Shown here: positions 1-64,000 of the stretch, piece by piece | Layout: every line of letters begins with the position of its first letter | How positions within the stretch are numbered: position 1 is the stretch's first letter | Source: an uncultured Candidatus Saccharibacteria bacterium | GTDB taxonomy: Bacteria; Patescibacteriota; Saccharimonadia; CAILAD01; BJGX01 | NCBI GenBank assembly: GCA_964637185.1 | Contig: CAZWVB010000002.1 | Span: forward strand, 1,375-65,374 | Reading direction: 5' to 3' | DNA length: 64,000 nt | Translations under genes and position numbers: made by a program | Notes under the pieces: model-generated | What the model saw: the letters and a program-made list of their open reading frames with translations, nothing else | The model's database searches: none | What the model was told of the DNA's origin: nothing

Positions 1-573
1 TGATTTAGCAAAACCACGCATTACCACAATTGAGCAAACAATTACCACTAGTACTGCCAAGACAATTACTCCCATCAACAATCGGAGCTCCATAGTACCG
101 GCGAGTGTCCAGGCGGCTTGTAGTTTGGGACTCAGTGAGTTGATTGAGAATACGGCCGCTGTCACCACACCCAGTACGGCACCCGCCATAACTTCATGAG
201 GTTTGTGCCCCAATATCTCTCGTACTTTGACCGAATCATCAGCACCACGGACTGCACCAGACTTGCCTAGCTCATCAACTATTTGGTTGATAGCCCTAGC
301 CTGCTCGCCAGCTGCTCGCCGCACTCCAAAGCTATCGTACATCACTATAGCAGCTAATATTGCCGTGACCCCAAATATAGGGCTATCTGCGCCTGCGTTG
401 AAAAGCGCATAAGCGGCCAAGCTGCAGACTACCGCAGAATGCACGCTAGGCATACCTCCACTAGCATATAGATAGCGCAGGTCTGCTTCGCCACGAATCA
501 AGGCAATCGTAAATTTTAGAAGCTGGGCGATAGCCCAAGCTATAAGCGGCACATACAAATAGGGCGTGATCAC
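1..573 (-). CDS. Divergent PAP2/DUF212-family membrane protein. Partial: the C-terminal part runs off the window start.
   Basis: Minus-strand ORF with a GTG start at 573, preceded by GAGGAA 7 nt upstream. It has no stop inside the window. The translation contains YLYASGGMPSVHSA, which matches the DUF212/'acid phosphatase-vanadium haloperoxidase related' signature GGMPSSHSA, plus several hydrophobic helices. It is missing from the ORF track because it has a GTG start and no stop. Confidence 0.55.
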   Translation of the reverse strand, partial: MITPYLYVPLIAWAIAQLLKFTIALIRGEADLRYLYASGGMPSVHSAVVCSLAAYALFNAGADSPIFGVTAILAAIVMYDSFGVRRAAGEQARAINQIVDELGKSGAVRGADDSVKVREILGHKPHEVMAGAVLGVVTAAVFSINSLSPKLQAAWTLAGTMELRLLMGVIVLAVLVVIVCSIVVMRGFAKS

Positions 574-611
574 GTCTTATTCCTCACTCATATATATATG
601 ACTATTATACC

Positions 612-1178
612 TTAGTCCAAGCTGGAACTGAAGACCAGACCGTAGTGATAGCCAGTGATGTGTAGTACACGTTTGAATTTGAGGCCACATTGGGCCAATA
701 GCTGAATAGCTTGCTCCTTACTCATCCGTCGCTCATGCAATGGACCGACTTTTTCTTGCTGAGTATCCCAATCAATCAATACTACCTCGCTTTGAGGCTT
801 GAGAAACTGCCCGATACTTAGACAAAAAGCATCGGGATGAAAAGAATTCGAAAGCAAGTTGGTCAATAATACTAGATCCACGCTACCTACCTCTATCGAT
901 TTGCCAAGCAATACATCGCCCAGCAATACCGGTTTAATATGAGTATGCTCATGTACAGAGCGAACATGTTCGAGTGATTCACTATTGGGTCCAGCAATAT
1001 ACAGAGTTCCTTTGGGGCCGATTAACTTGCATGCCGCACGATGAAAATAACCTACCGGCATACCTATCTCAAGTATGGTATCGCCTTCACGAATATCCAA
1101 CTCGGCCAATATTTGTTCAGGACGAGCAAAGTTGCGTGACAATTGCGACAGTATGTTGTGAGGCAGGCGACTTAGCAT
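612..1178 (-). CDS. Class I SAM-dependent methyltransferase
   Basis: 188 aa. Gly-rich motif I-like segment DTILEIGMPVGYF followed by LYIAGPN. Size and motif spacing are typical of small Rossmann methyltransferases. Confidence 0.5.
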   Translation of the reverse strand: MLSRLPHNILSQLSRNFARPEQILAELDIREGDTILEIGMPVGYFHRAACKLIGPKGTLYIAGPNSESLEHVRSVHEHTHIKPVLLGDVLLGKSIEVGSVDLVLLTNLLSNSFHPDAFCLSIGQFLKPQSEVVLIDWDTQQEKVGPLHERRMSKEQAIQLLAQCGLKFKRVLHITGYHYGLVFSSSLD

Positions 1179-1232
1179 AACTAATACAAGTATAAAGTTA
1201 AAACTATGAAGTTGAAAGTACCAAGCAAAAGT

Positions 1233-3329
1233 CTATTGGCCAGACTTGCGGCTGACTCGATACAGCATGCCCGCAACTAGCAGTGCTAGTAACGACAAGA
1301 ATGGTATGAAATATGGGTTGCTGGCGCTACGAGTAGTGCTATGTGTTGGCATTTGAGGCTCAGACTTTGCACCAGCATCACTATTGATGCTACTGGCCTG
1401 TTGGCTCATTTGGCCGATGTTTTGGCTACTGCTTACGATATTTTGCACAACAGCATTTGAGCTAGCTATGTCAGTCCCAGCCTGAGTTGCTGTATTGGTT
1501 GATGCATTAGTCATCGGGGTGTTGCCATATGGAGTATCAATACCAAAACTACCAAGCCAATCACCAAAAACGTTGATGATAAAAACCCCAAAGAATTTGG
1601 ACAAACCAAATGTTGAGTTGATGATATTACCAACATTGGCTGCTATTTTGGCATCACCACTAGTGGCATCACCAGCTTTGGTATTGCCGCTAACATCAGC
1701 GTTGCCGCTACGAGCAGACAGGTTGAGGTTGTTGTTGATAGTATTTTGGTTGGTATTGTTGAGAGTAGTACTACCTTCAGGTAGGCTTGAGTTGAGCTGA
1801 TCCGACTGTACCCCACCACCCAACACAGCACTTGTAGCACCCTGAGGTGCATCCATTATTAGCCCAAGCCATTTACCAAACACATTGACAAACACTAGTA
1901 CGGCATTCTCGGCTACTACATTGTGACCGGTCAGATTGAGTAAGGTCACCTGACTATTAGCATCGCCGGTCTTGGCACTACCGGCCTGTGTGTTGTTATC
2001 AACATTGGCGTTGCCAGACCGCGCGTCAGTGGTGATATTGTTGGCTATAGTATCGATATTCTGGGTATTGCTGAGCAGATCTCGATTGTGATTCTCTGTA
2101 ATCTGATTGTTGGAATTACTGCCAGTGGTATTGATGCTATTGCTGCTGCCACCAGACGGTGCGTTGCTAGCGATGAGACTATTCAAGAAATTCTGTGGTA
2201 GCAAAACATCGCCAGTAAAATTACCATAAACATTGAGCACCCCAAAGAATGACTGACGAGCCGATATAGCCGAGCCAATCAAATTTAGTAGATTGAGCAG
2301 TACATTGGCATTACCTGACTTGGCATTGCCCCCCTCAGTGTTACCACTTACACTAGCATCACCACTACGAGCAGCTAGATCAAGATTGTTGTTGATAGTA
2401 TTGAGATTGGTAGCGTTGATAGTAACATCTCCATTGTTCGTACCATCGATAGTATTGTTACTATTTGAGCCAGTATTACCGATGGAGTTGTTCTGCGATG
2501 ATCCAGACTTGTTGCTAGCAGAGTTGATAGTAGGTAGGTTGAGCATGATATCACCATTGAGATCGCCATAAACGTTTTTGACAAAGCTCATCAGCTGGCC
2601 ACCTGACAAATCCCAGGCCGAGCGAAGCAAGTTGAGGATATTGGCCAATGTGTTGGCATCGCCAGTGGTAGCATCGCTGGCTTTGGTATTGCCATTGACC
2701 GATGCGTTGCCGCTCAACGAATTCATATTGAAGTAATTGGCAACTTCTGTTCGGGAGAATAGATCAAAAAAACCATTGCTGTTGTTGAGAACAGTAGACT
2801 GATTGTTGGAGCCTGGACCGGTGTTGTTGATGCTGGCTTTACTGCTCGGCTGTGCCAAGCCCAATGCATCTACAGCTTGTTTGCTCAATACTACCGGAGT
2901 AGCAACATATCGACCAGTACTTGCATCATAAGTCCACTGCTGTGAACTCCAGGTACCCGTGGCTGGGTCAAAAAAGTAATCAGGCACGTCTTTGGGCCTA
3001 CTCTGATGAGTTGTCGGATCCCATATATAGTGATCGTTTTCCCAGTTGCCAGTGTCTTTGTTGTAAGTATAAGTTGAAGCCGAATCACCAGTTGGCTTTT
3101 GAGGGCCTGGGTCTACAGTAGGGCCGGGATCAGTGGTCGGGCCAATTGGCGGTGTTTGCGGCTCAGCCGGTGTAGTTGTTGCAGTTTGTTGAGAAGCGTC
3201 AGTAGAGTCTTCAGCTGCCAATGCGACAAGTGGACTAGAAAGAATTAGCGAGAGTGCCAAAACCAAGCTCAGTAGCGATTGAGCCAATTTACGGAGTTTG
3301 TTGCTGATAGTGTTGCTTGGTATGTTCAT
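1233..3329 (-). CDS. Large secreted or cell-surface repeat protein (about 700 aa) with a C-terminal hydrophobic anchor.
   Basis: The ORF extends to 3395, but the in-frame ATG at 3329 has a strong RBS (GAGAGGGAAAA) and begins a signal peptide (MNIPSNTISNKLRKLAQSLLSLVLALSLILSSPLVALAAE). A Pro/Thr-rich linker follows, then four ~60-aa repeats (ARSGNA-V-GNT-AG-A-SGDAN ... F-G-LNVYG-F-GD). The C-terminal hydrophobic segment ends in a basic tail (…LLVAGMLYRVSRKSGQ). Confidence 0.7.
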   Translation of the reverse strand: MNIPSNTISNKLRKLAQSLLSLVLALSLILSSPLVALAAEDSTDASQQTATTTPAEPQTPPIGPTTDPGPTVDPGPQKPTGDSASTYTYNKDTGNWENDHYIWDPTTHQSRPKDVPDYFFDPATGTWSSQQWTYDASTGRYVATPVVLSKQAVDALGLAQPSSKASINNTGPGSNNQSTVLNNSNGFFDLFSRTEVANYFNMNSLSGNASVNGNTKASDATTGDANTLANILNLLRSAWDLSGGQLMSFVKNVYGDLNGDIMLNLPTINSASNKSGSSQNNSIGNTGSNSNNTIDGTNNGDVTINATNLNTINNNLDLAARSGDASVSGNTEGGNAKSGNANVLLNLLNLIGSAISARQSFFGVLNVYGNFTGDVLLPQNFLNSLIASNAPSGGSSNSINTTGSNSNNQITENHNRDLLSNTQNIDTIANNITTDARSGNANVDNNTQAGSAKTGDANSQVTLLNLTGHNVVAENAVLVFVNVFGKWLGLIMDAPQGATSAVLGGGVQSDQLNSSLPEGSTTLNNTNQNTINNNLNLSARSGNADVSGNTKAGDATSGDAKIAANVGNIINSTFGLSKFFGVFIINVFGDWLGSFGIDTPYGNTPMTNASTNTATQAGTDIASSNAVVQNIVSSSQNIGQMSQQASSINSDAGAKSEPQMPTHSTTRSASNPYFIPFLSLLALLVAGMLYRVSRKSGQ

Positions 3330-3404
3330 AATATTTTCCCTCTCATTGGATAATTGCTGGCGCCTGTCCGCCAAAAACGGACGAGGCTGCCACACATACT
3401 AGTA

Positions 3405-3977
3405 CTAGTTAGAAACTGATACTGAAGTAGTGCTGGAGTTGCTGTTGGTGACGCTACCACTGACGGCTGAGCCGGCTGTAGTGTTGTTGTTCACATGAGC
3501 ATTACCAGTAGTACCGGTCTGACTGTTGGTGTTAGTTACGGTCACAACATTGTTGTTGGTGACAACGCTGTTAACAGCGTTTGTAAAGAACACTTGGTTG
3601 TTCGAGTTAGGACCAGTAACTGAGATAGTCGAGCTGTTGTTGCCCAAGACAGGCAGTACCAAACCACCACCAACATTGCTGAAAGCAAAGCTGGTAGAGC
3701 TGGAAGCGCTGTTGGTAACATTGCCACTCATGGCTGAACCGCCAGTAGTGTTGTTGTTGACCTGAGCATTACCAGTAGTACCACTTTGAGCATTGGCGTT
3801 GGTAGCAACACCAGTGTTGTTGTTGGTACGGGTAGATGTCCAAGTGTTGTTCTCGGTTACTTGGTTGTTGCTGCTAGGACCAGTAGTACCGATCACAGCA
3901 GAACTAGCCGAGACTACACCGGCAGTCATACCTAGGCTGGCAACTGCAACAGCTGCATAACGTAGTGCTTTTTTCAT
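3405..3977 (-). CDS. Secreted Asn/Thr/Gly-rich tandem-repeat protein, paralogous to neighbouring genes.
   Basis: ATG at 3977 with an AGGAGGTGA RBS and a signal peptide (MKKALRYAAVAVASLGMTAGVVSASSA). Two ~70-aa tandem repeats (GP-SNNQV…TGTTGNA-VNNNTT-GSA-SG-VTNS-SS) share their motif with the 195-aa and ~700-aa neighbours. Confidence 0.65.
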   Translation of the reverse strand: MKKALRYAAVAVASLGMTAGVVSASSAVIGTTGPSSNNQVTENNTWTSTRTNNNTGVATNANAQSGTTGNAQVNNNTTGGSAMSGNVTNSASSSTSFAFSNVGGGLVLPVLGNNSSTISVTGPNSNNQVFFTNAVNSVVTNNNVVTVTNTNSQTGTTGNAHVNNNTTAGSAVSGSVTNSNSSTTSVSVSN

Positions 3978-4078
3978 AGGTTTTTCACCTCCTATCATTA
4001 GTTATTTTCTTGGGCTTTCTCGAGCCCATCTCGGAGTAGCTGACTGCTCCGGGATGGACCCACGAAGGGTCCAATAAC

Positions 4079-4666
4079 TTAAGCGATTTGAGAAAGTTTA
4101 GTCATGCGTCGGGTCATGAGCCGTCCATAGCCATAGGTGCTAGCCAGCGCGATTGCTGCTGCTAGTGCAGTCATGGTCCAACTCCACTGTGGCAAACTCA
4201 TGGGCGCTTGTCCAAGTACACCCTGGCGAGCTCGCATCAATGCGTCGAGCAGGCGCAAATCAATGGGGCCCATTGCGCCGGTACGTGGCAAGGTAGCTTC
4301 TTGAGCCGCTGCCTGCTGAGCAGCAGTTGGAGTTACATTTGTGCCACCTCCTTGGCCACCAGTATTATTGATAGCTACGGTGGTAACAAATGAGTTGGTA
4401 TTGGTCACACTGCCGGAGACTGCATCGCCTCCCAATGTATTCTCGTTGACTTGTGCATTGCCTGTATTACCGCCTTGCCCATTGCCATTGCTGCCTACAA
4501 CTGTATCGTTGTTGACGACGCTCTCTACATATGAGTTGGTAATGGTTGCGCTATTGTTGCTACCCGCTCCAGTGCCAGTAATTGATGTTGTATCGGCGTG
4601 TGCTACGCCAGCGGTTGCCAAACTTACCAGCAGGCTGGCAGCGGCGATTAATTGTGCTTTTTTCAT
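4079..4666 (-). CDS. LPXTG-type (LPRTG) sortase-substrate surface protein of the same repeat family.
   Basis: AAGGAGGA RBS and a signal peptide (MKKAQLIAAASLLVSLATAGVAHA). The repeat NTGNAQVNENTLGGDAVSGSVTNTNS is shared with the neighbouring genes. The C-terminal LPRTG is followed by a hydrophobic stretch and a basic tail (…ALAAAIALASTYGYGRLMTRRMTK). Confidence 0.7.
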   Translation of the reverse strand: MKKAQLIAAASLLVSLATAGVAHADTTSITGTGAGSNNSATITNSYVESVVNNDTVVGSNGNGQGGNTGNAQVNENTLGGDAVSGSVTNTNSFVTTVAINNTGGQGGGTNVTPTAAQQAAAQEATLPRTGAMGPIDLRLLDALMRARQGVLGQAPMSLPQWSWTMTALAAAIALASTYGYGRLMTRRMTKLSQIA

Positions 4667-5505
4667 ACTAATCCTCCTTCGTTAGTTTGTTGAATTATTT
4701 TTTTGTTGCCGAAGCACGAAAAAACCGAGCCTTGATTTTTAAACAGTCCCGGTTGCATAGAAAGATATTGGAAGTATAACAAAGCTGCAGCATCAGCCAG
4801 ATCTGCGCGCGCAGCGTGCTGGTAACGGGTTTTGCGTAATAGGGAAATACCTACTCCCACCATCAACAGTATCGTGGCCAAACTCAAGCCAATTACCTCA
4901 GGTACAGACGTTGATGTTGGTAACGCTACGAAGATCTCCAATAGGGACCAGCCTTGGCTAGCAACTTGGGAGCCTACATAGGCCATGCCAAATAAAATCA
5001 TGAGTGGGTTGGAAGTAACCGGTAATTGGGGAGTGCTTGGCACTGGGGTATTGGTAGTCAGGGCAGCCGGTGCAGTCAGTGCGATGTCTCCTTGTTGAGC
5101 AGTAAGCTGTGTATGCCGTATTGTTGCCGTATATACTGGCATCTTCACGGCACTGGGATCATCCCGTACTAGACCAGCTGCTGCTGGAGTAGTTGTTACC
5201 TGCCCTCGTGCTGCCGCTGGGGTAGTTGAGACTTCGGCAAGGTTGCCAGAGTCCAATTGGGCTGGCGGCTGGCTATCGTTTTTGGTGTCACCAATCACTA
5301 CTGATTTTTGTGTATGCTCTTCTACCGTGGTTGATTCATGGTGTTCAACAACTTCTTTATGAGCCTCTGTGATAGCTCCTTGCTGAGCCTTCTCCATAGG
5401 TTCGTTTGATACTTCTGCAGCTGCACGGGCACGTGAGGCAGTAGCGCCAAAAGCAACTACCACGGTCAGCAGCAAAAGTACAAAACGAACTGTACGTACA
5501 CCCAT
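4663..5505 (-). CDS. Secreted/membrane Thr/Pro-rich protein with C-terminal transmembrane helices. First gene of the repeat-protein operon.
   Basis: AAAGGAGTAA RBS and an N-terminal signal-like hydrophobic segment (MGVRTVRFVLLLLTVVVAFGATASRARAAAEV). Low-complexity T/P/A-rich middle and two C-terminal hydrophobic helices. A 4-nt overlap with the next gene suggests translational coupling. Confidence 0.55.
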   Translation of the reverse strand: MGVRTVRFVLLLLTVVVAFGATASRARAAAEVSNEPMEKAQQGAITEAHKEVVEHHESTTVEEHTQKSVVIGDTKNDSQPPAQLDSGNLAEVSTTPAAARGQVTTTPAAAGLVRDDPSAVKMPVYTATIRHTQLTAQQGDIALTAPAALTTNTPVPSTPQLPVTSNPLMILFGMAYVGSQVASQGWSLLEIFVALPTSTSVPEVIGLSLATILLMVGVGISLLRKTRYQHAARADLADAAALLYFQYLSMQPGLFKNQGSVFSCFGNKKIIQQTNEGGLV

Positions 5506-5697
5506 AAATTACTCCTTTTTGCGATTAACAGTCGGGACTCTCTGCCGCACAGAATTCACTACTGTCTACATAGACTATACAAAGCTCATACAGAAGGTGC
5601 AATAAGATTTTTTACTTTTTTGTAGATTTTGTGTTTATTTCTGACTTTATACTGCTCAATACATTTAATGTCAAGCAAGAGCTTTTTATTGCTCAGG

Positions 5698-8223
5698 CTA
5701 TTTGGAGTTCTCTGTGTCCGGCGCAACTGCGTCTTTGGCAAGCTGATCTTCAATAACAGTAACTGATGCTATTTCATCACCATCATTCAGACGCATGATA
5801 CGCACACCTTGGGTAGAACGGCCAATCTGCGGAATGTCTTGCAGGTGTAGGCGGATTACCTGGCCAAGTTTGGAAATTAGCAGCACGTCAGCTTTGTCTT
5901 CATTGGTGATCCTTACATCAACGGCCTTGCCCGTCTTCTGTGTGACTACGCCAGCGCGGATACCAACACCACCCCGATTGTGAGTAGAGAACTGCTTCGA
6001 GCTCGTGCGTTTGCCGTAGCCATTTTGCATTACTACTAACATCATAGCTTCTTGGCCACCAATCACATCCACACCAACCACACTGTCTTCACTACGCAGA
6101 CGAATACCACGCACGCCGCGTGTCGCGCGCCCCATTGGCCGTACATCAGTCTCCTTAAATCGAATGGCTTGAGCCATGGCGGTAGATATAATTACCTCAT
6201 CCTGGCCGGAGGTCTTTTTGACCCATCGTAGTTGGTCGCCTGAGTCTAGCTTGATCGCCACAATACCGGAAGTACGAATATTGGCAAAGTCTTTGAGCGC
6301 GGTCTTTTTGATGGTCCCATTGCGGGTTGCCATGAAAAGATATTGGGTCTGATCGTCTTTGACCAAAGCAACCAAGGCGGTTACTTTCTCGTCTGGGCTA
6401 AGATTGAGCACATTCATAATTGAAGCACCTTTGGCTACCCGTGAGGCGGGCGGCAGCTCGTAAGCCTTTAGCTTGAAAACGCGACCAGCCGAAGTGAAGA
6501 ACAAGATAGTGTCATGTGAGTTGGCGTGTACCAGATGTTCAACAACGTCCTCTTCCTTGGTTGTCATACCCATTTTGCCTTTGCCGCCCCGACCCTGGCT
6601 AGCATAGGTACTGGTAGGGATGCGTTTGATATAGTTGCCCTTAGTAAGTGTGATGATCACTTCTTCATCAGGAATAAGATCTTCATCGGAGAAGTTGCCG
6701 ATGGCTTTTTTCACTATCTTGGTACGGCGAGCATCGGCATATTTTTCTTTGATTGCCAGCAATTCCTCGCGAATTACTTTAAGGATGTTTGCCTCATCGC
6801 TCAGGATAGTTTCGAGCTCTTTGATGAGTTTTTGCAGAGCATCGTACTCATCTTCAATCTTTTTACGCTCCAGCCCGGCCAAGGTACGCAGTTGCATGGC
6901 AAGTATCGCGTTGGCTTGGACCTCGGTCAGCTTAAAGCGCGACATCAAATTGGCCCGGGCTTCTTCTTGGGTCTCTGATTCTCGAATAGTTGATATCACG
7001 GCGTCAATCTGGTCAAGCGCAATTTTGAGACCTTCCAGGATGTGAGCACGGTCCTTGGCCTTTTTGAGCTCAAACTCAGTACGACGTCGCACCACTACCT
7101 GACGATGCTTGAGGTATTCACGTAATACCATCTCCAGATTGAGTACGCGTGGTTGAATACCGTCTACCAAAGCCAACATATTGACGTGGAAGGCTGTCTG
7201 CATGGTAGTAAGCTTGTACAACTGATTGAGCAATTTGTTGGCGTAAGCGTCTTTTTTGAGCTCTATGACAATCCGGACAGCTTCCTTGGCGGACTCATCG
7301 CGCAAGTCAGCAATGCCCATAACTTTCTTGTCACGATGTAGCTCAGCTATCTTCTCAATCAATTGCGACGGGTTGACTTGATATGGCACTTCACTGATTA
7401 CTATGCGCTCGCGGCCTTTGCTGTCTTCTTCAATTTCGGCTACCGCCCGCATGGTGATACTGCCCTTACCAGTGCCATAAGCTTGTGCGATCGAACCGTC
7501 GTCATATATGACACCGCCAGTAGGGAAATCAGGGCCTTTGATAATCTTCGTCAGCTCGGCCACGCCTGCCTCTGGTGTGTCGATAAGGCAAATTACGCCG
7601 TCAATAACTTCGGCCAAATTGTGTGTTGGGATATTGGTGGCCATGCCCACCGCGATACCTTGTACGCCATTGAGTAGTAGGTTGGGCAATTTGGCTGGTA
7701 GTACTCTCGGCTCTTGTTGGCTACCGTCATAGTTGGGGATGAAGTCTACTGTGTCTTTGTCAATGTCAGCCAGCATTTCCTCAGCAATCTTAGTCATGCG
7801 GGCTTCGGTATAGCGCATGGCAGCAGGTGCGTCACCATCGATCGAGCCAAAGTTACCTTGGCCGTCGACCAACATGTAGCGCATCGACCAGTACTGAGCC
7901 ATACGTGCCATCGAATCATAAATGGCGGCATCGCCATGGGGATGGTATTTGGCCATCACCACGCCGACAGTGTTGGCAGACTTGCGGTATTTGGCGGTCG
8001 AGCGCAGACCTTCTTGTAACATCGTAAATAGGATGCGACGATGGACTGGCTTAAGGCCGTCGCGCACATCCGGCAAAGCTCGTGCCACAATCACACTCAT
8101 GGCGTAGTCAAGATAGCTTTTTTCCATCTCTGTCTCGACTGTCCGTGGTGCTATGAGGCCAAACTCAGTCTTCTGAGGCTCTAGCTTGCTATCATCAAAG
8201 GCAATGAATTCTGGTTCTTCCAT
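5698..8223 (-). CDS. gyrA: DNA gyrase subunit A
   Basis: 841 aa. Canonical GyrA motifs (…HPHGDAAIYDSMARMAQYWSMRYMLVDGQGNFGS…, AAMRYTEARM, active-site region), followed by C-terminal beta-pinwheel repeats. It lies directly downstream of gyrB. Confidence 0.95.
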   Translation of the reverse strand: MEEPEFIAFDDSKLEPQKTEFGLIAPRTVETEMEKSYLDYAMSVIVARALPDVRDGLKPVHRRILFTMLQEGLRSTAKYRKSANTVGVVMAKYHPHGDAAIYDSMARMAQYWSMRYMLVDGQGNFGSIDGDAPAAMRYTEARMTKIAEEMLADIDKDTVDFIPNYDGSQQEPRVLPAKLPNLLLNGVQGIAVGMATNIPTHNLAEVIDGVICLIDTPEAGVAELTKIIKGPDFPTGGVIYDDGSIAQAYGTGKGSITMRAVAEIEEDSKGRERIVISEVPYQVNPSQLIEKIAELHRDKKVMGIADLRDESAKEAVRIVIELKKDAYANKLLNQLYKLTTMQTAFHVNMLALVDGIQPRVLNLEMVLREYLKHRQVVVRRRTEFELKKAKDRAHILEGLKIALDQIDAVISTIRESETQEEARANLMSRFKLTEVQANAILAMQLRTLAGLERKKIEDEYDALQKLIKELETILSDEANILKVIREELLAIKEKYADARRTKIVKKAIGNFSDEDLIPDEEVIITLTKGNYIKRIPTSTYASQGRGGKGKMGMTTKEEDVVEHLVHANSHDTILFFTSAGRVFKLKAYELPPASRVAKGASIMNVLNLSPDEKVTALVALVKDDQTQYLFMATRNGTIKKTALKDFANIRTSGIVAIKLDSGDQLRWVKKTSGQDEVIISTAMAQAIRFKETDVRPMGRATRGVRGIRLRSEDSVVGVDVIGGQEAMMLVVMQNGYGKRTSSKQFSTHNRGGVGIRAGVVTQKTGKAVDVRITNEDKADVLLISKLGQVIRLHLQDIPQIGRSTQGVRIMRLNDGDEIASVTVIEDQLAKDAVAPDTENSK

Positions 8224-8225
8224 GG

Positions 8226-10301
<2,076 letters not shown>

Positions 10302-10616
10302 CTAGTATATCACCCTCTTTTTAGACAAATAAAACATGAGCTTTTCAACTCACTTGCTAACTACTATTATAGCTACTTAACAGGTTACAAGCAAGTGCTA
10401 TAACCTGGGATAACGATTACAATTACTACTTAATTGGTTCTGGGTAGCACCTAATTTTACTGGAAGAGAATCAAGGTTTCTGCAAGTTGTTGGTTGATAT
10501 CGGCAATCTTACCCACTTGTTGCTGAACCGCGTTGGTAATAACGGCTTTTAGCTTGTCGTATTTGACACCCTGAATCTCGCCATCTTTGTTGTTATAACA
10601 TTCTTAATAACTATTG

Positions 10617-13600
10617 CTAGAAAGCTTGCCAATAAAAACTGGTAGTGGATGCCTGAACGGTGTTTAGCTCTATATCAAAACCTGTTGTAGTAACATTGGT
10701 TGCGCGATACTGACCGTTTACAAAATCTTTGGGGGTCAAACTAATATTTGGAGCCGCTGAAAAAGCAGTAGAAAACGAAACATGAGTACTAGTATTACCT
10801 GCTGACACAGCTGCATTCCCTACATTGTTACCACCGAGTTGCAACCTGCCATTGACATTGGTGGTGCCATCAAAGTTGGCGGTGCCAGTGAAGTGCACTA
10901 AGCCGTTGTATGTAGCTAAGGCGTTGTGGGTTTCGGATCCATTGATCGTACTTGTGCCATTGACAGTAAGGCCACCATTTAGCACTACGTCGTCGGTAAT
11001 TGTAATTAGGCCCGGAGTACTAAGGTCAATACGTGTCTGCAAGGCTGCCAGCTGAGCTTGTGCCTCCTTAAGGCCAGCAATCATGAAGGTATTGAGGTAG
11101 CCATAGTTAATTGTTTTAAGCCCAGTGATCGAATCGGTTTGGACAACCTCTGGCAAATATTGTTCTACTTGCTGAGCAGTAAAGCCATATTGAGTTGACG
11201 GCTCCGTCAGCGGGTCTGATCCTGCTGCCACCCAAGCCTCGTAATCACCCTTCCACTGATAAGTTATGGGCTGCAGGGCTCCAAGCTTCGCTAGAGTTCC
11301 TAACACATTCATATCAACAATGTTCGTCTTGAGTGATTCATCCGATGTACAACTCCAGCCAGTACCTGTTACTACTGTACACTGTGTGCCGGCCGAGCCA
11401 TTGAATCGAGTGACATTAGTAGTTGATGTGTCGGTTAGCTCAAGTTTGAAAGCAGGGGAGAGCGTATCAATGCCTACACTGCCGCCCATAATTGCCATGG
11501 TATTACTTTGGGATACTGTACCAACCCCTGCGTTCAAGCCTATTCCTACAGAATTGGAACCACTCACAATAATGTCCCGACCAAAAGCTGTACTTTCGTT
11601 CCCGCTGGCTTCGGTATTGTCGCCCCAAGCAGTTGCATAGTTATTTGAAGCAATTGTAGAAATGCCCCAAGCTGTCGAAGCATTACCAGACGCAGTGGTA
11701 TTAGTACCGAAAGCTGTTGAGTCTGTGCAGGTAGATTGGTTCCCCGCCCCCCATGATGTGGCCCCAAACCCAAATGGACAATTGAGACCACCATTGGTAA
11801 CATTACCCGAACCCCAAGCCGTGTCTAGTAGACCCGATACCTGATTTCCCTGACCAAAAGCGGTGCCAAATCCAGCACTAGCAACATTCGTGTCCCCCCA
11901 CACGGTTGAACGATCACCACTAGCCGTATTGCTACTGCCAAAAGCCAACGAACTATCGCCGCTAGCAGTAGTGTTTAGTCCAAAAGCAGTTGCTCGGCGG
12001 TTATTGGCAAGTGTTCCAGTACCAAAGGCAGTCGATGCACCATAATATGCTTGATTACCAAGGCCCCAAGCCGTCGCCCCCTCACCAAACAGCGCACTGC
12101 TATTTACAATATTGCCACTACCCCACGTGGTATCAGCACTATTTTGAGCTTGATTGTTTCGCCCCCAAACGGTAGAATCTCCCCCGCTAGCTATATTTAA
12201 GTATCCCCAAGTCGTTGCCCTACCAGCGCTCGCTGTAGTTTCCTGACCCCATGCTGTTGAGGTATCACCAGATGCCACTGTACCTAGACCAAAAGCTGTA
12301 GCACGACGGGCATGCGCATAGCTACCACTCCCCCAAGCAGTTGCCGAAGCGCCAAATGGTGTACCCGAGCTGTCGGCTATTGTTCCCACACCCCACGCGA
12401 AGTCATCAGCTGACAACGCTTGAGTGTTAGCGCCAAATGAAACAGCCGCATCTGCACTGGCTACAGTTTGACGACCAATTGCCAACGAATAAGAACCAGA
12501 AGCAGTAGTTTGATACCCAAACGCCGTTGCGCCAGCACCTGTGGCATTTGTATCATCTCCAAATGCAGTTGATCGTGATCCACTTGCGATTGTTGAGTTA
12601 CCAAAAGCCGTGGAGTCGGTACAAAGCGATTGATTACTACTACCCCATGCTGTGGCGCGTTCACCAAATGGACAGCCAGCTCCCGCATTTGTGAGGTTTC
12701 CAACTCCCCAAACAGTATCATTTATAGTGGTGGTGGTGTTCGCCTGTCCAAAAGCAGTCGAGATAGGGCCTGCTGAAGTATTTTGGTAACCCCAGGCTGT
12801 GGAGCGGTCACCACTGGCGGTGTTGGCATTCCCCCATGCTGTAGATTCAGAATTTGTGGCATTGTTATCAAACCCCCACGTAGTAGAACGCATCCCACTA
12901 GCATCAGACGATTCGCCCCATGCAGTACTTTCGTATCCTATTGCGTTACTTCCACCAAAACCAGTTGCGTAACTATTTTGAGCAGTGCCAGCTCCCCAAG
13001 CAGTAGCTGCCTCTGTACCTACAAATGCAATCGCGCCATTGCCCCAAGCAGTAGAGCGACTGCCATTGGCTTGGGTGTTTATACCCCACGCAGTCGATTG
13101 TCCACCATTGGCAATAGTGGTATTGCCCCAAGCTATGTTTTCATTGCCAGATATTGTGCCTGCCTTGGTGTTGTACCCCAGAGCAACTGAGCGAGTGCCG
13201 GCAGCTTGAGTCGCTTCGCCTCCTGCAAATGACTCGTAGCCACTTGCTGCACCAGCATTAAGAGAGAAAGCATATTGTCCGCTAGCAACAGAGGTGTTTG
13301 AGGCAAACGAAGCGTTACCACTAGCAACCGATCCATTACCGCTTGCGGTTGCATATATATTGGTAGCTTGGGTACTTTGACCCCAGGCAAAAGCATCTTG
13401 GGCGCTGGCCAAAGTACTTTGGCCCAAGGCCGTGGACCAGTTTGCACTAGCAGTATTGGTATTACCAAAGGCAATCGATCCTGTGCCACTAGCAGTAGAG
13501 TTATAGCCTGCAAATGAATGTGCCCCACTGGCTATTCCCGAACCGGTGGCCAAACTATAATCCCCACTTGCCGTACCGTTCGCTAACGCCGTAGCCGCCC

Positions 13601-16100
13601 GCCCGCTTGCAGCAGAACTCTCGCCAAACGCAGCTGAATAGAAATTGTTTGCTGTCGTATTTATGCCAAAAGCGACTGAGTTATTACCGCTGCTTTGGTT
13701 AGCTCGTGCGTTATTACCATAGGCAAATGAATAGGTATTGTAAGCTATCCCAGTACCACCAGCAAACGAAGCTGTTCCACTTGCAGCAGCACTATTTGTT
13801 GAAAAAGAACCGTCGCCACTAGCAACAGAGTTATTTGCTGCAAATGAATATTGACCACTCGCTACCGAGCCATTACCACTAGCGGTGGCATAGTTGTTTG
13901 TGGCCTGAGTGTTGACACCCCAGGCAAAAGCATCTTGGGCATTGGCCAATGTACTTTGGCCAAGTGCAGTAGACCATGTCCCACTAGCAGTAGTAGCATT
14001 TCCAAAGGCGATTGATCCGGTGCCACTGGCAGTGCCAGTATAGCCCGCAAAGCCATATGCGCCGCTGGCCAGCCCAGAACCAGTTGAGAGGCTATAATCT
14101 CCACTGGCTGTGCTGGCGCCTAGTGCTGTTGACCCTCGGCCAGATGCAGTAGAGCCTTCGCCAAACACTGCTGAATAAAAGTTGTTAGCTTGGGTATTGA
14201 TACCAAAAGCCACCGAATTATTACCCGATACATTGTTTGCACGAGCGTTCTGGCCAAAGGCAAACGAATAAGCATTGGCAGCTGTACCTGTTCCGCCGGC
14301 AAAAGAAGCGCCGCCGCTGGCGGTGCCCCCTGCAAAAGCCACCGCACTACCTCCATTAGCAACACCGCCAGCTACACTAAAATCATAGTTGGTATCAAAG
14401 TAGGCACGTTGGACACCATTGGTGCGAATTCTGAAATCTTGATTGTTATTAGTGCCAATATAGTCGCCTGCTCCTACTACATTCCCAGTCAGCAACCAGC
14501 CTGGAGTTGACACGGAAAAACATTGGAAATAACTTCCACCATTTTCAGAACATTGGAATGATCCAGCCCCCGAGTCGTAGTAAAAGCGACCTGTACCGGC
14601 GGGTGCCACAGCTATCCCCGTAGTACCATTTACAGTCACGGCACCAGCACCAACATTTAGAAGTGAGCTTGGCGTACTTGTCCCCACCCCGACTCGTTGA
14701 TTTAACGTATCTACATCAAGTACAACAGTAGTGTCATCTGCCTGACGAACTTGAAAAGCGTCAGTAACGTTACTATCCGGGCTTACATATATTGGCCGCT
14801 GGGTAGCACCGCCAACTACTCCAATCTGATACCCACCAGCTATACCAGCACCACTAAACTGAATTGCATACGGATCAATAATGCCGGTAACGTCTAAATC
14901 TCCATTGACACTGAGCGCCTTGCCGCCAACAGGTGCGCCGCCAATACCCACTTCACCGGCTGTATTGATAGTAAGTCGAGTGATCCCTCCTGTTTCGAGT
15001 TCTAAATTATTCCCATCGTTAGTACCAACTACCAAAGTTGCACCTGTGCTATTACCACCATCACATATTATTGTAAGTGATCCTGGACAAGCCGAGTCAA
15101 AATTAATTGCCAGGTTGCCAGCAGCAGTCAATCGGCCTTGGGCATCGACAGTAAATGTGGCCACTTGGGTTGAGGAACCATAACTACCTGCCGTAACAGC
15201 TGTATTATCCAAATTGAGAGTAATATTGTTGGTTGCAGATGCCGTCGAACTAAGACCAACACCACCTAGTACAGAAAGTGTATCACCTTGTGAAATTGTT
15301 TGGCTCGGTCCAATATCGGCTGCCGCGCTAAATAAATTACCTCCGGTTACTATACAGGTTGGACAGCTAAAATCAACCGTATTTATCCCTGTACTAGCCA
15401 CAATCGGGCCAGTACCGGTAAGAGTAACAGCTGGCCCGGTTTGGCCATTGATAGAGGTAATATTCCCACCTCCACCACCAGCAGCTACACATGAAAAACT
15501 ACTACCATTCCAAAATAATGCTTGGCCACCAACACAGGTTGGTGAATTTATGCTAATCGTACCGGTCGTAGTAATTGGTCCACCTTGTAGCCCGTTTCCA
15601 GTGTTAATTTGAGTAACTGATCCAGCTCCGGCAGGTCCCTGTGAACCTTGCGGACCCTGCGCGCCCGTTGTTCCTGGTGATCCGGCAGGCCCAGTCGGTC
15701 CCTGAGGGCCAGGTACGTTAGATGTATTGTTATTGGTGATTTGTTGATTAATTTCTTGGTTGGTAAGCTGAGTCTGGCTTATAAACTGTTGTAATTGGGG
15801 GCTCAGTTGCTCAACCGTAACACTCCCAACTGATAATTTAGCCCCACTGATGGTTCCATTTGGGATGTTATTAATAGTAGTAAACGTACTGGTCTGGCAA
15901 TTGTTCCTAATACCTAAAAAACGCATATACCAAACATCACTACATAAACCGCGCAACAATATAATCACTATTAATAGCAAGAATGCTAGACCTATCAAAA
16001 GCCAAATCAGCCAATGCGACTTTTTGGTGATCTCGTTATATTCAGATTGGTGATTTAAATTACTCGATTGTTGCACGGTCTTCCAAAGCTTATATACCAA
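10617..16100 (-). CDS. Giant (1827 aa) type-II membrane-anchored fibre protein. It carries a collagen-like triple-helix segment, phage-tail-fibre-like SxAxG repeats and a Peptidase S74-type intramolecular chaperone domain.
   Basis: N-terminal cytoplasmic stretch then one TM helix (HWLIWLLIGLAFLLLIVIILL). Gly-X-Y repeats (GPQGPTGPAGSPGTTGAQGPQGSQGPAG). Long arrays of the ~14-aa unit STAWG-N-ASG (as in phage tail fibre repeats). Near the C-terminus, CTSDESLKTNIVDMN…LQPITYQWK matches the S-x4-K…N-I auto-cleaving chaperone motif of endosialidase-type tail spikes. About 130 further residues share a C-terminal module with the next gene. Confidence 0.8.
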   Translation of the reverse strand: MVYKLWKTVQQSSNLNHQSEYNEITKKSHWLIWLLIGLAFLLLIVIILLRGLCSDVWYMRFLGIRNNCQTSTFTTINNIPNGTISGAKLSVGSVTVEQLSPQLQQFISQTQLTNQEINQQITNNNTSNVPGPQGPTGPAGSPGTTGAQGPQGSQGPAGAGSVTQINTGNGLQGGPITTTGTISINSPTCVGGQALFWNGSSFSCVAAGGGGGNITSINGQTGPAVTLTGTGPIVASTGINTVDFSCPTCIVTGGNLFSAAADIGPSQTISQGDTLSVLGGVGLSSTASATNNITLNLDNTAVTAGSYGSSTQVATFTVDAQGRLTAAGNLAINFDSACPGSLTIICDGGNSTGATLVVGTNDGNNLELETGGITRLTINTAGEVGIGGAPVGGKALSVNGDLDVTGIIDPYAIQFSGAGIAGGYQIGVVGGATQRPIYVSPDSNVTDAFQVRQADDTTVVLDVDTLNQRVGVGTSTPSSLLNVGAGAVTVNGTTGIAVAPAGTGRFYYDSGAGSFQCSENGGSYFQCFSVSTPGWLLTGNVVGAGDYIGTNNNQDFRIRTNGVQRAYFDTNYDFSVAGGVANGGSAVAFAGGTASGGASFAGGTGTAANAYSFAFGQNARANNVSGNNSVAFGINTQANNFYSAVFGEGSTASGRGSTALGASTASGDYSLSTGSGLASGAYGFAGYTGTASGTGSIAFGNATTASGTWSTALGQSTLANAQDAFAWGVNTQATNNYATASGNGSVASGQYSFAANNSVASGDGSFSTNSAAASGTASFAGGTGIAYNTYSFAYGNNARANQSSGNNSVAFGINTTANNFYSAAFGESSAASGRAATALANGTASGDYSLATGSGIASGAHSFAGYNSTASGTGSIAFGNTNTASANWSTALGQSTLASAQDAFAWGQSTQATNIYATASGNGSVASGNASFASNTSVASGQYAFSLNAGAASGYESFAGGEATQAAGTRSVALGYNTKAGTISGNENIAWGNTTIANGGQSTAWGINTQANGSRSTAWGNGAIAFVGTEAATAWGAGTAQNSYATGFGGSNAIGYESTAWGESSDASGMRSTTWGFDNNATNSESTAWGNANTASGDRSTAWGYQNTSAGPISTAFGQANTTTTINDTVWGVGNLTNAGAGCPFGERATAWGSSNQSLCTDSTAFGNSTIASGSRSTAFGDDTNATGAGATAFGYQTTASGSYSLAIGRQTVASADAAVSFGANTQALSADDFAWGVGTIADSSGTPFGASATAWGSGSYAHARRATAFGLGTVASGDTSTAWGQETTASAGRATTWGYLNIASGGDSTVWGRNNQAQNSADTTWGSGNIVNSSALFGEGATAWGLGNQAYYGASTAFGTGTLANNRRATAFGLNTTASGDSSLAFGSSNTASGDRSTVWGDTNVASAGFGTAFGQGNQVSGLLDTAWGSGNVTNGGLNCPFGFGATSWGAGNQSTCTDSTAFGTNTTASGNASTAWGISTIASNNYATAWGDNTEASGNESTAFGRDIIVSGSNSVGIGLNAGVGTVSQSNTMAIMGGSVGIDTLSPAFKLELTDTSTTNVTRFNGSAGTQCTVVTGTGWSCTSDESLKTNIVDMNVLGTLAKLGALQPITYQWKGDYEAWVAAGSDPLTEPSTQYGFTAQQVEQYLPEVVQTDSITGLKTINYGYLNTFMIAGLKEAQAQLAALQTRIDLSTPGLITITDDVVLNGGLTVNGTSTINGSETHNALATYNGLVHFTGTANFDGTTNVNGRLQLGGNNVGNAAVSAGNTSTHVSFSTAFSAAPNISLTPKDFVNGQYRATNVTTTGFDIELNTVQASTTSFYWQAF

Positions 16101-16128
16101 GTATAAGCGCTATTGAGCAGTGTTACAA

Positions 16129-18474
16129 CTATTCTTGTGCTTGCCAATCAAACTTGGTGTCAGTAGTCTGAGCTGATTCCAACTCAATAGTAAATCCGCT
16201 GGCCGATTTGGACTTCAGCCAATAGCGTCCGCCGGTATCACTACTCGGGCTAACAACGATATTTGGCGTCTTCGAATACGATGTCGAGAAACTATATCCA
16301 CCGGACTTCTGGCCAGCTGGAATAACAACTGTACCGCGGGTGTTGGCGTTCCCACTCACTATGCCTTTTATTATTATATTGCCACCTATGGTAACATCGC
16401 CGCCAAACTCGACAGCTTTGCTATCGGCGAGTTGTTTGAGCGCATCCATGCTAGTACCAGTAGCTGAGTTTTTTAGTGTGTCTATTTGTTTTTGTTGCTC
16501 TTGAACTGCAGAGACCAGATAGGGGATGAGGCCATCTTTGCTCAGAGTTTTGGTGCCATCGGGCAGTTGCGATACTAGACCTGGCAATACTTTTTCAACT
16601 TCTTGTGCGATGAATCCTGCTACTGCTTGGCCATCCGGTGAAGTTTTCCAGTTGTATGTAACACCTCGAAGCTCCATGATCTTGTCCAGCCCTCCATTGA
16701 TACTTAAGATGTTTTGCTTAAGTTTTTCATCCGATACACAACTAAGCGATCCGAGCCCAGTGTCTACCGTACACGTACCTGAAGTACCAGTAAAATTGGC
16801 TGGTGTATCGTCTGAAGTGTCGACTACACTAAGCCTGTTTGTAGGACTGCCAGCGCCAATGTTGAAATTCCCATCCTTATCAACACGGCTGACTACAGTA
16901 CCAGCCAATCCGCCACCAGTTTGCCATTGAGTAAGATCACCTGTTTGGCCAGTGATGCCCTGTACCACAAGAGGTTTATCAGTAGTTGCTGCGGAGTGTA
17001 CAATCAGTGATGCATTTGAATCATCAACAAAACTGGTTTTTGGGTTGATAGTCAATTTGGTACCCCCTGGTGGCGCGGCTAGACAGAAAAATGTGCCCAG
17101 TACCGAGCTGGGAGTAAGATTGTTTGCACAAGCACCAATCGAGACTTTACCTTCAAAATAATTGTTACTGTTGTAGCCTTCAGATACGAGATTGGCGCTG
17201 CCGACTGATCCACTTTGCTGATACTGGATATCAATACCCACTTGGTGGCTAATGGTGTTTGGCTCATAAAGTGTTGGGAAGCCAAGAAAGGCAAGTGAAG
17301 GGTCCTGGGGATCAACTATGGTATTGCCTGAGTAATAATCTATTACGCCATTGAGTGATCCGCCGTTGTAGGTAATAGGAATAGTCGCGCTGCCAAATGC
17401 GTAGGCTATATCACCAGAGCCAAAATTGGATACTGTATTGAGTTGGGCTGCTTGCATAAATACCGTACCGCTACCAGCATGTGTTACCGCGTTCATTACT
17501 CCGCCATTGAGATAGAAGTCTTTCGAGTTGTCCTTGTCAGTCTGCAGGGCCGAATACCCACCAGCATAAATGTTTTTATTACCACCGGCAACGGTTCTAA
17601 AACCAAGAATGCTCCCTAATATGACTGGAGCATATTGCGGATTGGCCAGCAATTCGTTGGCAGTGCCAACAAAAATGCTTCCTGGATTTGGATTGTTTGT
17701 TGAAATCTGTTGTACGGATAGAATACGTTGGATATCGTCATTGGAGAATAATGGACCCGTATCTAGAATGGACGTATTTGGAGTAGACTGCGCCCCCACC
17801 AACAAATAATTGTCTACCTTTGCTGCACCATTGACCTCGAGACTAAGTGCTGATATCGAAGGCACACTAGTGTTGACCCCCACAAAATTGGTAGCGGTAC
17901 TAACACTCAATACTGGCGCGGCCGAAGCATTCTGCACAGAAAAGGCCGATACTGAGTTGCTACTGTTGCGAAATATCTGATTGGTACCAGTGAAGGCCTG
18001 GAAGTTCTTATTGGTATAGGCGATAAATGGATCGAGCTGGCTTGGCTGCAACACACCACTAATATTGTTAGCTTGGAGGTTGGTAATGCCGCTTCCATTA
18101 CCCTGCAGATTGGCTGCCGTAATCGTACCTGTGGCGGTGATATCGCCGTTTACAGCCAGCACACCCTGTTGTGCTTGAGCCAGGGGCTGATTACCTAGAT
18201 TGAAGCTTACCGGCTTGTAGCGCTCAGCGGGGTTGGCAAACTGGCTTACCTGGCTACGATTGCGCCATATCAAAATTACTGCTGTAGTAAATAGCAGCAG
18301 CAATGCAATAGCCGCAGCTATCCAAAGTGCTTGATAGAATCGATTACGCCGATGCAACTTGGCGATCTCGGCATTTTCAGCCGAAACTGCCGCGTCAGTC
18401 GATTGACCTTGCAGCTGTCCAGAAAAAGTCGCTTGTTCCAACGAAACATTTGGTGTGTTTGTTTCTCCGTCCAC
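16129..18474 (-). CDS. Second (781 aa) type-II membrane-anchored fibre-like protein with a Peptidase S74-type intramolecular chaperone domain.
   Basis: GTG start. TM helix (ALWIAAAIALLLLFTTAVILIW). Motif CVSDEKLKQNILSINGGLDKIMELRGVTYNWK. Its C-terminal ~90 aa (…TPNIVVSP…GFTIELESAQTTDTKFDWQAQE) are shared with the 1827-aa protein (…APNISLTP…GFDIELNTVQASTTSFYWQAF). Only 28 nt separate it from the downstream gene. Confidence 0.75.
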   Translation of the reverse strand: MDGETNTPNVSLEQATFSGQLQGQSTDAAVSAENAEIAKLHRRNRFYQALWIAAAIALLLLFTTAVILIWRNRSQVSQFANPAERYKPVSFNLGNQPLAQAQQGVLAVNGDITATGTITAANLQGNGSGITNLQANNISGVLQPSQLDPFIAYTNKNFQAFTGTNQIFRNSSNSVSAFSVQNASAAPVLSVSTATNFVGVNTSVPSISALSLEVNGAAKVDNYLLVGAQSTPNTSILDTGPLFSNDDIQRILSVQQISTNNPNPGSIFVGTANELLANPQYAPVILGSILGFRTVAGGNKNIYAGGYSALQTDKDNSKDFYLNGGVMNAVTHAGSGTVFMQAAQLNTVSNFGSGDIAYAFGSATIPITYNGGSLNGVIDYYSGNTIVDPQDPSLAFLGFPTLYEPNTISHQVGIDIQYQQSGSVGSANLVSEGYNSNNYFEGKVSIGACANNLTPSSVLGTFFCLAAPPGGTKLTINPKTSFVDDSNASLIVHSAATTDKPLVVQGITGQTGDLTQWQTGGGLAGTVVSRVDKDGNFNIGAGSPTNRLSVVDTSDDTPANFTGTSGTCTVDTGLGSLSCVSDEKLKQNILSINGGLDKIMELRGVTYNWKTSPDGQAVAGFIAQEVEKVLPGLVSQLPDGTKTLSKDGLIPYLVSAVQEQQKQIDTLKNSATGTSMDALKQLADSKAVEFGGDVTIGGNIIIKGIVSGNANTRGTVVIPAGQKSGGYSFSTSYSKTPNIVVSPSSDTGGRYWLKSKSASGFTIELESAQTTDTKFDWQAQE

Positions 18475-18545
18475 CCTTCCTCACTTGTGTGCTTTCTCAC
18501 AACAATTGTAGCTCTTATGCTTTTAGATTGCAATCTTATCGCTAT

Positions 18546-18800
18546 CTATACATTGGCAAACAAGGTGACTACACCACTACGTACCCGCAATATGCCGCGC
18601 TCGAGATGAAATCGCCTCTTGCCATACGGTGTATCCAGACTGACTGGACCTTGGCTGATGATACTGACAAAGTTGGCATGTTCAGGTAATATATCAAACG
18701 TGCCCTGACTATTGGCTGCAGTCAAACTAAACGCTTCGCCTTCATAAAAAACCTCAAAAGGGGAGTAGAGTTTGACCAAAAAACGCTCAGTGCGATCCAT
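18546..18800 (-). CDS. F1-ATPase epsilon-subunit-like protein. Beta-sandwich domain only, 84 aa.
   Basis: Aligns to the epsilon N-terminal domain (…G.FDILPEHANF…GG.L.V…VT.LA). It follows the beta-like gene in the canonical alpha-gamma-beta-epsilon order. The C-terminal helical hairpin of canonical epsilon is absent. Confidence 0.65.
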   Translation of the reverse strand: MDRTERFLVKLYSPFEVFYEGEAFSLTAANSQGTFDILPEHANFVSIISQGPVSLDTPYGKRRFHLERGILRVRSGVVTLFANV

Positions 18801-18805
18801 ATTAT

Positions 18806-20131
18806 TTACTGTATGGTTAATATTTCCTCGACTGCTGCCAAAGTCTCTTCACGTCCCACGTACTGGCCCTGTTTGCCAGTCAGCGGCTGGGTTACAAACA
18901 GTGGCTGCTGAAATAGCTCAATCAAGCGTTTGGCCTTGCTATAGGCTTGGCGATCTTGTACTGACAATTCGGCTTCACCTATGATCGTGACTATTCCCTT
19001 CAAATCTTGATACTTCTGTAGCACTTTTTGAGCCTCCATAGCCAAGAAGTAGTGCTTCTCGCCTACTATTTCCGGACTTAGCAAAGAGCTACTTGTGTTG
19101 ACCAGATCTACTGCCGGCAGGATGCCTTGCTCCATAATTTCTCGGCTAAGCACAATTACACTGTCCAGTTGCTGGTATATCTCCACCACAGCTGGGTCCG
19201 ATAGATCATCGGCTGGTATATATATCGACTCCACGCTCGTGATAGAACCATTTTCATTCGAGTCAAGTCCTGCTTGAAATCGAGATAGGTCTGTGAACAG
19301 ACTAGGTTGATAGCCACCCTCGCTTAGTCTTTCACCACGCAGCATGGCCAGCTCATTGCCAGCCTGCAAAAATCTGTAGATATTATCAACGAAGAAAAGT
19401 ACATCGGTTTTTTCTTGATCCCGAAAGTGCCTGGCTGAAGCAGCTGCTATCTGGCCAACCAACCAACGACGAACTGCTGTCTCATCCATTTGACCCAGAT
19501 ACATTACTGTTGATTGCATCAACTTGGTTTCTTCAAGGGTCATGTACAGCTCATGTGCCTCTCTTATCCTCTCACCAATACCTGCAAATATCGAAACCCC
19601 TAGCTTGCGTTTGCAAACATTGTGCATCAATTCTGTGGTAAGTACTGTTTTACCAACTCCCGAGCCACCGACTATACCAATCTTGCGACCACGTACAAAT
19701 GGCGCCAAGAAATCAACCACCTTGATACCAGTCTCAAGTAAATCAGCACTAGCGCCATAACCTGATTTACCGGTATGCCGATAGGCTTCCAGCGGAAACA
19801 GTTGTGTTTTGTTATGATCTTCTGTGGACATCAGATTGTTGTGCTGACAATCCCAGACACCACCTAAAGCAGACTTACCGCTGCAAAAACTGATTGTATT
19901 TGTCGATGCCTCGACTACTTCACCTAGACCTATCTCGTCTTGGGTTCCAAGGCTTAGACACGTCACTCGTGTTGAATGCTGCTCAACCACCATAAGTTGT
20001 GTCATGTGCGTGTTCTTGGCAGTCAATAAAGCAAACTGGCTGAGCACAGGCATATTATTACTCCATTCGACCTCAACTAAAATATTATCGATTGCTACCA
20101 CTCTGCCGGTATTCATGATTGATAACTCCAT
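18806..20131 (-). CDS. F1-ATPase beta-subunit-like catalytic P-loop protein. Divergent, 441 aa.
   Basis: GRKIGIVGGSGVGKTVLTTELMHNV (canonical GGAGVGKTV). IFAGIGERIREAHELY (canonical VFAGVGERTREGNDLY). LFFVDNIYRF and GSITSVESIYIPADDLSDPA are also present. The DELSEED region is degenerate (EAELSVQD). Confidence 0.85.
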   Translation of the reverse strand: MELSIMNTGRVVAIDNILVEVEWSNNMPVLSQFALLTAKNTHMTQLMVVEQHSTRVTCLSLGTQDEIGLGEVVEASTNTISFCSGKSALGGVWDCQHNNLMSTEDHNKTQLFPLEAYRHTGKSGYGASADLLETGIKVVDFLAPFVRGRKIGIVGGSGVGKTVLTTELMHNVCKRKLGVSIFAGIGERIREAHELYMTLEETKLMQSTVMYLGQMDETAVRRWLVGQIAAASARHFRDQEKTDVLFFVDNIYRFLQAGNELAMLRGERLSEGGYQPSLFTDLSRFQAGLDSNENGSITSVESIYIPADDLSDPAVVEIYQQLDSVIVLSREIMEQGILPAVDLVNTSSSLLSPEIVGEKHYFLAMEAQKVLQKYQDLKGIVTIIGEAELSVQDRQAYSKAKRLIELFQQPLFVTQPLTGKQGQYVGREETLAAVEEILTIQ

Positions 20132-20946
20132 TGGTAAGCCAATGATTCAACATCTCTCCGCCGGCGCAAATAGACATTGAGCTGTCGTCTCGTTTTTTGA
20201 AGCTCAGCCTTAGCTGATTCACTAGCCCGAGACAAACTGTTGTACCTATACGCCAACTGCGAAAGAGTAGACTCGAGCACTATTTGAGTTACAGCTATCG
20301 AGCTCATAGTGCTTTCTAAATACTCAATCACTTCTTCAAGACTTGGCTCAAAAATGTAATCACTCGCAAACATCAGCTCGCTATCGGTACTGCTTGACTG
20401 TTTCTGCAAGCGAGCTACACTTTCATGTAATTCAAACGCCACAACTTGTTGCTCAGTGACTGATTCAAACCTAGCAAAATATAAGGTAACAGTCTTATAG
20501 CCAGATAGGTAGTTGATGATTGGCACCACATTGACCTTGGATTCCAAGCTTGGTAGATGAAATGACTTGCTGACTTCGACGTTGCGACTTGCCAAAAGCT
20601 GAGCCCCACGAGTGCCGATAGTCACAATGTCCGTAGAACGTGTCTTAATACCTTCTAGCATAGTTTGGATAATCTGCTCATCAAGCCCACTAGCAAAACT
20701 CAAGTCAGAACTGATTAGTACTGCCGTACTCCCCGATTTCGGAATTGTTTTTTTTGCCTTTGTGGGCACATCGATCCTCAACTGATCATACATAGCCCAC
20801 AGCTCATGAAAGAATTCCCTCGCCTGCAACACTCGGTCACGAATTTGGCGGATTTGCAGCGAGCTAATATTCTCATAAGCCTGTACTACCTGAGAAATTG
20901 TGCTTAAATCATTGAGTTGGGTCTGTAAATCTTGCAATCTTGCCAT
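20113..20946 (-). CDS. F1-ATPase gamma-subunit-like protein
   Basis: 277 aa. The N-terminal helix MARLQDLQTQLNDLSTISQVVQAYENISSLQIRQIRDRVLQAREF resembles gamma (…I.SV.NT.KIT.AMEMVAA.K.R…). It sits between the alpha-like and beta-like genes and overlaps the beta-like start by 19 nt. Confidence 0.7.
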   Translation of the reverse strand: MARLQDLQTQLNDLSTISQVVQAYENISSLQIRQIRDRVLQAREFFHELWAMYDQLRIDVPTKAKKTIPKSGSTAVLISSDLSFASGLDEQIIQTMLEGIKTRSTDIVTIGTRGAQLLASRNVEVSKSFHLPSLESKVNVVPIINYLSGYKTVTLYFARFESVTEQQVVAFELHESVARLQKQSSSTDSELMFASDYIFEPSLEEVIEYLESTMSSIAVTQIVLESTLSQLAYRYNSLSRASESAKAELQKTRRQLNVYLRRRRDVESLAYQWSYQS

Positions 20947-20947
20947 G

Positions 20948-22330
20948 TCAAATCTCCGGGTTACTCTTTAGCAAATCTTTGGCTAGTTCGCGATAATCCG
21001 ATTCTTTGGTATCTGGTTTTACCACGTCACCAATTACTGCTTTGAGCCACGATACATTTAGATTATTGGGTTCCTCGCTCAAAAAAATTGTTTCAAGCAT
21101 GACTCTTTGCATAGGCAAGGTATATGTGCCACCAAGGTCTTGTATGAAAAGCTCAAATAGTTTGCGACCTACAGCAAGGTTTTTTTGTGATGCAACTGAA
21201 AGTTTGGTATTAAATCTTGAATATGTCTCCACTTCCGAATATGCTGCGAGTGATTGTAGTATGCGTTCCGACATATTTTGATAGTAGGTGCTCTGCGCAC
21301 GGCCACCAACACGACTCACTGACAAACCTATATTGAGAGCCGGCCTGATACCTTGACGCATGGTCTTAAGGTCAAACACCAATTGACCATCGGCTGTCGA
21401 TATCATGTTGGTTGGGAAATACCCAGTCAAATCATCATTGGGCGTGGTAGCCACTGCAAAGGCAGTCAAACTCTTGCCGGTCTCGGCATTGAGTCCAGCC
21501 CTTTCTAGCAAGCTTGCGTGCACATAGAATAGATCGGCTGGATAACTTTCTCGCCCTGGCTGCATACCAAGTTGTAATGCCATTTCTCGATATACCTTGG
21601 CGTGAGTTGCTAGATCATCATAGACCACCATGACATCATTTTGCTGCCAATAATGTTCAGCCAGTGCACACCCAACAAAAGGCGCTAGGTATTGTAATAC
21701 TATATTGTCTAAGGCGTCGGCCACGACAATAATACTTCGATCCATTACGCCTGCTTGGTACAAACGAAAGGCTAATTTTTCAATATCTTGCTTGCGTTTG
21801 GCAATTTCTACAAATACAGCTATTGAATTGCTATTTTTTAAATGATGTATGGCTGCTTGGCTTAGCATACTTGATTTGCCAGCTTTGGCGTCACCAATCA
21901 CAGCTATCCTCTGGCCTTTGACAACTGGGAAAAGTGAATCGATGATTGTGACACCTGTTTCTAATTGTTGATTGACTAACCCTCGCTTATTGATTGGTAA
22001 CGCCTTGCCAAACACTGATTGCAAGACCAGCTCAGAACCCTTGTCTATTGACTCTTTTTGCAACAGGTCATAAACCTGATGGGTTTTCCCAAGTGTGTCT
22101 TTATTGATCTGCACTTGCAAGCTCCTAAACTGTGGCTTGATATGTTGGCTATCAATTCGTCCATCGGGAGTGAGCGAAAGGGCTTGAACAGTTTGTGCGC
22201 TTGCCTTGTGTACTAGAGCAGCAGCATTATCAGCCTGTATAGTCGCCTGTAAATGTATGCCTTCAATGGGCCCACTGGTCAGTATGTAGTCGTTGCTACT
22301 ATTTACTGATTGCTTTGTGCTCTCCTGCAT
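20948..22330 (-). CDS. F1-ATPase alpha-subunit-like P-loop protein. Divergent, 460 aa.
   Basis: GQRIAVIGDAKAGKSS (canonical GQRELIIGDRQTGKT). YLAPFVGCALAEHYW, VVYDDLATHAKVYREMALQLGMQPGRESYPADLFYVHASLLERAG match the alpha-subunit signature YLAPY.GCA.GE…[41 protein letters not shown]. Confidence 0.85.
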   Translation of the reverse strand: MQESTKQSVNSSNDYILTSGPIEGIHLQATIQADNAAALVHKASAQTVQALSLTPDGRIDSQHIKPQFRSLQVQINKDTLGKTHQVYDLLQKESIDKGSELVLQSVFGKALPINKRGLVNQQLETGVTIIDSLFPVVKGQRIAVIGDAKAGKSSMLSQAAIHHLKNSNSIAVFVEIAKRKQDIEKLAFRLYQAGVMDRSIIVVADALDNIVLQYLAPFVGCALAEHYWQQNDVMVVYDDLATHAKVYREMALQLGMQPGRESYPADLFYVHASLLERAGLNAETGKSLTAFAVATTPNDDLTGYFPTNMISTADGQLVFDLKTMRQGIRPALNIGLSVSRVGGRAQSTYYQNMSERILQSLAAYSEVETYSRFNTKLSVASQKNLAVGRKLFELFIQDLGGTYTLPMQRVMLETIFLSEEPNNLNVSWLKAVIGDVVKPDTKESDYRELAKDLLKSNPEI

Positions 22331-22331
22331 A

Positions 22332-23183
22332 TCAAACTCCTATTATTATGTATACGCCAGCAAAGGCGGCAAAGATTATTATTACTACTGCTAATATCAC
22401 TTGACCTAGACTGCGAAGTACAGCTGGTTTGGCCAGCGGATTGCGGCCTATGGAGCGTATGCTAGAAGTGACGGCCGAAAATAGCACTACCATAGCCGCG
22501 ATTGTCGATATCACTACCACCGCAAACGCCGCAGCGGCACGGATCGGTGTAAGCTTTTTACCAGCCAGGTTTGAACTAAGTGCTTGCAGACCAGTTAGCG
22601 CATTGTTGCCAGATTGGCTACCAGTCGGCTGGTATTGCCCAAGTTGAATATCAGAGTTAATTAGACCAATATCATAGCTGTGATTATCACCTTTGTTATC
22701 TGTTAGCTGACGACTGGTTTTGTTTTCCATATCGCTACTGCTAGACCTAGCAATGCCTACCAAAGTACCACTAGTTGTAGCTTTCATCGCCACCCCATCA
22801 ATAGGTGATAGAGTCAAACTATCACCAGGGCTGATTGGACCATTGATGTTACTTACCAAGATTTTGCTTGGTCCAGAGCTAGTCACCTGTACATTGCTAC
22901 CTGTCGGACTTACTGAGACGACGCCCTGCGTCACAGTACTAGTCACACCTACAATAGGTTGATTATTTTGGAGCGAGGCCGTCTCAACATTGGTCTGGCT
23001 GTTAGTAGCCAAGCTTACAATGGATCCAGCCGATATTGCGACTGAAGATGTATAGCCCTGAGTCACATTAGCAGCTACCGCCGGTACAGCAAAGAACATG
23101 CCTACAGCTACCATGGCACCCAACAACCTTATTCGAAACCAGCAAAACACCTGAGAACATGTGTTCTGCGAAACACTACTCAT
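22332..23183 (-). CDS. Signal-anchored Ser/Thr-rich ectodomain protein. Its C-terminal two-helix hairpin resembles an ATP-synthase c subunit but lacks the conserved carboxylate.
   Basis: N-terminal hydrophobic segment LLGAMVAVGMFFAVPAVAAN. About 190 aa of S/T/N/Q-rich sequence. C-terminal hairpin AAAAFAVVVISTIAAMVVLFSAVTSS-IRSIGRNPLAKPAV-LRSLGQVILAVVIIIFAAFAGVYIIIGV, with a polar loop (RNP) like the c-subunit RQP loop but no Asp/Glu in helix 2. It is immediately upstream of the alpha-like gene. Confidence 0.55.
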   Translation of the reverse strand: MSSVSQNTCSQVFCWFRIRLLGAMVAVGMFFAVPAVAANVTQGYTSSVAISAGSIVSLATNSQTNVETASLQNNQPIVGVTSTVTQGVVSVSPTGSNVQVTSSGPSKILVSNINGPISPGDSLTLSPIDGVAMKATTSGTLVGIARSSSSDMENKTSRQLTDNKGDNHSYDIGLINSDIQLGQYQPTGSQSGNNALTGLQALSSNLAGKKLTPIRAAAAFAVVVISTIAAMVVLFSAVTSSIRSIGRNPLAKPAVLRSLGQVILAVVIIIFAAFAGVYIIIGV

Positions 23184-23232
23184 AGCTCTTATGCTACACT
23201 TTTTGGGCTAACTTTTCCAGTTGGAGTTGGAA

Positions 23233-23853
23233 CTACTTCCTAGTTTTGCCGGCTAGTTTTAGTATCAGCTCAATCAGAACGCCTAGCACACCGCCTAATA
23301 TCAGTAGTACCAATAGTAGCCAGTTCGGTAGCGGGTAACCATAGACTCGTGCTGCAAAATACACTACTAGTCCCATGCCTATGCCAACAACTGCGCCACC
23401 GATCAGTACGGAAGGACGCAGTATTGTTTTTTCGGCAGCATTACTAACTGTTTCTACAACAGGATTGTGAACAACTTTGGAAAAAGCCCTACTGCCAGCT
23501 GGCAACTGTGTTTGTATTTTGCCAAGTTCTTTTTTGTAGACGCGTTTTTGCTCGGCTTTGGTCAAAGGCGTCTTTGGCTTTTTCTCAACTTCCTTAGCTT
23601 TTTCAGACTTCTTTTCTTCGGCTTCTTTGGATTTTTCCTGCTTACGAGCTAGATCAGACTCTTTTTTCTCCAATTCCGCTTTTATCTTGCGTTCAGCAGC
23701 TTCTCCCTTGCGGGCTAGATCAGCTTCGTCACGTTTTTGTTCAGCCTTAGATTTTTCAGCTGATCGATTACGCTCAAGACTTTCGGAGCTACTTTTGGAT
23801 AGCTTAGCCTCAGATTCTTGTCGTTCTACTAATTTCTCTTCATCCGCCGCCAT
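23233..23853 (-). CDS. K/E-rich coiled-coil protein with two C-terminal transmembrane helices.
   Basis: 206 aa. About 110 aa of charged low-complexity sequence (EKKESDLARKQEKSKEAEEKKSEKAKEVEKK), then VLIGGAVVGIGMGLVVYFAARVY and LLLVLLILGGVLGVLIELILKLAGKTRK. The start overlaps the stop of the upstream gene by 1 nt. Confidence 0.5.
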   Translation of the reverse strand: MAADEEKLVERQESEAKLSKSSSESLERNRSAEKSKAEQKRDEADLARKGEAAERKIKAELEKKESDLARKQEKSKEAEEKKSEKAKEVEKKPKTPLTKAEQKRVYKKELGKIQTQLPAGSRAFSKVVHNPVVETVSNAAEKTILRPSVLIGGAVVGIGMGLVVYFAARVYGYPLPNWLLLVLLILGGVLGVLIELILKLAGKTRK

Positions 23854-26210
23854 TACTTGCCGCCTCCCTCATTTAGTGTTTCTAGTAAATCTAGCTCACG
23901 CTTCATGAGACGATTCTTAAGCAGTAAGAATATCGACATGGCAGCAAGTAAGCCCATCACTATCAGACTAGCCGCTGCGCCTGTTCGCGGTAATTGAGCA
24001 GCAGTACAGTCAAGCCTCTTGGCTGGGTTCACACTAATCGGAGTCACCACTACATTGCCCTCAAATCGATCTTCCATCTGACAATCGTAGTTCTGATTAT
24101 CGGTTGGCTTTTGTGCAGTTGTTGGGATTGGATCTTTGACTTGTACGGTAAAGCTCTTAGTGATATATGTCGGATCATTTGGGTTGGTACTGACAGGTAT
24201 GTCTACAGCAGGCCAGACCAGTGAAGTTCTTGTAGCTTCTACTTTCAACTCCGCGCCGCCTTTATCTATCACATCGGCATACATGATGATATCTGAGATA
24301 TCGTCTTTGAATATATAGCCTTTGATGGGAGCAGTACCTATATTGGCAAGACCAATAGTATAGGTTAGCTTGTCTCCTGCTCTAGCCGTAGCACCGTTAG
24401 CATCAGTCGGTTTACCATCACTTGTCAATATGGTTAGATTCTTGACAGTCTTGCGGAACACATGCTGCTCAAACTTCAGTGGTAGCGTACAGGTCGGCTT
24501 GCTAGAAGTCACTGACCCATCAGCTCCAACAACTGTTACTTTGGCTGTATAGCTACCTCCATTCTGATAAGTGTGCTTGATATCTTTGATCTCAAGAGCG
24601 CCACTTGTCACTGTTTGCTTGCCACCATCTCCGAAGTCAAACTGGTATTCCTTGATAGTGGTGTTGAGCGCACCTCCTCGAGCTGTGAAATTGACGTCTA
24701 CAGGAACAGTATCACTGGTGGTGGGTGTGCCAGTGAGACTGACACAAGTAATATCTTTCGGCTGAGGTGTGACTACAAAAGGTACTCCACAGCTTGGCCT
24801 GTCTGGTGCAGGATTGCCGTTCACGCTATCATACACTCGTAATAGTATCAGATAACTACCTGGAGCGGTGGTTTCAAACTGAGTCGCACTAAAACCGGCT
24901 GGATTCTGAGAATTTGCTAATGGGTCTACCAGGGTATTTTGGGTTGGGAAGGTGTGGATTATTCTTGATTTTGCTTCTTGATATGTTTTGCCGTTTTGCG
25001 TATACGTCGGCCCTGCTGTGCCTGCGGGCACCTCCTTGAGGTATAAGTATTCAAATTTTCGAGCGAATACATCTGGTCCAATTTGCCCTTCTTGGAGCGC
25101 TGTACCTTTGATAAATGGTGTAAATGGTGCTTGGAACGTAAAGTTGTTGTTCTGATTGGCCATGTCCAGCCCACCACACACTAGGGTCTTAGGAGCCTGC
25201 ACCTGTACATCTCGCGAACATTCTCCTGTACCACTTCCGGAGGCAAAATATTTAACGCCATTTACATCGAAGAACACTACTAATCTGATCTGATAATTAC
25301 CAGGCTGATTGAATTTGAAAACCCTGAGTGTACCGTCTTCAAAAACTCCAGGCGACTTTTGACCAACGCCACTTGCGGATTGAAGTGGTGGGCTCACTTG
25401 GCTATCAGTAACCAGTTGGCCATCCTTGTACACTCCATACGCCATATCAACCAATTCACCTGGATCCACATTCTGACCATTGGCATAACCTCTATAGCCA
25501 ATCTCTGATCCAGCCGCGATAGGCCCAGGCACAGTGTAATTTAATGAGGCACAGCTAATTTCCTTGGGTGGTGGAGGTGGTGGTACTGGCAAAAGAATAA
25601 TATTACCACATTCTAGGATGACTCCCCACTGATACCATCCTTCAGGTATGCCAGGCCCACCATCTGTTACGTGGACAATTTGGCTTGGATCAGTACCACC
25701 CATAAGCGCATTAAAACATATACCGTCATTGGCATTTGGATTACCCCAGCGATGTACCGATGATCCTACCCAAATATTTGGCTGCCATTCTACTGAAGTG
25801 TTGCCACCATCTTGGCTACGACCCATGGAAATCCAGTTGTCACCCTCACGTGCGCCCCCTCCGTTTGGGCCACAAACTGAGACTCCAGCTGCCTGCATCT
25901 TTTCTCGGCTGATACCAAGCCGACCAAAAACTTGATTAATTCCGTCACGATTCTGATCCCAAACCGCCGATATAAGCGAGTCTTTATTGAAAGGGGCACC
26001 TGTTATCAGGTCAAAGGGGCTTGCTGCAAAGCTTGGTTTGGGCGGAGCTAGAAGTGTAAATATTTGGAACAGCAAAAGCCCGATAATAAATATGCTAGCG
26101 ATACGTCTGGTAGCAGTCTCGGCTACTAGACGTTTTATATAGTAACCAATACGATCTGGTGACAGTCGCCCAGCAGACACCGAAGTCACAATATCTTTAA
26201 AGTTTATCAA
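23853..26210 (-). CDS. LPXTG (LPRTG) cell-surface protein with PKD-like and DUF11-like repeat domains.
   Basis: 785 aa. N-terminal signal-anchor (IASIFIIGLLLFQIFTLLAPP). PPPPPP linker. PKD-type motif (YQFDFGDGG…TYQNGGSYTAKVTVV). DUF11-like segment (LTYTIGLANIGTAPIKGY). C-terminus LPRTGAAASLIVMGLLAAMSIFLLLKNRLMKRE. Confidence 0.7.
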   Translation of the reverse strand: MINFKDIVTSVSAGRLSPDRIGYYIKRLVAETATRRIASIFIIGLLLFQIFTLLAPPKPSFAASPFDLITGAPFNKDSLISAVWDQNRDGINQVFGRLGISREKMQAAGVSVCGPNGGGAREGDNWISMGRSQDGGNTSVEWQPNIWVGSSVHRWGNPNANDGICFNALMGGTDPSQIVHVTDGGPGIPEGWYQWGVILECGNIILLPVPPPPPPKEISCASLNYTVPGPIAAGSEIGYRGYANGQNVDPGELVDMAYGVYKDGQLVTDSQVSPPLQSASGVGQKSPGVFEDGTLRVFKFNQPGNYQIRLVVFFDVNGVKYFASGSGTGECSRDVQVQAPKTLVCGGLDMANQNNNFTFQAPFTPFIKGTALQEGQIGPDVFARKFEYLYLKEVPAGTAGPTYTQNGKTYQEAKSRIIHTFPTQNTLVDPLANSQNPAGFSATQFETTAPGSYLILLRVYDSVNGNPAPDRPSCGVPFVVTPQPKDITCVSLTGTPTTSDTVPVDVNFTARGGALNTTIKEYQFDFGDGGKQTVTSGALEIKDIKHTYQNGGSYTAKVTVVGADGSVTSSKPTCTLPLKFEQHVFRKTVKNLTILTSDGKPTDANGATARAGDKLTYTIGLANIGTAPIKGYIFKDDISDIIMYADVIDKGGAELKVEATRTSLVWPAVDIPVSTNPNDPTYITKSFTVQVKDPIPTTAQKPTDNQNYDCQMEDRFEGNVVVTPISVNPAKRLDCTAAQLPRTGAAASLIVMGLLAAMSIFLLLKNRLMKRELDLLETLNEGGGK

Positions 26211-26279
26211 TGAAGTACCCTCATTAGTATTTGTATTCGATTGTATTACGAATCATAAGCTGGTTGCAAGCCCTGGCGG

Positions 26280-28784
26280 CTAATTATGAGAACTGTCACG
26301 ACCCATACCGCTACTGACAGCCTGACCAACTTGTGGGTCGCCATAGCTCCCACTATCCAGACTATGCATTATCTCGGCTGCTACTTCGCTCTTGGGCCGG
26401 CCGTACTTGCTACGCGACAAATCCTTCATAGCCTGTAGTATCTCAGGGTTGGGAGTGCCGATAGGGGGCTGACAATCGAGTGAAAATGGTGTGGTCGGCA
26501 CACCATTGGCCATGATTTTAGCAACTAGCTTGAAATTGGGTATATTGATCAGATCGTGTTTGTCGAATTGTGGCTGGTACTGCTTCTCCATGTACTCGGC
26601 ATCATCAGTACCAACACGAAAGGACGTCAGTGAACCAACATTGCCAAACACGGCATCGCGGACCTGCTCATCCAACTGGCTAATAAACTGATTGGCAACT
26701 ATCAGGCTCAGGCGGTATTTGCGAGCTTCAGACAAAATGGTGGCAAAACTATCTGTGCTAAAATTCTGGAATTCATCGACATAGACCGAGAAGTCTGGTC
26801 GTTGTTCCTCGGGAGTATCAGCCCTACTCATGGCTGCCATCTGGAATTTGATGACCATAATCATACCCAGCAGCTTGGCGTTGAGATCACCAAGCAGACC
26901 TTTGCTGAGATTTACCAGCAATATTTTGTTGGTGTCCATCACCTCACGGAATTTGAATGCCGAGTGCTTCTGACCAATGATGTTACGCATGATCTCATTG
27001 TTGGCAAACGCACCGAATTTGGATACAAACCAGCCTAGCATCTCAGATTTGCTATGCGCATCAGTCTGAGCCATCTCGCCGGTCCAGAAATCCTGTACTG
27101 TCGGGTCAGTGACATAGCGGAATTTTTTCTTGAGATACTCGTCATCAGTAAACACTTTGGGTATCTCGATAAAAGTGCCGCCTTCTGGATCGGCCATCAC
27201 TGTAAGAGCGGCATTGCGAAACCAGTGTTCGTAGCGAGGCCCGATAATACCTTGATGCTGAGGGTCATACAGTTTGTACAACATTTGGATTGCTTCTTGG
27301 ATCAAGAAGTCCTTTTGCTCTGGCTTGTCTGGATCGTACTCCATCATATTAAATCCGAGCGGTACCTCGGTATCACCGGGGCTAAAGTAGATGACATCCT
27401 CTGCTCGCTCTGGTGGGATCATACCCAACATCTTCTCGGCAGTATCACCGTGAGGGTCGATAAAAGCAAACCCTTTGCCAGCCGCTGCATCTTGCAACAT
27501 CAGATTCTCTAGGAAGGTTGATTTACCAGTACCTGTTTGACCTATGACATACAGATGGCGTCGACGATCATTGTCACTCAGATAGATTGGGGTTTGGGTG
27601 GCACGATAAACATTGGTACCCAATAAGAGACCCGTCGCTGGCATGCCGCTCGGTGCAGCGATCTCCTTGGTGCCGCGTCGCTCTATCGGGGTAGCAAGCT
27701 CGAGCAACTCACTTGGTATATGAAATATAGTTGCGAGCTCGGCGGAGTTGAGAATTAACTGATGGGCAAAAAAAGTTTTCTCACGAAAAAAACGGAAAAT
27801 AAAGTTTGTCGCAAGCTCCTGTGGCGAGTCAGCTTTGACGAACTTAAAACGGTTAGCATCATACTGTGCCAATTGTGCAAAACCAAGTAGCATGTCCTGC
27901 AATATCAGCTTGGCTCGAGCAGGATCGTCTGAGCTAGCTACTAGCCGGATATTACACTCAAATGCCGGTAGACGCACCTTATCCTCCACCAGCTCGCCTC
28001 GTTTTTTGTCTAGCTCATTGGGTTCTTTGCTTTTCTTCTCATCTTCTTTTGTGCCAAGAGGTGATCGTATAACATCACCAGCAAAATCCAAAGCTTGTGG
28101 AGCAAATCCCTGTTTCTTTTTGGTGAAGTAATATTTGGCTCGACGATGTGCTCGTTTGACCCAACGGTAGGGGGCTGGACGTACCAATATTTGTATAGCC
28201 GCAGCATCACCAGCATCTAGATTGGACAAGCCAGCCAGCATGCCGGCGATCGCATCGCGCTCGGCGGTCTTATAAGTGCTGATGGGCAAGATGGCATCCT
28301 TAGCCAATTTGAGCTCACCGCCAGTCACACCGGCGATCTTGCTCACCTGGGAAAATAGATTGATTTCTTCTTTGCGTATCACCTGTACACCAGGGTAGCC
28401 TGCAGCTAAAGCTTTAGATATGGTGGATATCAAACTAGCCGGCACCGAAGTGTAAAAGTAGATCTGCTTGGCTTCTGCTATTATTTCAAATGCTATATGT
28501 CTACGGCCATAAACCTCAGCTTTTTCACTTACAATACCTGAGAGCAAATTGAACATCTGCTCCGCTCGAGACACGCTCTCTTTGATCATCTCACGTTCAT
28601 CACGATTTTGTGCTTCATTGATTTCTTGAGGTGGTAATTTTATCAAGAGTGGTACAAACTTCAACGAGCGCTCGACTTGCTTGCTGTGACGCACGATGCG
28701 ACGGTAGACGAAGAAACCAACAAAAATCAGTACTACCACAAACAGAGCAAACAAAACACTCATGAAGATCACAAATTGGTTCAT
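26280..28784 (-). CDS. Membrane-anchored P-loop NTPase of the VirD4/TraD/HerA-FtsK-like (AAA_10/TraG-D_C type) family.
   Basis: 834 aa. N-terminal TM helix (MNQFVIFMSVLFALFVVVLIFVGFFVY). Walker A HLYVIGQTGTGKSTFLENL followed by FIDPHGD. Walker B FSVYVDEFQNF. The architecture (TM helix + about 400-aa spacer + ATPase) resembles conjugative coupling proteins. The start overlaps the upstream gene by 4 nt. Confidence 0.6.
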   Translation of the reverse strand: MNQFVIFMSVLFALFVVVLIFVGFFVYRRIVRHSKQVERSLKFVPLLIKLPPQEINEAQNRDEREMIKESVSRAEQMFNLLSGIVSEKAEVYGRRHIAFEIIAEAKQIYFYTSVPASLISTISKALAAGYPGVQVIRKEEINLFSQVSKIAGVTGGELKLAKDAILPISTYKTAERDAIAGMLAGLSNLDAGDAAAIQILVRPAPYRWVKRAHRRAKYYFTKKKQGFAPQALDFAGDVIRSPLGTKEDEKKSKEPNELDKKRGELVEDKVRLPAFECNIRLVASSDDPARAKLILQDMLLGFAQLAQYDANRFKFVKADSPQELATNFIFRFFREKTFFAHQLILNSAELATIFHIPSELLELATPIERRGTKEIAAPSGMPATGLLLGTNVYRATQTPIYLSDNDRRRHLYVIGQTGTGKSTFLENLMLQDAAAGKGFAFIDPHGDTAEKMLGMIPPERAEDVIYFSPGDTEVPLGFNMMEYDPDKPEQKDFLIQEAIQMLYKLYDPQHQGIIGPRYEHWFRNAALTVMADPEGGTFIEIPKVFTDDEYLKKKFRYVTDPTVQDFWTGEMAQTDAHSKSEMLGWFVSKFGAFANNEIMRNIIGQKHSAFKFREVMDTNKILLVNLSKGLLGDLNAKLLGMIMVIKFQMAAMSRADTPEEQRPDFSVYVDEFQNFSTDSFATILSEARKYRLSLIVANQFISQLDEQVRDAVFGNVGSLTSFRVGTDDAEYMEKQYQPQFDKHDLINIPNFKLVAKIMANGVPTTPFSLDCQPPIGTPNPEILQAMKDLSRSKYGRPKSEVAAEIMHSLDSGSYGDPQVGQAVSSGMGRDSSHN

Positions 28785-29232
28785 GACTTATTCTCGGGTG
28801 ATGTATCAACATCTAAATTAAACCGTTTTTTCAAGTACGCTCTATTGAGCTCTTGTTGTGCACGCTCTTCTACTTCTGGGTCATCTTGGGTTTTGGCAAT
28901 TGTATCATCCACCACATCCACCCACTCTTTTTCGATCATGCCCACATCTTCAGCTGGAAGATTGGCAGTTTTTTGCTGAATTACAGCAGCAACCGGATCG
29001 CGTGATTGTTGATTGGTGACTACTTGAGATGCCGTTGGTTGCAATACCTGCGCTGTTGCAGGCGCTGGAGGAACTGTACTGGGCGCAGGCTGTTCAGCGG
29101 CCACTGGTGCTTGCTCAACACGCGTCGGCAACTGCTCAGAATTTGGAGCTTGCTCAGGCTTGATAGCACTGGGCACTTGCTCAACCGGCAGATTTAATTT
29201 TTTTTCATTGGAGTTGGTTGATGGAGGCATAA
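28781..29232 (-). CDS. Small Pro/Gln/Ala-rich protein with an acidic conserved C-terminus. Translationally coupled to the downstream P-loop ATPase.
   Basis: The ORF extends to 29467, but that would overlap the upstream L,D-transpeptidase gene by 180 nt. The internal ATG at 29232 (MPPSTNSNEKK…) removes the overlap. The C-terminus EKEWVDVVDDTIAKTQDDPEVEERAQQELNRAYLKKRFNLDVD ends 4 nt inside the ATPase start. Confidence 0.4.
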
Positions 29233-29286
29233 TACAGACAATTTCCCTATGCTGAATTATACCAGTTATGGTTGTAGCTTGTGAAG

Positions 29287-30768
29287 CTAGTAGTGTATCC
29301 AGACTGGGGTACCAACTGGTGCCCAATTCCAAAGAAATGCTGCTGTTCCCGTCAACAGATTTACACAGCCGTGGCTGCCATTGTAGTGATATGCCTGGGT
29401 GCCGAACCACGACGGTGGTCGCCATGTTGCATCGTGCAGCCCATATCCGCCAGAGAATGGCATCCAATAAGATACAAATACATTGTAGTCATAGCCATAG
29501 ACAGCACCATTCAGATAGCGATTGCGTTCTTTGGTGTATATAGCAAATTGGCCCGTGACGGTTGGTGCGCCATCTTTGCCACTCACCACTGGGGCCGTCA
29601 TTACTACCTGGCCATTTTGCCAGGCGTAAAGTTGCTGATTGCTAAGATTAATCTCTATATACTGAGGATAATCCAGCCCGCCGATAGCCCCGCCAATGCG
29701 TTTGTATTCTGTTTTGTATGGCACTGGCGAGCTGCTAAGCGCAACAGTGGTGTTTTGGTTGTTGATAATAGCGGTATAGATAGCATCGGCCGCGGCAGAC
29801 TGATTGATAGCAGAACCGTCCTTACCGGCCTGTGTCTCTGACTCTTGCCCATTTAGCACGGTTATCTTACGGTTGGTAGGCGGTATATCCACCTGATTGG
29901 CTACAGATTGCAGATAGCCTAATATCTCAGCCTTGGATATATCAACCTTAAGTGCTTTCTGGCTGCCTTCTACCGAAGGCTCAAATACCAACCAATGCCC
30001 GATGTCGGCTCGACTGGGTGAAAAACTACGACCATTGTAGTTGAGAATATAGTTGCGACTCAAATAATTGTTGGTCTGGCTAAGGGCAGCTTCAGCAATT
30101 GACTTATTTATCGGCGCCTGAATAGCGGTAGGCCCAATGCTCACTGTAGTGTCACGCCCATCAGCCATTGCGCTGGTCAACACATTGGCTAACTGGCTTG
30201 GATCAATAGCAATTCCTGGTTGATCAGCAACTACACTAGGGTTACCATCCTCTATAACGATGGTGGCATTGACAGGATCCTTGCCCTTTTCCCCAACGGC
30301 CGCTGTTGCAAATTTCTTGAGTTGTGCCTGGTCAAATCTATAAGCTAACCCCAATTGCCCACGCTTGTGCATATCTAACAAACCAGTAAGTGCTATTGGG
30401 CCATTACGACCGACACTATAAGCTAGATCAGCTGTCTGAACTGGATCATAGCTAGCACCAAAATCACTGTTATTGGCTATTATTGCCTCATTACCAACCT
30501 TTACTGTAACGGTTCGAGTACCAGACTTCTTGCGTAGTAGTTCAATAGCCTGAGCTCTGGTTTTAAAACTCAGATCTGTGCCTGCCACACTCACGCCAGG
30601 ATATATCACACCAGAAGTAACACTAGCCACCACCGCATTGGCTAACACTAAAGTTCCTATCACTCCTAACAACACAAAAGCCAAACGGGCATATAGGTGA
30701 GGCTTTTGGCCGGATTTACTAAGCCCCTTGGGCAAACTCAAAAAATGTTTATAAGCAGGCACAGTCAT
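29287..30768 (-). CDS. L,D-transpeptidase (YkuD-family catalytic domain) with N-terminal membrane anchor and YoaR/VanW-like domains.
   Basis: 493 aa. N-terminal TM (LAFVLLGVIGTLVLANAVVASV). The C-terminal catalytic motif …YVFVSYWMPFSGGYGLHDATWR…GSHGCVNL (His…SHGC) is typical of YkuD L,D-transpeptidases. Confidence 0.75.
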   Translation of the reverse strand: MTVPAYKHFLSLPKGLSKSGQKPHLYARLAFVLLGVIGTLVLANAVVASVTSGVIYPGVSVAGTDLSFKTRAQAIELLRKKSGTRTVTVKVGNEAIIANNSDFGASYDPVQTADLAYSVGRNGPIALTGLLDMHKRGQLGLAYRFDQAQLKKFATAAVGEKGKDPVNATIVIEDGNPSVVADQPGIAIDPSQLANVLTSAMADGRDTTVSIGPTAIQAPINKSIAEAALSQTNNYLSRNYILNYNGRSFSPSRADIGHWLVFEPSVEGSQKALKVDISKAEILGYLQSVANQVDIPPTNRKITVLNGQESETQAGKDGSAINQSAAADAIYTAIINNQNTTVALSSSPVPYKTEYKRIGGAIGGLDYPQYIEINLSNQQLYAWQNGQVVMTAPVVSGKDGAPTVTGQFAIYTKERNRYLNGAVYGYDYNVFVSYWMPFSGGYGLHDATWRPPSWFGTQAYHYNGSHGCVNLLTGTAAFLWNWAPVGTPVWIHY

Positions 30769-30801
30769 TGGATATATTATACTGCTTATGATTTAACTAG
30801 G

Positions 30802-33531
30802 CTAGCAGACTTTGATATCAGCCAGAGATTCTAATTGAGATAATTTTGCGATAAATTTTTGTACGGCAGCATTGATATTCTTGGCATCAGGTTTTTCGCC
30901 AAGGTCCATTACTAGCTGTATGGTAATTCTTTTGCGGCGCTCTTTTTTGAGCTCGTCATCTTGATACTCACCAATATATTTCGCAATCACGATATCGCTT
31001 TGTTTGACAGCTACTGTACTAAAATCTTGCCATAACACTAACTGATTGCATTCCACCGTCAAATCCCTAAGCACGAGAGGGTAAGCAGGTAACTTTCGAA
31101 TAGTACGCTCTACCACCTGACTTCGCAAATCAGCAATATTGATTTCCAAATATGATAGCTCACGACGCACACCAAACGCAGTTGATACACGTGGATGTAG
31201 TTGTCCTATCACGCCTATCTCATGACCTTGATATTTAACAATCGCCTGACGGCCCTTTATCATGTCAGGGCGGTCACTACGATGCAACAGGCTATTATCA
31301 AACCCAATTTTATCTAACACGGCTTTGAGCCTGGTGTAGCTATCACTGCCAAAAGAAGTGGCTGCCAATGCCCAATTCTCACCAACTTTTGTGGGTTTGT
31401 TGAGCCAACTTTGTATTCTTGAGATCTCAAAAAATAGTCCGGATTCAGTGTCGGCTTGATTATTGCGAACCACCTGTAGATGACTTGGCATCAAACTAGT
31501 GCGGATCAAAGCCTGTTCTTTTTGCAACGGGTTGGCAACTGCTAGCGCATTATCAATATTTACACCAACCATATTTAGTGCCTCTTCAGATACAAAAGAG
31601 TATGTTACAACCTCTTGAGCTCCAATGTCTACCAACTGCTGTTTAAGTCTAAGAATATTAATAAGCTGCTGATGAGAGCCTGTCGGGGTAGGTGGCAAAC
31701 TTGGCAAAGTGTCAGGCATATTATCATAGCCGACTATTTTAACTGATTCCTCTATCAAGTCTTCTTCCAACTTGATGTCACTACGCCACCACGGCACCTG
31801 GACGGCTATGATATGGTTGAAACTATCCAAATATCTACGGGCCCCGATGTAGCCTCGACGTTGCTTAAATTCCTGCAAAGATGTATATCTTACTTTGCCA
31901 ACACTTTTTTTGGCTTCTATAACCTTATTGCTACCCAAAAACATGGCTACATGGCTGACATTGTGACGCTGTTTGGCCAATTTGGGGTCACTGATGCCAC
32001 CTGCTACAAACAACAGATCACCTGGCTTGAGTCTATCTCCGTCAGTAAGCTCACGACCGTTGGTAGACTGCTGATAAGCACTGTGGCCTATCATCAAACC
32101 TAGCTTGGAGTAAATCCGCTCGGTTAGGTAGCTACAATCAAATGCTTCCTCGCCATCCACTTTATACGACGCACCCCACTTATATGGTTTGCCGAGGTGT
32201 TTTTTGGCCTCAGCTGTCAGCGAGAAATGCTCAGCTTCAAAGCCACGCTTTGTCAGGCCATCCAAGATTTGTTTTTCATCCACCTCCATGCCTAGTATCT
32301 TCTCAGCCCGGCGCATTCGCATTGCAGCCAGCTGGACCCAAGGCCAGACATACAATTGATCGTGCGGTGCCTCAAGCATCTCAGCATCACAAATTTCGGT
32401 CATCAATTCTACTAGTCGATTGGCAGCGACCGGTTGAAGGGGGAGTGGTAAGCCGCGCTCAAATCTAGAGCTTGCTTCGGTGCGCACACTATTACGTAGC
32501 GCCGATTTACGCACGACAGTTTTATCAAAATTTGCCACTTCTAAAACCACCTCTGTGGTGTTCGTATCGCATTCGGTATCACTGCCACCGATCACGCCAG
32601 CAATGCCAACGACCTTTTTACTATCGGCTATTACCAAGTCATCTTTCACCAGTTGACGCGTTTTACCATCCAAGCAGGGAAGTGACTCGCCAGCTTTTGC
32701 CCATCGTACCTGCAGATCGTCTTGTAGTTTATTAGCATCGTAGGCATGGCTGGGCTGCCCATATTCCAACATTACAAAATTGGTAATATCAACCACTGGG
32801 TTGATACTACGTAGCCCGTTTGACTCCAAGTTATCCACAAGCCACTTGGGTGTTGGCTTGGCATTGTTTAACTTAAGATGCACCGTAATCATCCTGCTGC
32901 AAACTTTGGTATCCTCTATTTTTACTCGCTCTTTTTTATCGTAGTCCAAGTCCTCCTGCTTGGGTTCTGCCAACTGGCACGGCCTATGGGAATTGGCCGA
33001 AATTTCACGGGCCAATCCAATCAATGACAAGGTATCCCAACGATTCGGATGGGTCTTGATGTCCAGGATATCTCCAAAATTCTCTATGTCGCACAATGAT
33101 TTACCAAGCGGTAGGTCAGGGGAAAGTTCCATCAGCCCGTTGTGGTCATCGTTAATACCAAGCTCTGCTGCCGAGCACAGCATGCCCTCGCTCAGCTCGC
33201 CACGAATCTTAGCTTTGGCTATTTTGGTTTGGTCGGGCAACACTGCGCCAACTTTTGCCAATACCACAATTTGATCTTCTGCTAAATTGGGTGCGCCACA
33301 CACAATGTGATAGGTTTTTTTACTGTCGGTCACTAGCGCTAGCCTCAGTCGATCGGCATTTGGATGTGGGTTTACTTCCAATACTTGTGCAACTATTACA
33401 AGCTCGTCCCAGATCGGTGGCTTGATTACTTCTTCAAGTTCGATTTCTGTTCGTTCTATAGCCTGCGCAATTTCATCAGTGGATAAGGCTGGCTTGAGAT
33501 ATTTATTGAGTGAATATATGCTGATTTTCAT
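30802..33531 (-). CDS. pheT: Phenylalanine--tRNA ligase beta subunit, carrying a ~130-aa NlpC/P60-like insertion in the B5 domain.
   Basis: 909 aa. N-terminal tRNA-binding and B3/B4 regions. The B5 signature is split: …ILDGLTKRGFEAE [insertion] …VQVPWWRSDIKLEEDLIEESVKIVGYDNMP. The insertion KPYKWGASYKVDGEEAFDCSYLTERIY…GDLLFVAGG…SHVAMFLGSNKVIEAKK has the NlpC/P60 Cys…His…polar arrangement. The C-terminal FDX-ACB-like domain is present. Confidence 0.85.
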   Translation of the reverse strand: MKISIYSLNKYLKPALSTDEIAQAIERTEIELEEVIKPPIWDELVIVAQVLEVNPHPNADRLRLALVTDSKKTYHIVCGAPNLAEDQIVVLAKVGAVLPDQTKIAKAKIRGELSEGMLCSAAELGINDDHNGLMELSPDLPLGKSLCDIENFGDILDIKTHPNRWDTLSLIGLAREISANSHRPCQLAEPKQEDLDYDKKERVKIEDTKVCSRMITVHLKLNNAKPTPKWLVDNLESNGLRSINPVVDITNFVMLEYGQPSHAYDANKLQDDLQVRWAKAGESLPCLDGKTRQLVKDDLVIADSKKVVGIAGVIGGSDTECDTNTTEVVLEVANFDKTVVRKSALRNSVRTEASSRFERGLPLPLQPVAANRLVELMTEICDAEMLEAPHDQLYVWPWVQLAAMRMRRAEKILGMEVDEKQILDGLTKRGFEAEHFSLTAEAKKHLGKPYKWGASYKVDGEEAFDCSYLTERIYSKLGLMIGHSAYQQSTNGRELTDGDRLKPGDLLFVAGGISDPKLAKQRHNVSHVAMFLGSNKVIEAKKSVGKVRYTSLQEFKQRRGYIGARRYLDSFNHIIAVQVPWWRSDIKLEEDLIEESVKIVGYDNMPDTLPSLPPTPTGSHQQLINILRLKQQLVDIGAQEVVTYSFVSEEALNMVGVNIDNALAVANPLQKEQALIRTSLMPSHLQVVRNNQADTESGLFFEISRIQSWLNKPTKVGENWALAATSFGSDSYTRLKAVLDKIGFDNSLLHRSDRPDMIKGRQAIVKYQGHEIGVIGQLHPRVSTAFGVRRELSYLEINIADLRSQVVERTIRKLPAYPLVLRDLTVECNQLVLWQDFSTVAVKQSDIVIAKYIGEYQDDELKKERRKRITIQLVMDLGEKPDAKNINAAVQKFIAKLSQLESLADIKVC

Positions 33532-33540
33532 ATTGTTAGC

Positions 33541-34521
33541 CTAAAATTGTGATAGATACCTCAGATTGGGTCGCCAGAGTTGGCGAATATCATTGAGCCC
33601 ATACCTAATAGCTGCAAAACGCTCAGGCCCCCAACCAAAGGCAAAACCACTGTATTTCTCAGGATCTATTCCCCCATTGTTCAACACTTGTGGGTGCACC
33701 ATGCCAGCACCACCGAGTTCTAGCCATTTTCCATTGTGCCAACCGTCAAATTCTACTGATGGCTCAGTGTACGGAAAGTAGTTGGCGCGAAATCTGATCT
33801 TAGCATCCTCCCCAAGTAGTCGCTGCATTACTCTAGTCAATGTGCCTTTAAGATCAGACATACTTACACCCTCGCCCACTACGAGGCCTTCCACCTGATA
33901 AAACTCCCATGAGTGAGTAGCGTCTTCGTCTTCATTGCGAAATACCTTACCTGGTACTATTATTTTAAATGGCGGCTTGTTTTGCTCCATATATCTGACT
34001 TGCATACCTGATGTATGGGTGCGTGGCAGTAGATCTAGCTTGGGGGTATCTATGTAGAAGGTATCTTGCATATCACGAGCAGGATGATCAGGTGCAATAT
34101 TCAAAGCCTCGAAGTTATACCAGTCAGTCTCGATTTCATTACTATCTACGATAGCAAACCCCAACTCTGTAAACACCTGATATGTCTCAGCAAGCATTTG
34201 AGTGGTTGGGTGTAGAGCGGCCTTGTTGTTTTCTATTTTACCTGGGGCTGATACGTCTATGGGGTCAAATTCCAAATCAGATTCGATATTTGCCAATCTA
34301 GCTTGAAACAACCCCTCCAGCTTTGACTTGAGTTGATTGATTTGCGCACCTGCTACTGCGCGTTCACCCTGATCTGTCTTTTTTAGGTCTTTCAGGAGAC
34401 GAGCCACCAAACCATCACTCCCGAGATATTGGCTTTTTACATCCAAAAGCTCATTCTTAGTTGTGGCAGCATCGGCCTTACTTTTGGCCTTTCCTAGATC
34501 AGCTTCCCATTGTTTATTCAT
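33541..34521 (-). CDS. pheS: Phenylalanine--tRNA ligase alpha subunit
   Basis: 326 aa. Class II motifs (…HPTTQ…, NIAPDHPARDMQDTFY, GWGPERFAAI…) with typical spacing. Lies immediately upstream of pheT. Confidence 0.9.
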   Translation of the reverse strand: MNKQWEADLGKAKSKADAATTKNELLDVKSQYLGSDGLVARLLKDLKKTDQGERAVAGAQINQLKSKLEGLFQARLANIESDLEFDPIDVSAPGKIENNKAALHPTTQMLAETYQVFTELGFAIVDSNEIETDWYNFEALNIAPDHPARDMQDTFYIDTPKLDLLPRTHTSGMQVRYMEQNKPPFKIIVPGKVFRNEDEDATHSWEFYQVEGLVVGEGVSMSDLKGTLTRVMQRLLGEDAKIRFRANYFPYTEPSVEFDGWHNGKWLELGGAGMVHPQVLNNGGIDPEKYSGFAFGWGPERFAAIRYGLNDIRQLWRPNLRYLSQF

Positions 34522-34991
34522 TGTTCTGTTTTGCTCCTTGTACGAAAATACAGTTCGATAATTACCACAGTCAAAATAAACAAAATCATATCACGAATAG
34601 TAAGACTCTTCAAACTCATCAATCCAATAAGCAACGTCAAGCAAAGTGAGCTTAGCAACCCTACCCTCAAACCATCTTTCAAACATTGATTATGCTTTTC
34701 GCGCCAGGTTTGTTTTCTCATACGCCAAATGTAAAAAATCATGCTAATTAGTGAAGCCGCAAATACAAAAAAGAATAGAAACCAAATAGTTACACCAACT
34801 GGTCCAAGCTGTTTTGGTGAGGTTGCACCAATCAAATAGCCCAGAACTGCTCCAGTAATCGTTACCACTATCAGCTGTATTATCATAGGTAGCCAAATAG
34901 ATCGATTCTTCATAACTACAATTATCTCACGATTTTGATAAGGTTTGTATATCTTGACGTAGCAACATTCAGCTGTGGATATGTCGAACAC
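34518..34991 (-). CDS. Small polytopic membrane protein of unknown function, with four predicted TM helices.
   Basis: 157 aa. Overlaps the pheS start by 4 nt. Hydrophobic helices (LPMIIQLIVVTITGAVLGYLIGA; VTIWFLFFFVFAASLISMIFYIW; LLSSLCLTLLIGLMSL; ILFILTVVIIELYF). The true start may be the internal Met (MKNRS…). Confidence 0.4.
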   Translation of the reverse strand: MFDISTAECCYVKIYKPYQNREIIVVMKNRSIWLPMIIQLIVVTITGAVLGYLIGATSPKQLGPVGVTIWFLFFFVFAASLISMIFYIWRMRKQTWREKHNQCLKDGLRVGLLSSLCLTLLIGLMSLKSLTIRDMILFILTVVIIELYFRTRSKTEQ

Positions 34992-35139
34992 ACATATTAT
35001 TTAAATAAAAGGTGCAGTATATCGTACACAAAGATTGTTCTAAATGCGTGAACAACATATTTATATCGTCAGCGTAATATCATTTCAGTGCATACACATT
35101 ATTTTTGTTATCTAGCTGTAACACTAATGTCACAATCTC

Positions 35140-35638
35140 CAAACAAAAAACCACCCGTTTGGGTGGTTTCTAATAAATACTTGGTTACGGGCCGACGCAT
35201 CCACTCTTTATAGATGTTATGAAACAACATTAGCGGGCATCGGCCCGGAGCATGACTCTCAATCAGAGATCGAAAGTCATAGAGAGGTCGGTCGTTCTAT
35301 TTCACTTGTATGTAATACCCTCCTGGCGTTAAGTGTTGTAGATCATCCGACTGGCTTCCCAACCATTCGTTTGGCAGCCAGCCAGATCTCGCGCCCCGAA
35401 ACATCGAGACGCAAGTACTGGCCAGCTCCGGCAGAATGGAAAAAAGCGAGTGCTTATTTTGGTCCAAGGCAAAAGCACTACCACTCCTAGAACAGTAGGG
35501 AAAATTCGGCGCTAAAAACAAGGGGGCTGTTCTTAGTGCCGAAGTTACCCTACTGTACACTCAACAGCTTTGTAGTTCAGCTGTTATTTTTTGTTGGCTG
35601 CAAGCAAGTTTTGTTTTTGTTTTTAATGAGCTACGTTT
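35140..35638 (-). ncRNA. Candidate structured non-coding RNA of about 500 nt, class undetermined, with its own promoter and intrinsic terminator.
   Basis: This is a 734-nt 'intergenic' gap in an otherwise gap-free region, and its GC is clearly above the flanks. Minus-strand sigma70-like promoter: TTGACT (rc of 35668–35673), 17 nt, TATACT (rc of 35645–35650). Minus-strand intrinsic terminator: AAACCACCCAAACGGGUGGUUUUUUGUUUGG (about 35140–35171). Between them lie many long perfectly complementary segments, for example ACAGUAGGG…CCCUACUGU, CGGGCCGAUGC…GCGUCGGCCCG, AGUGCUU…AAGCACU. The only ORF in it starts with GTG and has no RBS. Confidence 0.45.
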
Positions 35639-35644
35639 AAAGAT

Positions 35645-35673
35645 AGTATAGCATAGTGCTTATGCTTAGTCAA
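35645..35673 (-). promoter_or_regulatory. Sigma70-like promoter (TTGACT-17-TATACT) driving the candidate ncRNA on the minus strand.
   Basis: The hexamers are read on the minus strand, with 17-nt spacing. They lie about 50 nt downstream of the trpS stop and upstream of the GC-rich structured segment. Confidence 0.4.
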
Positions 35674-35725
35674 CTACTTTTGATGTATTTTATTACTTTT
35701 ACTCGAGAGAAAACTGGTGACTTTT

Positions 35726-36706
35726 TTACAACAAACCAATCTTTTCTTTTACTTCTGCAAGTTTTGGATTGGCTATGGCAGATGCTTTGCGGGCTCCGTC
35801 AGCAATAATTGACTTCAACTTTTCCTCATTACTCATAAGTTCTCTAAATCTTTTCTGCAAAGGCATTAATTCACCTATTAGTGTTTGGGCGAGGTCTTTT
35901 TTGAAGTCCCCATAACCTTTGCCTGCGTATTTCTTCTCAATTTCTATCACATCGACTTTTGTTATTGCTGAGTATATCTGTAATAAATTTGTCAGGGCTG
36001 GCTTGTCATCGCTTGACTGTACCTCAGCTCCAGAATCAGTCATAGCTTGTTTAACCTTTGTTGATATTTGATCTTCGCTGTCGAGCAACAGTATACTTCC
36101 AGATGATTCTTCACTCTTACTCATTTTGCGGTTTGGGTCTTGCAAGCTCATTATCCTAGCTCCCACTTCTCTTACCAAAGGACGCGGGACTACGAATGTT
36201 TTTCCATATAGGTTGTTAAACCTATCAGCAACATCTCGTGCCAGCTCAACATGCTGCTTCTGATCCTCCCCTGTTGGCACAAAATCAGCACTGTAAAGCA
36301 ATATATCTGAGGCCATTAGTATTGGGTAGGTAAATAAGGCCACTATCTGTCCAGCGTCTCCATTACGGCTGCTTTTATCTTTATACTGAGTCTGCCTAGA
36401 TAGCTCACCCATAGTGACGTAATTGTTTAATATCCAGCAAAGTTCGGCATGAGCAGTTACATCAGACTGTACAAACAGTATACTTTTGTCAGTATCGATG
36501 CCCGCTGCAATCAACCATGCAACATTCGCAAGTGTCTCCCTTCTCAATCGCTCTGGATTTGGGCGAACATTCAAAGAGTGTAGATCTGGAACAAAGTAAA
36601 TTGTTTCGCCTTCTTGCTGGTATTCTACCCACGGCTTAATAGCACCTAGGTAGTTGCCGATATGAAGATTCCCAGTAGCTTGTATACCCGAATAGTAACG
36701 TTTCAT
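35726..36706 (-). CDS. trpS: Tryptophan--tRNA ligase
   Basis: 326 aa. HIGH-type motif (GIQATGNLHIGNYLGAI) and KMSKS motif (NRKMSKSEESSG). Size typical of bacterial TrpRS. Confidence 0.9.
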   Translation of the reverse strand: MKRYYSGIQATGNLHIGNYLGAIKPWVEYQQEGETIYFVPDLHSLNVRPNPERLRRETLANVAWLIAAGIDTDKSILFVQSDVTAHAELCWILNNYVTMGELSRQTQYKDKSSRNGDAGQIVALFTYPILMASDILLYSADFVPTGEDQKQHVELARDVADRFNNLYGKTFVVPRPLVREVGARIMSLQDPNRKMSKSEESSGSILLLDSEDQISTKVKQAMTDSGAEVQSSDDKPALTNLLQIYSAITKVDVIEIEKKYAGKGYGDFKKDLAQTLIGELMPLQKRFRELMSNEEKLKSIIADGARKASAIANPKLAEVKEKIGLL

Positions 36707-36722
36707 ATCAATACATTATACA

Positions 36723-37796
36723 CTAGTCATCTAACTGCGGCTTATCCAACACGATCTGTTCGACCGACTCCTCGCTGGTAGCAATTTTGACCACATCTTT
36801 GTCCACTTTCTTAAGCTCTTTGTGGGCGTTATTATAATGATTTACCGTAGTACCCAGCGAATTGCCCAGTTTTTGCATGTATTGGTCGTAGTTGGCCAAA
36901 TGTTTACCAAGCTGCCCCACTCTCAACTGGATCTCCTTAGCCTGCTCCTCGATCTGTAAGCTGCGCAAACCCTGCAACACAGTCTGTAAATAAGCCATAA
37001 ACGAGGTAGGTGACACAATTATCACGTGCTTGTCGCGAAATGCATACTCTATAAGATCCTGTGAGCTAGTTTGCATACTCCCCACCTTGTTTATCAATAG
37101 ATCATAATAAATAGCTTCTGAGGGAATAAACATAAAAGCAAAATCCATAGTACTCTCGCTAGGCCTGATATATTTACTTGTTTCATCAATCCTAGTCTTA
37201 AGATCGGTTTTAAATTGCTTGACTAGTAGCTCTCGACGACTTTTATCACTTTCTTCGATCACTCTGTTGTAATTTTCCAAACTAAACTTCGAATCCACTG
37301 GTAGTATCTTGCCTTTTTCCAGCTTTATCACCGCGTCCACTGTTTCACCATCCCGAAACTTGTATTGCAAAGCATACCTATCTGGTGGAAGAACATTTTT
37401 GAGCACTGTATCAAGATAATACTCTCCCAATACACCGCGCTGCTTTGGATTTTGTAGTACGTTTTGCAACGTTTTGAGCTCGTCGGCAACATCTACTACC
37501 CTGCGATTGGTCTCATCAAGCTTGGTAAGGCGCTCCGTTACGTCGGCTATCAATCTAGCTGATTGGCCTATCTGCCTTTGCAGGTTGGCCTGCATAGCCT
37601 CACTATTACGGTCGAGCCTGTCACTTACCTGAGAGTGAGTTTGATTTAGGGCATTTTGAATGCCCTGCAGATCAGCCTTGAGCAGCTGTAGACTATCACC
37701 ACCAATTTGGGTAGTGGGCTTCTTGTATATCAGGTAGATGATGATTCCAAACCCACCTAGTAACACCAAAATAAGTAATACCAATAGTGTATTCAT
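36723..37796 (-). CDS. rmuC: DNA recombination protein RmuC-family
   Basis: 357 aa. N-terminal TM helix, a long coiled-coil, and the RmuC C-terminal signature …MDFAFMFIPSEAIYYDLL…. Confidence 0.65.
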   Translation of the reverse strand: MNTLLVLLILVLLGGFGIIIYLIYKKPTTQIGGDSLQLLKADLQGIQNALNQTHSQVSDRLDRNSEAMQANLQRQIGQSARLIADVTERLTKLDETNRRVVDVADELKTLQNVLQNPKQRGVLGEYYLDTVLKNVLPPDRYALQYKFRDGETVDAVIKLEKGKILPVDSKFSLENYNRVIEESDKSRRELLVKQFKTDLKTRIDETSKYIRPSESTMDFAFMFIPSEAIYYDLLINKVGSMQTSSQDLIEYAFRDKHVIIVSPTSFMAYLQTVLQGLRSLQIEEQAKEIQLRVGQLGKHLANYDQYMQKLGNSLGTTVNHYNNAHKELKKVDKDVVKIATSEESVEQIVLDKPQLDD

Positions 37797-37841
37797 AGTT
37801 ATTATTATAATCTATGATGCTTTACGAACACAATACGAAAT

Positions 37842-38693
37842 CTAATCTTCTACAACTCTACCTTTTGGATAGCTACCCAGCACAATTAGCTCATCTGCCA
37901 TATCATATACTTCTCCCAGTAACTGGTAGATGCCGGGCTGATCTATCCCGGCCTCAAAATCTATGTAGAAATAGTAATGCCATATTCTGCCGATATGAGG
38001 ACGTGACTCAAGTTTGCTTAGATTGATATTGCGTTTTGCAAATACACCCAGCAGATTATACAGCGCTCCAGGTTTGTCCTTGAGTGTTAGTACGATGCTA
38101 GTTTTATTGGCACCATCGACAGGTTTATTCGACTTATTTAGTACTATAAATCTAGTGTAGTTTTGATTGTTAGCCTCGATATGATCAGCCAGCACTGACA
38201 TGCCATGCAGATGAGCCGCTGCCTCGGAGCCTATCGCTGCCTGCGACTTGTCTCCAGCTTGAGATACAAACTCAACACTTTCGGCAGTATCATTGCGCTC
38301 AAACAACTCAGCTTGGGGTAGTTTCTCATGTAGATAGCTCTGTGCCTCAGATAGCGCTACAGGGTGCGAATAGACTCTATTAATATCTTTGAGATTCACA
38401 CCTTCAAATCCGATCAGTTTCAGCTCAATTTGCATGTACAGCTCAGCCACGATATTCAATTTACTTTTGCGCAACAGATCATATACTTCTGTAATACTAC
38501 CTGCCAATGAGTTTTCGATTGCTACGATTGCATAATCAGCTTTGTTGGTGGATAGCGCATCAAAAGTCTCTGGAAACCATTCACATGGCACCAAACCAAT
38601 GTCTTTTCCAAATATAGTATGCGTCGCTAGAGCATGGTAAGACCCTTCTTGGCCTTGTATAGCGACTCGTTTTGGTACTGCCATGACTGGCAA
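37842..38693 (-). CDS. pheA: Prephenate dehydratase (PDT catalytic domain + ACT regulatory domain)
   Basis: 283 aa. VAIQGQEGSYHALA at the N-terminus, and a C-terminal ACT domain with LESRPHIGRIWHYYFYIDFE (the ESRP motif). Confidence 0.85.
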   Translation of the reverse strand: MPVMAVPKRVAIQGQEGSYHALATHTIFGKDIGLVPCEWFPETFDALSTNKADYAIVAIENSLAGSITEVYDLLRKSKLNIVAELYMQIELKLIGFEGVNLKDINRVYSHPVALSEAQSYLHEKLPQAELFERNDTAESVEFVSQAGDKSQAAIGSEAAAHLHGMSVLADHIEANNQNYTRFIVLNKSNKPVDGANKTSIVLTLKDKPGALYNLLGVFAKRNINLSKLESRPHIGRIWHYYFYIDFEAGIDQPGIYQLLGEVYDMADELIVLGSYPKGRVVED

Positions 38694-38718
38694 TTATAGC
38701 GCAAATATATCTGTTGGG

Positions 38719-39048
38719 CTAGAGATCTTTAATAGCGCGTCGCAAGGCCTGGATCAGAGCAACCACTAGCAATACAAAAAACGCCACAAACAGTGCATAC
38801 TGTAGATATATCATCAACAACAGCAGCAAGCCATCTGGCGAGGTTTCACCAGGAAAGAATATCCAATATACAACTGTTTTAATAAGTTGGCTTAATAGCA
38901 AGACAGAAAATGCCATCAGAACATAGTGTATGGGCTTAAATCGCCCCGTAGCAGCAACTGATTCAGTAATTTTCTGGTAACACACTGGCTGGGGCATGTT
39001 TTTCACTGCCAACTTTTTTGGGGTTTTTACATTCCTAGTTGATTTCAT
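38719..39048 (-). CDS. Small membrane protein with two TM helices, unknown function.
   Basis: 109 aa. Basic N-terminus, then LMAFSVLLLSQLIKTVVYWIFF and LLLLMIYLQYALFVAFFVLLVVALI. Confidence 0.4.
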   Translation of the reverse strand: MKSTRNVKTPKKLAVKNMPQPVCYQKITESVAATGRFKPIHYVLMAFSVLLLSQLIKTVVYWIFFPGETSPDGLLLLLMIYLQYALFVAFFVLLVVALIQALRRAIKDL

Positions 39049-39172
39049 GTCGATATATTATCATATATACATAGTTTTGTCAATACTGTAAATATGTTGT
39101 TCAAGTAGAATATTTTTATACTTATGCTTATATAAAGGCTCTATGGAGGATAGATTTACTTTGCAATTATAA

Positions 39173-39643
39173 TCACCATATTGCCCATCGCACTTGAGTA
39201 CGCTTCCTGAGCTGTGGAGCCATGCCATGCTTTTCTAGTATGCTAGGCCAATATTGCTTGAGCCATTTACGTTGTTTGTGGTACAGATCTTCAAGACCAC
39301 GTTCAGCAAACTCAGCTCTTATCACGCCACCGCTGTGAGGATGTTTGTATTTTTGGCCATGAGGAGAGTTGAAACCATGAGCATAGTGAGATAGCTCATG
39401 AAATATTGTTGCTTCTACTACAAACTCAGGTACTTCTAGGTCTTGGTAAATTGGGTTGATGGTAATTATGCTTGATACGTTATCCTTGGGATCAATTTTG
39501 ATAGACCCAAGTCGCCACTTGGCTCGTCTACCGTAGCAGATCTTGACGTCATTCTTTTGCTCGATTTCCGGAAAATACTTATACCAGATATTGGCCAAGC
39601 AGTTTTCGAGCCACTCATCATCTCGATAAGATTTAACTACCAC
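39173..39643 (-). CDS. SprT-like / DUF45-type zinc metallopeptidase family protein
   Basis: 156 aa, with an HExxH motif in FHELSHYAHGFNSPHG. Size is typical of SprT/YgjP-like proteins. It overlaps the helicase gene by 7 nt. Confidence 0.5.
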   Translation of the reverse strand: MVVKSYRDDEWLENCLANIWYKYFPEIEQKNDVKICYGRRAKWRLGSIKIDPKDNVSSIITINPIYQDLEVPEFVVEATIFHELSHYAHGFNSPHGQKYKHPHSGGVIRAEFAERGLEDLYHKQRKWLKQYWPSILEKHGMAPQLRKRTQVRWAIW

Positions 39644-42489
39644 TTTATCCCCTTCATAGTAAGATTATTGCGAAAATCACCTGAGCGGATTTGATCTATC
39701 ATCTTGGTAATTTTGGCAGTGGTTTTATGTGCGTCAGGTGGAGCTATTGAAGCCACTATCTGGTTTTCTACAAATGATAGGCTAAGACTCTCTATTGGTT
39801 TGGTATTAAGTTGCTGCCAAGCAAGTGAATATAGGTACAACTGCAAACTATTTCTTACCTTTTGATCGGCGCTTTTTTGGTTACTAACTGTGCCTGTCTT
39901 AAAGTCACGAATCTCTATGCCTTCACCATTCTCTAGTATCAAATCATATCTACCTGATATGATTACCTTCTGTTGTTCTAGCTTAAGAGCAAACGGTTTT
40001 TCAACATATAGAGGCGTCTCAGGGATGTTTTTGTGATCATGATAGTATTGCGCTATCACTTTGTGACCTTGTTTGAAACGATCTTTCTCGTGTTGCAAGG
40101 ACACGAAACCCTCGCTCCGCCAAGCGGCGTCAAATGCGGCGTACATAGGTTTGAGAAGTGGTTTTTTGCCATTTAAGAGTCCTTGGTAGTAAACTTCAAG
40201 CGCGGCATGAACTGCCGAACCATAAACCAGACTGTGAAAAGGCCCTTTGGGCATAGAAAGTACCTCAAAATACCAAAAATCAGCTGGTGAACGTTCAAAA
40301 CTAACCAATTGATTGACGGTTAGACGCAAATAGCCATCGCCATCTATCATGTTGCGAAGTGGGTCGTACTCGGTTCTTTCAACCGTATGAAAACTACTGA
40401 GTATTTCACTCGGCTGCTGATCAGTGCTGGATTTCAAGGCTGGCTCCTCGCCAAGAGCCTCGGCTATAAACCGAGATGGCTTTCGCAGCATTTTGCCACC
40501 ATGGTTTTGTGCCCAACTCAGGTACAAACCACTCTTCGCACGCGTCATAGCGACGTACATAAGACGTCTTTCCTCATGGATATGCCAATCGATCGAAGGC
40601 TCATCACTGGACTCGAATAATCCATCTGGCATACGTATCATATCAGATCGTCTTTGTGCTGGAAAAACTCTAGAGATCAGGTTTGGGATAAACACATGAT
40701 CAAATTCTAGGCCCTTGGCACGATGTACAGTCAATATATTGACGGCATCGATGTCCAGTGGTGATTGCTCAACCTCAATTGAACCCTCAGAATAAACAAT
40801 TTGTTGTAGATAAGTCCACAAACTATACATATTATGGTCCAAAGTAACGTTTTCATAGTCTCTAATAAAGCCAAAAAACGCTGCAATATTCTGCAGCTTG
40901 TTGGCCGCAAGATTGTCACTGGCCGATTGGCTATAAAGCTTTTTTAGATAGCCGCTACGTTCAAAGTAACGATAAAGTAGCTCGCCTGCACGCAGTTCTT
41001 TGGCCTCTGATAGATACTCCAATAGTTGCCCCACCACGACATACAATGCCAAATCAGGATTATTAGAAATGTAGCCCGCAAGGCTTAGGTGTGATCTTGC
41101 AGCACCGGCGGCAGCAGCTGAGATCTCAATTTGGCTCAGATCATACATTTCTGAGCTCAATAGCCCAAATAAGGCCTGCGAGTCCCCTTGATCTGCTATC
41201 CAACGCACGAAATACAGCAGATTTTGCACCTCCTCGAGCTCAAACAGCTTTTTGCTCTCGGCCAGTTGGTAAGGTATAGCCCATCTAGACAGGGTATGAG
41301 CAATGTCACTGGCCTGATTGTTCTTTCGTAGTAAAATCGCCATATCCTGATAATCAACACCCTGGTCGTGCAGTTGTTTTATCTTTTGCGCCAGCCAATC
41401 GAGTTCGGCCTGATAAGTCCCAAATGACAAGCCAATTGGTTTTTTGCCCACCTTGGTAGCCACGAGATGCTTATTGATCTTTTCCGTCATCTCGAGACGA
41501 TACGGATTGTTGTGACCAATGAGCTGATAACTAGCATCCAGTATTCTTTGACCTGTGCGGTAATTCTTAACCAGTGCTACTACCTTAGCGTCAGCAAAAA
41601 CATCAGTAAATCGAAGAATATTGCTGATATTGGCTCCACGAAATTGGTAGATTGATTGATCATCATCACCTACTACCATCAGATTATGATGTTTTCTACA
41701 CAATAGCTCCAATATCTGAGCCTGCACGAAGTTGGTATCCTGATATTCATCGACCATCACATAACGGTATTGTTGTTGGACGTGTTCGAGCACGGAAGGT
41801 CTTGCCTCAAGCAACAGTAGCGTCTTACATAACAAGTCACCATAATCCATCAAACCATTTTGGCTACAGTAGTCTTGATATGCAGTGTAAATCTTTACCA
41901 ACTCCTCCAAACGTAATTTTTCCTGGAGATCATCGATTTTTTTGGCCTGGATGAAGCTTTTGAATTGCTGGGGCAAAATATTCTCATCTTTCAGACGAGA
42001 CATGAACTGCACAATACCACGCAAGAAGCCAGTAGGATTGCCTAACGGTCGATAATACTCCAAGCCAAGACCATCAATTACGTTGTTGAGTACCACCTGT
42101 TGCTGCGCGCTTGATAATACCTGATATTCCGGATCCAAACCAATCTCAACACCATATTGGCGCAACAAATGCTCGCCAAAACTGTGAAAAGTAGATATCT
42201 CAGTCTCAAGCTCTGTCAATCTCAGCAAGGACTCGACCCTAGAAGACATCTCGCGCGCTGCCTTATCTGTAAAAGTCATGGCCAGTATCTCACTTGGCTT
42301 GGCAGCGGCTGAGCGAATTAAATTAGCTATCCTAGCCGCTATTACGCTTGTCTTACCTGTGCCTGCACCTGCCACTACCAACATAGGTCCATCAACGTGT
42401 TGAACCACCTGCTGCTGCTCAGAATTTAGTCTTATGCCGCGCTCTCCCATAGCTACTTCAAGTATAGCTAGGTTTGGCAATATTACCAA
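39637..42489 (-). CDS. UvrD/PcrA/AddA-family ATP-dependent DNA helicase with a C-terminal RecB-like PD-(D/E)xK nuclease domain.
   Basis: 950 aa. Walker A VVAGAGTGKTSV. Helicase motif VMVDEYQDTN … GDDDQSIYQFRGA. C-terminal nuclease-like segment …RYDLILENGEGIEIRDFKTG…QLYLYSLAW. Confidence 0.8.
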   Translation of the reverse strand: MVILPNLAILEVAMGERGIRLNSEQQQVVQHVDGPMLVVAGAGTGKTSVIAARIANLIRSAAAKPSEILAMTFTDKAAREMSSRVESLLRLTELETEISTFHSFGEHLLRQYGVEIGLDPEYQVLSSAQQQVVLNNVIDGLGLEYYRPLGNPTGFLRGIVQFMSRLKDENILPQQFKSFIQAKKIDDLQEKLRLEELVKIYTAYQDYCSQNGLMDYGDLLCKTLLLLEARPSVLEHVQQQYRYVMVDEYQDTNFVQAQILELLCRKHHNLMVVGDDDQSIYQFRGANISNILRFTDVFADAKVVALVKNYRTGQRILDASYQLIGHNNPYRLEMTEKINKHLVATKVGKKPIGLSFGTYQAELDWLAQKIKQLHDQGVDYQDMAILLRKNNQASDIAHTLSRWAIPYQLAESKKLFELEEVQNLLYFVRWIADQGDSQALFGLLSSEMYDLSQIEISAAAAGAARSHLSLAGYISNNPDLALYVVVGQLLEYLSEAKELRAGELLYRYFERSGYLKKLYSQSASDNLAANKLQNIAAFFGFIRDYENVTLDHNMYSLWTYLQQIVYSEGSIEVEQSPLDIDAVNILTVHRAKGLEFDHVFIPNLISRVFPAQRRSDMIRMPDGLFESSDEPSIDWHIHEERRLMYVAMTRAKSGLYLSWAQNHGGKMLRKPSRFIAEALGEEPALKSSTDQQPSEILSSFHTVERTEYDPLRNMIDGDGYLRLTVNQLVSFERSPADFWYFEVLSMPKGPFHSLVYGSAVHAALEVYYQGLLNGKKPLLKPMYAAFDAAWRSEGFVSLQHEKDRFKQGHKVIAQYYHDHKNIPETPLYVEKPFALKLEQQKVIISGRYDLILENGEGIEIRDFKTGTVSNQKSADQKVRNSLQLYLYSLAWQQLNTKPIESLSLSFVENQIVASIAPPDAHKTTAKITKMIDQIRSGDFRNNLTMKGIKW

Positions 42490-42493
42490 TCAA

Positions 42494-44197
42494 CTACATA
42501 TGTTCGGGCATTTCAATACCTAGCAGCCGCATGTTGTGTTGTAATAACAACCCTACTGTCTTGTTGATATTCGATCTGTAGTTAAGACTGTCATCGCCAC
42601 TAATTATTTTGTTAGTGTTGTAGAATTTATTATATAGTTGAGATATCTGGTGGCATGCCTCGCAGACCATGTGTGGGTCAAAATCATCAAGCGCCGACTG
42701 AAGACTGAGCGGTGTTGCCAAACAAGCAAGCACCAACGCACGCTCCTGCACAGTAAGGCTATCTGGCGGCTTGCCAGACTCTGTCTGTTTGGCCGTCTGT
42801 TTCTCTTGTACTGATCTGGTGCGAGCATAGCCATACATGATGTAAGGTGCTGAGTTTCCTTCGAGCGAGAGCAGACTATCCCAGTCAAAAACCATATCGC
42901 TTTGACGGTTTTGTTGTAGGATTCCGTACTTGATGGCACCAATTGCTATCTGGTCGACTTTGGTAGACTCTATTGGGTTGTTCTTTTCTTTTTCTAGCTT
43001 AGCTACGCGCTTCTTGGCTTCGCTCAACAGATCACTTAGCAACAAAATGTTGCCTTTTCTAGTGCTCATAGATGCATCTCGAAAGCGCATTCTACCGAAC
43101 GCGACATGGAGATTCTGGGCTTTGGTGAGTTGTAGCCTATCTGCCACCTCAAAAACCTGTTGAAAATGTAGCCGCTGTGCACTATCCACCACTACTAGCA
43201 TGGTGTCAGGCTTCCACTCTTGGTCCCAGAAGGCTATCCTGGCTAGATCTCTCGTCAGGTACAATGTGGTACCATCTTGCTTACGCACAATAGCTGGAGG
43301 CATATTTGGATCCTTCATGGGTGCCACTAGTGCCCCATCACTTTCTACAAAATAACCGCTATCTATACCCTGATCTATGATGGGCTGCATTTTGTCTTCG
43401 TAAAAGCTTTCGCCATGAATATAATCAAACTCTACCCCAAGCTCGCGATAGATAGTGTCCACATCCGTCATACTCCAGTTGCAAATCTTCTGCCACAAAG
43501 CACGATTCTCCGGGTCGCCAGCCTCAAGCTTCTGATATTCGGCCCTGCCGGCATCATCTAGCTCCACATCAGCATCAGCCTCAATATGAAAACGCACATA
43601 TAGTTTGAGTAGCTCAGCGACAGGATTGGCTTCGATTGATTCAAGATCACCCCATTGTTTGACCGCCCAGATCAGCTTGCCAAACTGGGTACCTAGATCG
43701 CCAATAAAATTGTCAGCTATGACCTCTACTCCCAGACCACGGTACAGCCGCTTGATAGCGTCGCCGATTACTGTGCTCAGCAGATGATGCACCCCCATCG
43801 GTTTGCCCATGTTGGGATGAGAATAGTCCATCACTATCTTCTTTGGTTTGAGCTCAACATTTGCGGCCAGCCACTTCTCAACTCCAAGCTCTTCAATCGT
43901 GCTTAGTTGATTTATTAGATAGCTGGGCTGCAAACGAATATTTACAAACCCAGGTGCCACCGCCTCGGCACTAGCCACAATATCGGTCGAGCTTAGCTTA
44001 CTAGCGATGTTCTGAGCCAAATCCATAGGGTTGGCACCTACTTTTTTGGCGTTTTGGAGTGCCACATTGCTACTGACATCACCAAAGTTTATGTCGCAAA
44101 ACGACAAAGTCTTTGCCAAACCATCGGTTGTGATGCCACTGGCCTTAGCTGCAGGGCCCAACTCGGCTGCTATGTCTTCAAAAATCTGATAAGCCAT
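42494..44197 (-). CDS. argS: Arginine--tRNA ligase
   Basis: Class I motifs: HPNMGKPMGVHHLLSTVIGD (HIGH region), MSTRKGNIL (KMSKS-like), and a C-terminal DALK-type anticodon-binding domain (YGYARTRSV). The ORF extends to 44281, but that would overlap smpB on the opposite strand by 36 nt. The in-frame ATG at 44197 (MAYQIFEDIAAELG) removes the overlap. Confidence 0.8.
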   Translation of the reverse strand: MAYQIFEDIAAELGPAAKASGITTDGLAKTLSFCDINFGDVSSNVALQNAKKVGANPMDLAQNIASKLSSTDIVASAEAVAPGFVNIRLQPSYLINQLSTIEELGVEKWLAANVELKPKKIVMDYSHPNMGKPMGVHHLLSTVIGDAIKRLYRGLGVEVIADNFIGDLGTQFGKLIWAVKQWGDLESIEANPVAELLKLYVRFHIEADADVELDDAGRAEYQKLEAGDPENRALWQKICNWSMTDVDTIYRELGVEFDYIHGESFYEDKMQPIIDQGIDSGYFVESDGALVAPMKDPNMPPAIVRKQDGTTLYLTRDLARIAFWDQEWKPDTMLVVVDSAQRLHFQQVFEVADRLQLTKAQNLHVAFGRMRFRDASMSTRKGNILLLSDLLSEAKKRVAKLEKEKNNPIESTKVDQIAIGAIKYGILQQNRQSDMVFDWDSLLSLEGNSAPYIMYGYARTRSVQEKQTAKQTESGKPPDSLTVQERALVLACLATPLSLQSALDDFDPHMVCEACHQISQLYNKFYNTNKIISGDDSLNYRSNINKTVGLLLQHNMRLLGIEMPEHM

Positions 44198-44245
44198 AAT
44201 ACATGCATTATATCCGAATAGATCCCTATCAGCTATAATACAAGC

Positions 44246-44695
44246 ATGAAAATTGTCGCTACCAATCGCCGCGCCAGGCATGACTACCAGATAACATCTA
44301 CTATGGTAGTAGGTATTGTTTTGTCCGGAGCTGAAGTCAAGAGCGCCAAAGCTGGCAACCTAAGTCTCAAAGGTAGCTTCGTGCGCCAAAAAGACGACGA
44401 GCTATACCTAGTGAATGCTCATATTTCACCTTATAAGTTTGCGGCACAAGCTGACTACGACCCCACACGGGAGCGTAAACTCTTGGCGCATCGCCGCGAG
44501 ATTGAGCAAATCGGTGCCCAAGCACATGGTGCCAGTCTATCTGTTGTGCCTCTGGCAGCCGGCATCGAGCATGGGCTGGTAAAGTTGGAAATAGGCATTG
44601 GCCGCGGTAAGAAGATCTATGACAAACGCAGCAGCCTGCGCCAAAAAGCCGCCGAGCGAGATATCGAGCGTGATATCAAAGCGAAATCAAAATAA
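44246..44695 (+). CDS. smpB: SsrA-binding protein
   Basis: 149 aa. The conserved SmpB core (…IVATNRRARHDYQI…GIVLSGAEVKS…LVNAHISPY…RKLLAHRREI…) and a C-terminal basic tail. Confidence 0.9.
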   Translation: MKIVATNRRARHDYQITSTMVVGIVLSGAEVKSAKAGNLSLKGSFVRQKDDELYLVNAHISPYKFAAQADYDPTRERKLLAHRREIEQIGAQAHGASLSVVPLAAGIEHGLVKLEIGIGRGKKIYDKRSSLRQKAAERDIERDIKAKSK

Positions 44696-44810
44696 TCGTT
44701 CTAAACCTGTTGATGGCATCAAATTGTACAATTTATTTGTGCTATAGCACCGAGCTAACGTAAAAATCCCCCACTACAAATTAGGTGGCTTCTATGCTAA
44801 CATAAGCATT

Positions 44811-45809
44811 ATGAATATGCACGACACGATTGCACGGCTTTTTGTCGAGCCCAAAGGCATATTGGCAGCCGATGAGAGCAGCAAGACCGCGACCAAACGA
44901 TTTGAAGCTGTCGGGATTGACTCCACGACAGAAAATCGCCGCCTATACCGCCAAATGCTTTTTGAAACACCGGAGTTCGCACAATATATTAGTGGGGTCA
45001 TACTATATGATGAGACGTTTTGGCAATCCAACGATTCTGGCGTGAGCTTTGTTGACTACCTATCCAAGCTCGGTATCATACCTGGAATAAAGGTGGATTG
45101 TGGCCTAGTACCTCTCACCAACTTCGAGCCTGAGACAATTACCGAAGGCTTAGATGGTCTCGACGCACGGCTACACAAGTACGCCCAAGCTGGAGCCAGA
45201 TTTACCAAATGGCGAGCAGCATTCCAAATCGATCAAGACAAATCCTTACCGACTATGGCGGCAATTCATGCCAACCTCAATCTCATGGCACGCTATGCTG
45301 CTTTGGTGCAGAGCCATCAGATGGTCCCGATTGTCGAACCAGAAGTACTATATGATGGCGAGCACACGATTGAGCTGTCTGCTGAGGTTACCAGCAATGT
45401 ACTGCGCGTGCTATATGACTTACTTACTGCTTACCGAGTTGATCTCTCCTGTACGATCCTAAAGACCAGCATGGTGTTGGCTGGCAACAAATCAGCTAAA
45501 CCGTCTAGCCCGGATCAGGTGGCTAACCATACACTGGAAGTATTACGGGAGCGTGTGCCATCTGAAGTTGGCGGAATCGTCTTTCTCAGCGGGGGCCAAA
45601 CTCCTGAGCAAGCCAGCGCCAATCTCAACGCCATCGATAGTCAAGGCACGCAGCCATGGCCAATCACGTTTTCGTTTTCACGTGCCGTACAAGACCCAGC
45701 CATCAAAGTCTGGGCCGGCCAGTCCGCCAATGTTGCGGCCGCCCAAAAAGAGTTTGCTGTGTGGCTCGCCAAAAATGCTTTGGCGCGACGTGGCAAATTG
45801 AGCGAATAA
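44811..45809 (+). CDS. fba: Fructose-bisphosphate aldolase, class I
   Basis: 332 aa. N-terminal GILAADESSKTATKRF (the class I FBA signature I.AADES.GT..KR) and a Schiff-base lysine region. Confidence 0.85.
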   Translation: MNMHDTIARLFVEPKGILAADESSKTATKRFEAVGIDSTTENRRLYRQMLFETPEFAQYISGVILYDETFWQSNDSGVSFVDYLSKLGIIPGIKVDCGLVPLTNFEPETITEGLDGLDARLHKYAQAGARFTKWRAAFQIDQDKSLPTMAAIHANLNLMARYAALVQSHQMVPIVEPEVLYDGEHTIELSAEVTSNVLRVLYDLLTAYRVDLSCTILKTSMVLAGNKSAKPSSPDQVANHTLEVLRERVPSEVGGIVFLSGGQTPEQASANLNAIDSQGTQPWPITFSFSRAVQDPAIKVWAGQSANVAAAQKEFAVWLAKNALARRGKLSE

Positions 45810-45848
45810 AATTTTGACAAAAAAGTTCAAAAATATAGCAAAAAGTTG

Positions 45849-45878
45849 TTGACACACCTGCAGCTTAAGCGGTATTAT
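45849..45878 (+). promoter_or_regulatory. Sigma70-like promoter: TTGACA-18-TATTAT, with an extended TGTTGACA.
   Basis: Near-consensus hexamers seen directly in the sequence, 40 nt after the fba stop. A hairpin terminator lies about 60 nt downstream. Confidence 0.45.
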
Positions 45879-45936
45879 TACTTTAGTGCTGCTGCACACA
45901 TAAATTACTCAAAAACAAAAACAAAGCTCTTCCAAC

Positions 45937-45976
45937 AGATCAGCCAAGGCCACAAGCCGAGGCTGATCTTCTTTTT
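45937..45976 (+). terminator. Rho-independent terminator: 9-bp stem AGATCAGCC/GGCTGATCT followed by a T-tract.
   Basis: Inverted repeat AGATCAGCC…GGCTGATCT followed by TCTTTTT on the plus strand, downstream of fba. Confidence 0.55.
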
Positions 45977-46003
45977 AGCATTACGATTTCTGCCATAATT
46001 TTT

Positions 46004-46747
46004 GTGTGCGCCAATGCTCGTTTGTATTTCAAACTTTTTTTAAGCAAAATAATATTCATGCAAATTTCACTCGTCATCCCCGCCCACAACGAAGCCGAAT
46101 ATATAGGCCGATGTTTGGCCGCGGCGTCAGCCCAATCGCAGCCGTTTGCCGAAATAATTTTGGTCGACAACAATTGCGCTGACAAGACTATTGAAATCGC
46201 CCGCCACATGCAACTCAAAAATTTGCACGTAGTTCGTGAAAACAAACAAGGCATCGGCCATGCCCGCAGCGCAGGATTTGACGCGGCTCGTAGCGACATT
46301 ATTGCCCGCATAGATGCCGATACTATCCTACCAACAGATTGGAATAAGCAAATATTAGCTGATTTTGACCAAGAAAAGCCCGATGCTATCACCGGCCCAG
46401 CCTACTTTTATGATTTCCCGCGTATTGTGCGACCTGCTATCACCTGGTTGCACATACGTCTCTACTTCCACCGCACCGCCCAAATGATGGGCAGCCCGAC
46501 CCTGTGGGGCTCAAACATGGCAATTACCAAGGCTATGTGGCAGCGAGTTAAGCCCAAAATTACTGATGACGACTCGCTGGTGCACGAGGATGTCGATCTT
46601 GCTCTCCAAATTCACCGTGCTGGCGGCAACATATACTTCGACCCGAAGCTCCTAGTGGGTGTCAAAATGCGTCAGCTCTACAGATCACCACGCAATACTA
46701 TCGCTTACTTCCGCCGGCGCCGCACTACCATTGAGCGCAGCAAGTAA
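46004..46747 (+). CDS. Glycosyltransferase family 2
   Basis: 247 aa. ISLVIPAHNEAEYIGRCL, VDNNCADKT, ARIDADTIL (the DxD-type region). GC is elevated relative to the upstream housekeeping genes. Confidence 0.7.
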   Translation: MCANARLYFKLFLSKIIFMQISLVIPAHNEAEYIGRCLAAASAQSQPFAEIILVDNNCADKTIEIARHMQLKNLHVVRENKQGIGHARSAGFDAARSDIIARIDADTILPTDWNKQILADFDQEKPDAITGPAYFYDFPRIVRPAITWLHIRLYFHRTAQMMGSPTLWGSNMAITKAMWQRVKPKITDDDSLVHEDVDLALQIHRAGGNIYFDPKLLVGVKMRQLYRSPRNTIAYFRRRRTTIERSK

Positions 46748-46843
46748 CTGCTTACGCTGTACCAGCCCTGGCTTATCTGTTAGACTAGCGCAAGCGAAAT
46801 CGTTCGCCAAACCCGCAAGTTCACAACCGAAAGAGAGATCATC

Positions 46844-47341
46844 ATGATCCATGTGTTTTTGGGAAGCAAGAGCGATCTGGAGCTGGTCAAGGCCAGCGTC
46901 CGCCCGATCTTCAACCAGCTGTGCCAGGACCTGGACATCGGCCCTGGCTACATCCGATACCACATCTGTTCGGCTCACCGCAATTCAGATGAGCTGGCAG
47001 CCTTCGTGAAGAGGATCGTCGACGAAGTCGATCCCCAGATCGCCATCGGTGTGGCCGGCATGGCAGCTGCTCTGCCCGGTGCGCTGGCCGGTGCCAGCAA
47101 GATGCAAATCCCGGTGATCGGTGTGCCGCTCGACGAGGACGGCATCGACAGCTGCGCCTACATGCCACCCGGGGTACCGGTGATGTTGGCAGGAGTCGGC
47201 AAGCCGGGTCTCAAGAACGCCACGCTCGCCGCCATCCAGATCGAAGCGATGCGCAGCGCGCCAATTGCCGCATGGCTTCGTGACTACATGAGCGCCAACA
47301 CCCCGTCAGCCAAGTTCGACATCGACATCAACGCCGACTGA
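46844..47341 (+). CDS. purE: N5-carboxyaminoimidazole ribonucleotide mutase (PurE)
   Basis: 165 aa. GSKSDLELV, SAHRNSDELAAFVK, IAIGVAGMAAALPGALAG, PVIGVPL are PurE signatures. About 65% GC, far above the window background. Confidence 0.85.
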   Translation: MIHVFLGSKSDLELVKASVRPIFNQLCQDLDIGPGYIRYHICSAHRNSDELAAFVKRIVDEVDPQIAIGVAGMAAALPGALAGASKMQIPVIGVPLDEDGIDSCAYMPPGVPVMLAGVGKPGLKNATLAAIQIEAMRSAPIAAWLRDYMSANTPSAKFDIDINAD

Positions 47342-47366
47342 GTCGGCTCACAACAGGAGAAACACC

Positions 47367-48266
47367 GTGACACTCACACCCATCTACACCGGTAAGGTCT
47401 GCGACATCTACGACGCAGGCGGCGGACGTCAACTGCACGTCCGCACCGACCGCACCAGCGTGTTCGACGTGGTGCTACCCCAACAGGTGCAGGACCGTGG
47501 CAAGGTGCTCACCGAGATCAGCAACTTCTGGCTCGATCTGTACCCGGACGTGCCTCGGGCACACTTGCCCTACGGTCGGCCGGAGAAGTTCAGTTCGATC
47601 CCCGACCTGGCCTACCGCTCCACCTTGATGCGCGTGGCGGAGATGCTCAAGATCGAGTGCATCGTACGTGGCTACCTGACCGGCTCCGGTCTCAAGGAGT
47701 ACAAGCGCGATGGCGGTCAGCTGTGCGGCATCCAGTTGCCAGATGGGCTGGTCGAGGCCAGCCAGCTGCCCGAGCCAATCTTCACCCCCAGCACCAAGGC
47801 TGAGAGCGGCCACGATGAGAACATCAGCTTCAAGGCCGCCGTGGACATCATCGAGGCGCAGTTCCCTGGCCGCGGCATGGAGCTGGTCACGCGCGCCAAG
47901 CTGATCTCGCTCGATCTGTACCGCCGGGCCGCGGCCCATGCCCGAGAGCGCGGCATCATCATCGCCGACACCAAGTTCGAGTTCGGGCTGATCGATGGCG
48001 AGCTGGTGCTGTGTGACGAGGTGCTCACACCTGACAGCAGCCGGTTCTGGCCGGCGGAGCTGTGGGTACCCGGCCAGAGCACGCCCAGCTTCGACAAGCA
48101 GATCCTGCGCGATGTCTACCAGGCTCTCTACGACGAGGGCAAGTGGGATAAGAAGTACCCGGCGCCCGAGGTCGATCAGAAGCACTTCGAGCTCACCCGT
48201 GAGCGCTACATCGAGGGCTTCGTGAGGCTGACCGGCTCCAAGCCGGAGTTCCTCAAGGCAGCCTGA
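47367..48266 (+). CDS. purC: Phosphoribosylaminoimidazole-succinocarboxamide synthase (SAICAR synthetase, PurC)
   Basis: 299 aa. GKVCDIYDAGG…LHVRTDRTSVFDVVLP matches the PurC signature (GKVRDIY…TDRISAFD). Same high GC as purE. Confidence 0.85.
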   Translation: MTLTPIYTGKVCDIYDAGGGRQLHVRTDRTSVFDVVLPQQVQDRGKVLTEISNFWLDLYPDVPRAHLPYGRPEKFSSIPDLAYRSTLMRVAEMLKIECIVRGYLTGSGLKEYKRDGGQLCGIQLPDGLVEASQLPEPIFTPSTKAESGHDENISFKAAVDIIEAQFPGRGMELVTRAKLISLDLYRRAAAHARERGIIIADTKFEFGLIDGELVLCDEVLTPDSSRFWPAELWVPGQSTPSFDKQILRDVYQALYDEGKWDKKYPAPEVDQKHFELTRERYIEGFVRLTGSKPEFLKAA

Positions 48267-48446
48267 TCTCTGACCAACCTGCGGGTAGGCCGAGCGTCTG
48301 GGATAGCATCCCGGAGGCTCGGCCACCAGCCTGAGTATTCAAATCCGCTGTCCAGCGAATTGAATCTTCAGGTTGAAATAACTATGTTGTAAATACGACG
48401 TCAGCCCCCAGCGGGAGGCGGACGCCTGCTTGCTAGGGGCTGTTGA

Positions 48447-48812
48447 TCAGGAAGTGATGACTGCGTCTCTCCACAGAGATGCGATCGCTCGTTCACCTTC
48501 CTCCCGCGACACGATCGTAGGTGTGGCGTAGTGCAGGTCGCCGACGAACGACGTTCTCCAGGTACCCGAGGTGATCCTCGCTTTGTCCTGCTTTCCACAG
48601 AAGGTGCACAGGCGATAGCGGTTGCGACCACTGTTACCCACCCATTCCAGTACTTCAGCGTGTGGGCAGGTAGCCCGCAGCTGATTGATCAGATCAGGAA
48701 GCTTCCGGGCGGCCTCCTGCGCTTGACGGATCTGCAACCGCAGCAGGTTGAGTTTGTCCTGCAAGGTCACCTCGCCACCCAACTCCCGTGGGCCAGCGTC
48801 ATCATCGATCAT
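48447..48812 (-). CDS. Small C4 zinc-ribbon protein, unknown function (high-GC island).
   Basis: 121 aa. AGGAGAAG RBS. Cysteine pairs CPHAEVLEW…RLCTFCGK. GC is like purE/purC. Confidence 0.4.
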   Translation of the reverse strand: MIDDDAGPRELGGEVTLQDKLNLLRLQIRQAQEAARKLPDLINQLRATCPHAEVLEWVGNSGRNRYRLCTFCGKQDKARITSGTWRTSFVGDLHYATPTIVSREEGERAIASLWRDAVITS

Positions 48813-48895
48813 GGTCTTCTCCTATTCGATCGAGGTTGCTACCTGGTGTAGCGAACTGCAAGTATGCTAGCATTTAGCAATAATAAATTCAACGA

Positions 48896-49711
48896 CTACT
48901 CGTGATAGTCGCGAAAAAGGGGTTTTACCTTGGCAATATCTGTCAGCAGATCTTTGTTGCTGTATTTGCGGCGCTCTATCTGTTGCCAGCCTGGTCCGTC
49001 ATTGCTAGGATCGGCCGGACTGACCGAATGCAGCCAGTTGAGATGGCTATCGAGCTGGCCACTCTCAGGATCTCGTCGGCTGTAGTGCAACACTTGGCAG
49101 TTAAATATCTTTACGCCTGGCTCCTTGGAAGACTCTAGCTCCATCCATCGGTTGATGGACAACCTCTCCAGCAGGAAGCGAAATCCCCACATCACCTCAC
49201 CATGACAGACTATTATTACATTTTTGTCACTGCATTCGCGGTGCAGCGTATCGAGTACGTTGCGCAGACGCAAGGTCATATGGGCGATTGATTCTCCATT
49301 GGGCGGTACCCAGTAGAACGAATCGGTATCACGATGCTTCATAAGCTGCTCGGACTTGGCTTGGCGCTCCTCCCAGCTCATGTTGTCCAGATCGCCCCAC
49401 TCGCGCTCGCGCAGCATGGGCTCCACAAACCAATCTGGGCCATGTAGATCCAACAACGCTGCCGTCTCTTTGGCTCGTATGTAATCTGATACGATGCGTC
49501 GATCAAACATAGCCATATCGTTAGCCTTGAGCCACTTGCCGGCAGCCTTGGCTTGCCCCTGGCCTTTGTGCGTGAGACGATGTCTGGAACTATGTCTGTC
49601 TTGGAACTCTTTGGTATAAAAACTCGGATCGCCTTCTTTCGACTTGTGAGAGGCTAAGTTCTGCTCACTCTGGCCGTGGCGCACCAGTACTAGATTGATC
49701 GGCATGGTCAT
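48896..49711 (-). CDS. Histidine phosphatase superfamily (phosphoglycerate-mutase-like) protein
   Basis: 271 aa. N-terminal LVRHGQSEQN (the RHG catalytic motif) and a downstream His (IVCHGEVMWGF). Confidence 0.65.
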   Translation of the reverse strand: MTMPINLVLVRHGQSEQNLASHKSKEGDPSFYTKEFQDRHSSRHRLTHKGQGQAKAAGKWLKANDMAMFDRRIVSDYIRAKETAALLDLHGPDWFVEPMLREREWGDLDNMSWEERQAKSEQLMKHRDTDSFYWVPPNGESIAHMTLRLRNVLDTLHRECSDKNVIIVCHGEVMWGFRFLLERLSINRWMELESSKEPGVKIFNCQVLHYSRRDPESGQLDSHLNWLHSVSPADPSNDGPGWQQIERRKYSNKDLLTDIAKVKPLFRDYHE

Positions 49712-49845
49712 AACAATATTGTAGTTGACTGCTTAACAGATAGATAGTCAAGATATTTTACCCAATAACGAAAAAGACCCACGGAATACGAAACCGTGTG
49801 GTCTTTTCCGTGGGTCGATTGTCTGCTGCCAGCCCAGCTCGCTAC

Positions 49846-50406
49846 TTAGGCGCTCATTAGTGGCTCGATCAGGGCAATCAGCTCATGAGTGGCCTGCTCC
49901 AGGTCATTGTTGACAATCACCCTTGGCCAAATGGTAGTGAGGGCTGCGATCTCAGATGGTGCTGCCGCAAGTCGCTTCAGGGCTGCGGCCTTGTCTTCAC
50001 TACCTCGTCCTAGAAGCCGTTGCTCGACTACAGCCAACTGCTCCTCCAGATTGTTACCTGGCGGCAAGATCCCAACCAAGTAGGCATCTGGCTTCGCCGC
50101 CAACACCTGTTGTGCACCCTGGACCTCTATCTCAAGCAGGGTATGTCCTTCTTCGCGGTACCAAGAGCCGTAGAGGTTGCCGCCAAACTCTGCCCACTCG
50201 AGAAATTCGCCTCTCTCAACTGCCTGCATGAACTCATCGCGAGAGACATACTGGTAACGCTTGATACCATCGTCGTCGCCCACACGCCATTCCCGGGTAG
50301 TCCAGGAGAGACCGACTTGAAGCTCGGGAAATCGATCAAGAACTCTGCGAAGCAAGGTACCCTTACCCACACCAGATGGGCCCGACACTACTATCAGTAT
50401 GCTCAT
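49846..50406 (-). CDS. gmk: Guanylate kinase
   Basis: 186 aa. P-loop VVSGPSGVGKGTLLRRV and SWTTREWRVGDDDGIKRYQYVSRDEF (the GMP-binding motif S.TTR…E.DG.DY.FVS). GC about 55%. Confidence 0.85.
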   Translation of the reverse strand: MSILIVVSGPSGVGKGTLLRRVLDRFPELQVGLSWTTREWRVGDDDGIKRYQYVSRDEFMQAVERGEFLEWAEFGGNLYGSWYREEGHTLLEIEVQGAQQVLAAKPDAYLVGILPPGNNLEEQLAVVEQRLLGRGSEDKAAALKRLAAAPSEIAALTTIWPRVIVNNDLEQATHELIALIEPLMSA

Positions 50407-50476
50407 GATGCCGCCTTTGGTAGTGGTCTAGTTGAACTGGTGTACTTTACCACTCCTGTAGCCATCTAGCAAGTAT

Positions 50477-50500
50477 CAAAAAAGACCCATTGCTGGGTCG
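50477..50500 (-). terminator. Rho-independent terminator immediately after the tmRNA CCA end.
   Basis: On the minus strand: …CCACCAAAAGC-GACCCA-GCAA-UGGGUC-UUUUUUGA. Confidence 0.6.
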
Positions 50501-50504
50501 CTTT

Positions 50505-50885
50505 TGGTGGAGCTGGAGGGAATCGCACCCTCGTCCACATGGCTAAGTCAGTACCGTCTACAAGCGTAGTCGCATCTAATTGGTTTGAGAAGCTAGTGGT
50601 ATCGAGAGATCCGACAAAAACAACCGCTCGCTTCCCCTATCTTTGGTCTTAGCTTGGTCATGAAGGGGCTAACCAAGAGCAATCAGATAAATGACGCGTC
50701 ATACCCCATCTGATGTCAGGTAGTCAGCGGCTTACGACAATTAAGCGTAGGCTGGTGCAAGACTAGAGTTAACTAGGTTGCGCATAAGTGATTTGGCACT
50801 TATAGATTGGTGAGCCAGCTAACGTGTAGCTCAACCCGGCTTGCTAGTACTGTCAAAGATCCACATGTCGAAGCTAATCAGCCCC
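50505..50885 (-). ncRNA. ssrA: Transfer-messenger RNA (tmRNA, SsrA), 381 nt with encoded CCA.
   Basis: Minus-strand 5' end GGGGCUGAUUAGCUUCGACAUGUGG (compare E. coli GGGGCUGAUUCUGGAUUCGACGGG). Minus-strand 3' end GGACGAGGGUGCGAUUCCCUCCAGCUCCACCA (T-arm + acceptor + CCA). The 5' GGGGCUG pairs with the 3' CAGCUCC. Candidate tag frame after an A/U-rich tract: GCC AAA UCA … GCC UAC GCU UAA (…LAPAYA*). A flanking promoter and terminator are also present. Confidence 0.85.
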
Positions 50886-50894
50886 AATATCTAG

Positions 50895-50923
50895 ATTATA
50901 CAATAACTTGGTATATTTTGCAA
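50895..50923 (-). promoter_or_regulatory. Candidate ssrA promoter: TTGCAA-17-TATAAT on the minus strand.
   Basis: -10 TATAAT is the reverse complement of 50895–50900. -35 TTGCAA is at 50918–50923. The mature tmRNA 5' end is 10 nt downstream, consistent with a short leader removed by RNase P. Confidence 0.45.
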
Positions 50924-50947
50924 TTATTTGGTTATTTAAGGTATAAA
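50918..50947 (+). promoter_or_regulatory. Candidate plus-strand promoter TTGCAA-18-TATAAA for the glycosyltransferase cluster. It shares the palindromic -35 hexamer with the ssrA promoter.
   Basis: TTGCAA (50918–50923) is its own reverse complement. TATAAA is at 50942–50947. The first glycosyltransferase gene starts at 50971. Confidence 0.35.
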
Positions 50948-50970
50948 AGCTAAAATATACCTGTAGTAAT

Positions 50971-51993
50971 ATGAAGTCTTTATCTGTCAATGTAATATCC
51001 GAGAGCGTTTTTACCGTGCAGGGGCACGGTGTACACACCGCCTATGTGGAACACGTAAGAGCCTTGCGCAGCATACCCAATATAAAAGTTGCCGTCAATA
51101 AATCAGATGGTAAGTACGATATCGTTCATATCCACACTACCGGGCTATACGCGCTCAAATTCTTATTGGCCAAAGGAACCCCAAAGGTAGTGTCGGCACA
51201 TATTCTACCAGCGTCTCTAGTCGGTAGCTTTGTTGGGGCCAAATACTGGAGCCCGCTAGCCAAACGTTATCTTAGGTGGTTTTACAATCAAGCTGATACT
51301 GTTCTGGCCGTCAGCCAAGACGTCAGCCGCGAACTAACCAGACTAGGTGTTACCAAGCCGGTAGTTGCAATACCAAACATGATAGATACCGCACGATTCC
51401 GGCAGACAAATCACGCTAGTAAAAAGCTTCGAGACAGTCTTGGTATAGATTCAAAGGCCTTCGTAGTGATAACCATAGGCCAAATTCAACCACGTAAAGG
51501 TCTCAATACATTTCTAAGTGTGGCCAAAAGGCTTCCAGATATAACATTTGTTTGGGTTGGCGGGATGCCGTTCAAACAGCTCGGTGCGGCCAAACATAAG
51601 CTGACCAAGACAATGCAATCTGCACCCAAAAACGTAATTTTTACAGGAATAGTAAGTTTGGATGATATGCCGGCGTACTATCAAATAGCTGATGTCTTCT
51701 TTTTGCCATCACTACAGGAAACTTTTGGTATAGTAGTAGTAGAAGCTGCCGCTTCAAAACTCCCTATCGTGCTCAGAGACTTGGCAGTTTATAAAGATGC
51801 ATTTGGTAGTACTTACCTGAAAGGTAGCAACGTTGTAGAATTCACAAAACTTATTAAAAGACTCTCAAAAGATAGGGATTTCTACTTGAAGTCACAAAAA
51901 GCCAGTGCGGCAGTAAGTAAAATGTATGATGTCAAAACCGTGATAAAAGATATAGTAACCATTTACCAATCACTAGATAGAGATAAATCATGA
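50971..51993 (+). CDS. Glycosyltransferase family 4 (GT-B fold)
   Basis: 340 aa. C-terminal GT4 region with FFLPSLQETFGIVVVEAAASKLPIV (E-x7-E motif). Confidence 0.65.
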   Translation: MKSLSVNVISESVFTVQGHGVHTAYVEHVRALRSIPNIKVAVNKSDGKYDIVHIHTTGLYALKFLLAKGTPKVVSAHILPASLVGSFVGAKYWSPLAKRYLRWFYNQADTVLAVSQDVSRELTRLGVTKPVVAIPNMIDTARFRQTNHASKKLRDSLGIDSKAFVVITIGQIQPRKGLNTFLSVAKRLPDITFVWVGGMPFKQLGAAKHKLTKTMQSAPKNVIFTGIVSLDDMPAYYQIADVFFLPSLQETFGIVVVEAAASKLPIVLRDLAVYKDAFGSTYLKGSNVVEFTKLIKRLSKDRDFYLKSQKASAAVSKMYDVKTVIKDIVTIYQSLDRDKS

Positions 51994-53219
51994 AAATTGG
52001 TTTTTTTACAGATCGCTACTACCCACAAACTGACGGCGTTGCGGTGTCAGTAGATCTTTTTGCCAAAGCCTTGCACCAGATGGGTCACGAAGTGATAATA
52101 TTTTGTCCTCAAGGACCAGAGAAATTACCAAACGAGCCTACCAATATAGTACGCTTCCGCTCGGCGCCTAGTATTTGGTATGAAGACTATCGAGACACTT
52201 TTCCTTTTACACCACTTAGTTTGCGCAAAGCCAAATCATATGAGCTTGATATCGTACATGTACACACTCCAGGAATGATAGGTATGCTAGGTATCAGAAT
52301 AGCTCGTGAATATGGGCTACCACTAGTAGCAACACATCACACCGACATAGAACAATACATCAAGGTATACAAACGTATCATGGCCGGCTTTGTGGCAGTG
52401 TTGTTCTTGGCTCCGGCCCTGATGAAAGCATCCAAAGCTTACCCAGAATCGCTACGAAGCCTCAAACCCCAGCGTTCAGCTAGAAGCTGGAATAGACATG
52501 TTATCCGGCACAATGTGAAGTTATTCTATGATTTTTGCGATGTAGTGATTGCGCCCTCTCCCAAAATTGCAACCTTGCTACATGGGTATGGCTTGTCGAG
52601 CCCGGTCGAGGTATTACCTACAGGGATTGATACTACTGAGAATATACCTGACTGGGATATGCGCAAGCATCTCAAACTCAACAAAGACGACCTGATCTTG
52701 GTATATGTCGGCCGGCTGGGTGAAGAAAAAAACCTCAGCTTGACTATATCTGCGCTACCAGCGGTAATCAAAACTATACCAAACACCCATCTGGTACTTG
52801 TTGGAGATGGCCCATATTCTGGAGAGCTGAAACAACTCACCAATGATTTGGCGCTAGACGAACATGTGCATATGCTAGGTATGTTGCCACACGCTAAGGC
52901 ACTAGCTGCTATGAAGGCCTCAGATATTTTTGTTTTCCCTTCTACTACCGACACCCAGGGACTTGTACTCAACGAAGCTGCCTGGGTCGGGTTGCCTCTG
53001 ATTTGGTGCGACGATAATATCTCTACAGTGACAACCAATCATCGTACAGGCCTGCTATCCGATTCTAATAGAAATGATCTGGCGAAGAACATATTGTATC
53101 TAGCACAACATCATAACCTAAGAGAGCAAATGTCTTCCGAGAGCCACCAAGCTGCTCAAAAAATTACTATTAAAGAGCAAGCAGAAAAGCTTCTGACAAT
53201 ATATAGCAAGCTTAGATAG
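51990..53219 (+). CDS. Glycosyltransferase family 4
   Basis: 409 aa. N-terminus MKIGFFTDRYYPQTDGVAVSV, GRLGEEKNL, and FVFPSTTDTQGLVLNEAAWVGLPLI (E-x7-E). Overlaps the preceding gene by 4 nt. Confidence 0.8.
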   Translation: MKIGFFTDRYYPQTDGVAVSVDLFAKALHQMGHEVIIFCPQGPEKLPNEPTNIVRFRSAPSIWYEDYRDTFPFTPLSLRKAKSYELDIVHVHTPGMIGMLGIRIAREYGLPLVATHHTDIEQYIKVYKRIMAGFVAVLFLAPALMKASKAYPESLRSLKPQRSARSWNRHVIRHNVKLFYDFCDVVIAPSPKIATLLHGYGLSSPVEVLPTGIDTTENIPDWDMRKHLKLNKDDLILVYVGRLGEEKNLSLTISALPAVIKTIPNTHLVLVGDGPYSGELKQLTNDLALDEHVHMLGMLPHAKALAAMKASDIFVFPSTTDTQGLVLNEAAWVGLPLIWCDDNISTVTTNHRTGLLSDSNRNDLAKNILYLAQHHNLREQMSSESHQAAQKITIKEQAEKLLTIYSKLR

Positions 53220-53227
53220 TGAATCCG

Positions 53228-53977
53228 TTAACGAACTTGCTCCCAGTGCTTTGAGTGAGCCTTCTTCCGAAATACCACCGAGACATTGTTGAGATTCCAC
53301 TGCCAAAGTGTTTTTAGGTAGCCTTGTTTGCGAAACCGTCGTGGGGACTCGAAAACCACCAAATTCCGATCAAAACTGATGTGCCCAATCTGCTTTAGTC
53401 GCCGATAAAGCTCAGTGTCTTCTCCTGCAACAAGATTCGATCGATAGCCACCAATCGCTTCAAAGCTGGATTTGCGGATAATTTGGCACTCTCCCCTGCC
53501 TGCAGCAATATGAAGTTTCGTTGCCACACCAAAGCCCAAATTGATCAATCCATGGAAGAATCTATCTTTTCTGGTTTGCTCTGCAATATCTGTGTTGACT
53601 TTGCAAGCTATGGCCACCAATCGATCGTCAACCTCAAAACCATCAATAATAGTGGTGATAAAGTGCGCCGGATCGCGCAATCTTACATCGGCGTCCAAAA
53701 ACAGTAATACTTTGCCGCTCGCTTTGGCTGCACCAAGATTTCGACCTAGTGCAATCGTTTGCCGAACCCCAGGGTCTGCTTCGAGCACAAGGTCCGCCTT
53801 GTTTTTGGCAATTTTAAGGGTGTTGTCATTGCTACCACCATCGCTTACTATGATCTGTAAATGATGATGCTTATAAAGATCCAGGCCATTAAATTGTGCC
53901 AAAGCCCCACCAATCACTTTCTCTTCATTGAGAGTTGGTATGATTATCGATACTGCTATTGAGTGCTCTTTGCCCAT
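53228..53977 (-). CDS. Glycosyltransferase family 2 (dolichyl-phosphate hexose transferase-like)
   Basis: VSIIIPTLNEEKVI and LFLDADVRL (DxD). The longer ORF, up to 54040, would start with TTG and overlap the divergent plus-strand gene. The ATG at 53977 is preferred. Confidence 0.7.
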   Translation of the reverse strand: MGKEHSIAVSIIIPTLNEEKVIGGALAQFNGLDLYKHHHLQIIVSDGGSNDNTLKIAKNKADLVLEADPGVRQTIALGRNLGAAKASGKVLLFLDADVRLRDPAHFITTIIDGFEVDDRLVAIACKVNTDIAEQTRKDRFFHGLINLGFGVATKLHIAAGRGECQIIRKSSFEAIGGYRSNLVAGEDTELYRRLKQIGHISFDRNLVVFESPRRFRKQGYLKTLWQWNLNNVSVVFRKKAHSKHWEQVR

Positions 53978-54033
53978 AGTTAGTATGCTAGCAGTATCGC
54001 CACCTAGATTGCAAAGCGCTATACTATTAGCTG

Positions 54034-55140
54034 ATGGCAAAAAAGATACTTATATTGAGTTCGATATATGGTCATGGGCACATTGCAACAGCCAAAGCTG
54101 TTGAATCGGCCCTGCTGGCCATAGATGAGGCCCTCGAAGTAGATATTATTGATTTTGGTGAAGTTCTGGGCTCCGATTTCAACAAAACTACCAAAAAAAC
54201 ATATGATAACTGGTCCAAGTATTCGCCTATCTTTTATCAGATTTTTTTCGAAGCCACTGATCGACCATCTGTGGTTAAGGCTCTCAATAAGATCGGTTAT
54301 CGTATCAACAAACAAAGGCTAGAGACATTTTTCAAATCCAAGGAGGCCGACTTGATACTTATCAATGCTCCAGGCTGGGTGTACACAGCTAGTCTAGTGA
54401 GTAAAAACATTATCAGCGGCGCGCCAGTAGTTACTTTGGTGACAGATACAATCTCGCTACACACATCGTGGACAATCGGCAATGTCGATCAATACTTAGT
54501 GCCCAACGAAGATAGCGCTGCAGTACTCCATAGTATGGGTGTAGCGCACTCCAAACTTCATAGTTTTGGCTATCCTGTCGACCAAAGAATATTTGATCCA
54601 GGCTTTGAAAGTATCAAATTCATGCATAAGCACGGCATCAACAGCGGCCAAAAAAATTTCCTTTACTTACCTGCTAGTGATAGTAGTTTGACAGCTCAAC
54701 GCCAAATCCGTCGTCTCAACCGCCTCTACCCTGACTGGGGGATTGTCGTAGTCTGCGGCCGCAATCAAGCCTTGTATAAGTCACTTAAAAAATCCAGTGG
54801 CCAATATAAAAGCCATATATTTGGCTGGACCGATGAGTGGCCTTACTTCATACGTTCTAGCGACATAGTCATCACCAAAGCTGGTGGCTCGACTGTCATG
54901 GAGTGTATTAGTGCGGGCAAGCCTCAGATTATCACCAAGATAATACCCGGACAAGAAGAAGGCAACGCGCTATATGTACAAAAAAACCAGCTTGGTGAAA
55001 TTTGCCTCAATGGTAAATACCTTGGAGATTCTATCGCAAAGATTATAACTGATTACGACGGCTACACAACTCGATGCAAATCAGTTACCAACCCAGATGT
55101 TAATCAACAGATAGCTGATTTTTTACTAAGTTTGATGTAG
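54034..55140 (+). CDS. MGDG-synthase-like / UgtP-MurG-type (GT28) glycosyltransferase
   Basis: 368 aa. N-terminus KILILSSIYGHGHIATAKAV and C-terminal ITKAGGSTVMECISAGKPQI, typical of diacylglycerol glycosyltransferases/MurG. Confidence 0.65.
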   Translation: MAKKILILSSIYGHGHIATAKAVESALLAIDEALEVDIIDFGEVLGSDFNKTTKKTYDNWSKYSPIFYQIFFEATDRPSVVKALNKIGYRINKQRLETFFKSKEADLILINAPGWVYTASLVSKNIISGAPVVTLVTDTISLHTSWTIGNVDQYLVPNEDSAAVLHSMGVAHSKLHSFGYPVDQRIFDPGFESIKFMHKHGINSGQKNFLYLPASDSSLTAQRQIRRLNRLYPDWGIVVVCGRNQALYKSLKKSSGQYKSHIFGWTDEWPYFIRSSDIVITKAGGSTVMECISAGKPQIITKIIPGQEEGNALYVQKNQLGEICLNGKYLGDSIAKIITDYDGYTTRCKSVTNPDVNQQIADFLLSLM

Positions 55141-55177
55141 AGGACAACGACAACTTGGTTATGCTAACATAATAGTT

Positions 55178-56236
55178 ATGACTGGACGGCAGATGAAACC
55201 ACCGGTGCACGCCTCGCGCATGCACCAAAATCTTAGTCATCGCATAGATGATCAAGGCATAACGGCTCCTGTGCATATCACCCCACAGCACCAGGGTATC
55301 AAACTTGATATATCGGATGTCGAGACAGAGCTGCGGCGTGACTATCTGCATAATTACTACGTCATCATCTCCCCCAACCGTGCACGCAGGCCATTTGACA
55401 CCACCACCGAAGAACGTCATCTGGTCGAAACACTACACTCGCCAAAGTTAGACGACCAACCAAGTGTATTTAGCATAGACGACGATCATCACAATTGGCT
55501 TGTTAAGGTAGTAAGTAACAAATACCCGTCACTGACGCCTATGAATCCCCAGGCTTATGGCATGCAAGAGATCATCATTGATACACCTTTGAGCAACAGA
55601 GCATTGGCTAGTCTATCTACCCAACAAATATCTAAGGTATTAGCAGCATTTTCAGCCCGGATAGCTAGTCTAAGCAAGCAAGATGCGATTGAATATGTCA
55701 TTGGCTTCCACAATGATGGTTATAGTGCCGGTGCGAGCCTTGCACATGCACACAGCCAGATCATGGCACTGCCGCTAGTGCCGCCCAAGATCCAGGCTGA
55801 AGCCAATAGTGTCGAAGATTACTTTACCGAAAAGAAAAGCGATCCATATGAAGACATCATCAACTACGAACAAAGCGCCGACAAACGCATTATCGAGGAG
55901 ACTGACAATTTCATCAGCTTTTGCCCATTTGCACCACGTTGGCCATTTGAAGTCTGGATTATGCCCAAACGCGCTGCGGTCTCAATTACCGAATTTTATG
56001 CTGATGAGCTCAATACTCTGGCCAATATGCTCAAAAATGTCATTGGAAAGCTTTGCCGCCACAACCTCAGCTATAATTTTTACCTAGAAGAAGGTGTCTC
56101 ACCACATCATCGCTTTGTACTCAAGATATGTGGTCGCACTGGTATCTGGGGCGGTTTTGAAGTCGGTACAGACATCATCATCAACTCGGTAGCACCAGAA
56201 AGTGCTGCCAAATGGTACCGCGATGTAAGTAGATAA
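55178..56236 (+). CDS. Galactose-1-phosphate uridylyltransferase-like (GalT, HIT superfamily)
   Basis: 352 aa. YYVIISPNRARRPFD (the GalT signature NPL..VLVSPHRAKRP) and the HIT-like catalytic motif LAHAHSQIMALP (GalT HPHGQ). Confidence 0.6.
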   Translation: MTGRQMKPPVHASRMHQNLSHRIDDQGITAPVHITPQHQGIKLDISDVETELRRDYLHNYYVIISPNRARRPFDTTTEERHLVETLHSPKLDDQPSVFSIDDDHHNWLVKVVSNKYPSLTPMNPQAYGMQEIIIDTPLSNRALASLSTQQISKVLAAFSARIASLSKQDAIEYVIGFHNDGYSAGASLAHAHSQIMALPLVPPKIQAEANSVEDYFTEKKSDPYEDIINYEQSADKRIIEETDNFISFCPFAPRWPFEVWIMPKRAAVSITEFYADELNTLANMLKNVIGKLCRHNLSYNFYLEEGVSPHHRFVLKICGRTGIWGGFEVGTDIIINSVAPESAAKWYRDVSR

Positions 56237-56298
56237 AAAAGTTATTTTAGTAAAAAATAAACCATTATGCTTGATTTTCGTATTTTGTTTGTATATTC

Positions 56299-57843
56299 TT
56301 GATTTTATTAGGGGGAACAATGTTAGCTCAAACAACTTCACTAGCTCATGTCGGACTCAGCTCAGAACTTATCAATATCGAGGCCGACATCTCCAATGGC
56401 TTACCTGCCTTCGTGATAGTTGGACTTGGCTCCAAAGCGATTGATGAAGCGAAAGAAAGAATCCGATCTAGCCTAAAGAATTCTGGCCTAGGGCTGCCGG
56501 CTCGCCGCATCACACTCAACCTAGCACCTGCTGATCTACCCAAAAACAGTAGTGGTTTTGACTTGGGTATGGCGGTAGCACTGTTGGCTGCCTCGGCACA
56601 GATTCCAAAACCGTCAGCAAAGCAAGCATTTTTTGGCGAGCTAGGTCTGGATGGTTCGGTACGGCCTACCAACCAAACTCTAGCTGTGGCTATTGGCTGC
56701 CAACAGCAAGGCATAGAGGAGATTTTCGTATCAGCACATGACGCACTTACAGCCAGCTTCGTGCGAGGGCTGAGAGTAATACCAATCAAATCACTCAAAC
56801 AACTTTTCCAACATCTAGTCGGCGATAAGGCTATCTCACCATTGGCCCACAGCCATCAAGACACTGCCTCAACACCAATTGTAGACATGGCAGACATATA
56901 CGGTCAGGAGAACGCCAAAAGGGCTTTGGAAATAGCTGCCAGTGGAAATCACAATATACTTTTATCAGGCACTCCCGGATCTGGTAAAACCATGTTAGCT
57001 AAAGCCTTGAGTGGCATACTACCTCGCCCAAGTTACGCTGAGCAGATCGAAATTACGCGGATTCATAGTCTAGCGCACGCCACATCCGACCAACTTATGT
57101 GCCAACGGCCATTTCGCTCACCACACCACACCAGTAGTGACATTGCTTTGATTGGTGGTGGCCAATGGCCAAAACCCGGTGAGATCAGTCTTGCACACCG
57201 CGGTGTATTGTTTCTAGATGAGTTTCCTGAGTTTCCGCGCCACGTATTGGAAGTACTACGACAACCACTGGAGGATGGTACTGTCAGTATAGCAAGAGCC
57301 AATGCCAGCCTAGAGTTTCCAGCCAACTTCTTACTAATTGCCGCCCAGAACCCTTGTCCATGCGGATACTATGGCGATGACAAGGTTAGCTGCTGCTGCA
57401 GCTTGAGCCAGATACAGCGCTATCAACACAAAATCTCCGGCCCCCTTCTTGATAGAATTGATTTGCATATCAATGTTGGGCGGGTTGATCAGACCGAATT
57501 GATGCAAAAAGACACCTTGGCGGGTACTTCCGACACCATACGCCAAAGAGTTGAGAAAACCCGAGCCGTACAGGCCGAGCGTTTTTGTGGCTCTAGTATT
57601 TACACCAACAGCCAGATGTCCAATCAAGATATAGCAGCCCATTGCAGCGTATCTGACTCATCACAGATACTTTTGCAACAAGCCACTGGTTCTTTGAACC
57701 TAAGCCCACGCTCATATATGAGATTACTTAAGGTAGCGCGCACTATTGCCGATATGTCTGGATCAAAAATGATAGCCGAAGAGCACATCGCAGAGGCGCT
57801 ACAATACCGTCATATTACGAGCCGACCCGCAGTAGCCGTGTAA
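56299..57843 (+). CDS. comM: Mg-chelatase-like AAA+ protein YifB/ComM
   Basis: 514 aa. N-terminal Lon-like domain (SLAHVGLSSELINIEADISNGLPAFVIVGL), Walker A LSGTPGSGKTMLAK, VLFLDEFPEF, and a C-terminal helix bundle. Confidence 0.85.
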   Translation: MILLGGTMLAQTTSLAHVGLSSELINIEADISNGLPAFVIVGLGSKAIDEAKERIRSSLKNSGLGLPARRITLNLAPADLPKNSSGFDLGMAVALLAASAQIPKPSAKQAFFGELGLDGSVRPTNQTLAVAIGCQQQGIEEIFVSAHDALTASFVRGLRVIPIKSLKQLFQHLVGDKAISPLAHSHQDTASTPIVDMADIYGQENAKRALEIAASGNHNILLSGTPGSGKTMLAKALSGILPRPSYAEQIEITRIHSLAHATSDQLMCQRPFRSPHHTSSDIALIGGGQWPKPGEISLAHRGVLFLDEFPEFPRHVLEVLRQPLEDGTVSIARANASLEFPANFLLIAAQNPCPCGYYGDDKVSCCCSLSQIQRYQHKISGPLLDRIDLHINVGRVDQTELMQKDTLAGTSDTIRQRVEKTRAVQAERFCGSSIYTNSQMSNQDIAAHCSVSDSSQILLQQATGSLNLSPRSYMRLLKVARTIADMSGSKMIAEEHIAEALQYRHITSRPAVAV

Positions 57844-58114
57844 CAGAGTTTATTATTTCAGATCGTTGTAGTACAAAATACATTATTGTATAAAATACCA
57901 CTATTACGAAGCTCAACTTAATTGTCTTGCGGATGTCCCCCAACACCAACTTTGTTTCGTTGCTATATTCAATGTTGTCGCTGGCTTTTTTGTCAGTTTG
58001 GCTTGCTACCGTTGTTATCTTACTTTGCGCTGATGACTTTTTTGTACTTGATTTGGTTGCTTTAGAATTGGAGGTAGAATTGCGGCGCTGCCTCCGAGAT
58101 TTTTTCTTGGACAT
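57815..58114 (-). CDS. Small Lys/Ser-rich protein with a C-terminal TM helix, unknown function.
   Basis: 99 aa. RBS AGGGGAG. Basic N-terminus and a hydrophobic segment LSFVIVVFYTIMYFVL. Convergent 29-nt overlap with the comM end. Preferred over the antisense plus-strand ORF 57927–58187, which has no RBS and a TTG start. Confidence 0.35.
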   Translation of the reverse strand: MSKKKSRRQRRNSTSNSKATKSSTKKSSAQSKITTVASQTDKKASDNIEYSNETKLVLGDIRKTIKLSFVIVVFYTIMYFVLQRSEIINSVTRLLRVGS

Positions 58115-58194
58115 AGCTCTCCCCTTTATGCAGATATATTATCAGAAGATACTCATGGTTGCCAAGCTGAAACCAAGCTACATATAATGATGAC

Positions 58195-58647
58195 ATGATT
58201 CTAATTGTGATATTTGTAATAATACTAGCCGCCGCAGTTGGGTTCAATCAATGGCAGCTATGGCGCCTGCAGCAGAAGTACGCCAGTTTTTTGAAAGGTT
58301 CAAATGCCCAGAATATTGAAGACATCATCAAGACATACACTGGCCAGATCGACGATGCTCAAACCAAGATTGATGAGATCGCAGAGTTTTGTGCCAAGAT
58401 GATCAAATACCAACAACTAGCAATCTCACATGTCGGCCTAGTACGTTTCAATCCTTTTGGTGACACCGGTGGCAACCAAAGCTTTTGCCTGGCCCTGCTG
58501 GACAGTGACGATACTGGAGTAGTAATTTCAAGCGTTCACGGGCGCAACACTACTAGGGTTTATGCCAAAGCAATCAACTCCGGCAAAAGCAAATACAACT
58601 TATCCCAGGAAGAAAATCAGGCAATAGAACAGGCTATCAATGGCTAG
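58195..58647 (+). CDS. DUF4446-family membrane protein
   Basis: 150 aa. N-terminal TM helix, and LVRFNPFGDTGGNQSFCLALLD, which resembles the DUF4446 core (R.NAF.D.GG..SF.LALLD). Confidence 0.5.
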   Translation: MILIVIFVIILAAAVGFNQWQLWRLQQKYASFLKGSNAQNIEDIIKTYTGQIDDAQTKIDEIAEFCAKMIKYQQLAISHVGLVRFNPFGDTGGNQSFCLALLDSDDTGVVISSVHGRNTTRVYAKAINSGKSKYNLSQEENQAIEQAING

Positions 58648-59023
58648 GCTATGGCCAAGCATCAAAAAGCGCAGCCAAAGTGACACCATCGACCTATCGG
58701 CCAACGAGATGGTGATAGCATCTGGTGTCATTGCCAATGGCACGATAGAGACAGATCGAGATATATTTATAGATGGTAATTATCGCGGCGACATCAAAAC
58801 GCTTGGGTATATCAAACTTGGTACTAACTGCAGCGTGGAAGGCAAACTAAGCTCACGTGCCATTAGGCTACAAGGGCATGTCAAAGGCGAGCTTACGGCA
58901 GACACGGAGATAGTAATAGATGGGGGTAGTGAGTTAGATGGCACTGCAGAGGCCAACAGTATAGAGATCAATAAAGACGCAGCGGTCAATGCCAAGATTA
59001 TCACCAGGACTGATAAGACATGA
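58640..59023 (+). CDS. Bactofilin-family (CcmA-like) cytoskeletal protein
   Basis: 127 aa of repetitive beta-helix-type units (IASGVIANGTIETDRDIFIDGNYRGDIKTLGYIKLGTNCSVEGKLSSRAIRLQGHVKGELTA…). Overlaps the preceding gene by 8 nt. Confidence 0.6.
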   Translation: MARLWPSIKKRSQSDTIDLSANEMVIASGVIANGTIETDRDIFIDGNYRGDIKTLGYIKLGTNCSVEGKLSSRAIRLQGHVKGELTADTEIVIDGGSELDGTAEANSIEINKDAAVNAKIITRTDKT

Positions 59024-59793
59024 ATTGCTACCTTGTAGAGTCAATAGATAACCAAAAAGCTCACATCCAAAACTTCTTATCATTGATACGCAAAAGTAAG
59101 ATCGACGGACAAAATTATGAGGTGCAAAGAAGTACTCAACAGCAGTATCGTTTTCCTGCTTTACCTGATAACTGCAATACAGTAATTTTTGTTGGTACAG
59201 ACAAGTTTTTGGAAGCTGGACTATGGCATTATCGTGACTTTAAGTCGGCCGCATTTGGATATCTAGCTTATGATTTCCAGTCGTCCGTGGCCAAGGATAT
59301 GCAGCTCAACAGCCCAGAAGTTGCTGTCAAAGCTATCAAAAACCGCAAAGTCATCACCTATCAGCCACTACAAACCAATCATGGATTTGTATTATTCAAA
59401 TTGGAGCTTGATTTTGGCACGACGCCGCAAAAAGTACAGCTTCATCTCGATCAAAAATTGCAGCTACAGACTGAGATCAATAGATTGGTGGTAGTCTATC
59501 ATCCCGATCACCCTTTTGCGCACACCGACCAATTTGAGATTGAAGGCTACGCGATCGACCATAACGAATCCAATCAAGACAACCCCCTCAAACTACCCTT
59601 CCCTCTAGTCAAAGCTAAGCAGCAACAGTTACTCGCCAGATTGGCGGCATCTTACACGACCATACAGGCTGCCCAAAAAGACATAGTTGCCACTAGTCAA
59701 GCTCATTACAAACTGCCGCTGCGTATTACTATAAGTAAACAAAAACTGCGGTTGATAGCGCCTCGTGAGGAGCTCAAACGTCTTCATGGTTGA
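59020..59793 (+). CDS. Hypothetical protein
   Basis: 257 aa with no confident motif. It has a weak resemblance to the N-terminal region of chorismate-utilising enzymes (GYLAYDF). Overlaps bactofilin by 4 nt. Confidence 0.35.
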   Translation: MNCYLVESIDNQKAHIQNFLSLIRKSKIDGQNYEVQRSTQQQYRFPALPDNCNTVIFVGTDKFLEAGLWHYRDFKSAAFGYLAYDFQSSVAKDMQLNSPEVAVKAIKNRKVITYQPLQTNHGFVLFKLELDFGTTPQKVQLHLDQKLQLQTEINRLVVVYHPDHPFAHTDQFEIEGYAIDHNESNQDNPLKLPFPLVKAKQQQLLARLAASYTTIQAAQKDIVATSQAHYKLPLRITISKQKLRLIAPREELKRLHG

Positions 59794-60374
59794 ATTCTCT
59801 TGATTCAATCTGCAGATCATGCTACAATATCCATCAGCAATTCGGAGAAACTTCAATAAAAAAACGTTTTCGACTAAATCATGAAATAAAAGCTCCTACG
59901 GTTCGTCTACTGGGAGTCGATGGTAGTCAGATCGGCATCGTCGATATACAGACTGCCCGCCGCCGGACCGAAGAGGAAGGTTATGATCTAGCCGAAGTAT
60001 CTCCCGATGCCAAGCCGCCAGTGGTCAAGATGATCGACTGGGGCAAGTACCAGTACGAACAGGCCAAACAAGAATCGCGTGCTCGACGCAATCAGAAGAG
60101 CATCGAAGTCAAGCAAGTTCGTATGGGTTTGAAAATTGGTGAGCACGATATGGACGTCAAACGACGCCAAGTTAGCAAATTCCTAGAAGCTGGCAACAAG
60201 GTCAAGATCACCGCCCGCTTCAAAGGTCGTGAGATGGCCCGCAAAGAATTGGGACCACCCGTGATAATGCGATTTCTTGAGCCACTCAATGAGCTTGCCC
60301 AGATCGAGCAAGAGCCTACCATGGCCGGCCGTGATATGTCGATAGTAGTAGCACCCAAAAACAAACCAAGGTAG
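59790..60374 (+). CDS. infC: Translation initiation factor IF-3, with a probable non-AUG start.
   Basis: IF-3 core …VRLLGVDGSQIGIVDIQTARRRTEEEGYDLAEVSPDAKPPVVKMIDWGKYQYEQAKQ… The ORF starts with TTG at 59790. An in-frame ATA at 59856, 8 nt after GGAGAAA, is an alternative non-AUG start. This matches the AUU/AUA starts typical of infC autoregulation. Confidence 0.85.
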   Translation: MNSLDSICRSCYNIHQQFGETSIKKRFRLNHEIKAPTVRLLGVDGSQIGIVDIQTARRRTEEEGYDLAEVSPDAKPPVVKMIDWGKYQYEQAKQESRARRNQKSIEVKQVRMGLKIGEHDMDVKRRQVSKFLEAGNKVKITARFKGREMARKELGPPVIMRFLEPLNELAQIEQEPTMAGRDMSIVVAPKNKPR

Positions 60375-60401
60375 TAAGCACCGAAGCAAAGGAAGAAGAC
60401 A

Positions 60402-60599
60402 ATGCCCAAGCGTAAGACCAACAAAACTATGTCCAAACGAATCAAGCTGAGTAAGACCGGCAAGGTTTTGCGTCTGCAAGCGTCACGTGCCCACAAACTC
60501 AGTGGTAAGTCTGCCGCCCGTAGGCGCACTTACGCGCTTGATCACGGTATGGCGCATGGTGATAGTCAAAATGCCAAGAAAATGGTAGGAGCACGATAA
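60402..60599 (+). CDS. rpmI: 50S ribosomal protein L35
   Basis: 65 aa. MPKRKTNKTMSKRIKLSKTGKVLRLQASRAHKL… RBS AAGGAAGAAG. Confidence 0.9.
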   Translation: MPKRKTNKTMSKRIKLSKTGKVLRLQASRAHKLSGKSAARRRTYALDHGMAHGDSQNAKKMVGAR

Positions 60600-60600
60600 T

Positions 60601-60942
60601 ATGCGCGTCAAAAGAGGCGTTACTGCCCGCAATCGCCACAAAAAAATATTGAAGATGGCCAAAGGCTACAGCAAGGCCCGCCGCTCTAGCTACCGCAAGG
60701 CCAACGAAGCTGTCATCAAGGCCCTATCCTACCAGTACCGCGATCGCCGCAACCGCAAGCGCGACTTCCGCAGTCTTTGGATCACTCGTATCTCTGCCGC
60801 TGCCAAAGCCAATGGTACCAGCTACTCTGTACTCATGGATAAGCTCAATAAGGCCAAAGTGGGCCTAAACCGCAAGATGCTTAGCGAAGTAGCCGCCCGC
60901 TACCCCGAAGCTTTCTCCGAAATCGTCAAGTCCGCCAAATAA
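60601..60942 (+). CDS. rplT: 50S ribosomal protein L20
   Basis: 113 aa. MRVKRGVTARNRHKKILKMAKGY…RDRRNRKRDFRSLWITRI…. Confidence 0.9.
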   Translation: MRVKRGVTARNRHKKILKMAKGYSKARRSSYRKANEAVIKALSYQYRDRRNRKRDFRSLWITRISAAAKANGTSYSVLMDKLNKAKVGLNRKMLSEVAARYPEAFSEIVKSAK

Positions 60943-60945
60943 TGC

Positions 60946-60972
60946 CAGAGCTCCCAAGGGAGCTCTTTTTGG
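60946..60972 (+). terminator. Rho-independent terminator of the infC-rpmI-rplT operon.
   Basis: AGAGCTCCC-AA-GGGAGCTCT followed by TTTTT. Confidence 0.7.
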
Positions 60973-61380
60973 TCACTTGGGAGCCGTGCGCTCGGCCTCA
61001 TGGATAAGTTTCATCCGCTCCAGAAGACGCTGCGCCAAGAATGGAGGCTGATCCTTACTATGTGTATCAATAAACTCCTGAGTGATAGCCTTGGCAAGTG
61101 ATTTTTCCAGCCTTTCCACGTCTTTTTTGGGCAGTGTGGATACCACACCACAATTATCGCAGCTACGTGTTTGGGCTATCACTGTCTTGATCTGAGATAC
61201 GTATCTATAGGGCTTCTCACCCTCTTTCAGTTTATAGACGGTCGGGGTACCCAATTGATGGGAAACCCCACACATCAAACACTGCAATGTAAAGTGTGCT
61301 TCCAAGGCCGGTGCCACTTGTGTGAAATGTCGGCTTTTTTGATCAAATACCACGTTGAGGTTGACTGCCGTTAGGATCAA
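60973..61380 (-). CDS. Zinc-ribbon protein (CxxC…CxxC), unknown function.
   Basis: 135 aa. AAGGAG RBS 5 nt before the ATG. LQCLMCGVSH … RSCDNCGVVS. Confidence 0.4.
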   Translation of the reverse strand: MILTAVNLNVVFDQKSRHFTQVAPALEAHFTLQCLMCGVSHQLGTPTVYKLKEGEKPYRYVSQIKTVIAQTRSCDNCGVVSTLPKKDVERLEKSLAKAITQEFIDTHSKDQPPFLAQRLLERMKLIHEAERTAPK

Positions 61381-61409
61381 CTTTACTCCTTATTGTAGGT
61401 ACAATGTGC

Positions 61410-61436
61410 AAAAAAAAAGCCGCCCGATCGGGCGGC
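61410..61436 (-). terminator. Rho-independent terminator for the minus-strand ABC-transporter operon.
   Basis: On the minus strand: GCCGCCCGAUCGGGCGGC followed by nine U. It lies 70 nt after the MacB-like stop. Confidence 0.65.
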
Positions 61437-61509
61437 TTAGAGCCTGGTTTGAGGCAAAGGATTATTACACATCGAAAGTAAGTATAAGAAGTATTGAAAT
61501 TTTTGTCAA

Positions 61510-62760
61510 CTACAGAGCCTTGAGAGCCTGAATTGGTCGTTTGCGAGCAGCCTTGATAGCTGGTGCCACACCAAATACTATTCCAACAAACAATGACACG
61601 CCGATTGCTAGCAAGAATGACTTTGTTGAGTAGACAGGTGTGATATTGGCAAACTTTTTAATCAATAAGCCGGCCAGATACGCTAAGCCTAGCCCTAGCA
61701 GGCCACCGATCAGCGACAAGACGATTGCCTCGGTCATGAATTGACCCAAGATGTTCCAGAAGGTCGCCCCGACAGCCTTACGTATGCCTATCTCGCGGGT
61801 TCGCTCACTGACGGTTACGAGCATGATATTCATAATACCTATTCCACCTACCAGCAAGCTGATGGCAGCAATAGCAATCACAAATGAGCTCAAGATATCT
61901 AAAATACTGTTAAATGTACTTAGCAGCTCCTCTTGAGTAAGCACACTAAAGTCATCACTACCATTGTGATTGGCCTTGATACTCTGCTCCAATGATTGTT
62001 TTACACTGTCGACATTCTTAGGGTCATTCACCTGCACTAGTATTCGAAATACTTGATTGGAGCCAGATAATTCCTGGGCCACAGTAGAAGGCATATAGAC
62101 TATGTCTTCACCAACACCTAACCCAGTATCAGATCCTTCGGCTCGTTTCTGAACACCAATGACTTTGAATTGTTTCCCCCTTATACCTACAGTTTTACCT
62201 ATTGGGTCTTCGCTACCAAACAAATTCTGCTTTGTATCATCACCTATCACAACTACATAGGCTTTGTTGACGTCATCTTGGCTGGTAAAAAAGCTGCCCG
62301 AACCTAACTTGATGTCGCGTATCGAGAAATAATCTGGCGTAGTACCAAATATGTAAGCTGTATTGCTGGACAGATCATTGCGTGTCACATTGGATGATAT
62401 CAGAGTAACTGATGTGGTCTTGTCCACATCGGCAGTCTTGGAGGCCATCTTCACATCCGTCTCCGTTAGTGTTGGAGCGCCCAAACTACTACCGAAGCTT
62501 GGACCAGCTGCACTGCTACGTTGTTGCTGGCCATTGCGAGCCGTGCTGGTAGATTGCCCAATTTTACCAGAAGTGATTGTCAGCACGTTAGTACCAAGAC
62601 TACTGATTTGGCCACCTACTTGAGCTTTTACTCCATCACCTATACCTATCATTACTAATACTGCAAAAACACCTATAACAATGCCTAACACAGTAAGAAA
62701 TGACCGCAATTTAGCACCTGCTATGCTACCAAAAGCGCTACGAATGTTTTGTATTATCAT
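61510..62760 (-). CDS. MacB/FtsX-family ABC transporter permease with a periplasmic MacB_PCD domain.
   Basis: 416 aa. N-terminal TM (LRSFLTVLGIVIGVFAVLVMIGIG), a large extracytoplasmic domain, and three C-terminal FtsX-type helices. Confidence 0.8.
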   Translation of the reverse strand: MIIQNIRSAFGSIAGAKLRSFLTVLGIVIGVFAVLVMIGIGDGVKAQVGGQISSLGTNVLTITSGKIGQSTSTARNGQQQRSSAAGPSFGSSLGAPTLTETDVKMASKTADVDKTTSVTLISSNVTRNDLSSNTAYIFGTTPDYFSIRDIKLGSGSFFTSQDDVNKAYVVVIGDDTKQNLFGSEDPIGKTVGIRGKQFKVIGVQKRAEGSDTGLGVGEDIVYMPSTVAQELSGSNQVFRILVQVNDPKNVDSVKQSLEQSIKANHNGSDDFSVLTQEELLSTFNSILDILSSFVIAIAAISLLVGGIGIMNIMLVTVSERTREIGIRKAVGATFWNILGQFMTEAIVLSLIGGLLGLGLAYLAGLLIKKFANITPVYSTKSFLLAIGVSLFVGIVFGVAPAIKAARKRPIQALKAL

Positions 62761-63449
62761 CGATTGCCCCCTACTATCTGACTATCCAGCATATGGATGG
62801 TGCGTCCAGCATAACGCGCTATGTCCGAGCTATGCGTCACTACGACAATGGTCATGCCACGCTGATTGAGCTTTTGCAGCAGGCGCATTATCTCATCGCT
62901 GGTTTTGCTATCCAGATTGCCAGTTGGCTCGTCTGCCAGTAGAAGGCTTGGCTTGTTGACCAAGGCTCGCGCGATCGCTGCGCGCTGCACCTGACCACCG
63001 CTGAGGCGATTGGTGCGATTACGCAGCTTGTCGCCCAGCCCAACCTGACGCAGTACTTTTGTAGCCCTTTCTTTGCGCGTTCGAGACCTCAACCGCTTAT
63101 AAACCAAGGGTAGCTCAACATTGCGCAGAATATTCATTCTTGGCAGTAGATTAAAATTTTGGAAAACGAAACCAATCTTGTCGCGGCGCAACTTGGACAG
63201 TTTTCTTTCTTTCATGCAAGTGATATCAACACCGTCTAGCAAGTATACTCCTGTCGATGGAACGTCCAGTAAACCAATTATATTCATCAGGGTCGACTTA
63301 CCAGAGCCAGATGGCCCCATAATTGCTACGAATTCACCTTTTTTGATCTCAAGCTTGATATTTTTCAGCGCATCATAAACACCCGCCTCATCATCGTAGC
63401 GCTTACCGACTTCGTACAAACCTATTACTACGTCACTTGTTTCTGACAT
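62757..63449 (-). CDS. ABC transporter ATP-binding protein (MacB/LolD-type)
   Basis: Walker A GPSGSGKSTLMNIIG, Q-loop, signature LSGGQVQRAAIARAL, Walker B LLLADEPTGNLD. The ORF extends to 63512, but the ATG at 63449 (MSETSDVVIG…) matches the usual ABC N-terminus and shortens the overlap with the upstream gene. The 4-nt overlap with the permease suggests translational coupling. Confidence 0.85.
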   Translation of the reverse strand: MSETSDVVIGLYEVGKRYDDEAGVYDALKNIKLEIKKGEFVAIMGPSGSGKSTLMNIIGLLDVPSTGVYLLDGVDITCMKERKLSKLRRDKIGFVFQNFNLLPRMNILRNVELPLVYKRLRSRTRKERATKVLRQVGLGDKLRNRTNRLSGGQVQRAAIARALVNKPSLLLADEPTGNLDSKTSDEIMRLLQKLNQRGMTIVVVTHSSDIARYAGRTIHMLDSQIVGGNR

Positions 63450-63978
63450 ATTCCAATTGTAGCTGACTATCCTGGTCGACAACAAGCTTCTTGATGACAA
63501 TATTGTCATCACTCAAAAGAATATTTTTTGTGTTCGATAGCTCCAGATGATAGCTACTTGGCATTTGCACTTCCAACTGCAGGCTGTAAGGCCAGCCACC
63601 AAACTGCTTATCTACTTGCTGGGCAAACACTACTCTATCGGTCATTGCCAATTGGCTCGGTAATTTGTAAGTGAGCGACATATCCGCTGCACCAGTGGGA
63701 TCGAGGGTTTTTGTAATAGTAAACGTTGTAAATCCCTCTTCATTTGAAGTGATTATTGGGTCATCACTGCCTTGGCTACTTACCAATGTGCTACCTGTTG
63801 GCACTGCTATTTTGATACTACTGATATTACGTTTGACAAGCCAATTAGGCAATCCACTTTTTGCCTCAATATAAGGATACAAATAACTATCCGCATTGTG
63901 TACGCGACGAATCTTTATTGTATTAATTACACTGCCATCACTATTTATTGTAGAATGCTTTTGCATATTTGACTTCAT
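63433..63978 (-). CDS. Hypothetical protein upstream of the ABC pair, possibly an accessory or substrate-binding component.
   Basis: 181 aa with no recognisable motif. It is co-directional with, and overlaps, the ABC ATPase gene. It starts 22 nt from the window end. Confidence 0.3.
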   Translation of the reverse strand: MKSNMQKHSTINSDGSVINTIKIRRVHNADSYLYPYIEAKSGLPNWLVKRNISSIKIAVPTGSTLVSSQGSDDPIITSNEEGFTTFTITKTLDPTGAADMSLTYKLPSQLAMTDRVVFAQQVDKQFGGWPYSLQLEVQMPSSYHLELSNTKNILLSDDNIVIKKLVVDQDSQLQLEYVRNK

Positions 63979-64000
63979 ATAACTACTACTTTTATCTGCC

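What the first reader, a model, noticed from the sequence alone, without database searches (positions are those of the whole stretch)
10617..18474. Two giant type-II-anchored fibre proteins with collagen-like, phage-tail-fibre-like and self-cleaving chaperone (S74-type) modules plus a shared novel C-terminal domain
Both proteins have an N-terminal cytoplasmic tail and a single TM helix, so the long remainder is predicted to lie outside the cell.

The 1827-aa protein contains nine uninterrupted Gly-X-Y triplets, then dozens of 14-aa SxAWG/SxAxG units like phage side-tail-fibre repeats.

Both proteins contain the intramolecular chaperone signature (CTSDESLKTNI… and CVSDEKLKQNI…, with Ser and a Lys five residues later). 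In phage endosialidase/tail-spike proteins this domain catalyses folding of a trimeric beta-helix and then cleaves itself off.

Unlike phage proteins, here the motif is followed by another ~100–130 aa ending in a module conserved between the two genes (…TPNI..P…GF.IEL…T..F.WQA).

These are cell-encoded, membrane-tethered 'tail fibres'. They are not part of a prophage, since no capsid, terminase or integrase genes are present. They lie directly downstream of the F1-like operon and may be its working surface appendages, for example for host or prey attachment.
Basis: partly seen in the sequence, partly recalled or inferred. Interest (0 to 1): 0.75.

Follow-up and report, generated by a model that had tools for sequence, protein, structure and literature searches.

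The report
Membrane-anchored adhesin fibres of a Saccharibacterium
Two neighbouring chromosomal genes of an ultrasmall epibiotic bacterium (Saccharibacteria) encode long, membrane-tethered surface fibres built from phage tail-fibre and adhesin modules, most likely for attaching to a host cell. They always sit beside an unusual second, ATP-synthase-like gene cluster.

Summary
Both ORFs are real and lie in a housekeeping chromosomal context of a Saccharibacterium, not in a prophage.

**What was confirmed**
- Each protein has one N-terminal transmembrane helix.
- Each has a Peptidase_S74 intramolecular-chaperone domain well above Pfam's cut-off, with the Ser-x4-Lys dyad intact.
- The large protein has 10 Gly-X-Y triplets and about 65 repeats of 14 residues.

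**Two labels that were wrong**
- The 14-residue repeats are YadA-head (trimeric-adhesin) repeats, not phage side-tail-fibre repeats.

**What held up or was new**
- The extension after the chaperone domain is a cellular feature. It was absent from 87 of 88 viral ORFs carrying S74.
- It goes with a Cys pair just before the scissile Ser. That pair was found in 35 of 97 genomic ORFs and in none of the 88 viral ones, mostly in Patescibacteria.
- The 781-aa type lies next to the divergent F1-like operon in 12 of 12 informative loci, in two gene orders.

**Best reading:** trimeric, N-terminally anchored adhesin fibres that fold from the C-terminus and probably shed the chaperone-lectin cap. A mechanical link to the F1-like ATPase is not excluded and has not been shown.

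The parts
10617..16100 (-). Fibre gene A: 1827 aa from the first TTG. The start is probably the GTG at 16076, giving 1819 aa.
   Evidence: ORF list and translation. Homologues P0026, P0060 and P0122 align from codon 9.
15945..16019 (-). A: single N-terminal transmembrane segment (aa 28-52), read as a signal-anchor
   Evidence: Kyte-Doolittle 19-residue window up to 3.38, and the only such segment in the protein. Conserved in A-type homologues.
15621..15710 (-). A: collagen-like run of 10 G-X-Y triplets (aa 131-160), preceded by a Gln-rich helical neck
   Evidence: Homologues have 9-22 triplets at the same position. P0162 passes Pfam Collagen.
15090..15332 (-). A: module of about 80 aa (aa 257-337) shared at 55-75% identity with very many fibre-like proteins. 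It is not covered by any Pfam family.
   Evidence: 2,678 proteins hit the N-terminal query, and coverage piles up on aa 257-337. Pfam finds nothing there.
11541..14333 (-). A: shaft of about 65 repeats of 14 residues of the YadA-head type (aa ~590-1520)
   Evidence: Pfam YadA_head, E 1e-20, 74 bits against 25. Autocorrelation peak at lag 14. The DNA copies have diverged, since TRF finds no long array.
10986..11345 (-). A: Peptidase_S74 intramolecular chaperone domain. Catalytic Ser1586 is at 11343-11345 and Lys1591 at 11328-11330. Cys1574 and Cys1584 lie just upstream.
   Evidence: Pfam, 46 bits against 22. Coordinates checked. Cys pair.
10620..10853 (-). A: C-terminal beta-sandwich module of H-type-lectin fold (aa 1750-1827)
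   Evidence: Pfam H_lectin 30.8 bits against 24 when scanned alone. Homologous to the module of B, which was modelled and fold-searched.
16129..18474 (-). Fibre gene B: 781 aa, GTG start
   Evidence: A 100% identical 781-aa protein is in the public collection (P0001).
18265..18336 (-). B: single N-terminal transmembrane segment (aa 47-70) after a 46-aa polar tail ending in RRNR
   Evidence: It is a helix in the AlphaFold2 model, pLDDT 66-79.
17635..18114 (-). B: membrane-proximal ectodomain (aa 121-280), the best conserved part among orthologues
   Evidence: Mean identity to the window protein is 0.66-0.77 per 40-residue block. No family match.
16795..17154 (-). B: most variable stretch (aa 441-560), directly upstream of the chaperone domain. 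It would become the distal tip after cleavage.
   Evidence: Identity 0.45-0.54 with indels. The insertions in the 1068-1079 aa homologues fall around here.
16465..16734 (-). B: Peptidase_S74 intramolecular chaperone domain. Ser581 is at 16732-16734 and Lys586 at 16717-16719. Cys568 and Cys579 lie just upstream.
   Evidence: Pfam 57.2 bits against 22. PDB sequence match to the phage S16 long tail fibre 6f45, E 5e-6. PHROG tail-fibre families, E down to 5e-24.
16132..16368 (-). B: C-terminal beta-sandwich module of H-type-lectin fold (aa 703-781)
18546..23853 (-). Adjacent F1-like ATPase cluster. It is context, and possibly a functional partner. In transcription order the genes are p206, p283, then the alpha-, gamma-, beta- and epsilon-like genes. 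No Fo a, b, c or delta genes are present.
   Evidence: Pfam and NCBIfam. All NCBIfam equivalog cut-offs are missed. p283 has a signal peptide, an ectodomain and 2 TM helices; p206 has a charged coil and 2 TM helices. Adjacent to a B-type fibre in 12 of 12 loci.

Best explanation
The two genes encode homotrimeric surface fibres (adhesins) of a Saccharibacterium, tethered to the cytoplasmic membrane by an N-terminal signal-anchor helix.

**Export and topology (inferred).** The chain is exported N-in, C-out, presumably through Sec.

**Folding (inferred from the family).** Outside the cell, three chains are brought into register at their C-terminal ends. The elements that do this are the trimeric H-lectin-fold module and the S74 intramolecular chaperone, whose helical bundle acts as it does in endosialidase and phage T5 pb1 fibres. 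Folding then proceeds towards the membrane, building the shaft:
- In A, a YadA-head beta-roll of about 65 turns, the 80-aa module, a short collagen triple helix and a coiled-coil neck.
- In B, an unclassified beta-rich ectodomain.

**Cleavage (inferred, about 55:45).** The conserved Ser-Lys dyad then most likely cuts the chain in front of Ser1586 (A) or Ser581 (B). The exposed end would be a disulfide-stapled, highly variable tip that binds the host cell surface. The alternative is that the lectin module stays on as the glycan-binding tip.

**Role (inferred).** Relatives carry 0-2 A-type genes, and these differ in length, which fits a role in host specificity.

**Shown here:** domain identities, single TM segment, conserved dyad, fold of the module, chromosomal context, synteny.

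**Inferred only:** trimer state, topology, cleavage, adhesion.
For: **Domain identities**
- S74 is well above Pfam's cut-off in both proteins.
- The Ser-x4-Lys dyad and the GF(I/T)AQ(E/Q)VE motif are invariant across homologues.
- YadA_head scores 74 bits.
- There are 10 G-X-Y triplets, conserved in position among homologues.

**C-terminal module**
- H_lectin scores 30.8 bits when scanned alone.
- It also resembles the C-terminal domains of trimeric tailspikes and R-pyocin fibres.

**Extracellular location**
- Each protein has one TM segment after a Lys/Arg-bearing N-terminal tail.
- All 16 Cys of A and all 4 of B occur in local pairs 3-17 residues apart.

**Cleavage and a variable tip**
- The stretch just before the chaperone domain is the least conserved part of B, whereas the module is better conserved.
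- A Cys-x10-Cys staple ends two residues before the Ser.

**Cellular rather than phage origin**
- The window carries housekeeping genes.
- Synteny is conserved in species-level relatives.
- The post-chaperone extension and the Cys pair are absent from the 88 viral ORFs.

**Variable copy number**
- L002 has one fibre gene, the window has two, and L013 has three.
Against: - No trimer model could be made. The monomer AlphaFold2 models were poor outside the module, with mean pLDDT 53 and 45.
- There are no expression, localisation or cleavage data.
- The module lies downstream of the cleavage site, so shedding would discard a well conserved domain. The same module ends 40 of 96 large proteins that have no chaperone domain, and there it must stay attached. 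This favours a tip function.
- B's module alone does not reach Pfam's H_lectin cut-off; only 4 of 10 family members match at E<=1. The sugar-binding residues were not examined.
- Topology rests on hydropathy and the positive-inside rule only.
- The supplementary tables searched for the cultured Saccharibacterium Southlakia list no S74 or fibre annotation, so there is no genetic evidence.
Confidence: 0.6

Rival explanations
1. The fibres are the external output, or the cargo, of the neighbouring F1-like ATPase complex. In this reading the alpha3beta3-gamma-epsilon head and its unusual membrane partners (p283, p206) drive movement, tensioning, extrusion or assembly of the B-type fibre. This would resemble the way Mycoplasma mobile couples an F1-like ATPase to giant membrane-anchored legs.
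For: - A B-type fibre gene lies next to this operon in 12 of 12 informative loci (L001, L002, L004-L008, L013, L083, L085-L087). In 9 it follows the epsilon-like gene and in 3 it precedes p283.
- In the window the genes are on the same strand with gaps of 71 and 28 nt.
- The operon is a divergent paralogue. Its beta subunits score 375-414 bits against an atpD cut-off of 463, whereas a canonical atpD in a relative scores 795.
- It has no Fo a, b, c or delta genes. A cultured Saccharibacterium does have a normal atpIBEFHAGDC-type operon.
Against: - All these loci belong to one narrow Saccharibacteria clade. Flanking housekeeping genes (gyrB, gyrA, the DUF8128 ATPase) are syntenic there too, so adjacency may simply be inherited.
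- Most S74 fibre genes in Patescibacteria lie elsewhere.
- No domain in the fibres suggests contact with an ATPase, and their cytoplasmic tails are short and poorly conserved.
- No literature links F1-like ATPases with Patescibacteria.
Confidence: 0.15
2. The H-lectin-fold module is the working, glycan-binding distal tip and stays attached. Either the chaperone domain does not cleave in this subfamily, or the cleaved halves stay associated. Alternatively, the released chaperone-lectin trimer is itself a secreted host-binding factor.
For: - The module is the terminal domain of many large proteins that lack a chaperone domain (40 of 96).
- Its fold matches sugar-binding lectins (HPA, SLL-2, discoidins) and the receptor-binding ends of R-pyocin fibres.
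- It is conserved in all orthologues.
Against: - In every studied S74 protein an intact Ser-Lys dyad leads to cleavage (established knowledge of endosialidase, T5 pb1 and MYRF), and the dyad is invariant here.
- The variable, specificity-like region lies before the chaperone domain rather than in the module.
Confidence: 0.2
3. The genes are remnants of a prophage, tailocin or contractile injection system. That is, they are true tail-fibre genes stranded in the chromosome.
For: PHROG tail-fibre families match B at E down to 5e-24, but only over the chaperone domain. NCBI names a homologue 'tail fiber domain-containing protein'.
Against: - Both proteins have an N-terminal membrane anchor.
- No capsid, portal, tail, sheath or integrase family matches any gene annotated in the 64 kb window. 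One VirD4-like ATPase gives a weak 49-aa terminase-large-subunit hit.
- The position between the F1-like operon and gyrB is fixed in species-level relatives down to 39% identity.
- The family's Cys pair and C-terminal extension are absent from the 88 viral ORFs.
Confidence: 0.03

Closest known systems
Phage tail fibres and tailspikes with a C-terminal intramolecular chaperone (endosialidase of K1F/endoNF, T5 L-shaped fibre pb1, S16 gp37; Pfam PF13884 Peptidase_S74)
   Same: The chaperone domain and its Ser-x4-Lys dyad are the same, as is the GFxAQEV motif. It sits after a repetitive beta-rich shaft. Trimer folding from the C-terminus is presumed to work the same way.
   Different: - These proteins are chromosomal and anchored in the cell membrane through an N-terminal helix, not attached to a virion.
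- The chaperone domain is not terminal. About 110-140 further residues follow, ending in an H-lectin-fold module.
- A Cys pair precedes the scissile Ser. The extension was absent from 87 of 88 viral ORFs, and the Cys pair from all 88.
Trimeric autotransporter adhesins (YadA, Hia, BadA)
   Same: The 14-residue YadA-head repeats form a long repetitive shaft (74 bits). The presumed role as a trimeric adhesin fibre is the same. JGI even names homologues 'trimeric autotransporter adhesin'.
   Different: There is no C-terminal beta-barrel anchor and no outer membrane to hold one. Polarity is reversed, with the anchor at the N-terminus and the free end at the C-terminus. Folding help comes from an S74 domain.
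MYRF (myelin regulatory factor), a membrane protein with an S74-type ICA domain
   Different: In MYRF the anchor is C-terminal to the domain, so cleavage frees the N-terminal part. Here the anchor is N-terminal, so cleavage would free the C-terminal part.
H-type lectins (Helix pomatia agglutinin, SLL-2, discoidin II; Pfam PF09458), and the C-terminal beta-sandwich of tailspikes (Sf6, Pam1, LKA1 gp49) and R-pyocin fibres
   Different: Sequence similarity is marginal, and B's module is below Pfam's cut-off. Sugar binding was not tested. Here the module sits behind a self-cleaving domain.
Bacterial collagen-like surface fibres (Bacillus BclA, Streptococcus Scl1/2)
   Same: A short Gly-X-Y triple-helix segment sits near the anchored end of a trimeric surface filament that carries a globular C-terminal domain.
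   Different: There are only 10 triplets. The anchor is an N-terminal TM helix rather than an exosporium attachment or LPXTG. The rest of the architecture is unrelated.
Mycoplasma F1-like X0 ATPases (gliding MMOB1660/1670; MSC_0618/0619 type), with Gli349-type legs
   Same: The neighbouring operon encodes alpha-, beta-, gamma- and epsilon-like proteins without Fo genes. Its beta subunit scores about as well on the MSC_0618 model (372 bits) as on atpD (375 bits). Large N-terminally anchored surface proteins are encoded next to it.
   Different: No NCBIfam cut-off for those families is reached. The membrane partners are unrelated. No functional coupling has been shown. The fibres share no homology with the Gli proteins.
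The 'tail fibre-like protein' in the pam pilus neighbourhood of CPR bacteria (Troman et al., bioRxiv 2026, doi 10.64898/2026.03.03.709456)
   Same: [quoted passage not shown] This is very probably the same pairing.
   Different: The preprint only mentions the gene and reads the ATPase genes as ordinary ATP synthase. No Pam family was detected in this window beyond a faint PamR hit on the PKD protein. Homology to their protein could not be checked.

Membership tests
Peptidase_S74 / intramolecular chaperone auto-processing domain (PF13884) | Profile match above the curated cut-off | tested here: met
   A scores 46 bits and B 57.2 bits, against 22. PHROG tail-fibre families also match, and PDB 6f45 matches at E 5e-6.
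Peptidase_S74 / intramolecular chaperone auto-processing domain (PF13884) | Catalytic Ser with Lys five residues later | tested here: met
   Ser1586/Lys1591 in A and Ser581/Lys586 in B. Both residues are invariant in the alignment of 10 family members.
Peptidase_S74 / intramolecular chaperone auto-processing domain (PF13884) | Domain forms the C-terminal end of the precursor, as in phage proteins | tested here: not met
   The proteins continue 242 and 201 aa past the Ser. Viral ORFs end after 75-125 aa in 87 of 88 cases.
Peptidase_S74 / intramolecular chaperone auto-processing domain (PF13884) | Trimerisation-dependent autocleavage | not testable with these tools
   This needs protein chemistry or a multimer prediction. 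Only monomer models could be made, and the domain was modelled with low confidence.
Trimeric autotransporter adhesin | YadA-head 14-residue repeats | tested here: met
   PF05658, E 1e-20, 74 bits against 25, five stretches. Periodicity of 14. Applies to protein A only.
Trimeric autotransporter adhesin | C-terminal YadA-type beta-barrel membrane anchor | tested here: not met
   No anchor family appears in the Pfam scans. The C-terminus is an S74 domain plus the lectin-fold module, and the only hydrophobic segment is N-terminal.
H-type lectin domain (PF09458) | Profile match above the curated cut-off | tested here: inconclusive
   A's module alone scores 30.8 bits against 24. In the full-length protein it scores 23.1. 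Four of 10 family members match at E<=1, and B's own score was not listed.
H-type lectin domain (PF09458) | Six-stranded beta-sandwich fold of HPA, SLL-2 and discoidin II | tested here: met
H-type lectin domain (PF09458) | GalNAc/Gal-binding site at the protomer interface | not tested
   No residue-level superposition or trimer model was available.
Collagen triple helix (PF01391) | Uninterrupted Gly-X-Y repeats long enough to match the profile | tested here: inconclusive
   A has 10 triplets and no Pfam hit. Homologue P0162 passes, 28.1 bits against 27.2.
Prophage or tailocin tail fibre | Embedded among phage structural, packaging or integration genes | tested here: not met
   The neighbours are gyrB, gyrA, the F1-like operon, PheST, TrpRS, ArgRS, aldolase and tmRNA.
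Canonical F1Fo ATP synthase (neighbouring operon) | Subunits reach NCBIfam equivalog cut-offs, and Fo a, b, c and delta genes are present | tested here: not met
   - Beta scores 375.5 against 462.85.
- Alpha scores 273.7 against 484.45 on atpA.
- Gamma scores 69.4 against 194.45.
- Epsilon scores 41.6 against 67.25.
- The upstream genes are p283 and p206, which have no Fo family match.

The most novel reading that the evidence does not exclude
The divergent F1-like ATPase, its non-Fo membrane partners (p283, p206), the LPXTG-type PKD surface protein and the B-type fibre together form one envelope machine in Saccharibacteria. In it, ATP hydrolysis is transmitted across the membrane to deploy, tension or move a host-binding fibre. 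This would be a second, independent case, after Mycoplasma mobile gliding, of an F1 rotary ATPase recruited to drive a surface appendage.
Probability: 0.12. Interest if true: 0.9.

Novelty: new variant of a known kind. Interest (0 to 1): 0.55.

Why it matters
Saccharibacteria and other Patescibacteria live attached to host bacteria. How they recognise and hold a host is only partly known; type IV pili and the new Pam pili are the described appendages.

These genes define a further, uncharacterised class of appendage:
- It is a membrane-anchored trimeric fibre that reuses the phage self-cleaving folding chaperone in a cellular setting.
- It has its own signature, a Cys staple before the cut site and a lectin-fold cap after it.
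- That signature is concentrated in Patescibacteria. It also turns up in contigs assigned to the epibiotic predator Micavibrio.

The fibres are plausible host-specificity determinants. They are also a natural test case for what an S74 domain does when it is not at the end of a protein.

Their strict pairing with a second, Fo-less F1-like ATPase points to an unexplored envelope system in a phylum where most envelope biology is unknown.

Tried and rejected
- **Exact look-up of the 781-aa protein:** nothing was on record, although an identical protein surfaced in the homology search.
- **Word-indexed search with the 79-aa module profile:** only one protein was found. The exhaustive HMM search was needed to show how common the module is.
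- **Sequence search of the module against PDB:** nothing significant. The H-lectin SLL-2 appeared only at E 1.6.
- **AlphaFold2 of the C-terminal 243 aa and of full-length B:** only the module, the TM helix and part of a beta-rich region were usable. The chaperone domain and the ectodomain could not be interpreted, so no fold is assigned to B's ectodomain.
- **The afdb50 fold library:** not available.
- **p283 as an ATP-synthase c subunit:** the invariant SSIRSIGRNP loop between p283's two C-terminal helices looked like a c subunit to me. Neither Pfam at E<=10 nor a PDB profile search supports this. The idea is dropped to an unverified note.
- **Promoter and terminator scans:** results were at chance level, so the operon structure is not resolved.
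- **Pam pilus families:** looked for in neighbouring genes. Only a faint PamR hit on the PKD protein was found.
- **Supplementary tables of the Southlakia Tn-seq paper:** they hold no S74, fibre or lectin annotation, so there are no essentiality data for this family.
- **Prophage reading:** rejected on context and synteny.

Full report

Yes. The minus strand carries two adjacent ORFs: 16129-18474 (781 aa, called B here) and 10617-16100 (1827 aa, called A).

- **Anchor.** Each protein has one strongly hydrophobic 19-residue window near the N-terminus and none elsewhere. In A it is aa ~28-52 and in B ~47-70. A polar tail with Lys/Arg precedes it.
- **Collagen-like run.** A has 10 uninterrupted Gly-X-Y triplets at aa 131-160.
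- **Repeats.** Between about aa 590 and 1520, A has a clear 14-residue periodicity. Identity at lag 14 is 0.265, with harmonics at 7, 21 and 28. The DNA copies have diverged, so this is not an assembly artefact.
- **Chaperone domain.** Both proteins match Pfam Peptidase_S74 far above the gathering score. Profile position 1 lies on Ser1586 (A) and Ser581 (B), and Lys is five residues later.
- **Shared C-terminus.** The two C-terminal regions align at E 1e-29.
- **Start codon.** A's true start is probably the GTG at 16076, where homologues begin.

**2. Organism and context.**

A 100% identical B protein comes from a JGI metagenome. A 39%-identical homologue is annotated by NCBI as a tail fiber domain-containing protein of a Candidatus Saccharibacteria bacterium. 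Most loci recovered from species-representative genomes are also titled Saccharibacteria.

The window is ordinary chromosome. It carries gyrB and gyrA directly downstream, plus PheST, TrpRS, ArgRS, an AddA-type helicase, aldolase, glycosyltransferases, ComM and a tmRNA. No neighbouring gene matches a capsid, portal or integrase family, apart from one weak 49-aa terminase-large-subunit hit on the VirD4-like ATPase. The only tail-family hits are PHROG tail-fibre matches to the chaperone domain of B. The prophage reading is rejected.

**3. What the modules are.**

- *The 14-residue units.* They match YadA_head, the left-handed beta-roll repeat of trimeric autotransporter adhesins (E 1e-20, 74 bits against 25). 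They match no phage-fibre repeat family.
- *The shared C-terminal module is not novel.*
  - A's module scanned alone passes Pfam H_lectin, 30.8 bits against 24.
  - An AlphaFold2 model of B's module is confident, pLDDT 77-91, and is a six-stranded sandwich.
  - It also resembles the C-terminal domains of the Pam1, LKA1 and Sf6 tailspikes and of R-pyocin fibres.
  - An exhaustive profile search finds it in 2,566 representative clusters, 493 of them at E<=1e-10.
  - Among the 96 large proteins in the top hits, the module lies within 10 residues of the C-terminus in 60. Fifty-six have a chaperone domain 17-173 residues upstream, 47 have an N-terminal hydrophobic segment, and 18 have at least 7 G-X-Y triplets.
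  - The architecture therefore recurs widely.

A further module of about 80 residues in A (aa 257-337) is shared at 55-75% identity with very many fibre-like proteins; 2,678 proteins matched the N-terminal query. One of them is a Comamonas tail fibre protein with a Phage Tail Collar domain. This module is not in Pfam.

Within the window, only A and B carry the C-terminal module.

**4. What is distinctive.**

In 80 viral loci, 87 of 88 S74 ORFs end 75-125 residues after the Ser, and none matches the module. In 80 loci from species-representative genomes the tail length is bimodal, with a second mode at 200-225 residues.

These proteins also carry a Cys-x(8-10)-Cys motif that ends two residues before the scissile Ser (QCTV..G.GWSC[ST]|SDE.LK). 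It occurs in 35 of 97 genomic S74 ORFs and in 0 of 88 viral ones. ORFs with the Cys pair almost always have the long tail. Their contigs are mostly Saccharibacteria, Paceibacterota, Minisyncoccia and Nomurabacteria, plus two Micavibrio contigs.

All Cys residues in A (16) and B (4) fall in local pairs, which fits an extracytoplasmic, disulfide-stapled protein.

**5. Family and variability.**

B has only about a dozen full-length homologues among 5.8 billion sequences. All share the same plan: tail, TM helix, conserved proximal ectodomain, variable region, chaperone domain, module. Along B, conservation is highest at aa 121-280 and lowest at aa 441-560, directly before the chaperone domain. The large insertions of the 1068-1079 aa homologues also fall around there.

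A-type proteins share the N-terminus (TM helix, LRGLC[ST]DVWY, a Gln-rich neck, collagen run) and the C-terminus, but have very different shafts of 921 to more than 1800 aa. Copy number also varies. L002 has a single fibre gene, the window has two, and L013 has three in tandem, one of which ends at the chaperone domain.

**6. The neighbouring F1-like operon.**

Upstream on the same strand, in transcription order, lie:
- a DUF8128/VirD4-like ATPase;
- a PKD/DUF11 protein with an LPRTG sorting signal;
- p206, a charged coil with two TM helices;
- p283, with a signal peptide, an ectodomain and two TM helices;
- alpha-, gamma-, beta- and epsilon-like genes.

Every subunit misses its NCBIfam equivalog cut-off; beta scores 375 against 463. 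The beta subunit scores equally on the Mycoplasma MSC_0618 F1-like model. A canonical atpD in a related metagenome-assembled genome scores 795. The cultured Saccharibacterium Southlakia has a normal atpI-a-c-b-delta-alpha operon. This cluster is therefore a second, Fo-less paralogue.

A B-type fibre gene is adjacent in all 12 informative loci that carry this operon. In nine it follows the epsilon-like gene, and in three (L004, L005, L086) it precedes p283. Contigs with canonical ATP synthase operons found in the same scan have no fibre gene nearby.

The caveat is that these loci form one narrow clade in which gyrB and gyrA are syntenic too, and most S74 fibre genes in Patescibacteria lie elsewhere.

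A 2026 preprint on the Pam pilus of Ca. [quoted passage not shown] I found no paper that links F1-like ATPases with Patescibacteria or that describes this fibre architecture.

**7. Most likely mechanism.**

I read A and B as homotrimeric adhesin fibres anchored by an N-terminal signal-anchor helix.
- After export, the C-terminal lectin-fold module and the S74 domain bring three chains into register.
- They then template folding of the shaft back towards the membrane, as established for endosialidase and T5 pb1.
- The invariant dyad then probably cuts before the Ser and sheds the chaperone-lectin cap. This would expose the Cys-stapled, variable region as the receptor-binding tip.

Two observations favour shedding: variability lies before the chaperone domain, and the module is comparatively conserved. 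One observation favours a lasting tip function: the same module terminates many proteins that have no chaperone domain. I put cleavage with shedding at about 55:45.

Trimer state, topology, cleavage and adhesion are inferences. The domain identities, the dyad, the fold and the synteny are shown.

**8. Verdict.**

The genes are a new variant of known kinds: S74-assisted trimeric fibres and YadA-type adhesins. They are not a new category, and the gene pairing has already been noticed in passing in one preprint.

Interest is moderate. It rests on three things: the cellular, anchored, non-terminal use of the S74 chaperone; the subfamily's concentration in epibiotic ultrasmall bacteria; and the unexplained strict pairing with a Fo-less F1-like ATPase.

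Noticed in passing
window 18546-23853 (-): This is a divergent F1-like ATPase cluster with alpha-, gamma-, beta- and epsilon-like genes. All are below NCBIfam equivalog cut-offs, and there are no Fo a, b, c or delta genes. Two unusual membrane proteins precede it. p283 has a signal peptide, an ectodomain and two TM helices joined by an invariant SSIRSIGRNP loop. p206 has a Lys/Glu-rich coil and two TM helices. The loop reminded me of the c-subunit hairpin, but Pfam and PDB profile searches gave no support.
   Followed up: partly
window 30802-33531 (-): The phenylalanyl-tRNA synthetase beta chain (909 aa) carries an NlpC/P60 (and Peptidase_C92-like) cell-wall hydrolase domain at aa ~447-570. 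The domain sits between the B3_4 and B5 domains. This is an unusual fusion.
   Followed up: no
window 23853-26210 (-): A 785-aa surface protein has an N-terminal TM or signal segment, PKD and DUF11-type repeats, and a C-terminal LPRTG motif followed by a hydrophobic stretch and a charged tail, which looks like a sortase signal. It gives a faint hit to the CPR pilus protein PamR. It is conserved directly upstream of the F1-like cluster in relatives.
   Followed up: partly
window 26280-28784 (-): An 834-aa DUF8128 ATPase has an N-terminal TM helix and VirD4/TraD/HerA-like P-loop matches. It matches PHROG 5156 (function unknown) very strongly, E 2e-83. It is 60-90% identical in relatives and always heads the cluster.
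   Followed up: no
L003-L082 (genome loci), e.g. L018 and L065: The S74 subfamily with a Cys pair before the scissile Ser and a long tail after the chaperone domain is concentrated in Patescibacteria contigs. It also appears in two contigs assigned to Micavibrio, an epibiotic predator, and in a few proteobacterial metagenome-assembled genomes. This could reflect a shared lifestyle, gene transfer or mis-binning.
   Followed up: partly
window 15090-15332 (-), protein A aa 257-337: A module of about 80 residues (…TAGSYGSSTQVATFTVDAQGRLTAAGN…) is shared at 55-75% identity with very many fibre-like proteins; 2,678 proteins matched the N-terminal query. It is often in tandem copies and occurs in a Comamonas tail fibre protein. 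No Pfam family covers it.
   Followed up: partly
L013:3585-11887: A related Saccharibacteria contig has three fibre genes in tandem between the F1-like operon and gyrB. One is B-type. Two are A-type: one ends at the chaperone domain and the other carries the lectin-fold module.
   Followed up: yes
window 3405-4666 (-) and 1233-3395 (-): Downstream of gyrA lie two small secreted Asn/Thr/Gly-rich repeat proteins (197 and 195 aa; the latter has an LPRTG motif) and a 720-aa protein with TM segments at both ends. They have no family matches but are conserved at 44-65% identity in the same position in L002.
   Followed up: no
window 46000-50000: G+C rises to 0.55-0.57 against about 0.46 elsewhere, and long ORFs overlap on both strands. 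No rRNA or other Rfam family lies there. It may be acquired DNA.
   Followed up: no
window 50505-50885 (-): A complete tmRNA gene (Rfam RF00023, 115.5 bits).
   Followed up: no

Follow-up and report, generated by a model that had tools for sequence, protein, structure and literature searches.

A subunit c-like membrane protein without the ion-binding carboxylate is a likely component of a non-respiratory F-type ATPase in CPR bacteria

In this study, we analyzed a 64,000-nucleotide stretch of DNA from an uncultured Saccharibacteria bacterium, hereafter the window. An open reading frame at 22332..23183 on the minus strand (stop codon 22332-22334) encodes a 283-aa protein, designated as c', in which a signal peptide is followed by a beta ectodomain and a hairpin resembling subunit c of ATP synthase. 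A preliminary description made from the sequence alone had placed a 283-aa protein here, directly upstream of an alpha-like gene. This held, and the strand, which had been omitted, is minus; translation of the same interval on the plus strand is riddled with stops. The start codon is ambiguous, as NCBI calls a 260-aa protein from Met24. The N-terminus of c' reads MSSVSQNTCSQVFCWFRIRLLGAMVAVGMFFAVPAVAA followed by NVTQ; a positively charged n-region (FRIR) and a hydrophobic core lead up to an AxA-like site (AVAA before N). The AF2 monomer model of c' has a pLDDT of 86, and its N-terminal helix covers residues 11-30. From the sequence and this helix we infer that residues 1-38 (23070..23183, minus strand) are a signal peptide or N-terminal anchor, as had been proposed; cleavage is likewise inferred. 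Residues 39-206 (22566..23069, minus strand) make up the ectodomain. The hairpin occupies residues 207-283 (22335..22565, minus strand). Its helices, residues 213-247 and 249-282, were modeled with pLDDT above 90 and are joined by a GRNPLAKP loop (246-253). The segment G246-R-N-P-L250 (22434..22448, minus strand) aligned to the RNP/RQP of solved c subunits, and we take it to be the counterpart of the subunit c R-Q/N-P loop that contacts gamma and epsilon. A scan for promoters and terminators returned the same counts as in shuffled sequences.

The alpha-like gene (20948..22330, minus strand, 460 aa) starts 1 nt past the c' stop codon, with AGGAG lying within the end of c'. Its product matched ATP-synt_ab (E 7e-59) and scored 318 bits against AtpA (NCBIfam cut-off 554), and both Walker A (GDAKAGKS) and the Arg finger (SVSRVG) are present. 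It is followed by a gamma-like subunit (20113..20946, minus strand, 277 aa; PF00231 E 1e-27, under the TIGR01146 cut-off) and a beta-like catalytic subunit (18806..20131, minus strand, 441 aa; ATP-synt_ab E 2e-58). The beta-like protein scored 375 bits against atpD (cut-off 463), on par with the 372 bits obtained against the Mycoplasma MSC_0618 model, and has the motifs GGSGVGKT (Walker A), GERIRE, DNIYRF, and ELSVQD. An epsilon-like subunit of 84 aa, consisting of the beta-sandwich only (18546..18800, minus strand), matched PF02823 ATP-synt_DE_N at E 7.6e-12 and 45.5 bits (cut-off 27); this gene was missing from the preliminary description. Directly downstream lie two membrane-anchored fibre-like surface proteins of 781 aa and 1827 aa (10617..18474, minus strand). 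The former matched Peptidase_S74 (E 2e-15); in the latter, collagen-like GPxG repeats occur together with an SDE.LK motif at the C-terminus. Directly upstream of c' is a 206-aa protein (23233..23853, minus strand) with an N-terminus rich in K and E and a pair of TM helices at the C-terminus, for which no Pfam or NCBIfam match was found. A VirD4-like gene lies 3 kb upstream.

A search for homologues of c' found 121 proteins with the same architecture as the target and E-values down to 1e-148. At E<=1e-30 and 50% identity, the family comprises no fewer than 1,236 clusters and spans two CPR lineages, Saccharibacteria and Microgenomates. These results show that c' belongs to a large, unannotated family of ultra-small (CPR) bacteria. 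The gene context was surveyed in 80 genome loci found from a subset of 12 sequences, a sample biased to Saccharibacteria of the SI[RI]SIGRNP type. In 55 of the 80 loci, c' was followed by alpha, gamma, and beta genes. A b-like gene (b') was present in 47 loci, a delta-like gene (delta') in 44, and an epsilon gene in 42, with OSCP matches supporting delta' and ATP-synt_DE_N matches supporting epsilon. The usual order is c'-b'-delta'-alpha-gamma-beta-epsilon, with the b-like and delta-like genes between c' and alpha in most genomes, and the same order was found in three distant relatives with 20-25% identity. In the clade of the window the order is c'-alpha-gamma-beta-epsilon; b' and delta' are absent, and no stator is evident. 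Thus, c' occupies the c slot of an atp-like operon, and the case for subunit c is stronger than the preliminary description could know, given the b-like and delta-like genes between c' and alpha and the epsilon gene after beta. The gene for subunit c likewise directly precedes the b, delta, alpha, gamma, beta, and epsilon genes. Unlike the canonical operon, the c' operon contains no a subunit: within 10 kb on either side of c' in the 55 loci, we found neither a conserved multi-TM family nor a protein with the a-type R-x-x-G/A-N motif, the rest of each genome being outside the scope of this search.

The 206-aa protein was present in only 8 of the 80 loci, always together with a PKD-domain protein, and two of these 8 loci also had b'/delta'. 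A locus of the same type as the window (L006) does not have it. It is probably part of an upstream PKD/VirD4 group and not of the ATPase. We considered it as a substitute b-type stator and rejected this, since it tracks the PKD/VirD4 genes and not the loss of b'/delta'. Some c' paralogues stand alone, away from any ATPase gene and beside giant surface proteins. Large ORFs come after 13 of 15 such solo paralogues and after 13 of 47 operons. The association of fibre-like proteins with the c' family is recurrent; a functional link is unproven. From the solo paralogues beside giant surface proteins, it is conceivable that the family also has a role independent of the F1 head.

We then compared the hairpin with subunit c. 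The hairpin is the best-conserved part of c' across orthologues. The GRNP loop was found in 371 of the 374 relatives collected, and the tail past the loop Pro has a fixed length of 33-36 residues. The Leu after GRNP is invariant in the Saccharibacteria alignments and variable in the Microgenomates-type group (LGRNPAA, LGRNPMA, LGRNPYK), in which GVEALGRNPLA mirrors the canonical vEgiaRQPea, including the Glu at -6. The last 75 residues of the target gave no match to ATP-synt_C (PF00137) in Pfam even at E<=10, and the full protein gave no match in NCBIfam. When the Saccharibacteria hairpin profile was searched against PDB sequences, the two best matches were ATP synthase c (E 0.003 and 0.068). 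Its direct hhalign probability to c was only 28%, with a score of 22.8, whereas none of 32 reversed or shuffled controls scored above 12.1. The Saccharibacteria and Microgenomates profiles aligned to each other at 98.9% (E 3.4e-17), and the Microgenomates profile aligned to canonical c at 88.4% (E 2.8e-6, 70 columns). Among 177,635 PDB sequences, the top 8 matches of the Microgenomates-type profile were all ATP synthase c. PF00137 was matched by 14 of 40 Microgenomates-type members (best 3e-5), every such single-sequence score falling under the gathering threshold. The NCBIfam model with the most member matches was 'F0F1 ATP synthase subunit C', weakly (5 of 113, best 0.0083), and two members were named COG c/K subunit by JGI. 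With Foldseek, the modeled hairpin superposed on solved c subunits from Chloroflexus, Bacillus PS3, Mycobacterium, and mammals with rmsd of 1.3-2.4 A, the best being 9itt_I (TM 0.87, rmsd 1.3 A, 67 columns); the E-values were weak (0.17-0.9). A helical hairpin is a simple fold, which lowers the weight of the fold match.

These results demonstrate at the family level that the c' hairpin is homologous to subunit c. Because the target alone was unmatched and direct hhalign reached only 28%, the assignment rests on the transitive chain of profiles together with gene context. The preliminary description had noted a C-terminal helix-RNPLAKP-helix resembling subunit c, and held that its reading as a c-ring relic would be refuted by a lack of any detectable profile similarity and by orthologues in which the C-terminal helices are not conserved. 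The resemblance held; profile similarity was found, weak for the target and clear for the family, and the hairpin is conserved. The relic reading is supported, with ring formation and rotation remaining inferences. Like c', F-type subunit c (AtpE; e.g., Chloroflexus aurantiacus 9itj/9itt, Bacillus PS3 6n2d) is a two-helix hairpin of about 75 residues. Both have a polar loop (G/A)-R-(N/Q)-P, with the Glu at -6 in the Microgenomates branch of c', and both would have N-out/C-out topology, which for c' is inferred. Unlike subunit c, c' has no GxGxGxG packing motif in helix 1 and carries a signal peptide and an extracellular beta domain of about 170 residues ahead of the hairpin.

The resemblance could also be coincidental. 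In that case c' would be an ordinary surface protein with two helices as a generic anchor, or else a pilin of type IV secretion (VirB2-like) linked to the upstream VirD4-like gene, and would merely be co-transcribed with the ATPase genes. In favor of this, the target alone has no c-subunit match, 3 of 59 hairpins matched T4SS_pilin weakly (best E 0.017), the VirD4-like gene lies nearby, and the beta domain also occurs in a fibre protein. However, VirD4 was near c' in only 7 of the 80 loci, against the 55 in which alpha, gamma, and beta follow. Pilin matches were found in 0 of 40 Microgenomates-type hairpins, against the 14 of 40 matching ATP-synt_C, hhalign to c reached 88%, and the controls failed. 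In addition, the loop is invariant, the helix length is fixed, and the position in the c slot is kept at about 20% identity. Coincidence is disfavored, and we regard it as very unlikely.

Every ion-translocating c subunit has an Asp or Glu at the site equivalent to V267 of c'. The V267 codon lies at 22383..22385 on the minus strand, and the residue is 18 positions past the loop Pro. By ungapped alignment to 9itj_H and the canonical c profile, this column contains L, V, I, F, A, or M in all members. The absence of Asp and Glu from both helices, which the preliminary description had pointed out, was confirmed, as residues 208-283 contain neither; a TM hairpin without D/E is by itself unremarkable. 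Beyond this, the invariance of GRNP, the fixed tail length, and the profile match over controls are non-random. Neither Asp nor Glu was found at +14 to +27 past the loop Pro in any of 371 relatives, and no orthologue thus has a carboxylate at the canonical position; in the member L078, there is no Asp or Glu at +22. To our knowledge, no characterized rotary ATPase works without coupling of ring and ions through a carboxylate and an a-type stator. There is no a subunit at these loci and the residue at the carboxylate site is hydrophobic, and we therefore infer that the c' complex is unable to use the known mechanism for coupling to an ion gradient.

A displaced ion site is the alternative here, in which a polar residue at +12 (Q261 in the target, Asp or Glu in some relatives) and the Tyr/Ser of helix 1 would bind H+ or Na+, with the a subunit encoded elsewhere. 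Among Saccharibacteria members, +12 is Gln in about 55% and Asp or Glu in about 15-22%; helix 1 has a conserved Tyr at -14 and a Ser at -8 to -13, and a canonical a subunit is present in some genomes. However, +12 is hydrophobic (F/L/I/M) in the Microgenomates branch, so a polar site is no feature of the family, and most members have Gln, which is not a carboxylate. The site would be near the cytoplasmic interface and not mid-membrane. No a-like gene was linked in the 55 loci, and KOfam assignments show several Saccharimonadia genomes with alpha, beta, and gamma that are without a, b, and c. We consider a displaced site very unlikely.

The ectodomain had been described as about 190 aa of S/T/N-rich extracellular sequence. 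This held in part. The composition is right, with S, T, N, Q, and G making up 55% of residues ~39-206, but the segment is a folded all-beta domain of phage cement type, with pLDDT above 90 across most of residues 40-184 in the AF2 model. It has a conserved motif, NGxIxxGDxxTxSPxxGVAMKAT, and a short amphipathic helix at 194-207. PF23982 XM1_gp53_minor_capsid was matched by 38 of 113 members (best 4e-5) and PF09956 Phage_cement_2 by 6 of 113; the ectodomain of the target itself had no Pfam match. A Foldseek search of BFVD gave E 6e-9 and 33 matches at E<=1e-3, including preneck appendage, DUF2190, and Mtd_N proteins, and a search of the PDB gave the phage chains 9kmh_ak and 9gb0_C (E 0.013-0.022). 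The fold is therefore common to c' and the capsid cement or decoration proteins of phages (PF23982; PF09956, formerly DUF2190), with weak sequence similarity in a third of c' members. Unlike the cement proteins, the beta domain of c' is fused to a membrane hairpin, and its context is chromosomal housekeeping (gyrA/gyrB, pheS/pheT, argS, tmRNA) with no virion module. A prophage origin, suggested by the cement-like and S74 domains, was rejected because of this housekeeping context and the conservation of the operon across CPR. A 1068-aa fibre protein also contains a beta domain of the c' type.

Mycoplasma F1-like X0 ATPases (Type 2/3) contain a comparable component, Protein 5 (MSC_0620/MMCAP2_0577; Beven 2012, PMC3369863; Berlureau 2026, PMC12994834). 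Protein 5 and c' each have a signal peptide, a large non-membrane domain, and two C-terminal TM helices with a short loop; the membrane part is uncharged, and the genes adjoin alpha-like and beta-like genes. The Mycoplasma head hydrolyzes ATP for a non-bioenergetic surface function, and the same is proposed for the c' complex. The alpha and beta of the window score about equally on Mycoplasma and canonical models, reaching 216 bits for alpha (MSC_0619 cut-off 520) and 372 for beta (MSC_0618 cut-off 570). The NCBIfam MSC_0620 model gave no match to the target and was not among 25 of the 66 families matched by the 113 members. The clusters also differ in gene order and content: those of Mycoplasma lack b/delta and include a 12-TM Protein 1, whereas most CPR operons have b'/delta' and no 12-TM protein. 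No neighboring protein in the window matched the Protein 1 (MSC_0624) or Protein 2 models, and no such family was conserved in the 55 loci.

It has been reported that Saccharimonadia beta subunits fall in a clade of non-respiratory F-type ATPases, and that in Omnitrophota the alpha subunit clusters with Mycoplasma type 2/3, and the beta subunit with those of Saccharimonadia (Seymour et al. 2023, PMC10066038). As a possible role, the authors named attachment to host cells or motility on them. This ATPase is probably of the same class as the enzyme encoded by the c' operon. The earlier work drew on the phylogeny of alpha and beta and on a linkage to type IV pili, whereas c' is linked to giant fibre proteins and not to pili, and we found no mention of a c-like membrane subunit in PMC10066038. 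A KO table in PMC12592800 lists some Saccharimonadia genomes with alpha, beta, and gamma and without a, b, and c, and others with one set of a/b/c and two sets of alpha/beta/gamma. In the window, alpha, beta, and gamma all score under the NCBIfam equivalog cut-offs. Together with these genome tables, this makes it likely that the c' operon encodes a second ATPase set and not the housekeeping enzyme; a canonical atp operon in this genome was not checked for. Our literature searches found nothing on an 'F1-like ATPase' in Saccharibacteria, a CPR c-ring, or a carboxylate-less c with an N-terminal extension. The F1 heads of Saccharimonadia have thus already been published, and a description of the c' subunit was not found in the literature searched.

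We propose that c' is most probably the membrane subunit of a non-respiratory, ATP-hydrolyzing F-type motor of CPR bacteria; that it forms a ring, that the ring rotates, and what the output is are inferred. The signal peptide would place the cement-like beta domain of about 170 residues outside the cell, and the hairpin would span the membrane as subunit c does, with both ends outside and the loop inside. Since beta keeps its catalytic motifs, we propose that the alpha3beta3 head hydrolyzes ATP. Gamma and the minimal epsilon would dock onto the invariant GRNPL loops on the cytoplasmic side of an oligomeric c' ring and turn the ring against the head, with the b'/delta' stalk, in operons that have one, holding the head in place. 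Torque or force, not ions, would then reach the cell surface through a crown of beta domains on the outer face of the ring, whose target may only be inferred. In the clade of the window, the missing b'/delta' stalk makes simple rotation harder to picture.

A static anchor is possible instead. The c-derived ring or smaller oligomer would be fixed, with the ectodomain bound to the wall or surface layer, and would merely tether the F1-like ATPase to the membrane. The ATPase would then do other work, such as unfolding or export, as FliI/FliJ do at the gate for type III export, or it is the head that moves. The absence of a b'/delta' stator in the clade of the window, the cement-type fold, which locks structures together on capsids, and the solo paralogues without adjoining ATPase genes support this, and the preliminary description already allowed the ring to 'anchor or rotate'. 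However, most operons keep a b'-like/delta'-like stalk with gamma and epsilon, a torque-resisting apparatus that a passive tether does not need, and the loop contacting the rotor foot is invariant.

A bolder form of the motor reading, which we regard as unlikely, makes the c' ring a transmembrane drive shaft spun by the ATP-powered F1 head. Its cement-like crown would grip the giant tail-fibre-like proteins encoded beside c', giving a rotary device that moves, tensions, or resets surface fibres during host attachment by wall-bearing epibiotic bacteria. If this were true, the still unexplained Protein 5 found with the F1-like X0 ATPases of Mycoplasma would represent the same invention after divergence past sequence recognition.

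Under the motor reading that we prefer, the c' family has kept a ring subunit, a rotor foot, a catalytic head, and usually a peripheral stalk. It has dropped the a subunit as well as the carboxylate, and each ring protomer has an added domain that faces outward. This is how one would expect a motor to be built if it passes mechanical work, and not ions, across the membrane. The c' protein offers a concrete membrane partner for the 'non-respiratory F-type ATPases', which have so far been recognized only from alpha/beta trees, and hints at where to seek the rotor still missing from the MIB-MIP and gliding ATPases of Mycoplasma. Reconstructions of Saccharibacteria that score 'F-type ATPase present' from alpha, beta, and gamma alone may be counting an enzyme that is unable to make ATP.

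The c' gene (window 22332-23183, minus strand) encodes 283 aa and is the first gene in a closely packed minus-strand series; the plus-strand reading of this interval is full of stops. Alpha-like (20948-22330, 460 aa), gamma-like (20113-20946, 277 aa), beta-like (18806-20131, 441 aa) and epsilon-like (18546-18800, 84 aa) genes follow on the same strand. The c'/alpha and alpha/gamma spacings are 1 nt each, gamma and beta overlap by 19 nt, and 5 nt separate beta from epsilon. AGGAG was found within the end of c', 8 nt ahead of the alpha start. Strong matches to Pfam ATP-synthase families were obtained for alpha, gamma and beta. Beta retains Walker A, the GERxRE catalytic Glu, Walker B and a degenerate DELSEED, and alpha retains Walker A and the Arg finger; by these motifs, the catalytic head is intact. 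Gamma is present. The epsilon-like ORF matched PF02823 above cut-off (E 7.6e-12) and consists of the beta-sandwich alone, without the C-terminal inhibitory helices of canonical epsilon, i.e., epsilon is cut down to its ring- and gamma-binding domain. The coordinates of c' in the preliminary description held, and its operon list lacked epsilon.

Alpha, gamma and beta all scored under the NCBI equivalog cut-offs for AtpA, AtpG and AtpD, and beta matched canonical atpD (375 bits) and the Mycoplasma F1-like MSC_0618 (372 bits) equally. Because of these sub-threshold scores, the operon is probably not the housekeeping ATP synthase; the rest of the genome was not covered. According to the supplementary KO table of PMC12592800, some Saccharimonadia genomes encode alpha/beta/gamma without a, b and c, and larger ones encode one a/b/c set plus two alpha/beta/gamma sets. 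In the non-respiratory F-type ATPase of Seymour et al. (PMC10066038), alpha clusters with Mycoplasma type 2/3 and beta with Saccharimonadia; a c-like subunit was not mentioned. ProAD (PMC11738941), covering 45,555 bacterial genomes, found only 20 F/N-type enzymes with a recognised c lacking the carboxylate, and c' operons would not have been counted there since its pipeline demands both a and c.

Beyond this operon, the window carries genes of an ordinary chromosome, namely gyrA/gyrB, pheS/pheT, argS, those for a UvrD/AddA-type helicase-nuclease and an aldolase, purE/purC and a tmRNA. The tmRNA (50505-50885, minus strand; Rfam RF00023, 115 bits) encodes the tag peptide AKSLMRNLVNSSLAPAYA. The GC content at 46000-50000 is 0.55-0.57, against ~0.45 elsewhere. 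This patch, a possible horizontal acquisition, encodes a family-2 glycosyltransferase, a histidine phosphatase, purE (AIR carboxylase) and purC (SAICAR synthetase).

At the N-terminus of c', a charged n-region is followed by a hydrophobic core and then by an AVAA|N site; this stretch was read from sequence alone as a putative signal peptide. In an AlphaFold2 model built on a 113-sequence alignment (confident, pLDDT 86.3; 182 residues at 90 or more), an all-beta domain spans residues 40-184 and a short helix 194-207; the long helices that come after it, 213-247 and 249-282, meet at G246-R-N-P-L250. Asp and Glu are absent from residues 208-283. The preliminary description, a signal segment, an S/T/N-rich extracellular sequence and a c-like hairpin without the ion-binding carboxylate, held except that the S/T/N-rich part is a folded domain.

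Among 113 family members, this ectodomain matched the Pfam families XM1_gp53_minor_capsid (38 members, best 4e-5), Phage_cement_2 (6) and Phage_cement (2). Foldseek against viral models gave 33 matches at E<=1e-3 (best 6e-9), including preneck-appendage, DUF2190 and Mtd-N-terminal proteins; the matched region was often a single domain within a long fibre protein. The best PDB matches were two phage portal-vertex/capsid chains. A 1068-aa fibre-like protein at locus L023, in another genome, contains the same ectodomain, including the motif GD..PGVAMKAT. Because of the phage matches and this copy, the ectodomain is likely, by analogy, an oligomerising or docking module common to phage particles and the surface fibres of these bacteria.

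A word-indexed search found 121 relatives of c', all 250-315 aa with the same architecture, whose named sources were only Saccharibacteria/Saccharimonadales. When 1.84 billion cluster representatives were searched with a profile, 20,247 matched at E<=1e-3; tightening the threshold to E<=1e-10 left 7,126, and to E<=1e-30, 1,236. Every one of the best 150 was full-length. A further search that started from the most distant matches found a Microgenomates-type branch, with Levybacteria and Roizmanbacteria as its named sources. Conservation is highest in the hairpin loop, with GRNP in 371 of 374 collected sequences and a tail of 33-36 residues past the loop Pro. Elsewhere, invariance is confined to a few Gly/Asp/Ser columns of the ectodomain motif NGxIxxGDxxTxSPxxGVAMKAT.

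The last 75 residues of c' alone gave no Pfam match even at E<=10. The Saccharibacteria hairpin profile, searched against 177,635 PDB sequences, gave ATP synthase c subunits as its two best matches, a weak signal (Chloroflexus 9itj_H, E 0.003, both helices; Acetobacterium c2, E 0.068). ATP-synt_C was matched by 4 of 59 Saccharibacteria hairpins; no other Pfam family was matched by more of them or at so low an E-value. In hhalign against ten canonical c sequences, these hairpins aligned over 73 columns (P 6e-4; probability only 28%), scoring 22.8 versus at most 12.1 for 32 reversed or column-shuffled controls. In NCBIfam, the most frequent match among 113 members was 'F0F1 ATP synthase subunit C' (5 members, best E 0.0083), and two members are labelled c/K subunits in the JGI COG annotation. 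The modelled hairpin was superposed on solved c subunits by Foldseek at 1.3-2.4 A.

The Microgenomates-branch hairpin is much more c-like than that of Saccharibacteria. Its loop, GVEALGRNPLA, parallels canonical vEgiaRQPea, including the Glu at -6 relative to the loop Pro. c subunits were the top eight and 14 of 18 PDB matches of its profile, hhalign against canonical c gave 88.4% probability (E 2.8e-6, 70 columns), and PF00137 was matched individually by 14 of 40 members (best 3e-5). The hairpins of the two branches aligned with each other in hhalign at 98.9% probability (E 3.4e-17), and the ectodomain and operon are likewise common to both. These results, from family profiles and not from c' alone, show that c' descends from subunit c and that selection has held its F1-facing loop fixed. 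Readings of c' as a pilin or as an anchor resembling c by coincidence were disfavoured.

In every alignment, the ion-binding Asp/Glu column lies 18 residues past the loop Pro; it is V267 in c' and hydrophobic throughout the family. No Asp/Glu was found at +14..+27 of helix 2 in the collected sequences. A displaced ion site at +12 from the loop Pro, a polar position inside helix 2 near the cytoplasmic side (Q261, codon 22401-22403) facing a conserved Tyr/Ser patch of helix 1, might instead define the family. In Saccharibacteria it is Gln in ~55% and Asp/Glu in ~15-22%, which would favour such a site; however, it is hydrophobic in the Microgenomates branch, making this reading unlikely.

In a scan of one genome per species, 119 relatives of c' were found and 80 loci retained, nearly all from Saccharibacteria/Saccharimonadia. 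At 55 of these, c' precedes alpha-gamma-beta. Most of the 55 also carry a b'-like gene (47; ~206 aa, N-terminal TM helix and coiled coil), a delta'-like gene (44; ~167 aa) and, past beta, an epsilon-like gene (42; ~100 aa), so that a b'/delta' stalk is usually present. The delta' genes matched OSCP (E 3e-4 to 0.02) and epsilon matches reached E 2e-16; of three b' genes tested, a single one matched ATP-synt_B (E 0.17). The order c'-b'-delta'-alpha-gamma-beta-epsilon is that of the canonical atp operon minus its first gene, a. Three relatives at 20-25% identity had the same arrangement. Neither a conserved multi-TM family nor a protein with the a-type Arg motif was found within 10 kb at the 55 loci. 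Both the carboxylate and a linked a subunit are missing.

The window falls within a small clade (L001, L003, L006, L027, L040, L043, L065) that lost b' and delta', and in which the operon is flanked by a VirD4-like/PKD-domain/206-aa group and by Peptidase_S74 fibre proteins. Loci of another type carry 'solo' paralogues of c', around which ATPase genes are absent for 10 kb. Of 15 such paralogues, 13 have an ORF of 600 aa or more (mostly 2,000-3,300 aa) directly downstream; 13 of 47 operons are also followed by an ORF of 600 aa or more. At 13 solo loci (L023, L029, L031, L033, L034, L039, L045, L054, L066, L069, L070, L071, L080), c' mostly sits at ~9.4-10.2 kb; ORFs of 800 to >3,200 aa lie directly downstream, and parA/parB and signal peptidase genes often precede c'.

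The window's fibre-like proteins (10617-16100, 1827 aa; 16129-18474, 781 aa; both minus strand) are N-terminally membrane-anchored. They contain long repeats rich in Ser/Ala/Gly/Thr as well as collagen-like GPxG tracts, and their C-terminal segment is of the Peptidase_S74 (endosialidase chaperone) type seen in phage tail fibres. Comparable giant ORFs lie downstream of c' paralogues in many Saccharibacteria. On the other side, all on the minus strand, are a 206-aa protein (23233-23853) that is K/E-rich at its N-terminus and has two TM helices at its C-terminus, of which one contains Arg and the other Glu; a 785-aa surface protein (23853-26210) with PKD and DUF11-type domains; and an 834-aa VirD4/TraG-like coupling ATPase (26280-28784). 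The C-terminus of the 785-aa protein, in which LPRTGAAAS precedes a hydrophobic helix and a basic tail, is an LPxTG anchor signal of the sortase type; the protein also weakly matched NCBIfam 'CPR pilus system RbmA-like protein PamR'. These three proteins co-occur at 7-8 of 80 loci, and no further type IV secretion genes were seen near the VirD4-like and 206-aa genes. Between the VirD4-like gene and pheT, an L,D-transpeptidase (YkuD) with PG_binding_4 domains is encoded (29287-30768, minus strand); the window's clade keeps the order pheT, L,D-transpeptidase, 228-aa protein, VirD4.

Mycoplasma 'Protein 5' (MSC_0620) shares its architecture and gene position with c'. It has two uncharged C-terminal TM helices and has been described as homologous to no F0 subunit; we found no sequence link between it and the c' family. 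No description of c' was found in the searchable literature, within which the heads of this enzyme class have been noticed and the membrane part has not.

The main rival reading is that the putative c' ring is a fixed anchor. Loss of the stalk in the window's clade and the existence of solo paralogues call for caution on rotation, but retention of the stalk in most operons speaks for torque, and we consider the anchor unlikely. We favour a rotating ring. c' fails two defining functional features of subunit c, the carboxylate and the partnership with a, yet may work like it: c' would assemble as a ring on which gamma and epsilon are seated, and ATP hydrolysis would drive its rotation relative to the head. 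The output would be mechanical and extracellular, delivered via a crown of beta domains.

Follow-up and report, generated by a model that had tools for sequence, protein, structure and literature searches.

A membrane-anchored VirD4/TrwB-type ATPase with a DUF8128 N-domain and a conserved small partner in Saccharibacteria

The gene described here encodes a transmembrane (TM)-anchored paralogue ("type A", our own label) of the Patescibacteria-wide long VirD4/TrwB-type ATPases. Its product is a membrane-anchored coupling-protein motor of the VirD4/TrwB type and a further member of a known but uncharacterised kind of protein. The gene and that of a small partner directly upstream form a core module of the chromosome that is inherited vertically and is not the remnant of a mobile element. 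We give about even chances to the reading that the product is an orphan, essential coupling-type ATPase with an adaptor, probably serving a chromosomal type IV secretion system (T4SS) encoded elsewhere. The ultra-small Patescibacteria need bacterial hosts, and no T4SS had been reported as essential to its own bearer before theirs. This essential system is without an assigned coupling protein (T4CP), and one T4CP homologue has been dismissed in the literature as non-essential; the type A family is a second, TM-anchored paralogue beside it. The ATPase and its small partner are a concrete, testable candidate for T4SS powering or substrate choice.

The features of the locus are listed in Table 1, in positions of the window (the whole 64,000-nucleotide stretch analysed).

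Table 1. Features at and around the ATPase gene.
Feature	Position	Strand	Basis or remark
LPRTG-anchored PKD/DUF11 protein	23853..26210		downstream of ATPase
ATPase gene, 834 aa, T4CP-like, DUF8128 N-domain	26280..28784	(-)	ORF, ATG start
RecA-like motor with inserted all-helical domain, aa 383-810, TrwB/VirD4 type	26355..27638	(-)	hhalign, Foldseek, Pfam
Walker B VYVDE, aa 667-671	26772..26786	(-)	D670, E671 invariant; F672, Q673, N674 likewise
Walker A GQTGTGKS, aa 415-422	27519..27542	(-)	G415-K421 invariant in 35 homologues
N-domain, aa 36-382, Pfam DUF8128, predicted VirB4 N-terminal-domain-like fold	27639..28679	(-)	model, Foldseek, hhalign
N-terminal TM helix, ~aa 4-27, then basic stretch	28704..28775	(-)	Kyte-Doolittle and AF2 model
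Small partner gene, 149 aa	28781..29230	(-)	ORF directly upstream of ATPase
Promoter-like site TTCACA-18-TATAAT, extended -10 TG	29256..29285	(-)	just upstream of small ORF; consensus match only
YkuD L,D-transpeptidase	29287..30768		upstream of ATPase and small ORF

The ATPase is 100% identical to a public protein (P0001) that carries a precomputed PF26449 (DUF8128) domain. The open reading frame, the motifs and the overlapping small upstream ORF given in the preliminary description were all recovered (834 aa; ATGA overlap), with GQTGTGKST at aa 415–423, FIDPHGD at aa 441–447 and VYVDEFQNF at aa 667–675. In an alignment of 35 homologues with 50–65% identity, residues G415–K421, D443, P444, G446, D670 and E671 were invariant. 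The single N-terminal TM helix described earlier was also confirmed: Kyte–Doolittle hydropathy gave one TM segment within aa 1–33 (peak 3.29), RRIVRHSK comes next, and the AF2 model has a helix at aa 2–41. The positive-inside rule predicts that most of the protein is cytoplasmic. The classical T4CP anchor has two TM helices joined by a short external loop. Two TM helices are also present in p48 of pLS20 (PMC8557374), whereas the ATPase and its Embleya plasmid homologue described below each have one.

Several comparisons assign the motor to the coupling proteins. It aligned with TrwB over aa 400–706 by hhalign (probability 96.5%, E 9.4e-10), Foldseek matched it to TrwB (TMt ~0.62) and Cag-beta (0.54), and a profile search of the ATPase against the PDB returned TrwB (3e-8) and DotL (6e-6). 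Between Walker A and Walker B the model contains an inserted all-alpha domain (aa 489–617, helices only), a segment that the TrwB alignment covers. The domain search proposed in the preliminary description placed Pfam T4SS-DNA_transf above its cut-off (24.0 bits against 20.1) and TraG-D_C just below (21.9 against 22); TrwB_AAD_bind scored 17.4 against 20.5, and the NCBIfam coupling-protein models (TraD, VirD4) all remained far under their cut-offs, e.g. 38 against 366 bits. The original label of a VirD4/TraD/HerA-like P-loop ATPase therefore holds, and hhalign, Foldseek and the PDB profile search sharpen it to a TrwB/VirD4-type coupling-protein motor.

Other families that share the P-loop fitted less well. 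FtsK_SpoIIIE scored 19.9 against a cut-off of 24, over the P-loop only, and the protein has one TM helix and not four. HerA matches were weak (0.009–0.39 in the PDB; 1e-3 to 5e-6 for PADLOC HerA models, over short stretches), and neither NurA nor a defence effector was found among the neighbouring ORFs. The mad8 model of the MADS defence system reached 61.9 bits over the motor core only, and the neighbouring proteins had no PADLOC match. We rejected a defence system because the mad8 and HerA matches in PADLOC are confined to the P-loop core and come with no partner genes. By sequence the protein is not a VirB4 either: it had no matches to Pfam VirB4/CagE/TrbE, AAA_10 or TraG P-loop, and NCBIfam VirB4_plasma scored 15.7 against 590.

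The stretch between TM helix and motor, previously taken for a spacer of about 400 aa, turned out to be a conserved folded domain, DUF8128 (pLDDT 78, pTM 0.79), with 32 invariant columns in its alignment. PF26449 is precomputed on P0001 and on 119 of the 120 homologues listed, and the N-domain profile found 3572 cluster representatives, always at residues ~35–390. All 14 Foldseek matches of the N-domain in the PDB at E ≤ 1e-3 were TrwK/VirB4 chains (best 3.5e-6, weakest 7e-4, TMq 0.41–0.46), and the next match had E 9e-3 and a probability of 0.2. With the full-length model, VirB4 chains were again the top PDB matches (E 4.8e-16). hhalign detected no sequence signal between the N-domain profile and TrwK/VirB4 (probability 0.07%), and for the motor against TrwK it aligned only the P-loop (probability 10%). 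The likeness to the VirB4 N-domain is structural only, with TM-scores below 0.5. Sequence relatives were found elsewhere: hhalign linked the N-domain to the T4CP of an Embleya plasmid (97.6%) and to the VirD4-like protein of phage SP8 (97.2%). On this sequence evidence, the domain is common to T4CPs of complete conjugative T4SS loci on Actinobacteria and Bacillus plasmids and to Bacillus phage proteins. The domain analysis turns DUF8128 into a putative VirB4-N-like module common to coupling proteins of Gram-positive plasmids and proteins of Bacillus phages.

Homology to these plasmid proteins extends beyond the N-domain. The T4CP of the Embleya sp. plasmid (WP_331738717.1) is 27% identical over aa 93–773 (E 4e-66) and likewise has a single TM helix; its gene lies beside genes for TrbL/VirB6-like, PrgI/VirB3, VirB4, Replic_Relax and NlpC/P60 proteins. 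A "DUF87 domain-containing protein" of a Bacillus subtilis plasmid (WEZ26732.1), encoded next to TcpC/TcpD/TcpE, is 25% identical over aa 97–774 (E 9e-41). Coupling proteins in complete conjugative T4SS loci are full-length homologues, a finding that the preliminary description had itself named as speaking against its export-machine reading. The PHROG family phrog_5156 also matched over the full length (aa 58–807, E 2.3e-83).

Among the neighbours of the ATPase, the gene directly upstream alone is conserved in all lineages examined. Its TGA overlaps the ATG of the ATPase gene by 4 bp as ATGA, and phmmer recovered the small protein at this upstream position in 32 loci, where the gap to the ATPase gene has a median of 6.5 nt; the proposed translational coupling to a small P/Q-rich protein is thereby extended to a pairing conserved across genomes. 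The first 95 aa are composed of 17% P, 15% A and 13% Q. This P/A/Q-rich N-terminal half is disordered, and the C-terminal ~55 aa carry a conserved motif, IEKEW..DP..YLKKRF; the alignment has one invariant Pro and one near-invariant Tyr. No match was found in Pfam, NCBIfam, PADLOC or PHROG. The promoter-like site ahead of the small ORF was the top scorer (11/12) in a scan of 18–35.5 kb; the end coordinate 29232 given earlier for the feature lies 2 nt past the small-ORF ATG.

The ATPase family is spread across the Patescibacteria. We found 6598 homologues at E ≤ 1e-5 and relatives in at least 591 GTDB species genomes; the best 80 loci are all from Patescibacteria and include Microgenomates and Parcubacteria at 40–44% identity. 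In a survey of 3,035 Patescibacteria genomes, 2,918 carried T4CP homologues, and the T4SS was of the monoderm MPF-FATA type (PMC12102498). The genome prevalence of T4CP (96%) against VirB4 (80%) might be taken as a sign of T4SS independence, but the gap can be explained by incompleteness of metagenome-assembled genomes alone; by our own arithmetic it is uninformative because each genome has about two T4CP paralogues and the assemblies are incomplete.

A Tn-seq study of Southlakia epibionticum includes a positional orthologue, SEML1_0142, whose orthology rests on synteny and domain boundaries and not on sequence comparison. The gene is class I essential (PMC10633639, 2023, Tables S1 and S2). 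It was called ES/ES/ES, with 114 insertions in the input and 11 left at T0, and Table S1 lists it as a core, Patescibacteria-enriched family; it is not mentioned in the main text of that paper. The P-loop domain boundaries (381–800) match those of the window ATPase, and the locus reads small ORF, ATPase, convergent DUF5353/p206 and DUF11/PKD genes, gyrB, gyrA (PMC10633639). Insertions are unlikely to act through polarity on gyrB, from which the ATPase gene is separated by two convergent, non-essential genes. The small ORF, SEML1_0141, was called GD/ES/ES, and the paralogue SEML1_0293 was dispensable (PMC10633639). The same genome has an essential T4SS cluster without a recognised coupling protein (PMC10633639).

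We then weighed what the gene neighbourhood says about function. The preliminary description had correctly placed the gene between an L,D-transpeptidase and LPXTG/F1-like genes, and proposed an export or assembly machine in which the ATPase, as hexameric substrate translocase, would be joined by the neighbouring F1-like rotary head and the LPXTG surface protein. Downstream of the ATPase, the window does contain the PKD/DUF11 gene and F1-like alpha, gamma, beta and epsilon genes on the same strand, tightly packed (69 nt between the ATPase and PKD genes, then overlaps and short gaps through epsilon), with no terminator-like site on the minus strand after the ATPase, and the order recurs in loci L087 (65% identity), L006 and L009. 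Inspection of synteny, as had been suggested, covered 86 distinct related loci; the cassette follows the ATPase in just 4 of them, namely these three and the window. The other 82 lack the F1-like genes; among them are L088 (61%), L001 and L004 (59–60%), which are closer or equally close relatives, and all examined loci outside Saccharimonadia. The ATPase family is far more widely distributed than the cassette. In most Saccharimonadia gyrB–gyrA occupies this spot and the intervening PKD/p206 pair runs on the opposite strand; about 26 loci have this pair converging on the ATPase. A promoter-like site lies within the 69-nt gap, and S. epibionticum can do without its PKD/DUF11 and DUF5353 orthologues but not without the ATPase. 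Co-orientation and tight packing with the F1-like genes are lineage-specific, and the cassette is best seen as a lineage-specific accessory insertion that would travel with the PKD/p206 surface-protein genes and not with the ATPase. A literature search found no paper on an F1-like ATPase in Patescibacteria. The machine is unsupported because the cassette is limited to 4/86 loci and replaced by gyrB–gyrA in most Saccharimonadia; it fails on linkage and on the T4CP homologues in complete T4SS loci. We regard it as very improbable, and the appealing picture of a translocase working with an F1-like rotary head can be set aside. Slightly less probable still is an integrated conjugative element, of which the gene would be a leftover or a working part with a role in conjugative DNA transfer. 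In favour, conjugative plasmids encode the closest characterised relatives of the gene product, which weakly matches T4SS-DNA_transf, TraG-D_C, TraD and the CD1115 family in Pfam/NCBIfam. The reported absence of VirB4, VirB6 and relaxase genes was borne out in all window ORFs scanned with Pfam, however, and neither the window nor the related loci showed a relaxase, an integrase, VirB4 or any further transfer gene. No T4SS gene turned up within 10 kb, whether in the window or, by phmmer, a weak test, in the 86 loci; Embleya VirB4, VirB6-like and PrgI queries returned nothing T4SS-like from the related loci. The Patescibacteria as a whole have few relaxases (109 in 3,035 genomes; PMC12102498), the G+C content of the gene is that of its flanks, sequence identity is 40–65% across the phylum, and the positional orthologue is essential. 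We rejected a conjugative element because integrase and relaxase are missing and the gene keeps its chromosomal position across a class.

The serious competitor, which we hold possible but clearly less likely than service to a T4SS, is that the type A ATPase and its small partner were exapted into a T4SS-independent essential membrane motor, their conjugative ancestry being only historical. Such a motor might translocate DNA, RNA or protein in housekeeping or in the acquisition of host macromolecules. Of 5,713 T4CP homologues in Patescibacteria, only 148 have virB4 nearby, and exaptation was raised by the authors of that survey themselves (PMC12102498). In all lineages examined the ATPase gene has housekeeping neighbours, namely gyrB/gyrA, PheRS and YkuD in Saccharimonadia, and RNR, Ddl, NUDIX, AddA-like helicase-nuclease and SpoIID in other classes. 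The gyrBA synteny is confined to Saccharimonadia, however, and may be plain inherited gene order. Bacillus phages without a T4SS have full-length homologues; the architecture can therefore work outside a T4SS. SEML1_0142 is essential already at T0, in a class enriched for information processing (class I), whereas VirB4, PrgI and most other S. epibionticum T4SS genes are class II (PMC10633639); raw depletion is similar for both despite the class difference. Against exaptation, no alternative channel or substrate gene was found conserved beside the ATPase pair. Simple replacement of FtsK is unlikely because S. epibionticum has a canonical, essential FtsK (SEML1_0096), and an essential role in DNA uptake is unlikely because deletion of comEC has no effect on viability (PMC12857230).

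Under the preferred reading, the single TM helix would hold the ATPase at the cytoplasmic face of the membrane and the DUF8128 module would probably dock on membrane partners, by analogy with VirB4. As in TrwB and VirD4, the RecA-like motor and helical insert probably form a ring in which ATP hydrolysis would recruit and push substrate. The small upstream protein would most likely be an adaptor or regulator, in a role like that of the accessory proteins of other coupling proteins. The most likely job of the ATPase would be coupling or energising the lineage's chromosomal, relaxase-less T4SS, encoded elsewhere in the genome; we infer this solely from homology and shared essentiality. A broader and tentative proposal is that the DUF8128 ATPase and its partner form an essential Patescibacteria-specific motor, either the "missing" coupling or energising ATPase of the relaxase-less T4SS or a T4SS-free macromolecule mover for epibiosis, and that the VirB4-like N-domain joined to a VirD4-like motor represents an evolutionary intermediate of both T4SS ATPase families, plasmid and phage relatives included.

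Compared with known systems, the ATPase has the nucleotide-binding domain with inserted all-alpha domain of the TrwB (R388)/VirD4 family (R388 sequences from NC_028464.1). TrwB differs in its length (507 aa), its two N-terminal TM helices and its lack of a DUF8128/VirB4-like N-domain, and its gene adjoins its relaxase gene, unlike that of the ATPase. TrwK/VirB4 of R388 has a similar two-domain architecture, and S. epibionticum encodes a separate bona fide VirB4 (SEML1_0008) distinct from the DUF8128 ATPase. SEML1_0142 itself shares gene order and P-loop start (~aa 381) with the window ATPase, the F1-like cassette aside; it is longer (1019 aa, with an extended C-terminal tail), and its PKD/p206 pair is convergent with no F1-like cassette following. 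The large Bacillus phage VirD4-like proteins (gp156 of phage G; QPX71692.1 of SP8) resemble the ATPase over the full length at only 21–23% identity and stand in a phage context without a T4SS. The T4CPs of monoderm MPF-FATA systems are alike over N-domain and motor (25–27% identity, ~680 residues) and similar in overall length and domain order. They are encoded inside transfer operons with VirB4, VirB3/PrgI, VirB6-like, TcpC/D/E and relaxase-type genes, whereas the window ATPase is chromosomal, has no T4SS neighbour and comes with a dedicated small partner, in a family that is vertically inherited and essential by its positional orthologue.

The membrane-anchored ATPase of the window carries a conserved motor of the type IV coupling protein (T4CP) type, with its catalytic residues intact, on a single membrane anchor. 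As the preliminary description had it, the one hydrophobic segment lies at the extreme N-terminus, and the positive-inside rule applied to the RRIVRHSK directly after it would leave the bulk of the protein in the cytoplasm. All three Walker A/B segments quoted there are present (GQTGTGKST, aa 415–423; FIDPHGD, aa 441–447; VYVDEFQNF, aa 667–675), and Walker A (G415–K421) and Walker B (D670/E671) do not vary among 35 homologues of 50–65% identity. An AlphaFold2 model computed from an alignment of 35 homologues (mean pLDDT 82) showed aa ~383–810 as a RecA-like motor interrupted by an all-helical insertion (aa 489–617). With hhalign, the family profile aligned to R388 TrwB over aa 400–706 (probability 96.5%, E 9.4e-10), whereas against R388 TrwK/VirB4 the P-loop alone aligned (probability 10%). 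TrwB (3e-8) followed by DotL (6e-6) headed a profile search of PDB sequences, and Foldseek compared the model with TrwB at a TMt of ~0.62. HerA came well below in the PDB search. Pfam matches were weak and scattered (T4SS-DNA_transf, DUF87 and TraG-D_C, all named in the preliminary description, and AAA_22), and every NCBIfam coupling-protein model scored well under its cut-off. In PADLOC, residues 397–711 also scored 61.9 bits (E 1.7e-17) with mad8, a MADS defence system model, ahead of every HerA defence model; no other mad genes lie near the ATPase.

Features of the window with their positions
Feature	Position	Strand	Description
720-aa protein	1233..3395	-	signal-peptide-like N-terminus, N/S/G/T-rich repetitive body, C-terminal hydrophobic anchor
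Surface genes flanking the F1-like cassette	10617..18474 and 23233..26210	-	on both sides of the cassette
F1-like cassette	18546..23183	-	283-aa membrane protein (p283), alpha 460 aa, gamma 277 aa, beta 441 aa, epsilon-like 84 aa
ATPase ORF	26280..28784	-	834 aa
Small ORF	28781..29230	-	149 aa; its TGA shares ATGA with the ATPase ATG
PheT (phenylalanyl-tRNA synthetase beta subunit)	30802..33531	-	909 aa
tmRNA gene	50505..50885	-	115.5 bits; sole Rfam match of the window

The region between anchor and motor had been taken for a ~400-aa spacer. It is instead a folded domain: aa 36–382 correspond to Pfam DUF8128 (precomputed annotation of an identical public protein) and, when modelled by themselves, reached a pLDDT of 78 and a pTM of 0.79. 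Compared with solved structures, this model gave 14 matches at E ≤ 1e-3, exclusively to TrwK/VirB4 chains (best 3.5e-6; TMq 0.41–0.46); the match after these had an E-value of 9e-3 and a probability of 0.2. The predicted likeness to TrwK/VirB4 is structural only; hhalign found no sequence match between the N-domain profile and TrwK. The same profile aligned with a T4CP from Embleya (97.6%) and with a 'VirD4 component-like' protein from Bacillus phage SP8 (97.2%), and the folded N-domain is common to the window ATPase and conjugative coupling proteins.

A tblastn search against plasmids returned 644 records, chiefly from Bacillus, Streptomyces, Staphylococcus and archaea. The Embleya plasmid protein, annotated for T4SS conjugative DNA transfer, aligned over aa 93–773 (27% identity, E 4e-66) and has one TM helix, as does the window ATPase; VirB4 (AAA_10/TraG P-loop) and a Replic_Relax protein flank it, with TrbL/VirB6-like, PrgI and NlpC/P60 proteins close by. 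A 'DUF87' protein from a Bacillus plasmid (aa 97–774 aligned, E 9e-41) adjoins the TcpC, TcpD and TcpE genes. Homologues thus do sit in conjugative loci, which the preliminary description had held would speak against its reading. As stated there, no T4SS component is found in any window ORF scanned. Full-length homologues also occur in 49 phage records, almost all of them Bacillus phages and including phage G (gp156); these N-domain-plus-motor proteins belong to phrog_5156 (function unknown; match E 2.3e-83), and the Bacillus phages that carry them are without a T4SS. SPO1-like Bacillus phages are among the carriers (SP8, L089:3965-6685). Because of these plasmid and phage homologues, the combination of TM helix, DUF8128 and T4CP motor is a coupling-protein type of monoderms and not specific to Patescibacteria.

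Within the phylum, the ATPase is inherited vertically. At E ≤ 1e-5 it matched 6598 proteins, the best 120 of which are 50–100% identical over the full length and, where the source is named, come from Patescibacteria or Saccharibacteria. Scanning one genome per GTDB species recovered at least 591 relatives; the best 80 of these loci belong by record title to Patescibacteria, the majority to Saccharimonadia, and include Curtiss-, Davies-, Levy- and Staskawiczbacteria at 40–44% identity. A few records bear other taxon labels, and we regard these as MAGs that were mislabelled. Of 1.84 billion cluster representatives, 3572 matched the N-domain profile, and in each of them the domain occupies residues ~35–390; the P/A-rich C-terminal tails of the family range from ~25 to ~750 residues. 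As a side observation, Patescibacteria carry two ATPase paralogues, only one of which has the N-terminal TM helix, and these stand in tandem in at least one genome (L062:1128-6163).

We compared 86 distinct related loci, comprising 80 from the GTDB scan, L001 (duplicated by L002), L003, L087 and L088, and two without DNA. Gene order in Saccharimonadia is RmuC, TrpRS, PheS, PheT, YkuD, small ORF, ATPase, gyrB, gyrA, with gyrB after the ATPase in 57 of 83 loci (phmmer screen). A PKD/DUF11 gene and the gene for a 206-aa protein (p206) lie between ATPase and gyrB in ~31 loci, on the opposite strand in most. Outside Saccharimonadia, the ATPase adjoins unrelated housekeeping genes (RNR, cobalamin adenosyltransferase, Ddl, NUDIX, AddA-like helicase-nuclease, SpoIID), and the small ORF upstream is the sole neighbour kept in all lineages examined. 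This partner is conserved and translationally coupled to the ATPase: the median spacing of the two genes is 6.5 nt, and in 9 of 32 loci they overlap. In the window, its overlap with the ATPase start and its P/Q-rich composition (P 17%, A 15%, Q 13% in residues 1–95) agree with the preliminary description. The N-half of the Saccharimonadia proteins is hypervariable and P/Q/A-rich, and the C-terminal motif D.IEKEWV..K.I...T..DPY....(8)...YLKKRYG contains an invariant Pro and a near-invariant Tyr. The top sigma-70-like site of the 18–35.5 kb region, a consensus match only, lies directly upstream of the small ORF; operon structure in the window is read solely from spacing and consensus scans.

Nearby, the window PheT contains an NlpC/P60 (+ Peptidase_C92) domain of the cell-wall hydrolase type inserted at aa 447–570, between B3_4 and B5. 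The insertion recurs in L001, L087 and L088, but not in the 776-aa PheT of L003. Elsewhere, G+C rises to 0.55–0.57 at 46001..50000, against ~0.44–0.49 in the rest of the window; long ORFs on both strands overlap there, the stretch encodes a purE-like AIR carboxylase as well as a histidine phosphatase, and Rfam found no rRNA. Pfam gave no match to the 720-aa protein.

The neighbours reported for the ATPase were found as described, with a YkuD L,D-transpeptidase upstream and an LPRTG-anchored PKD/DUF11 protein followed by F1-like alpha, gamma, beta and epsilon subunits downstream. The export or assembly machine that was proposed to unite the ATPase with the F1-like head is not supported. Downstream of the ATPase, the cassette was seen in four lineages only: the window, L087 (65% identity), L006 and L009 (52%). 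It is absent from L088 (61%), L001/L004 (59–60%) and the rest of the 86 distinct loci. In the window it has no genes for subunits a, c, b or delta, all its subunits score under the NCBIfam atpA, atpD and atpG cut-offs, and the beta subunit matches the Mycoplasma MSC_0618 F1-like model (372 bits) and atpD (375.5) equally well. Because Southlakia epibionticum, a cultivated Saccharibacterium with published Tn-seq, has a separate, canonical F1Fo operon, which is dispensable (Wang et al, 2023; PMC10633639), the cassette is probably an extra F1-like ATPase uncoupled from Fo. A literature search for such a cassette in Patescibacteria found no paper. Upstream of it are the LPRTG-anchored protein (785 aa) and a charged 206-aa coiled-coil protein with a TM hairpin, which in S. 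epibionticum corresponds to a protein annotated DUF5353. On the downstream side, two fibre-like proteins (781 and 1827 aa) bring Peptidase_S74 chaperone domains, YadA head repeats and an H-type lectin domain. Together, cassette and flanking genes suggest a surface-structure module.

Patescibacteria have a T4SS of the monoderm MPF-FATA type, from which a relaxase is nearly always missing; 5,713 VirD4-type T4CP homologues occur in 2,918 of 3,035 genomes, no more than 148 of them near virB4 (Quinonero-Coronel et al, 2025; PMC12102498). The same authors reported 'the' T4CP homologue of S. epibionticum as non-essential and on that ground raised exaptation. The essential T4SS cluster of this species contains no recognisable coupling protein, and Tables S1 and S2 of the Tn-seq study list two T4CP-like genes, SEML1_0142 and SEML1_0293 (Wang et al, 2023). 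SEML1_0293 was called NE/NE/NE, thus dispensable, and 'the t4cp homologue' appears to denote this gene only. SEML1_0142 was called ES/ES/ES, as one of 61 class I genes and a core, Patescibacteria-enriched family, with insertions falling from 114 in the input to 11 at T0. The preceding SEML1_0141 (139 aa) was called GD/ES/ES with zero insertions recovered, and 3′ of SEML1_0142 lie convergent non-essential DUF5353 and DUF11 genes, then gyrB and gyrA; the main text does not mention the pair (Wang et al, 2023). Since this order is that of the Saccharimonadia loci compared and the P-loop boundaries (381–800) fit the window protein, we treated SEML1_0142 as the positional orthologue of the window ATPase and SEML1_0141 as that of its small partner, and it is through them that the published data indicate essentiality of the ATPase.

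By analogy with TrwB and VirD4, the ATPase would assemble into a ring and handle its substrate at the expense of ATP; the N-domain may have a docking role as in VirB4, and the small partner could be an adaptor or regulator like the accessory proteins of other coupling proteins. The ATPase probably serves a chromosomal T4SS whose genes lie elsewhere in the genome. The chief alternative is an exapted motor working independently of any T4SS, a reading favoured by the housekeeping genes around the ATPase, by its homologues in phages and by the placing of SEML1_0142 in class I, but weakened by the canonical essential FtsK of S. epibionticum and by the dispensability of comEC. S. epibionticum also has a separate VirB4 (SEML1_0008; Wang et al, 2023). 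A remnant of an ICE is contradicted by the kept chromosomal position, the native composition and the absence of transfer and integration genes.

The ATPase descends from a coupling protein and works like one; it has the motor domain of a T4CP, outside the genomic context of one. It is best filed in the DUF8128/long-T4CP family, which has been catalogued and picked up in bulk by the literature but is uncharacterised. From the classical VirD4 and TrwB, the window ATPase differs in its anchor and in its N-domain.
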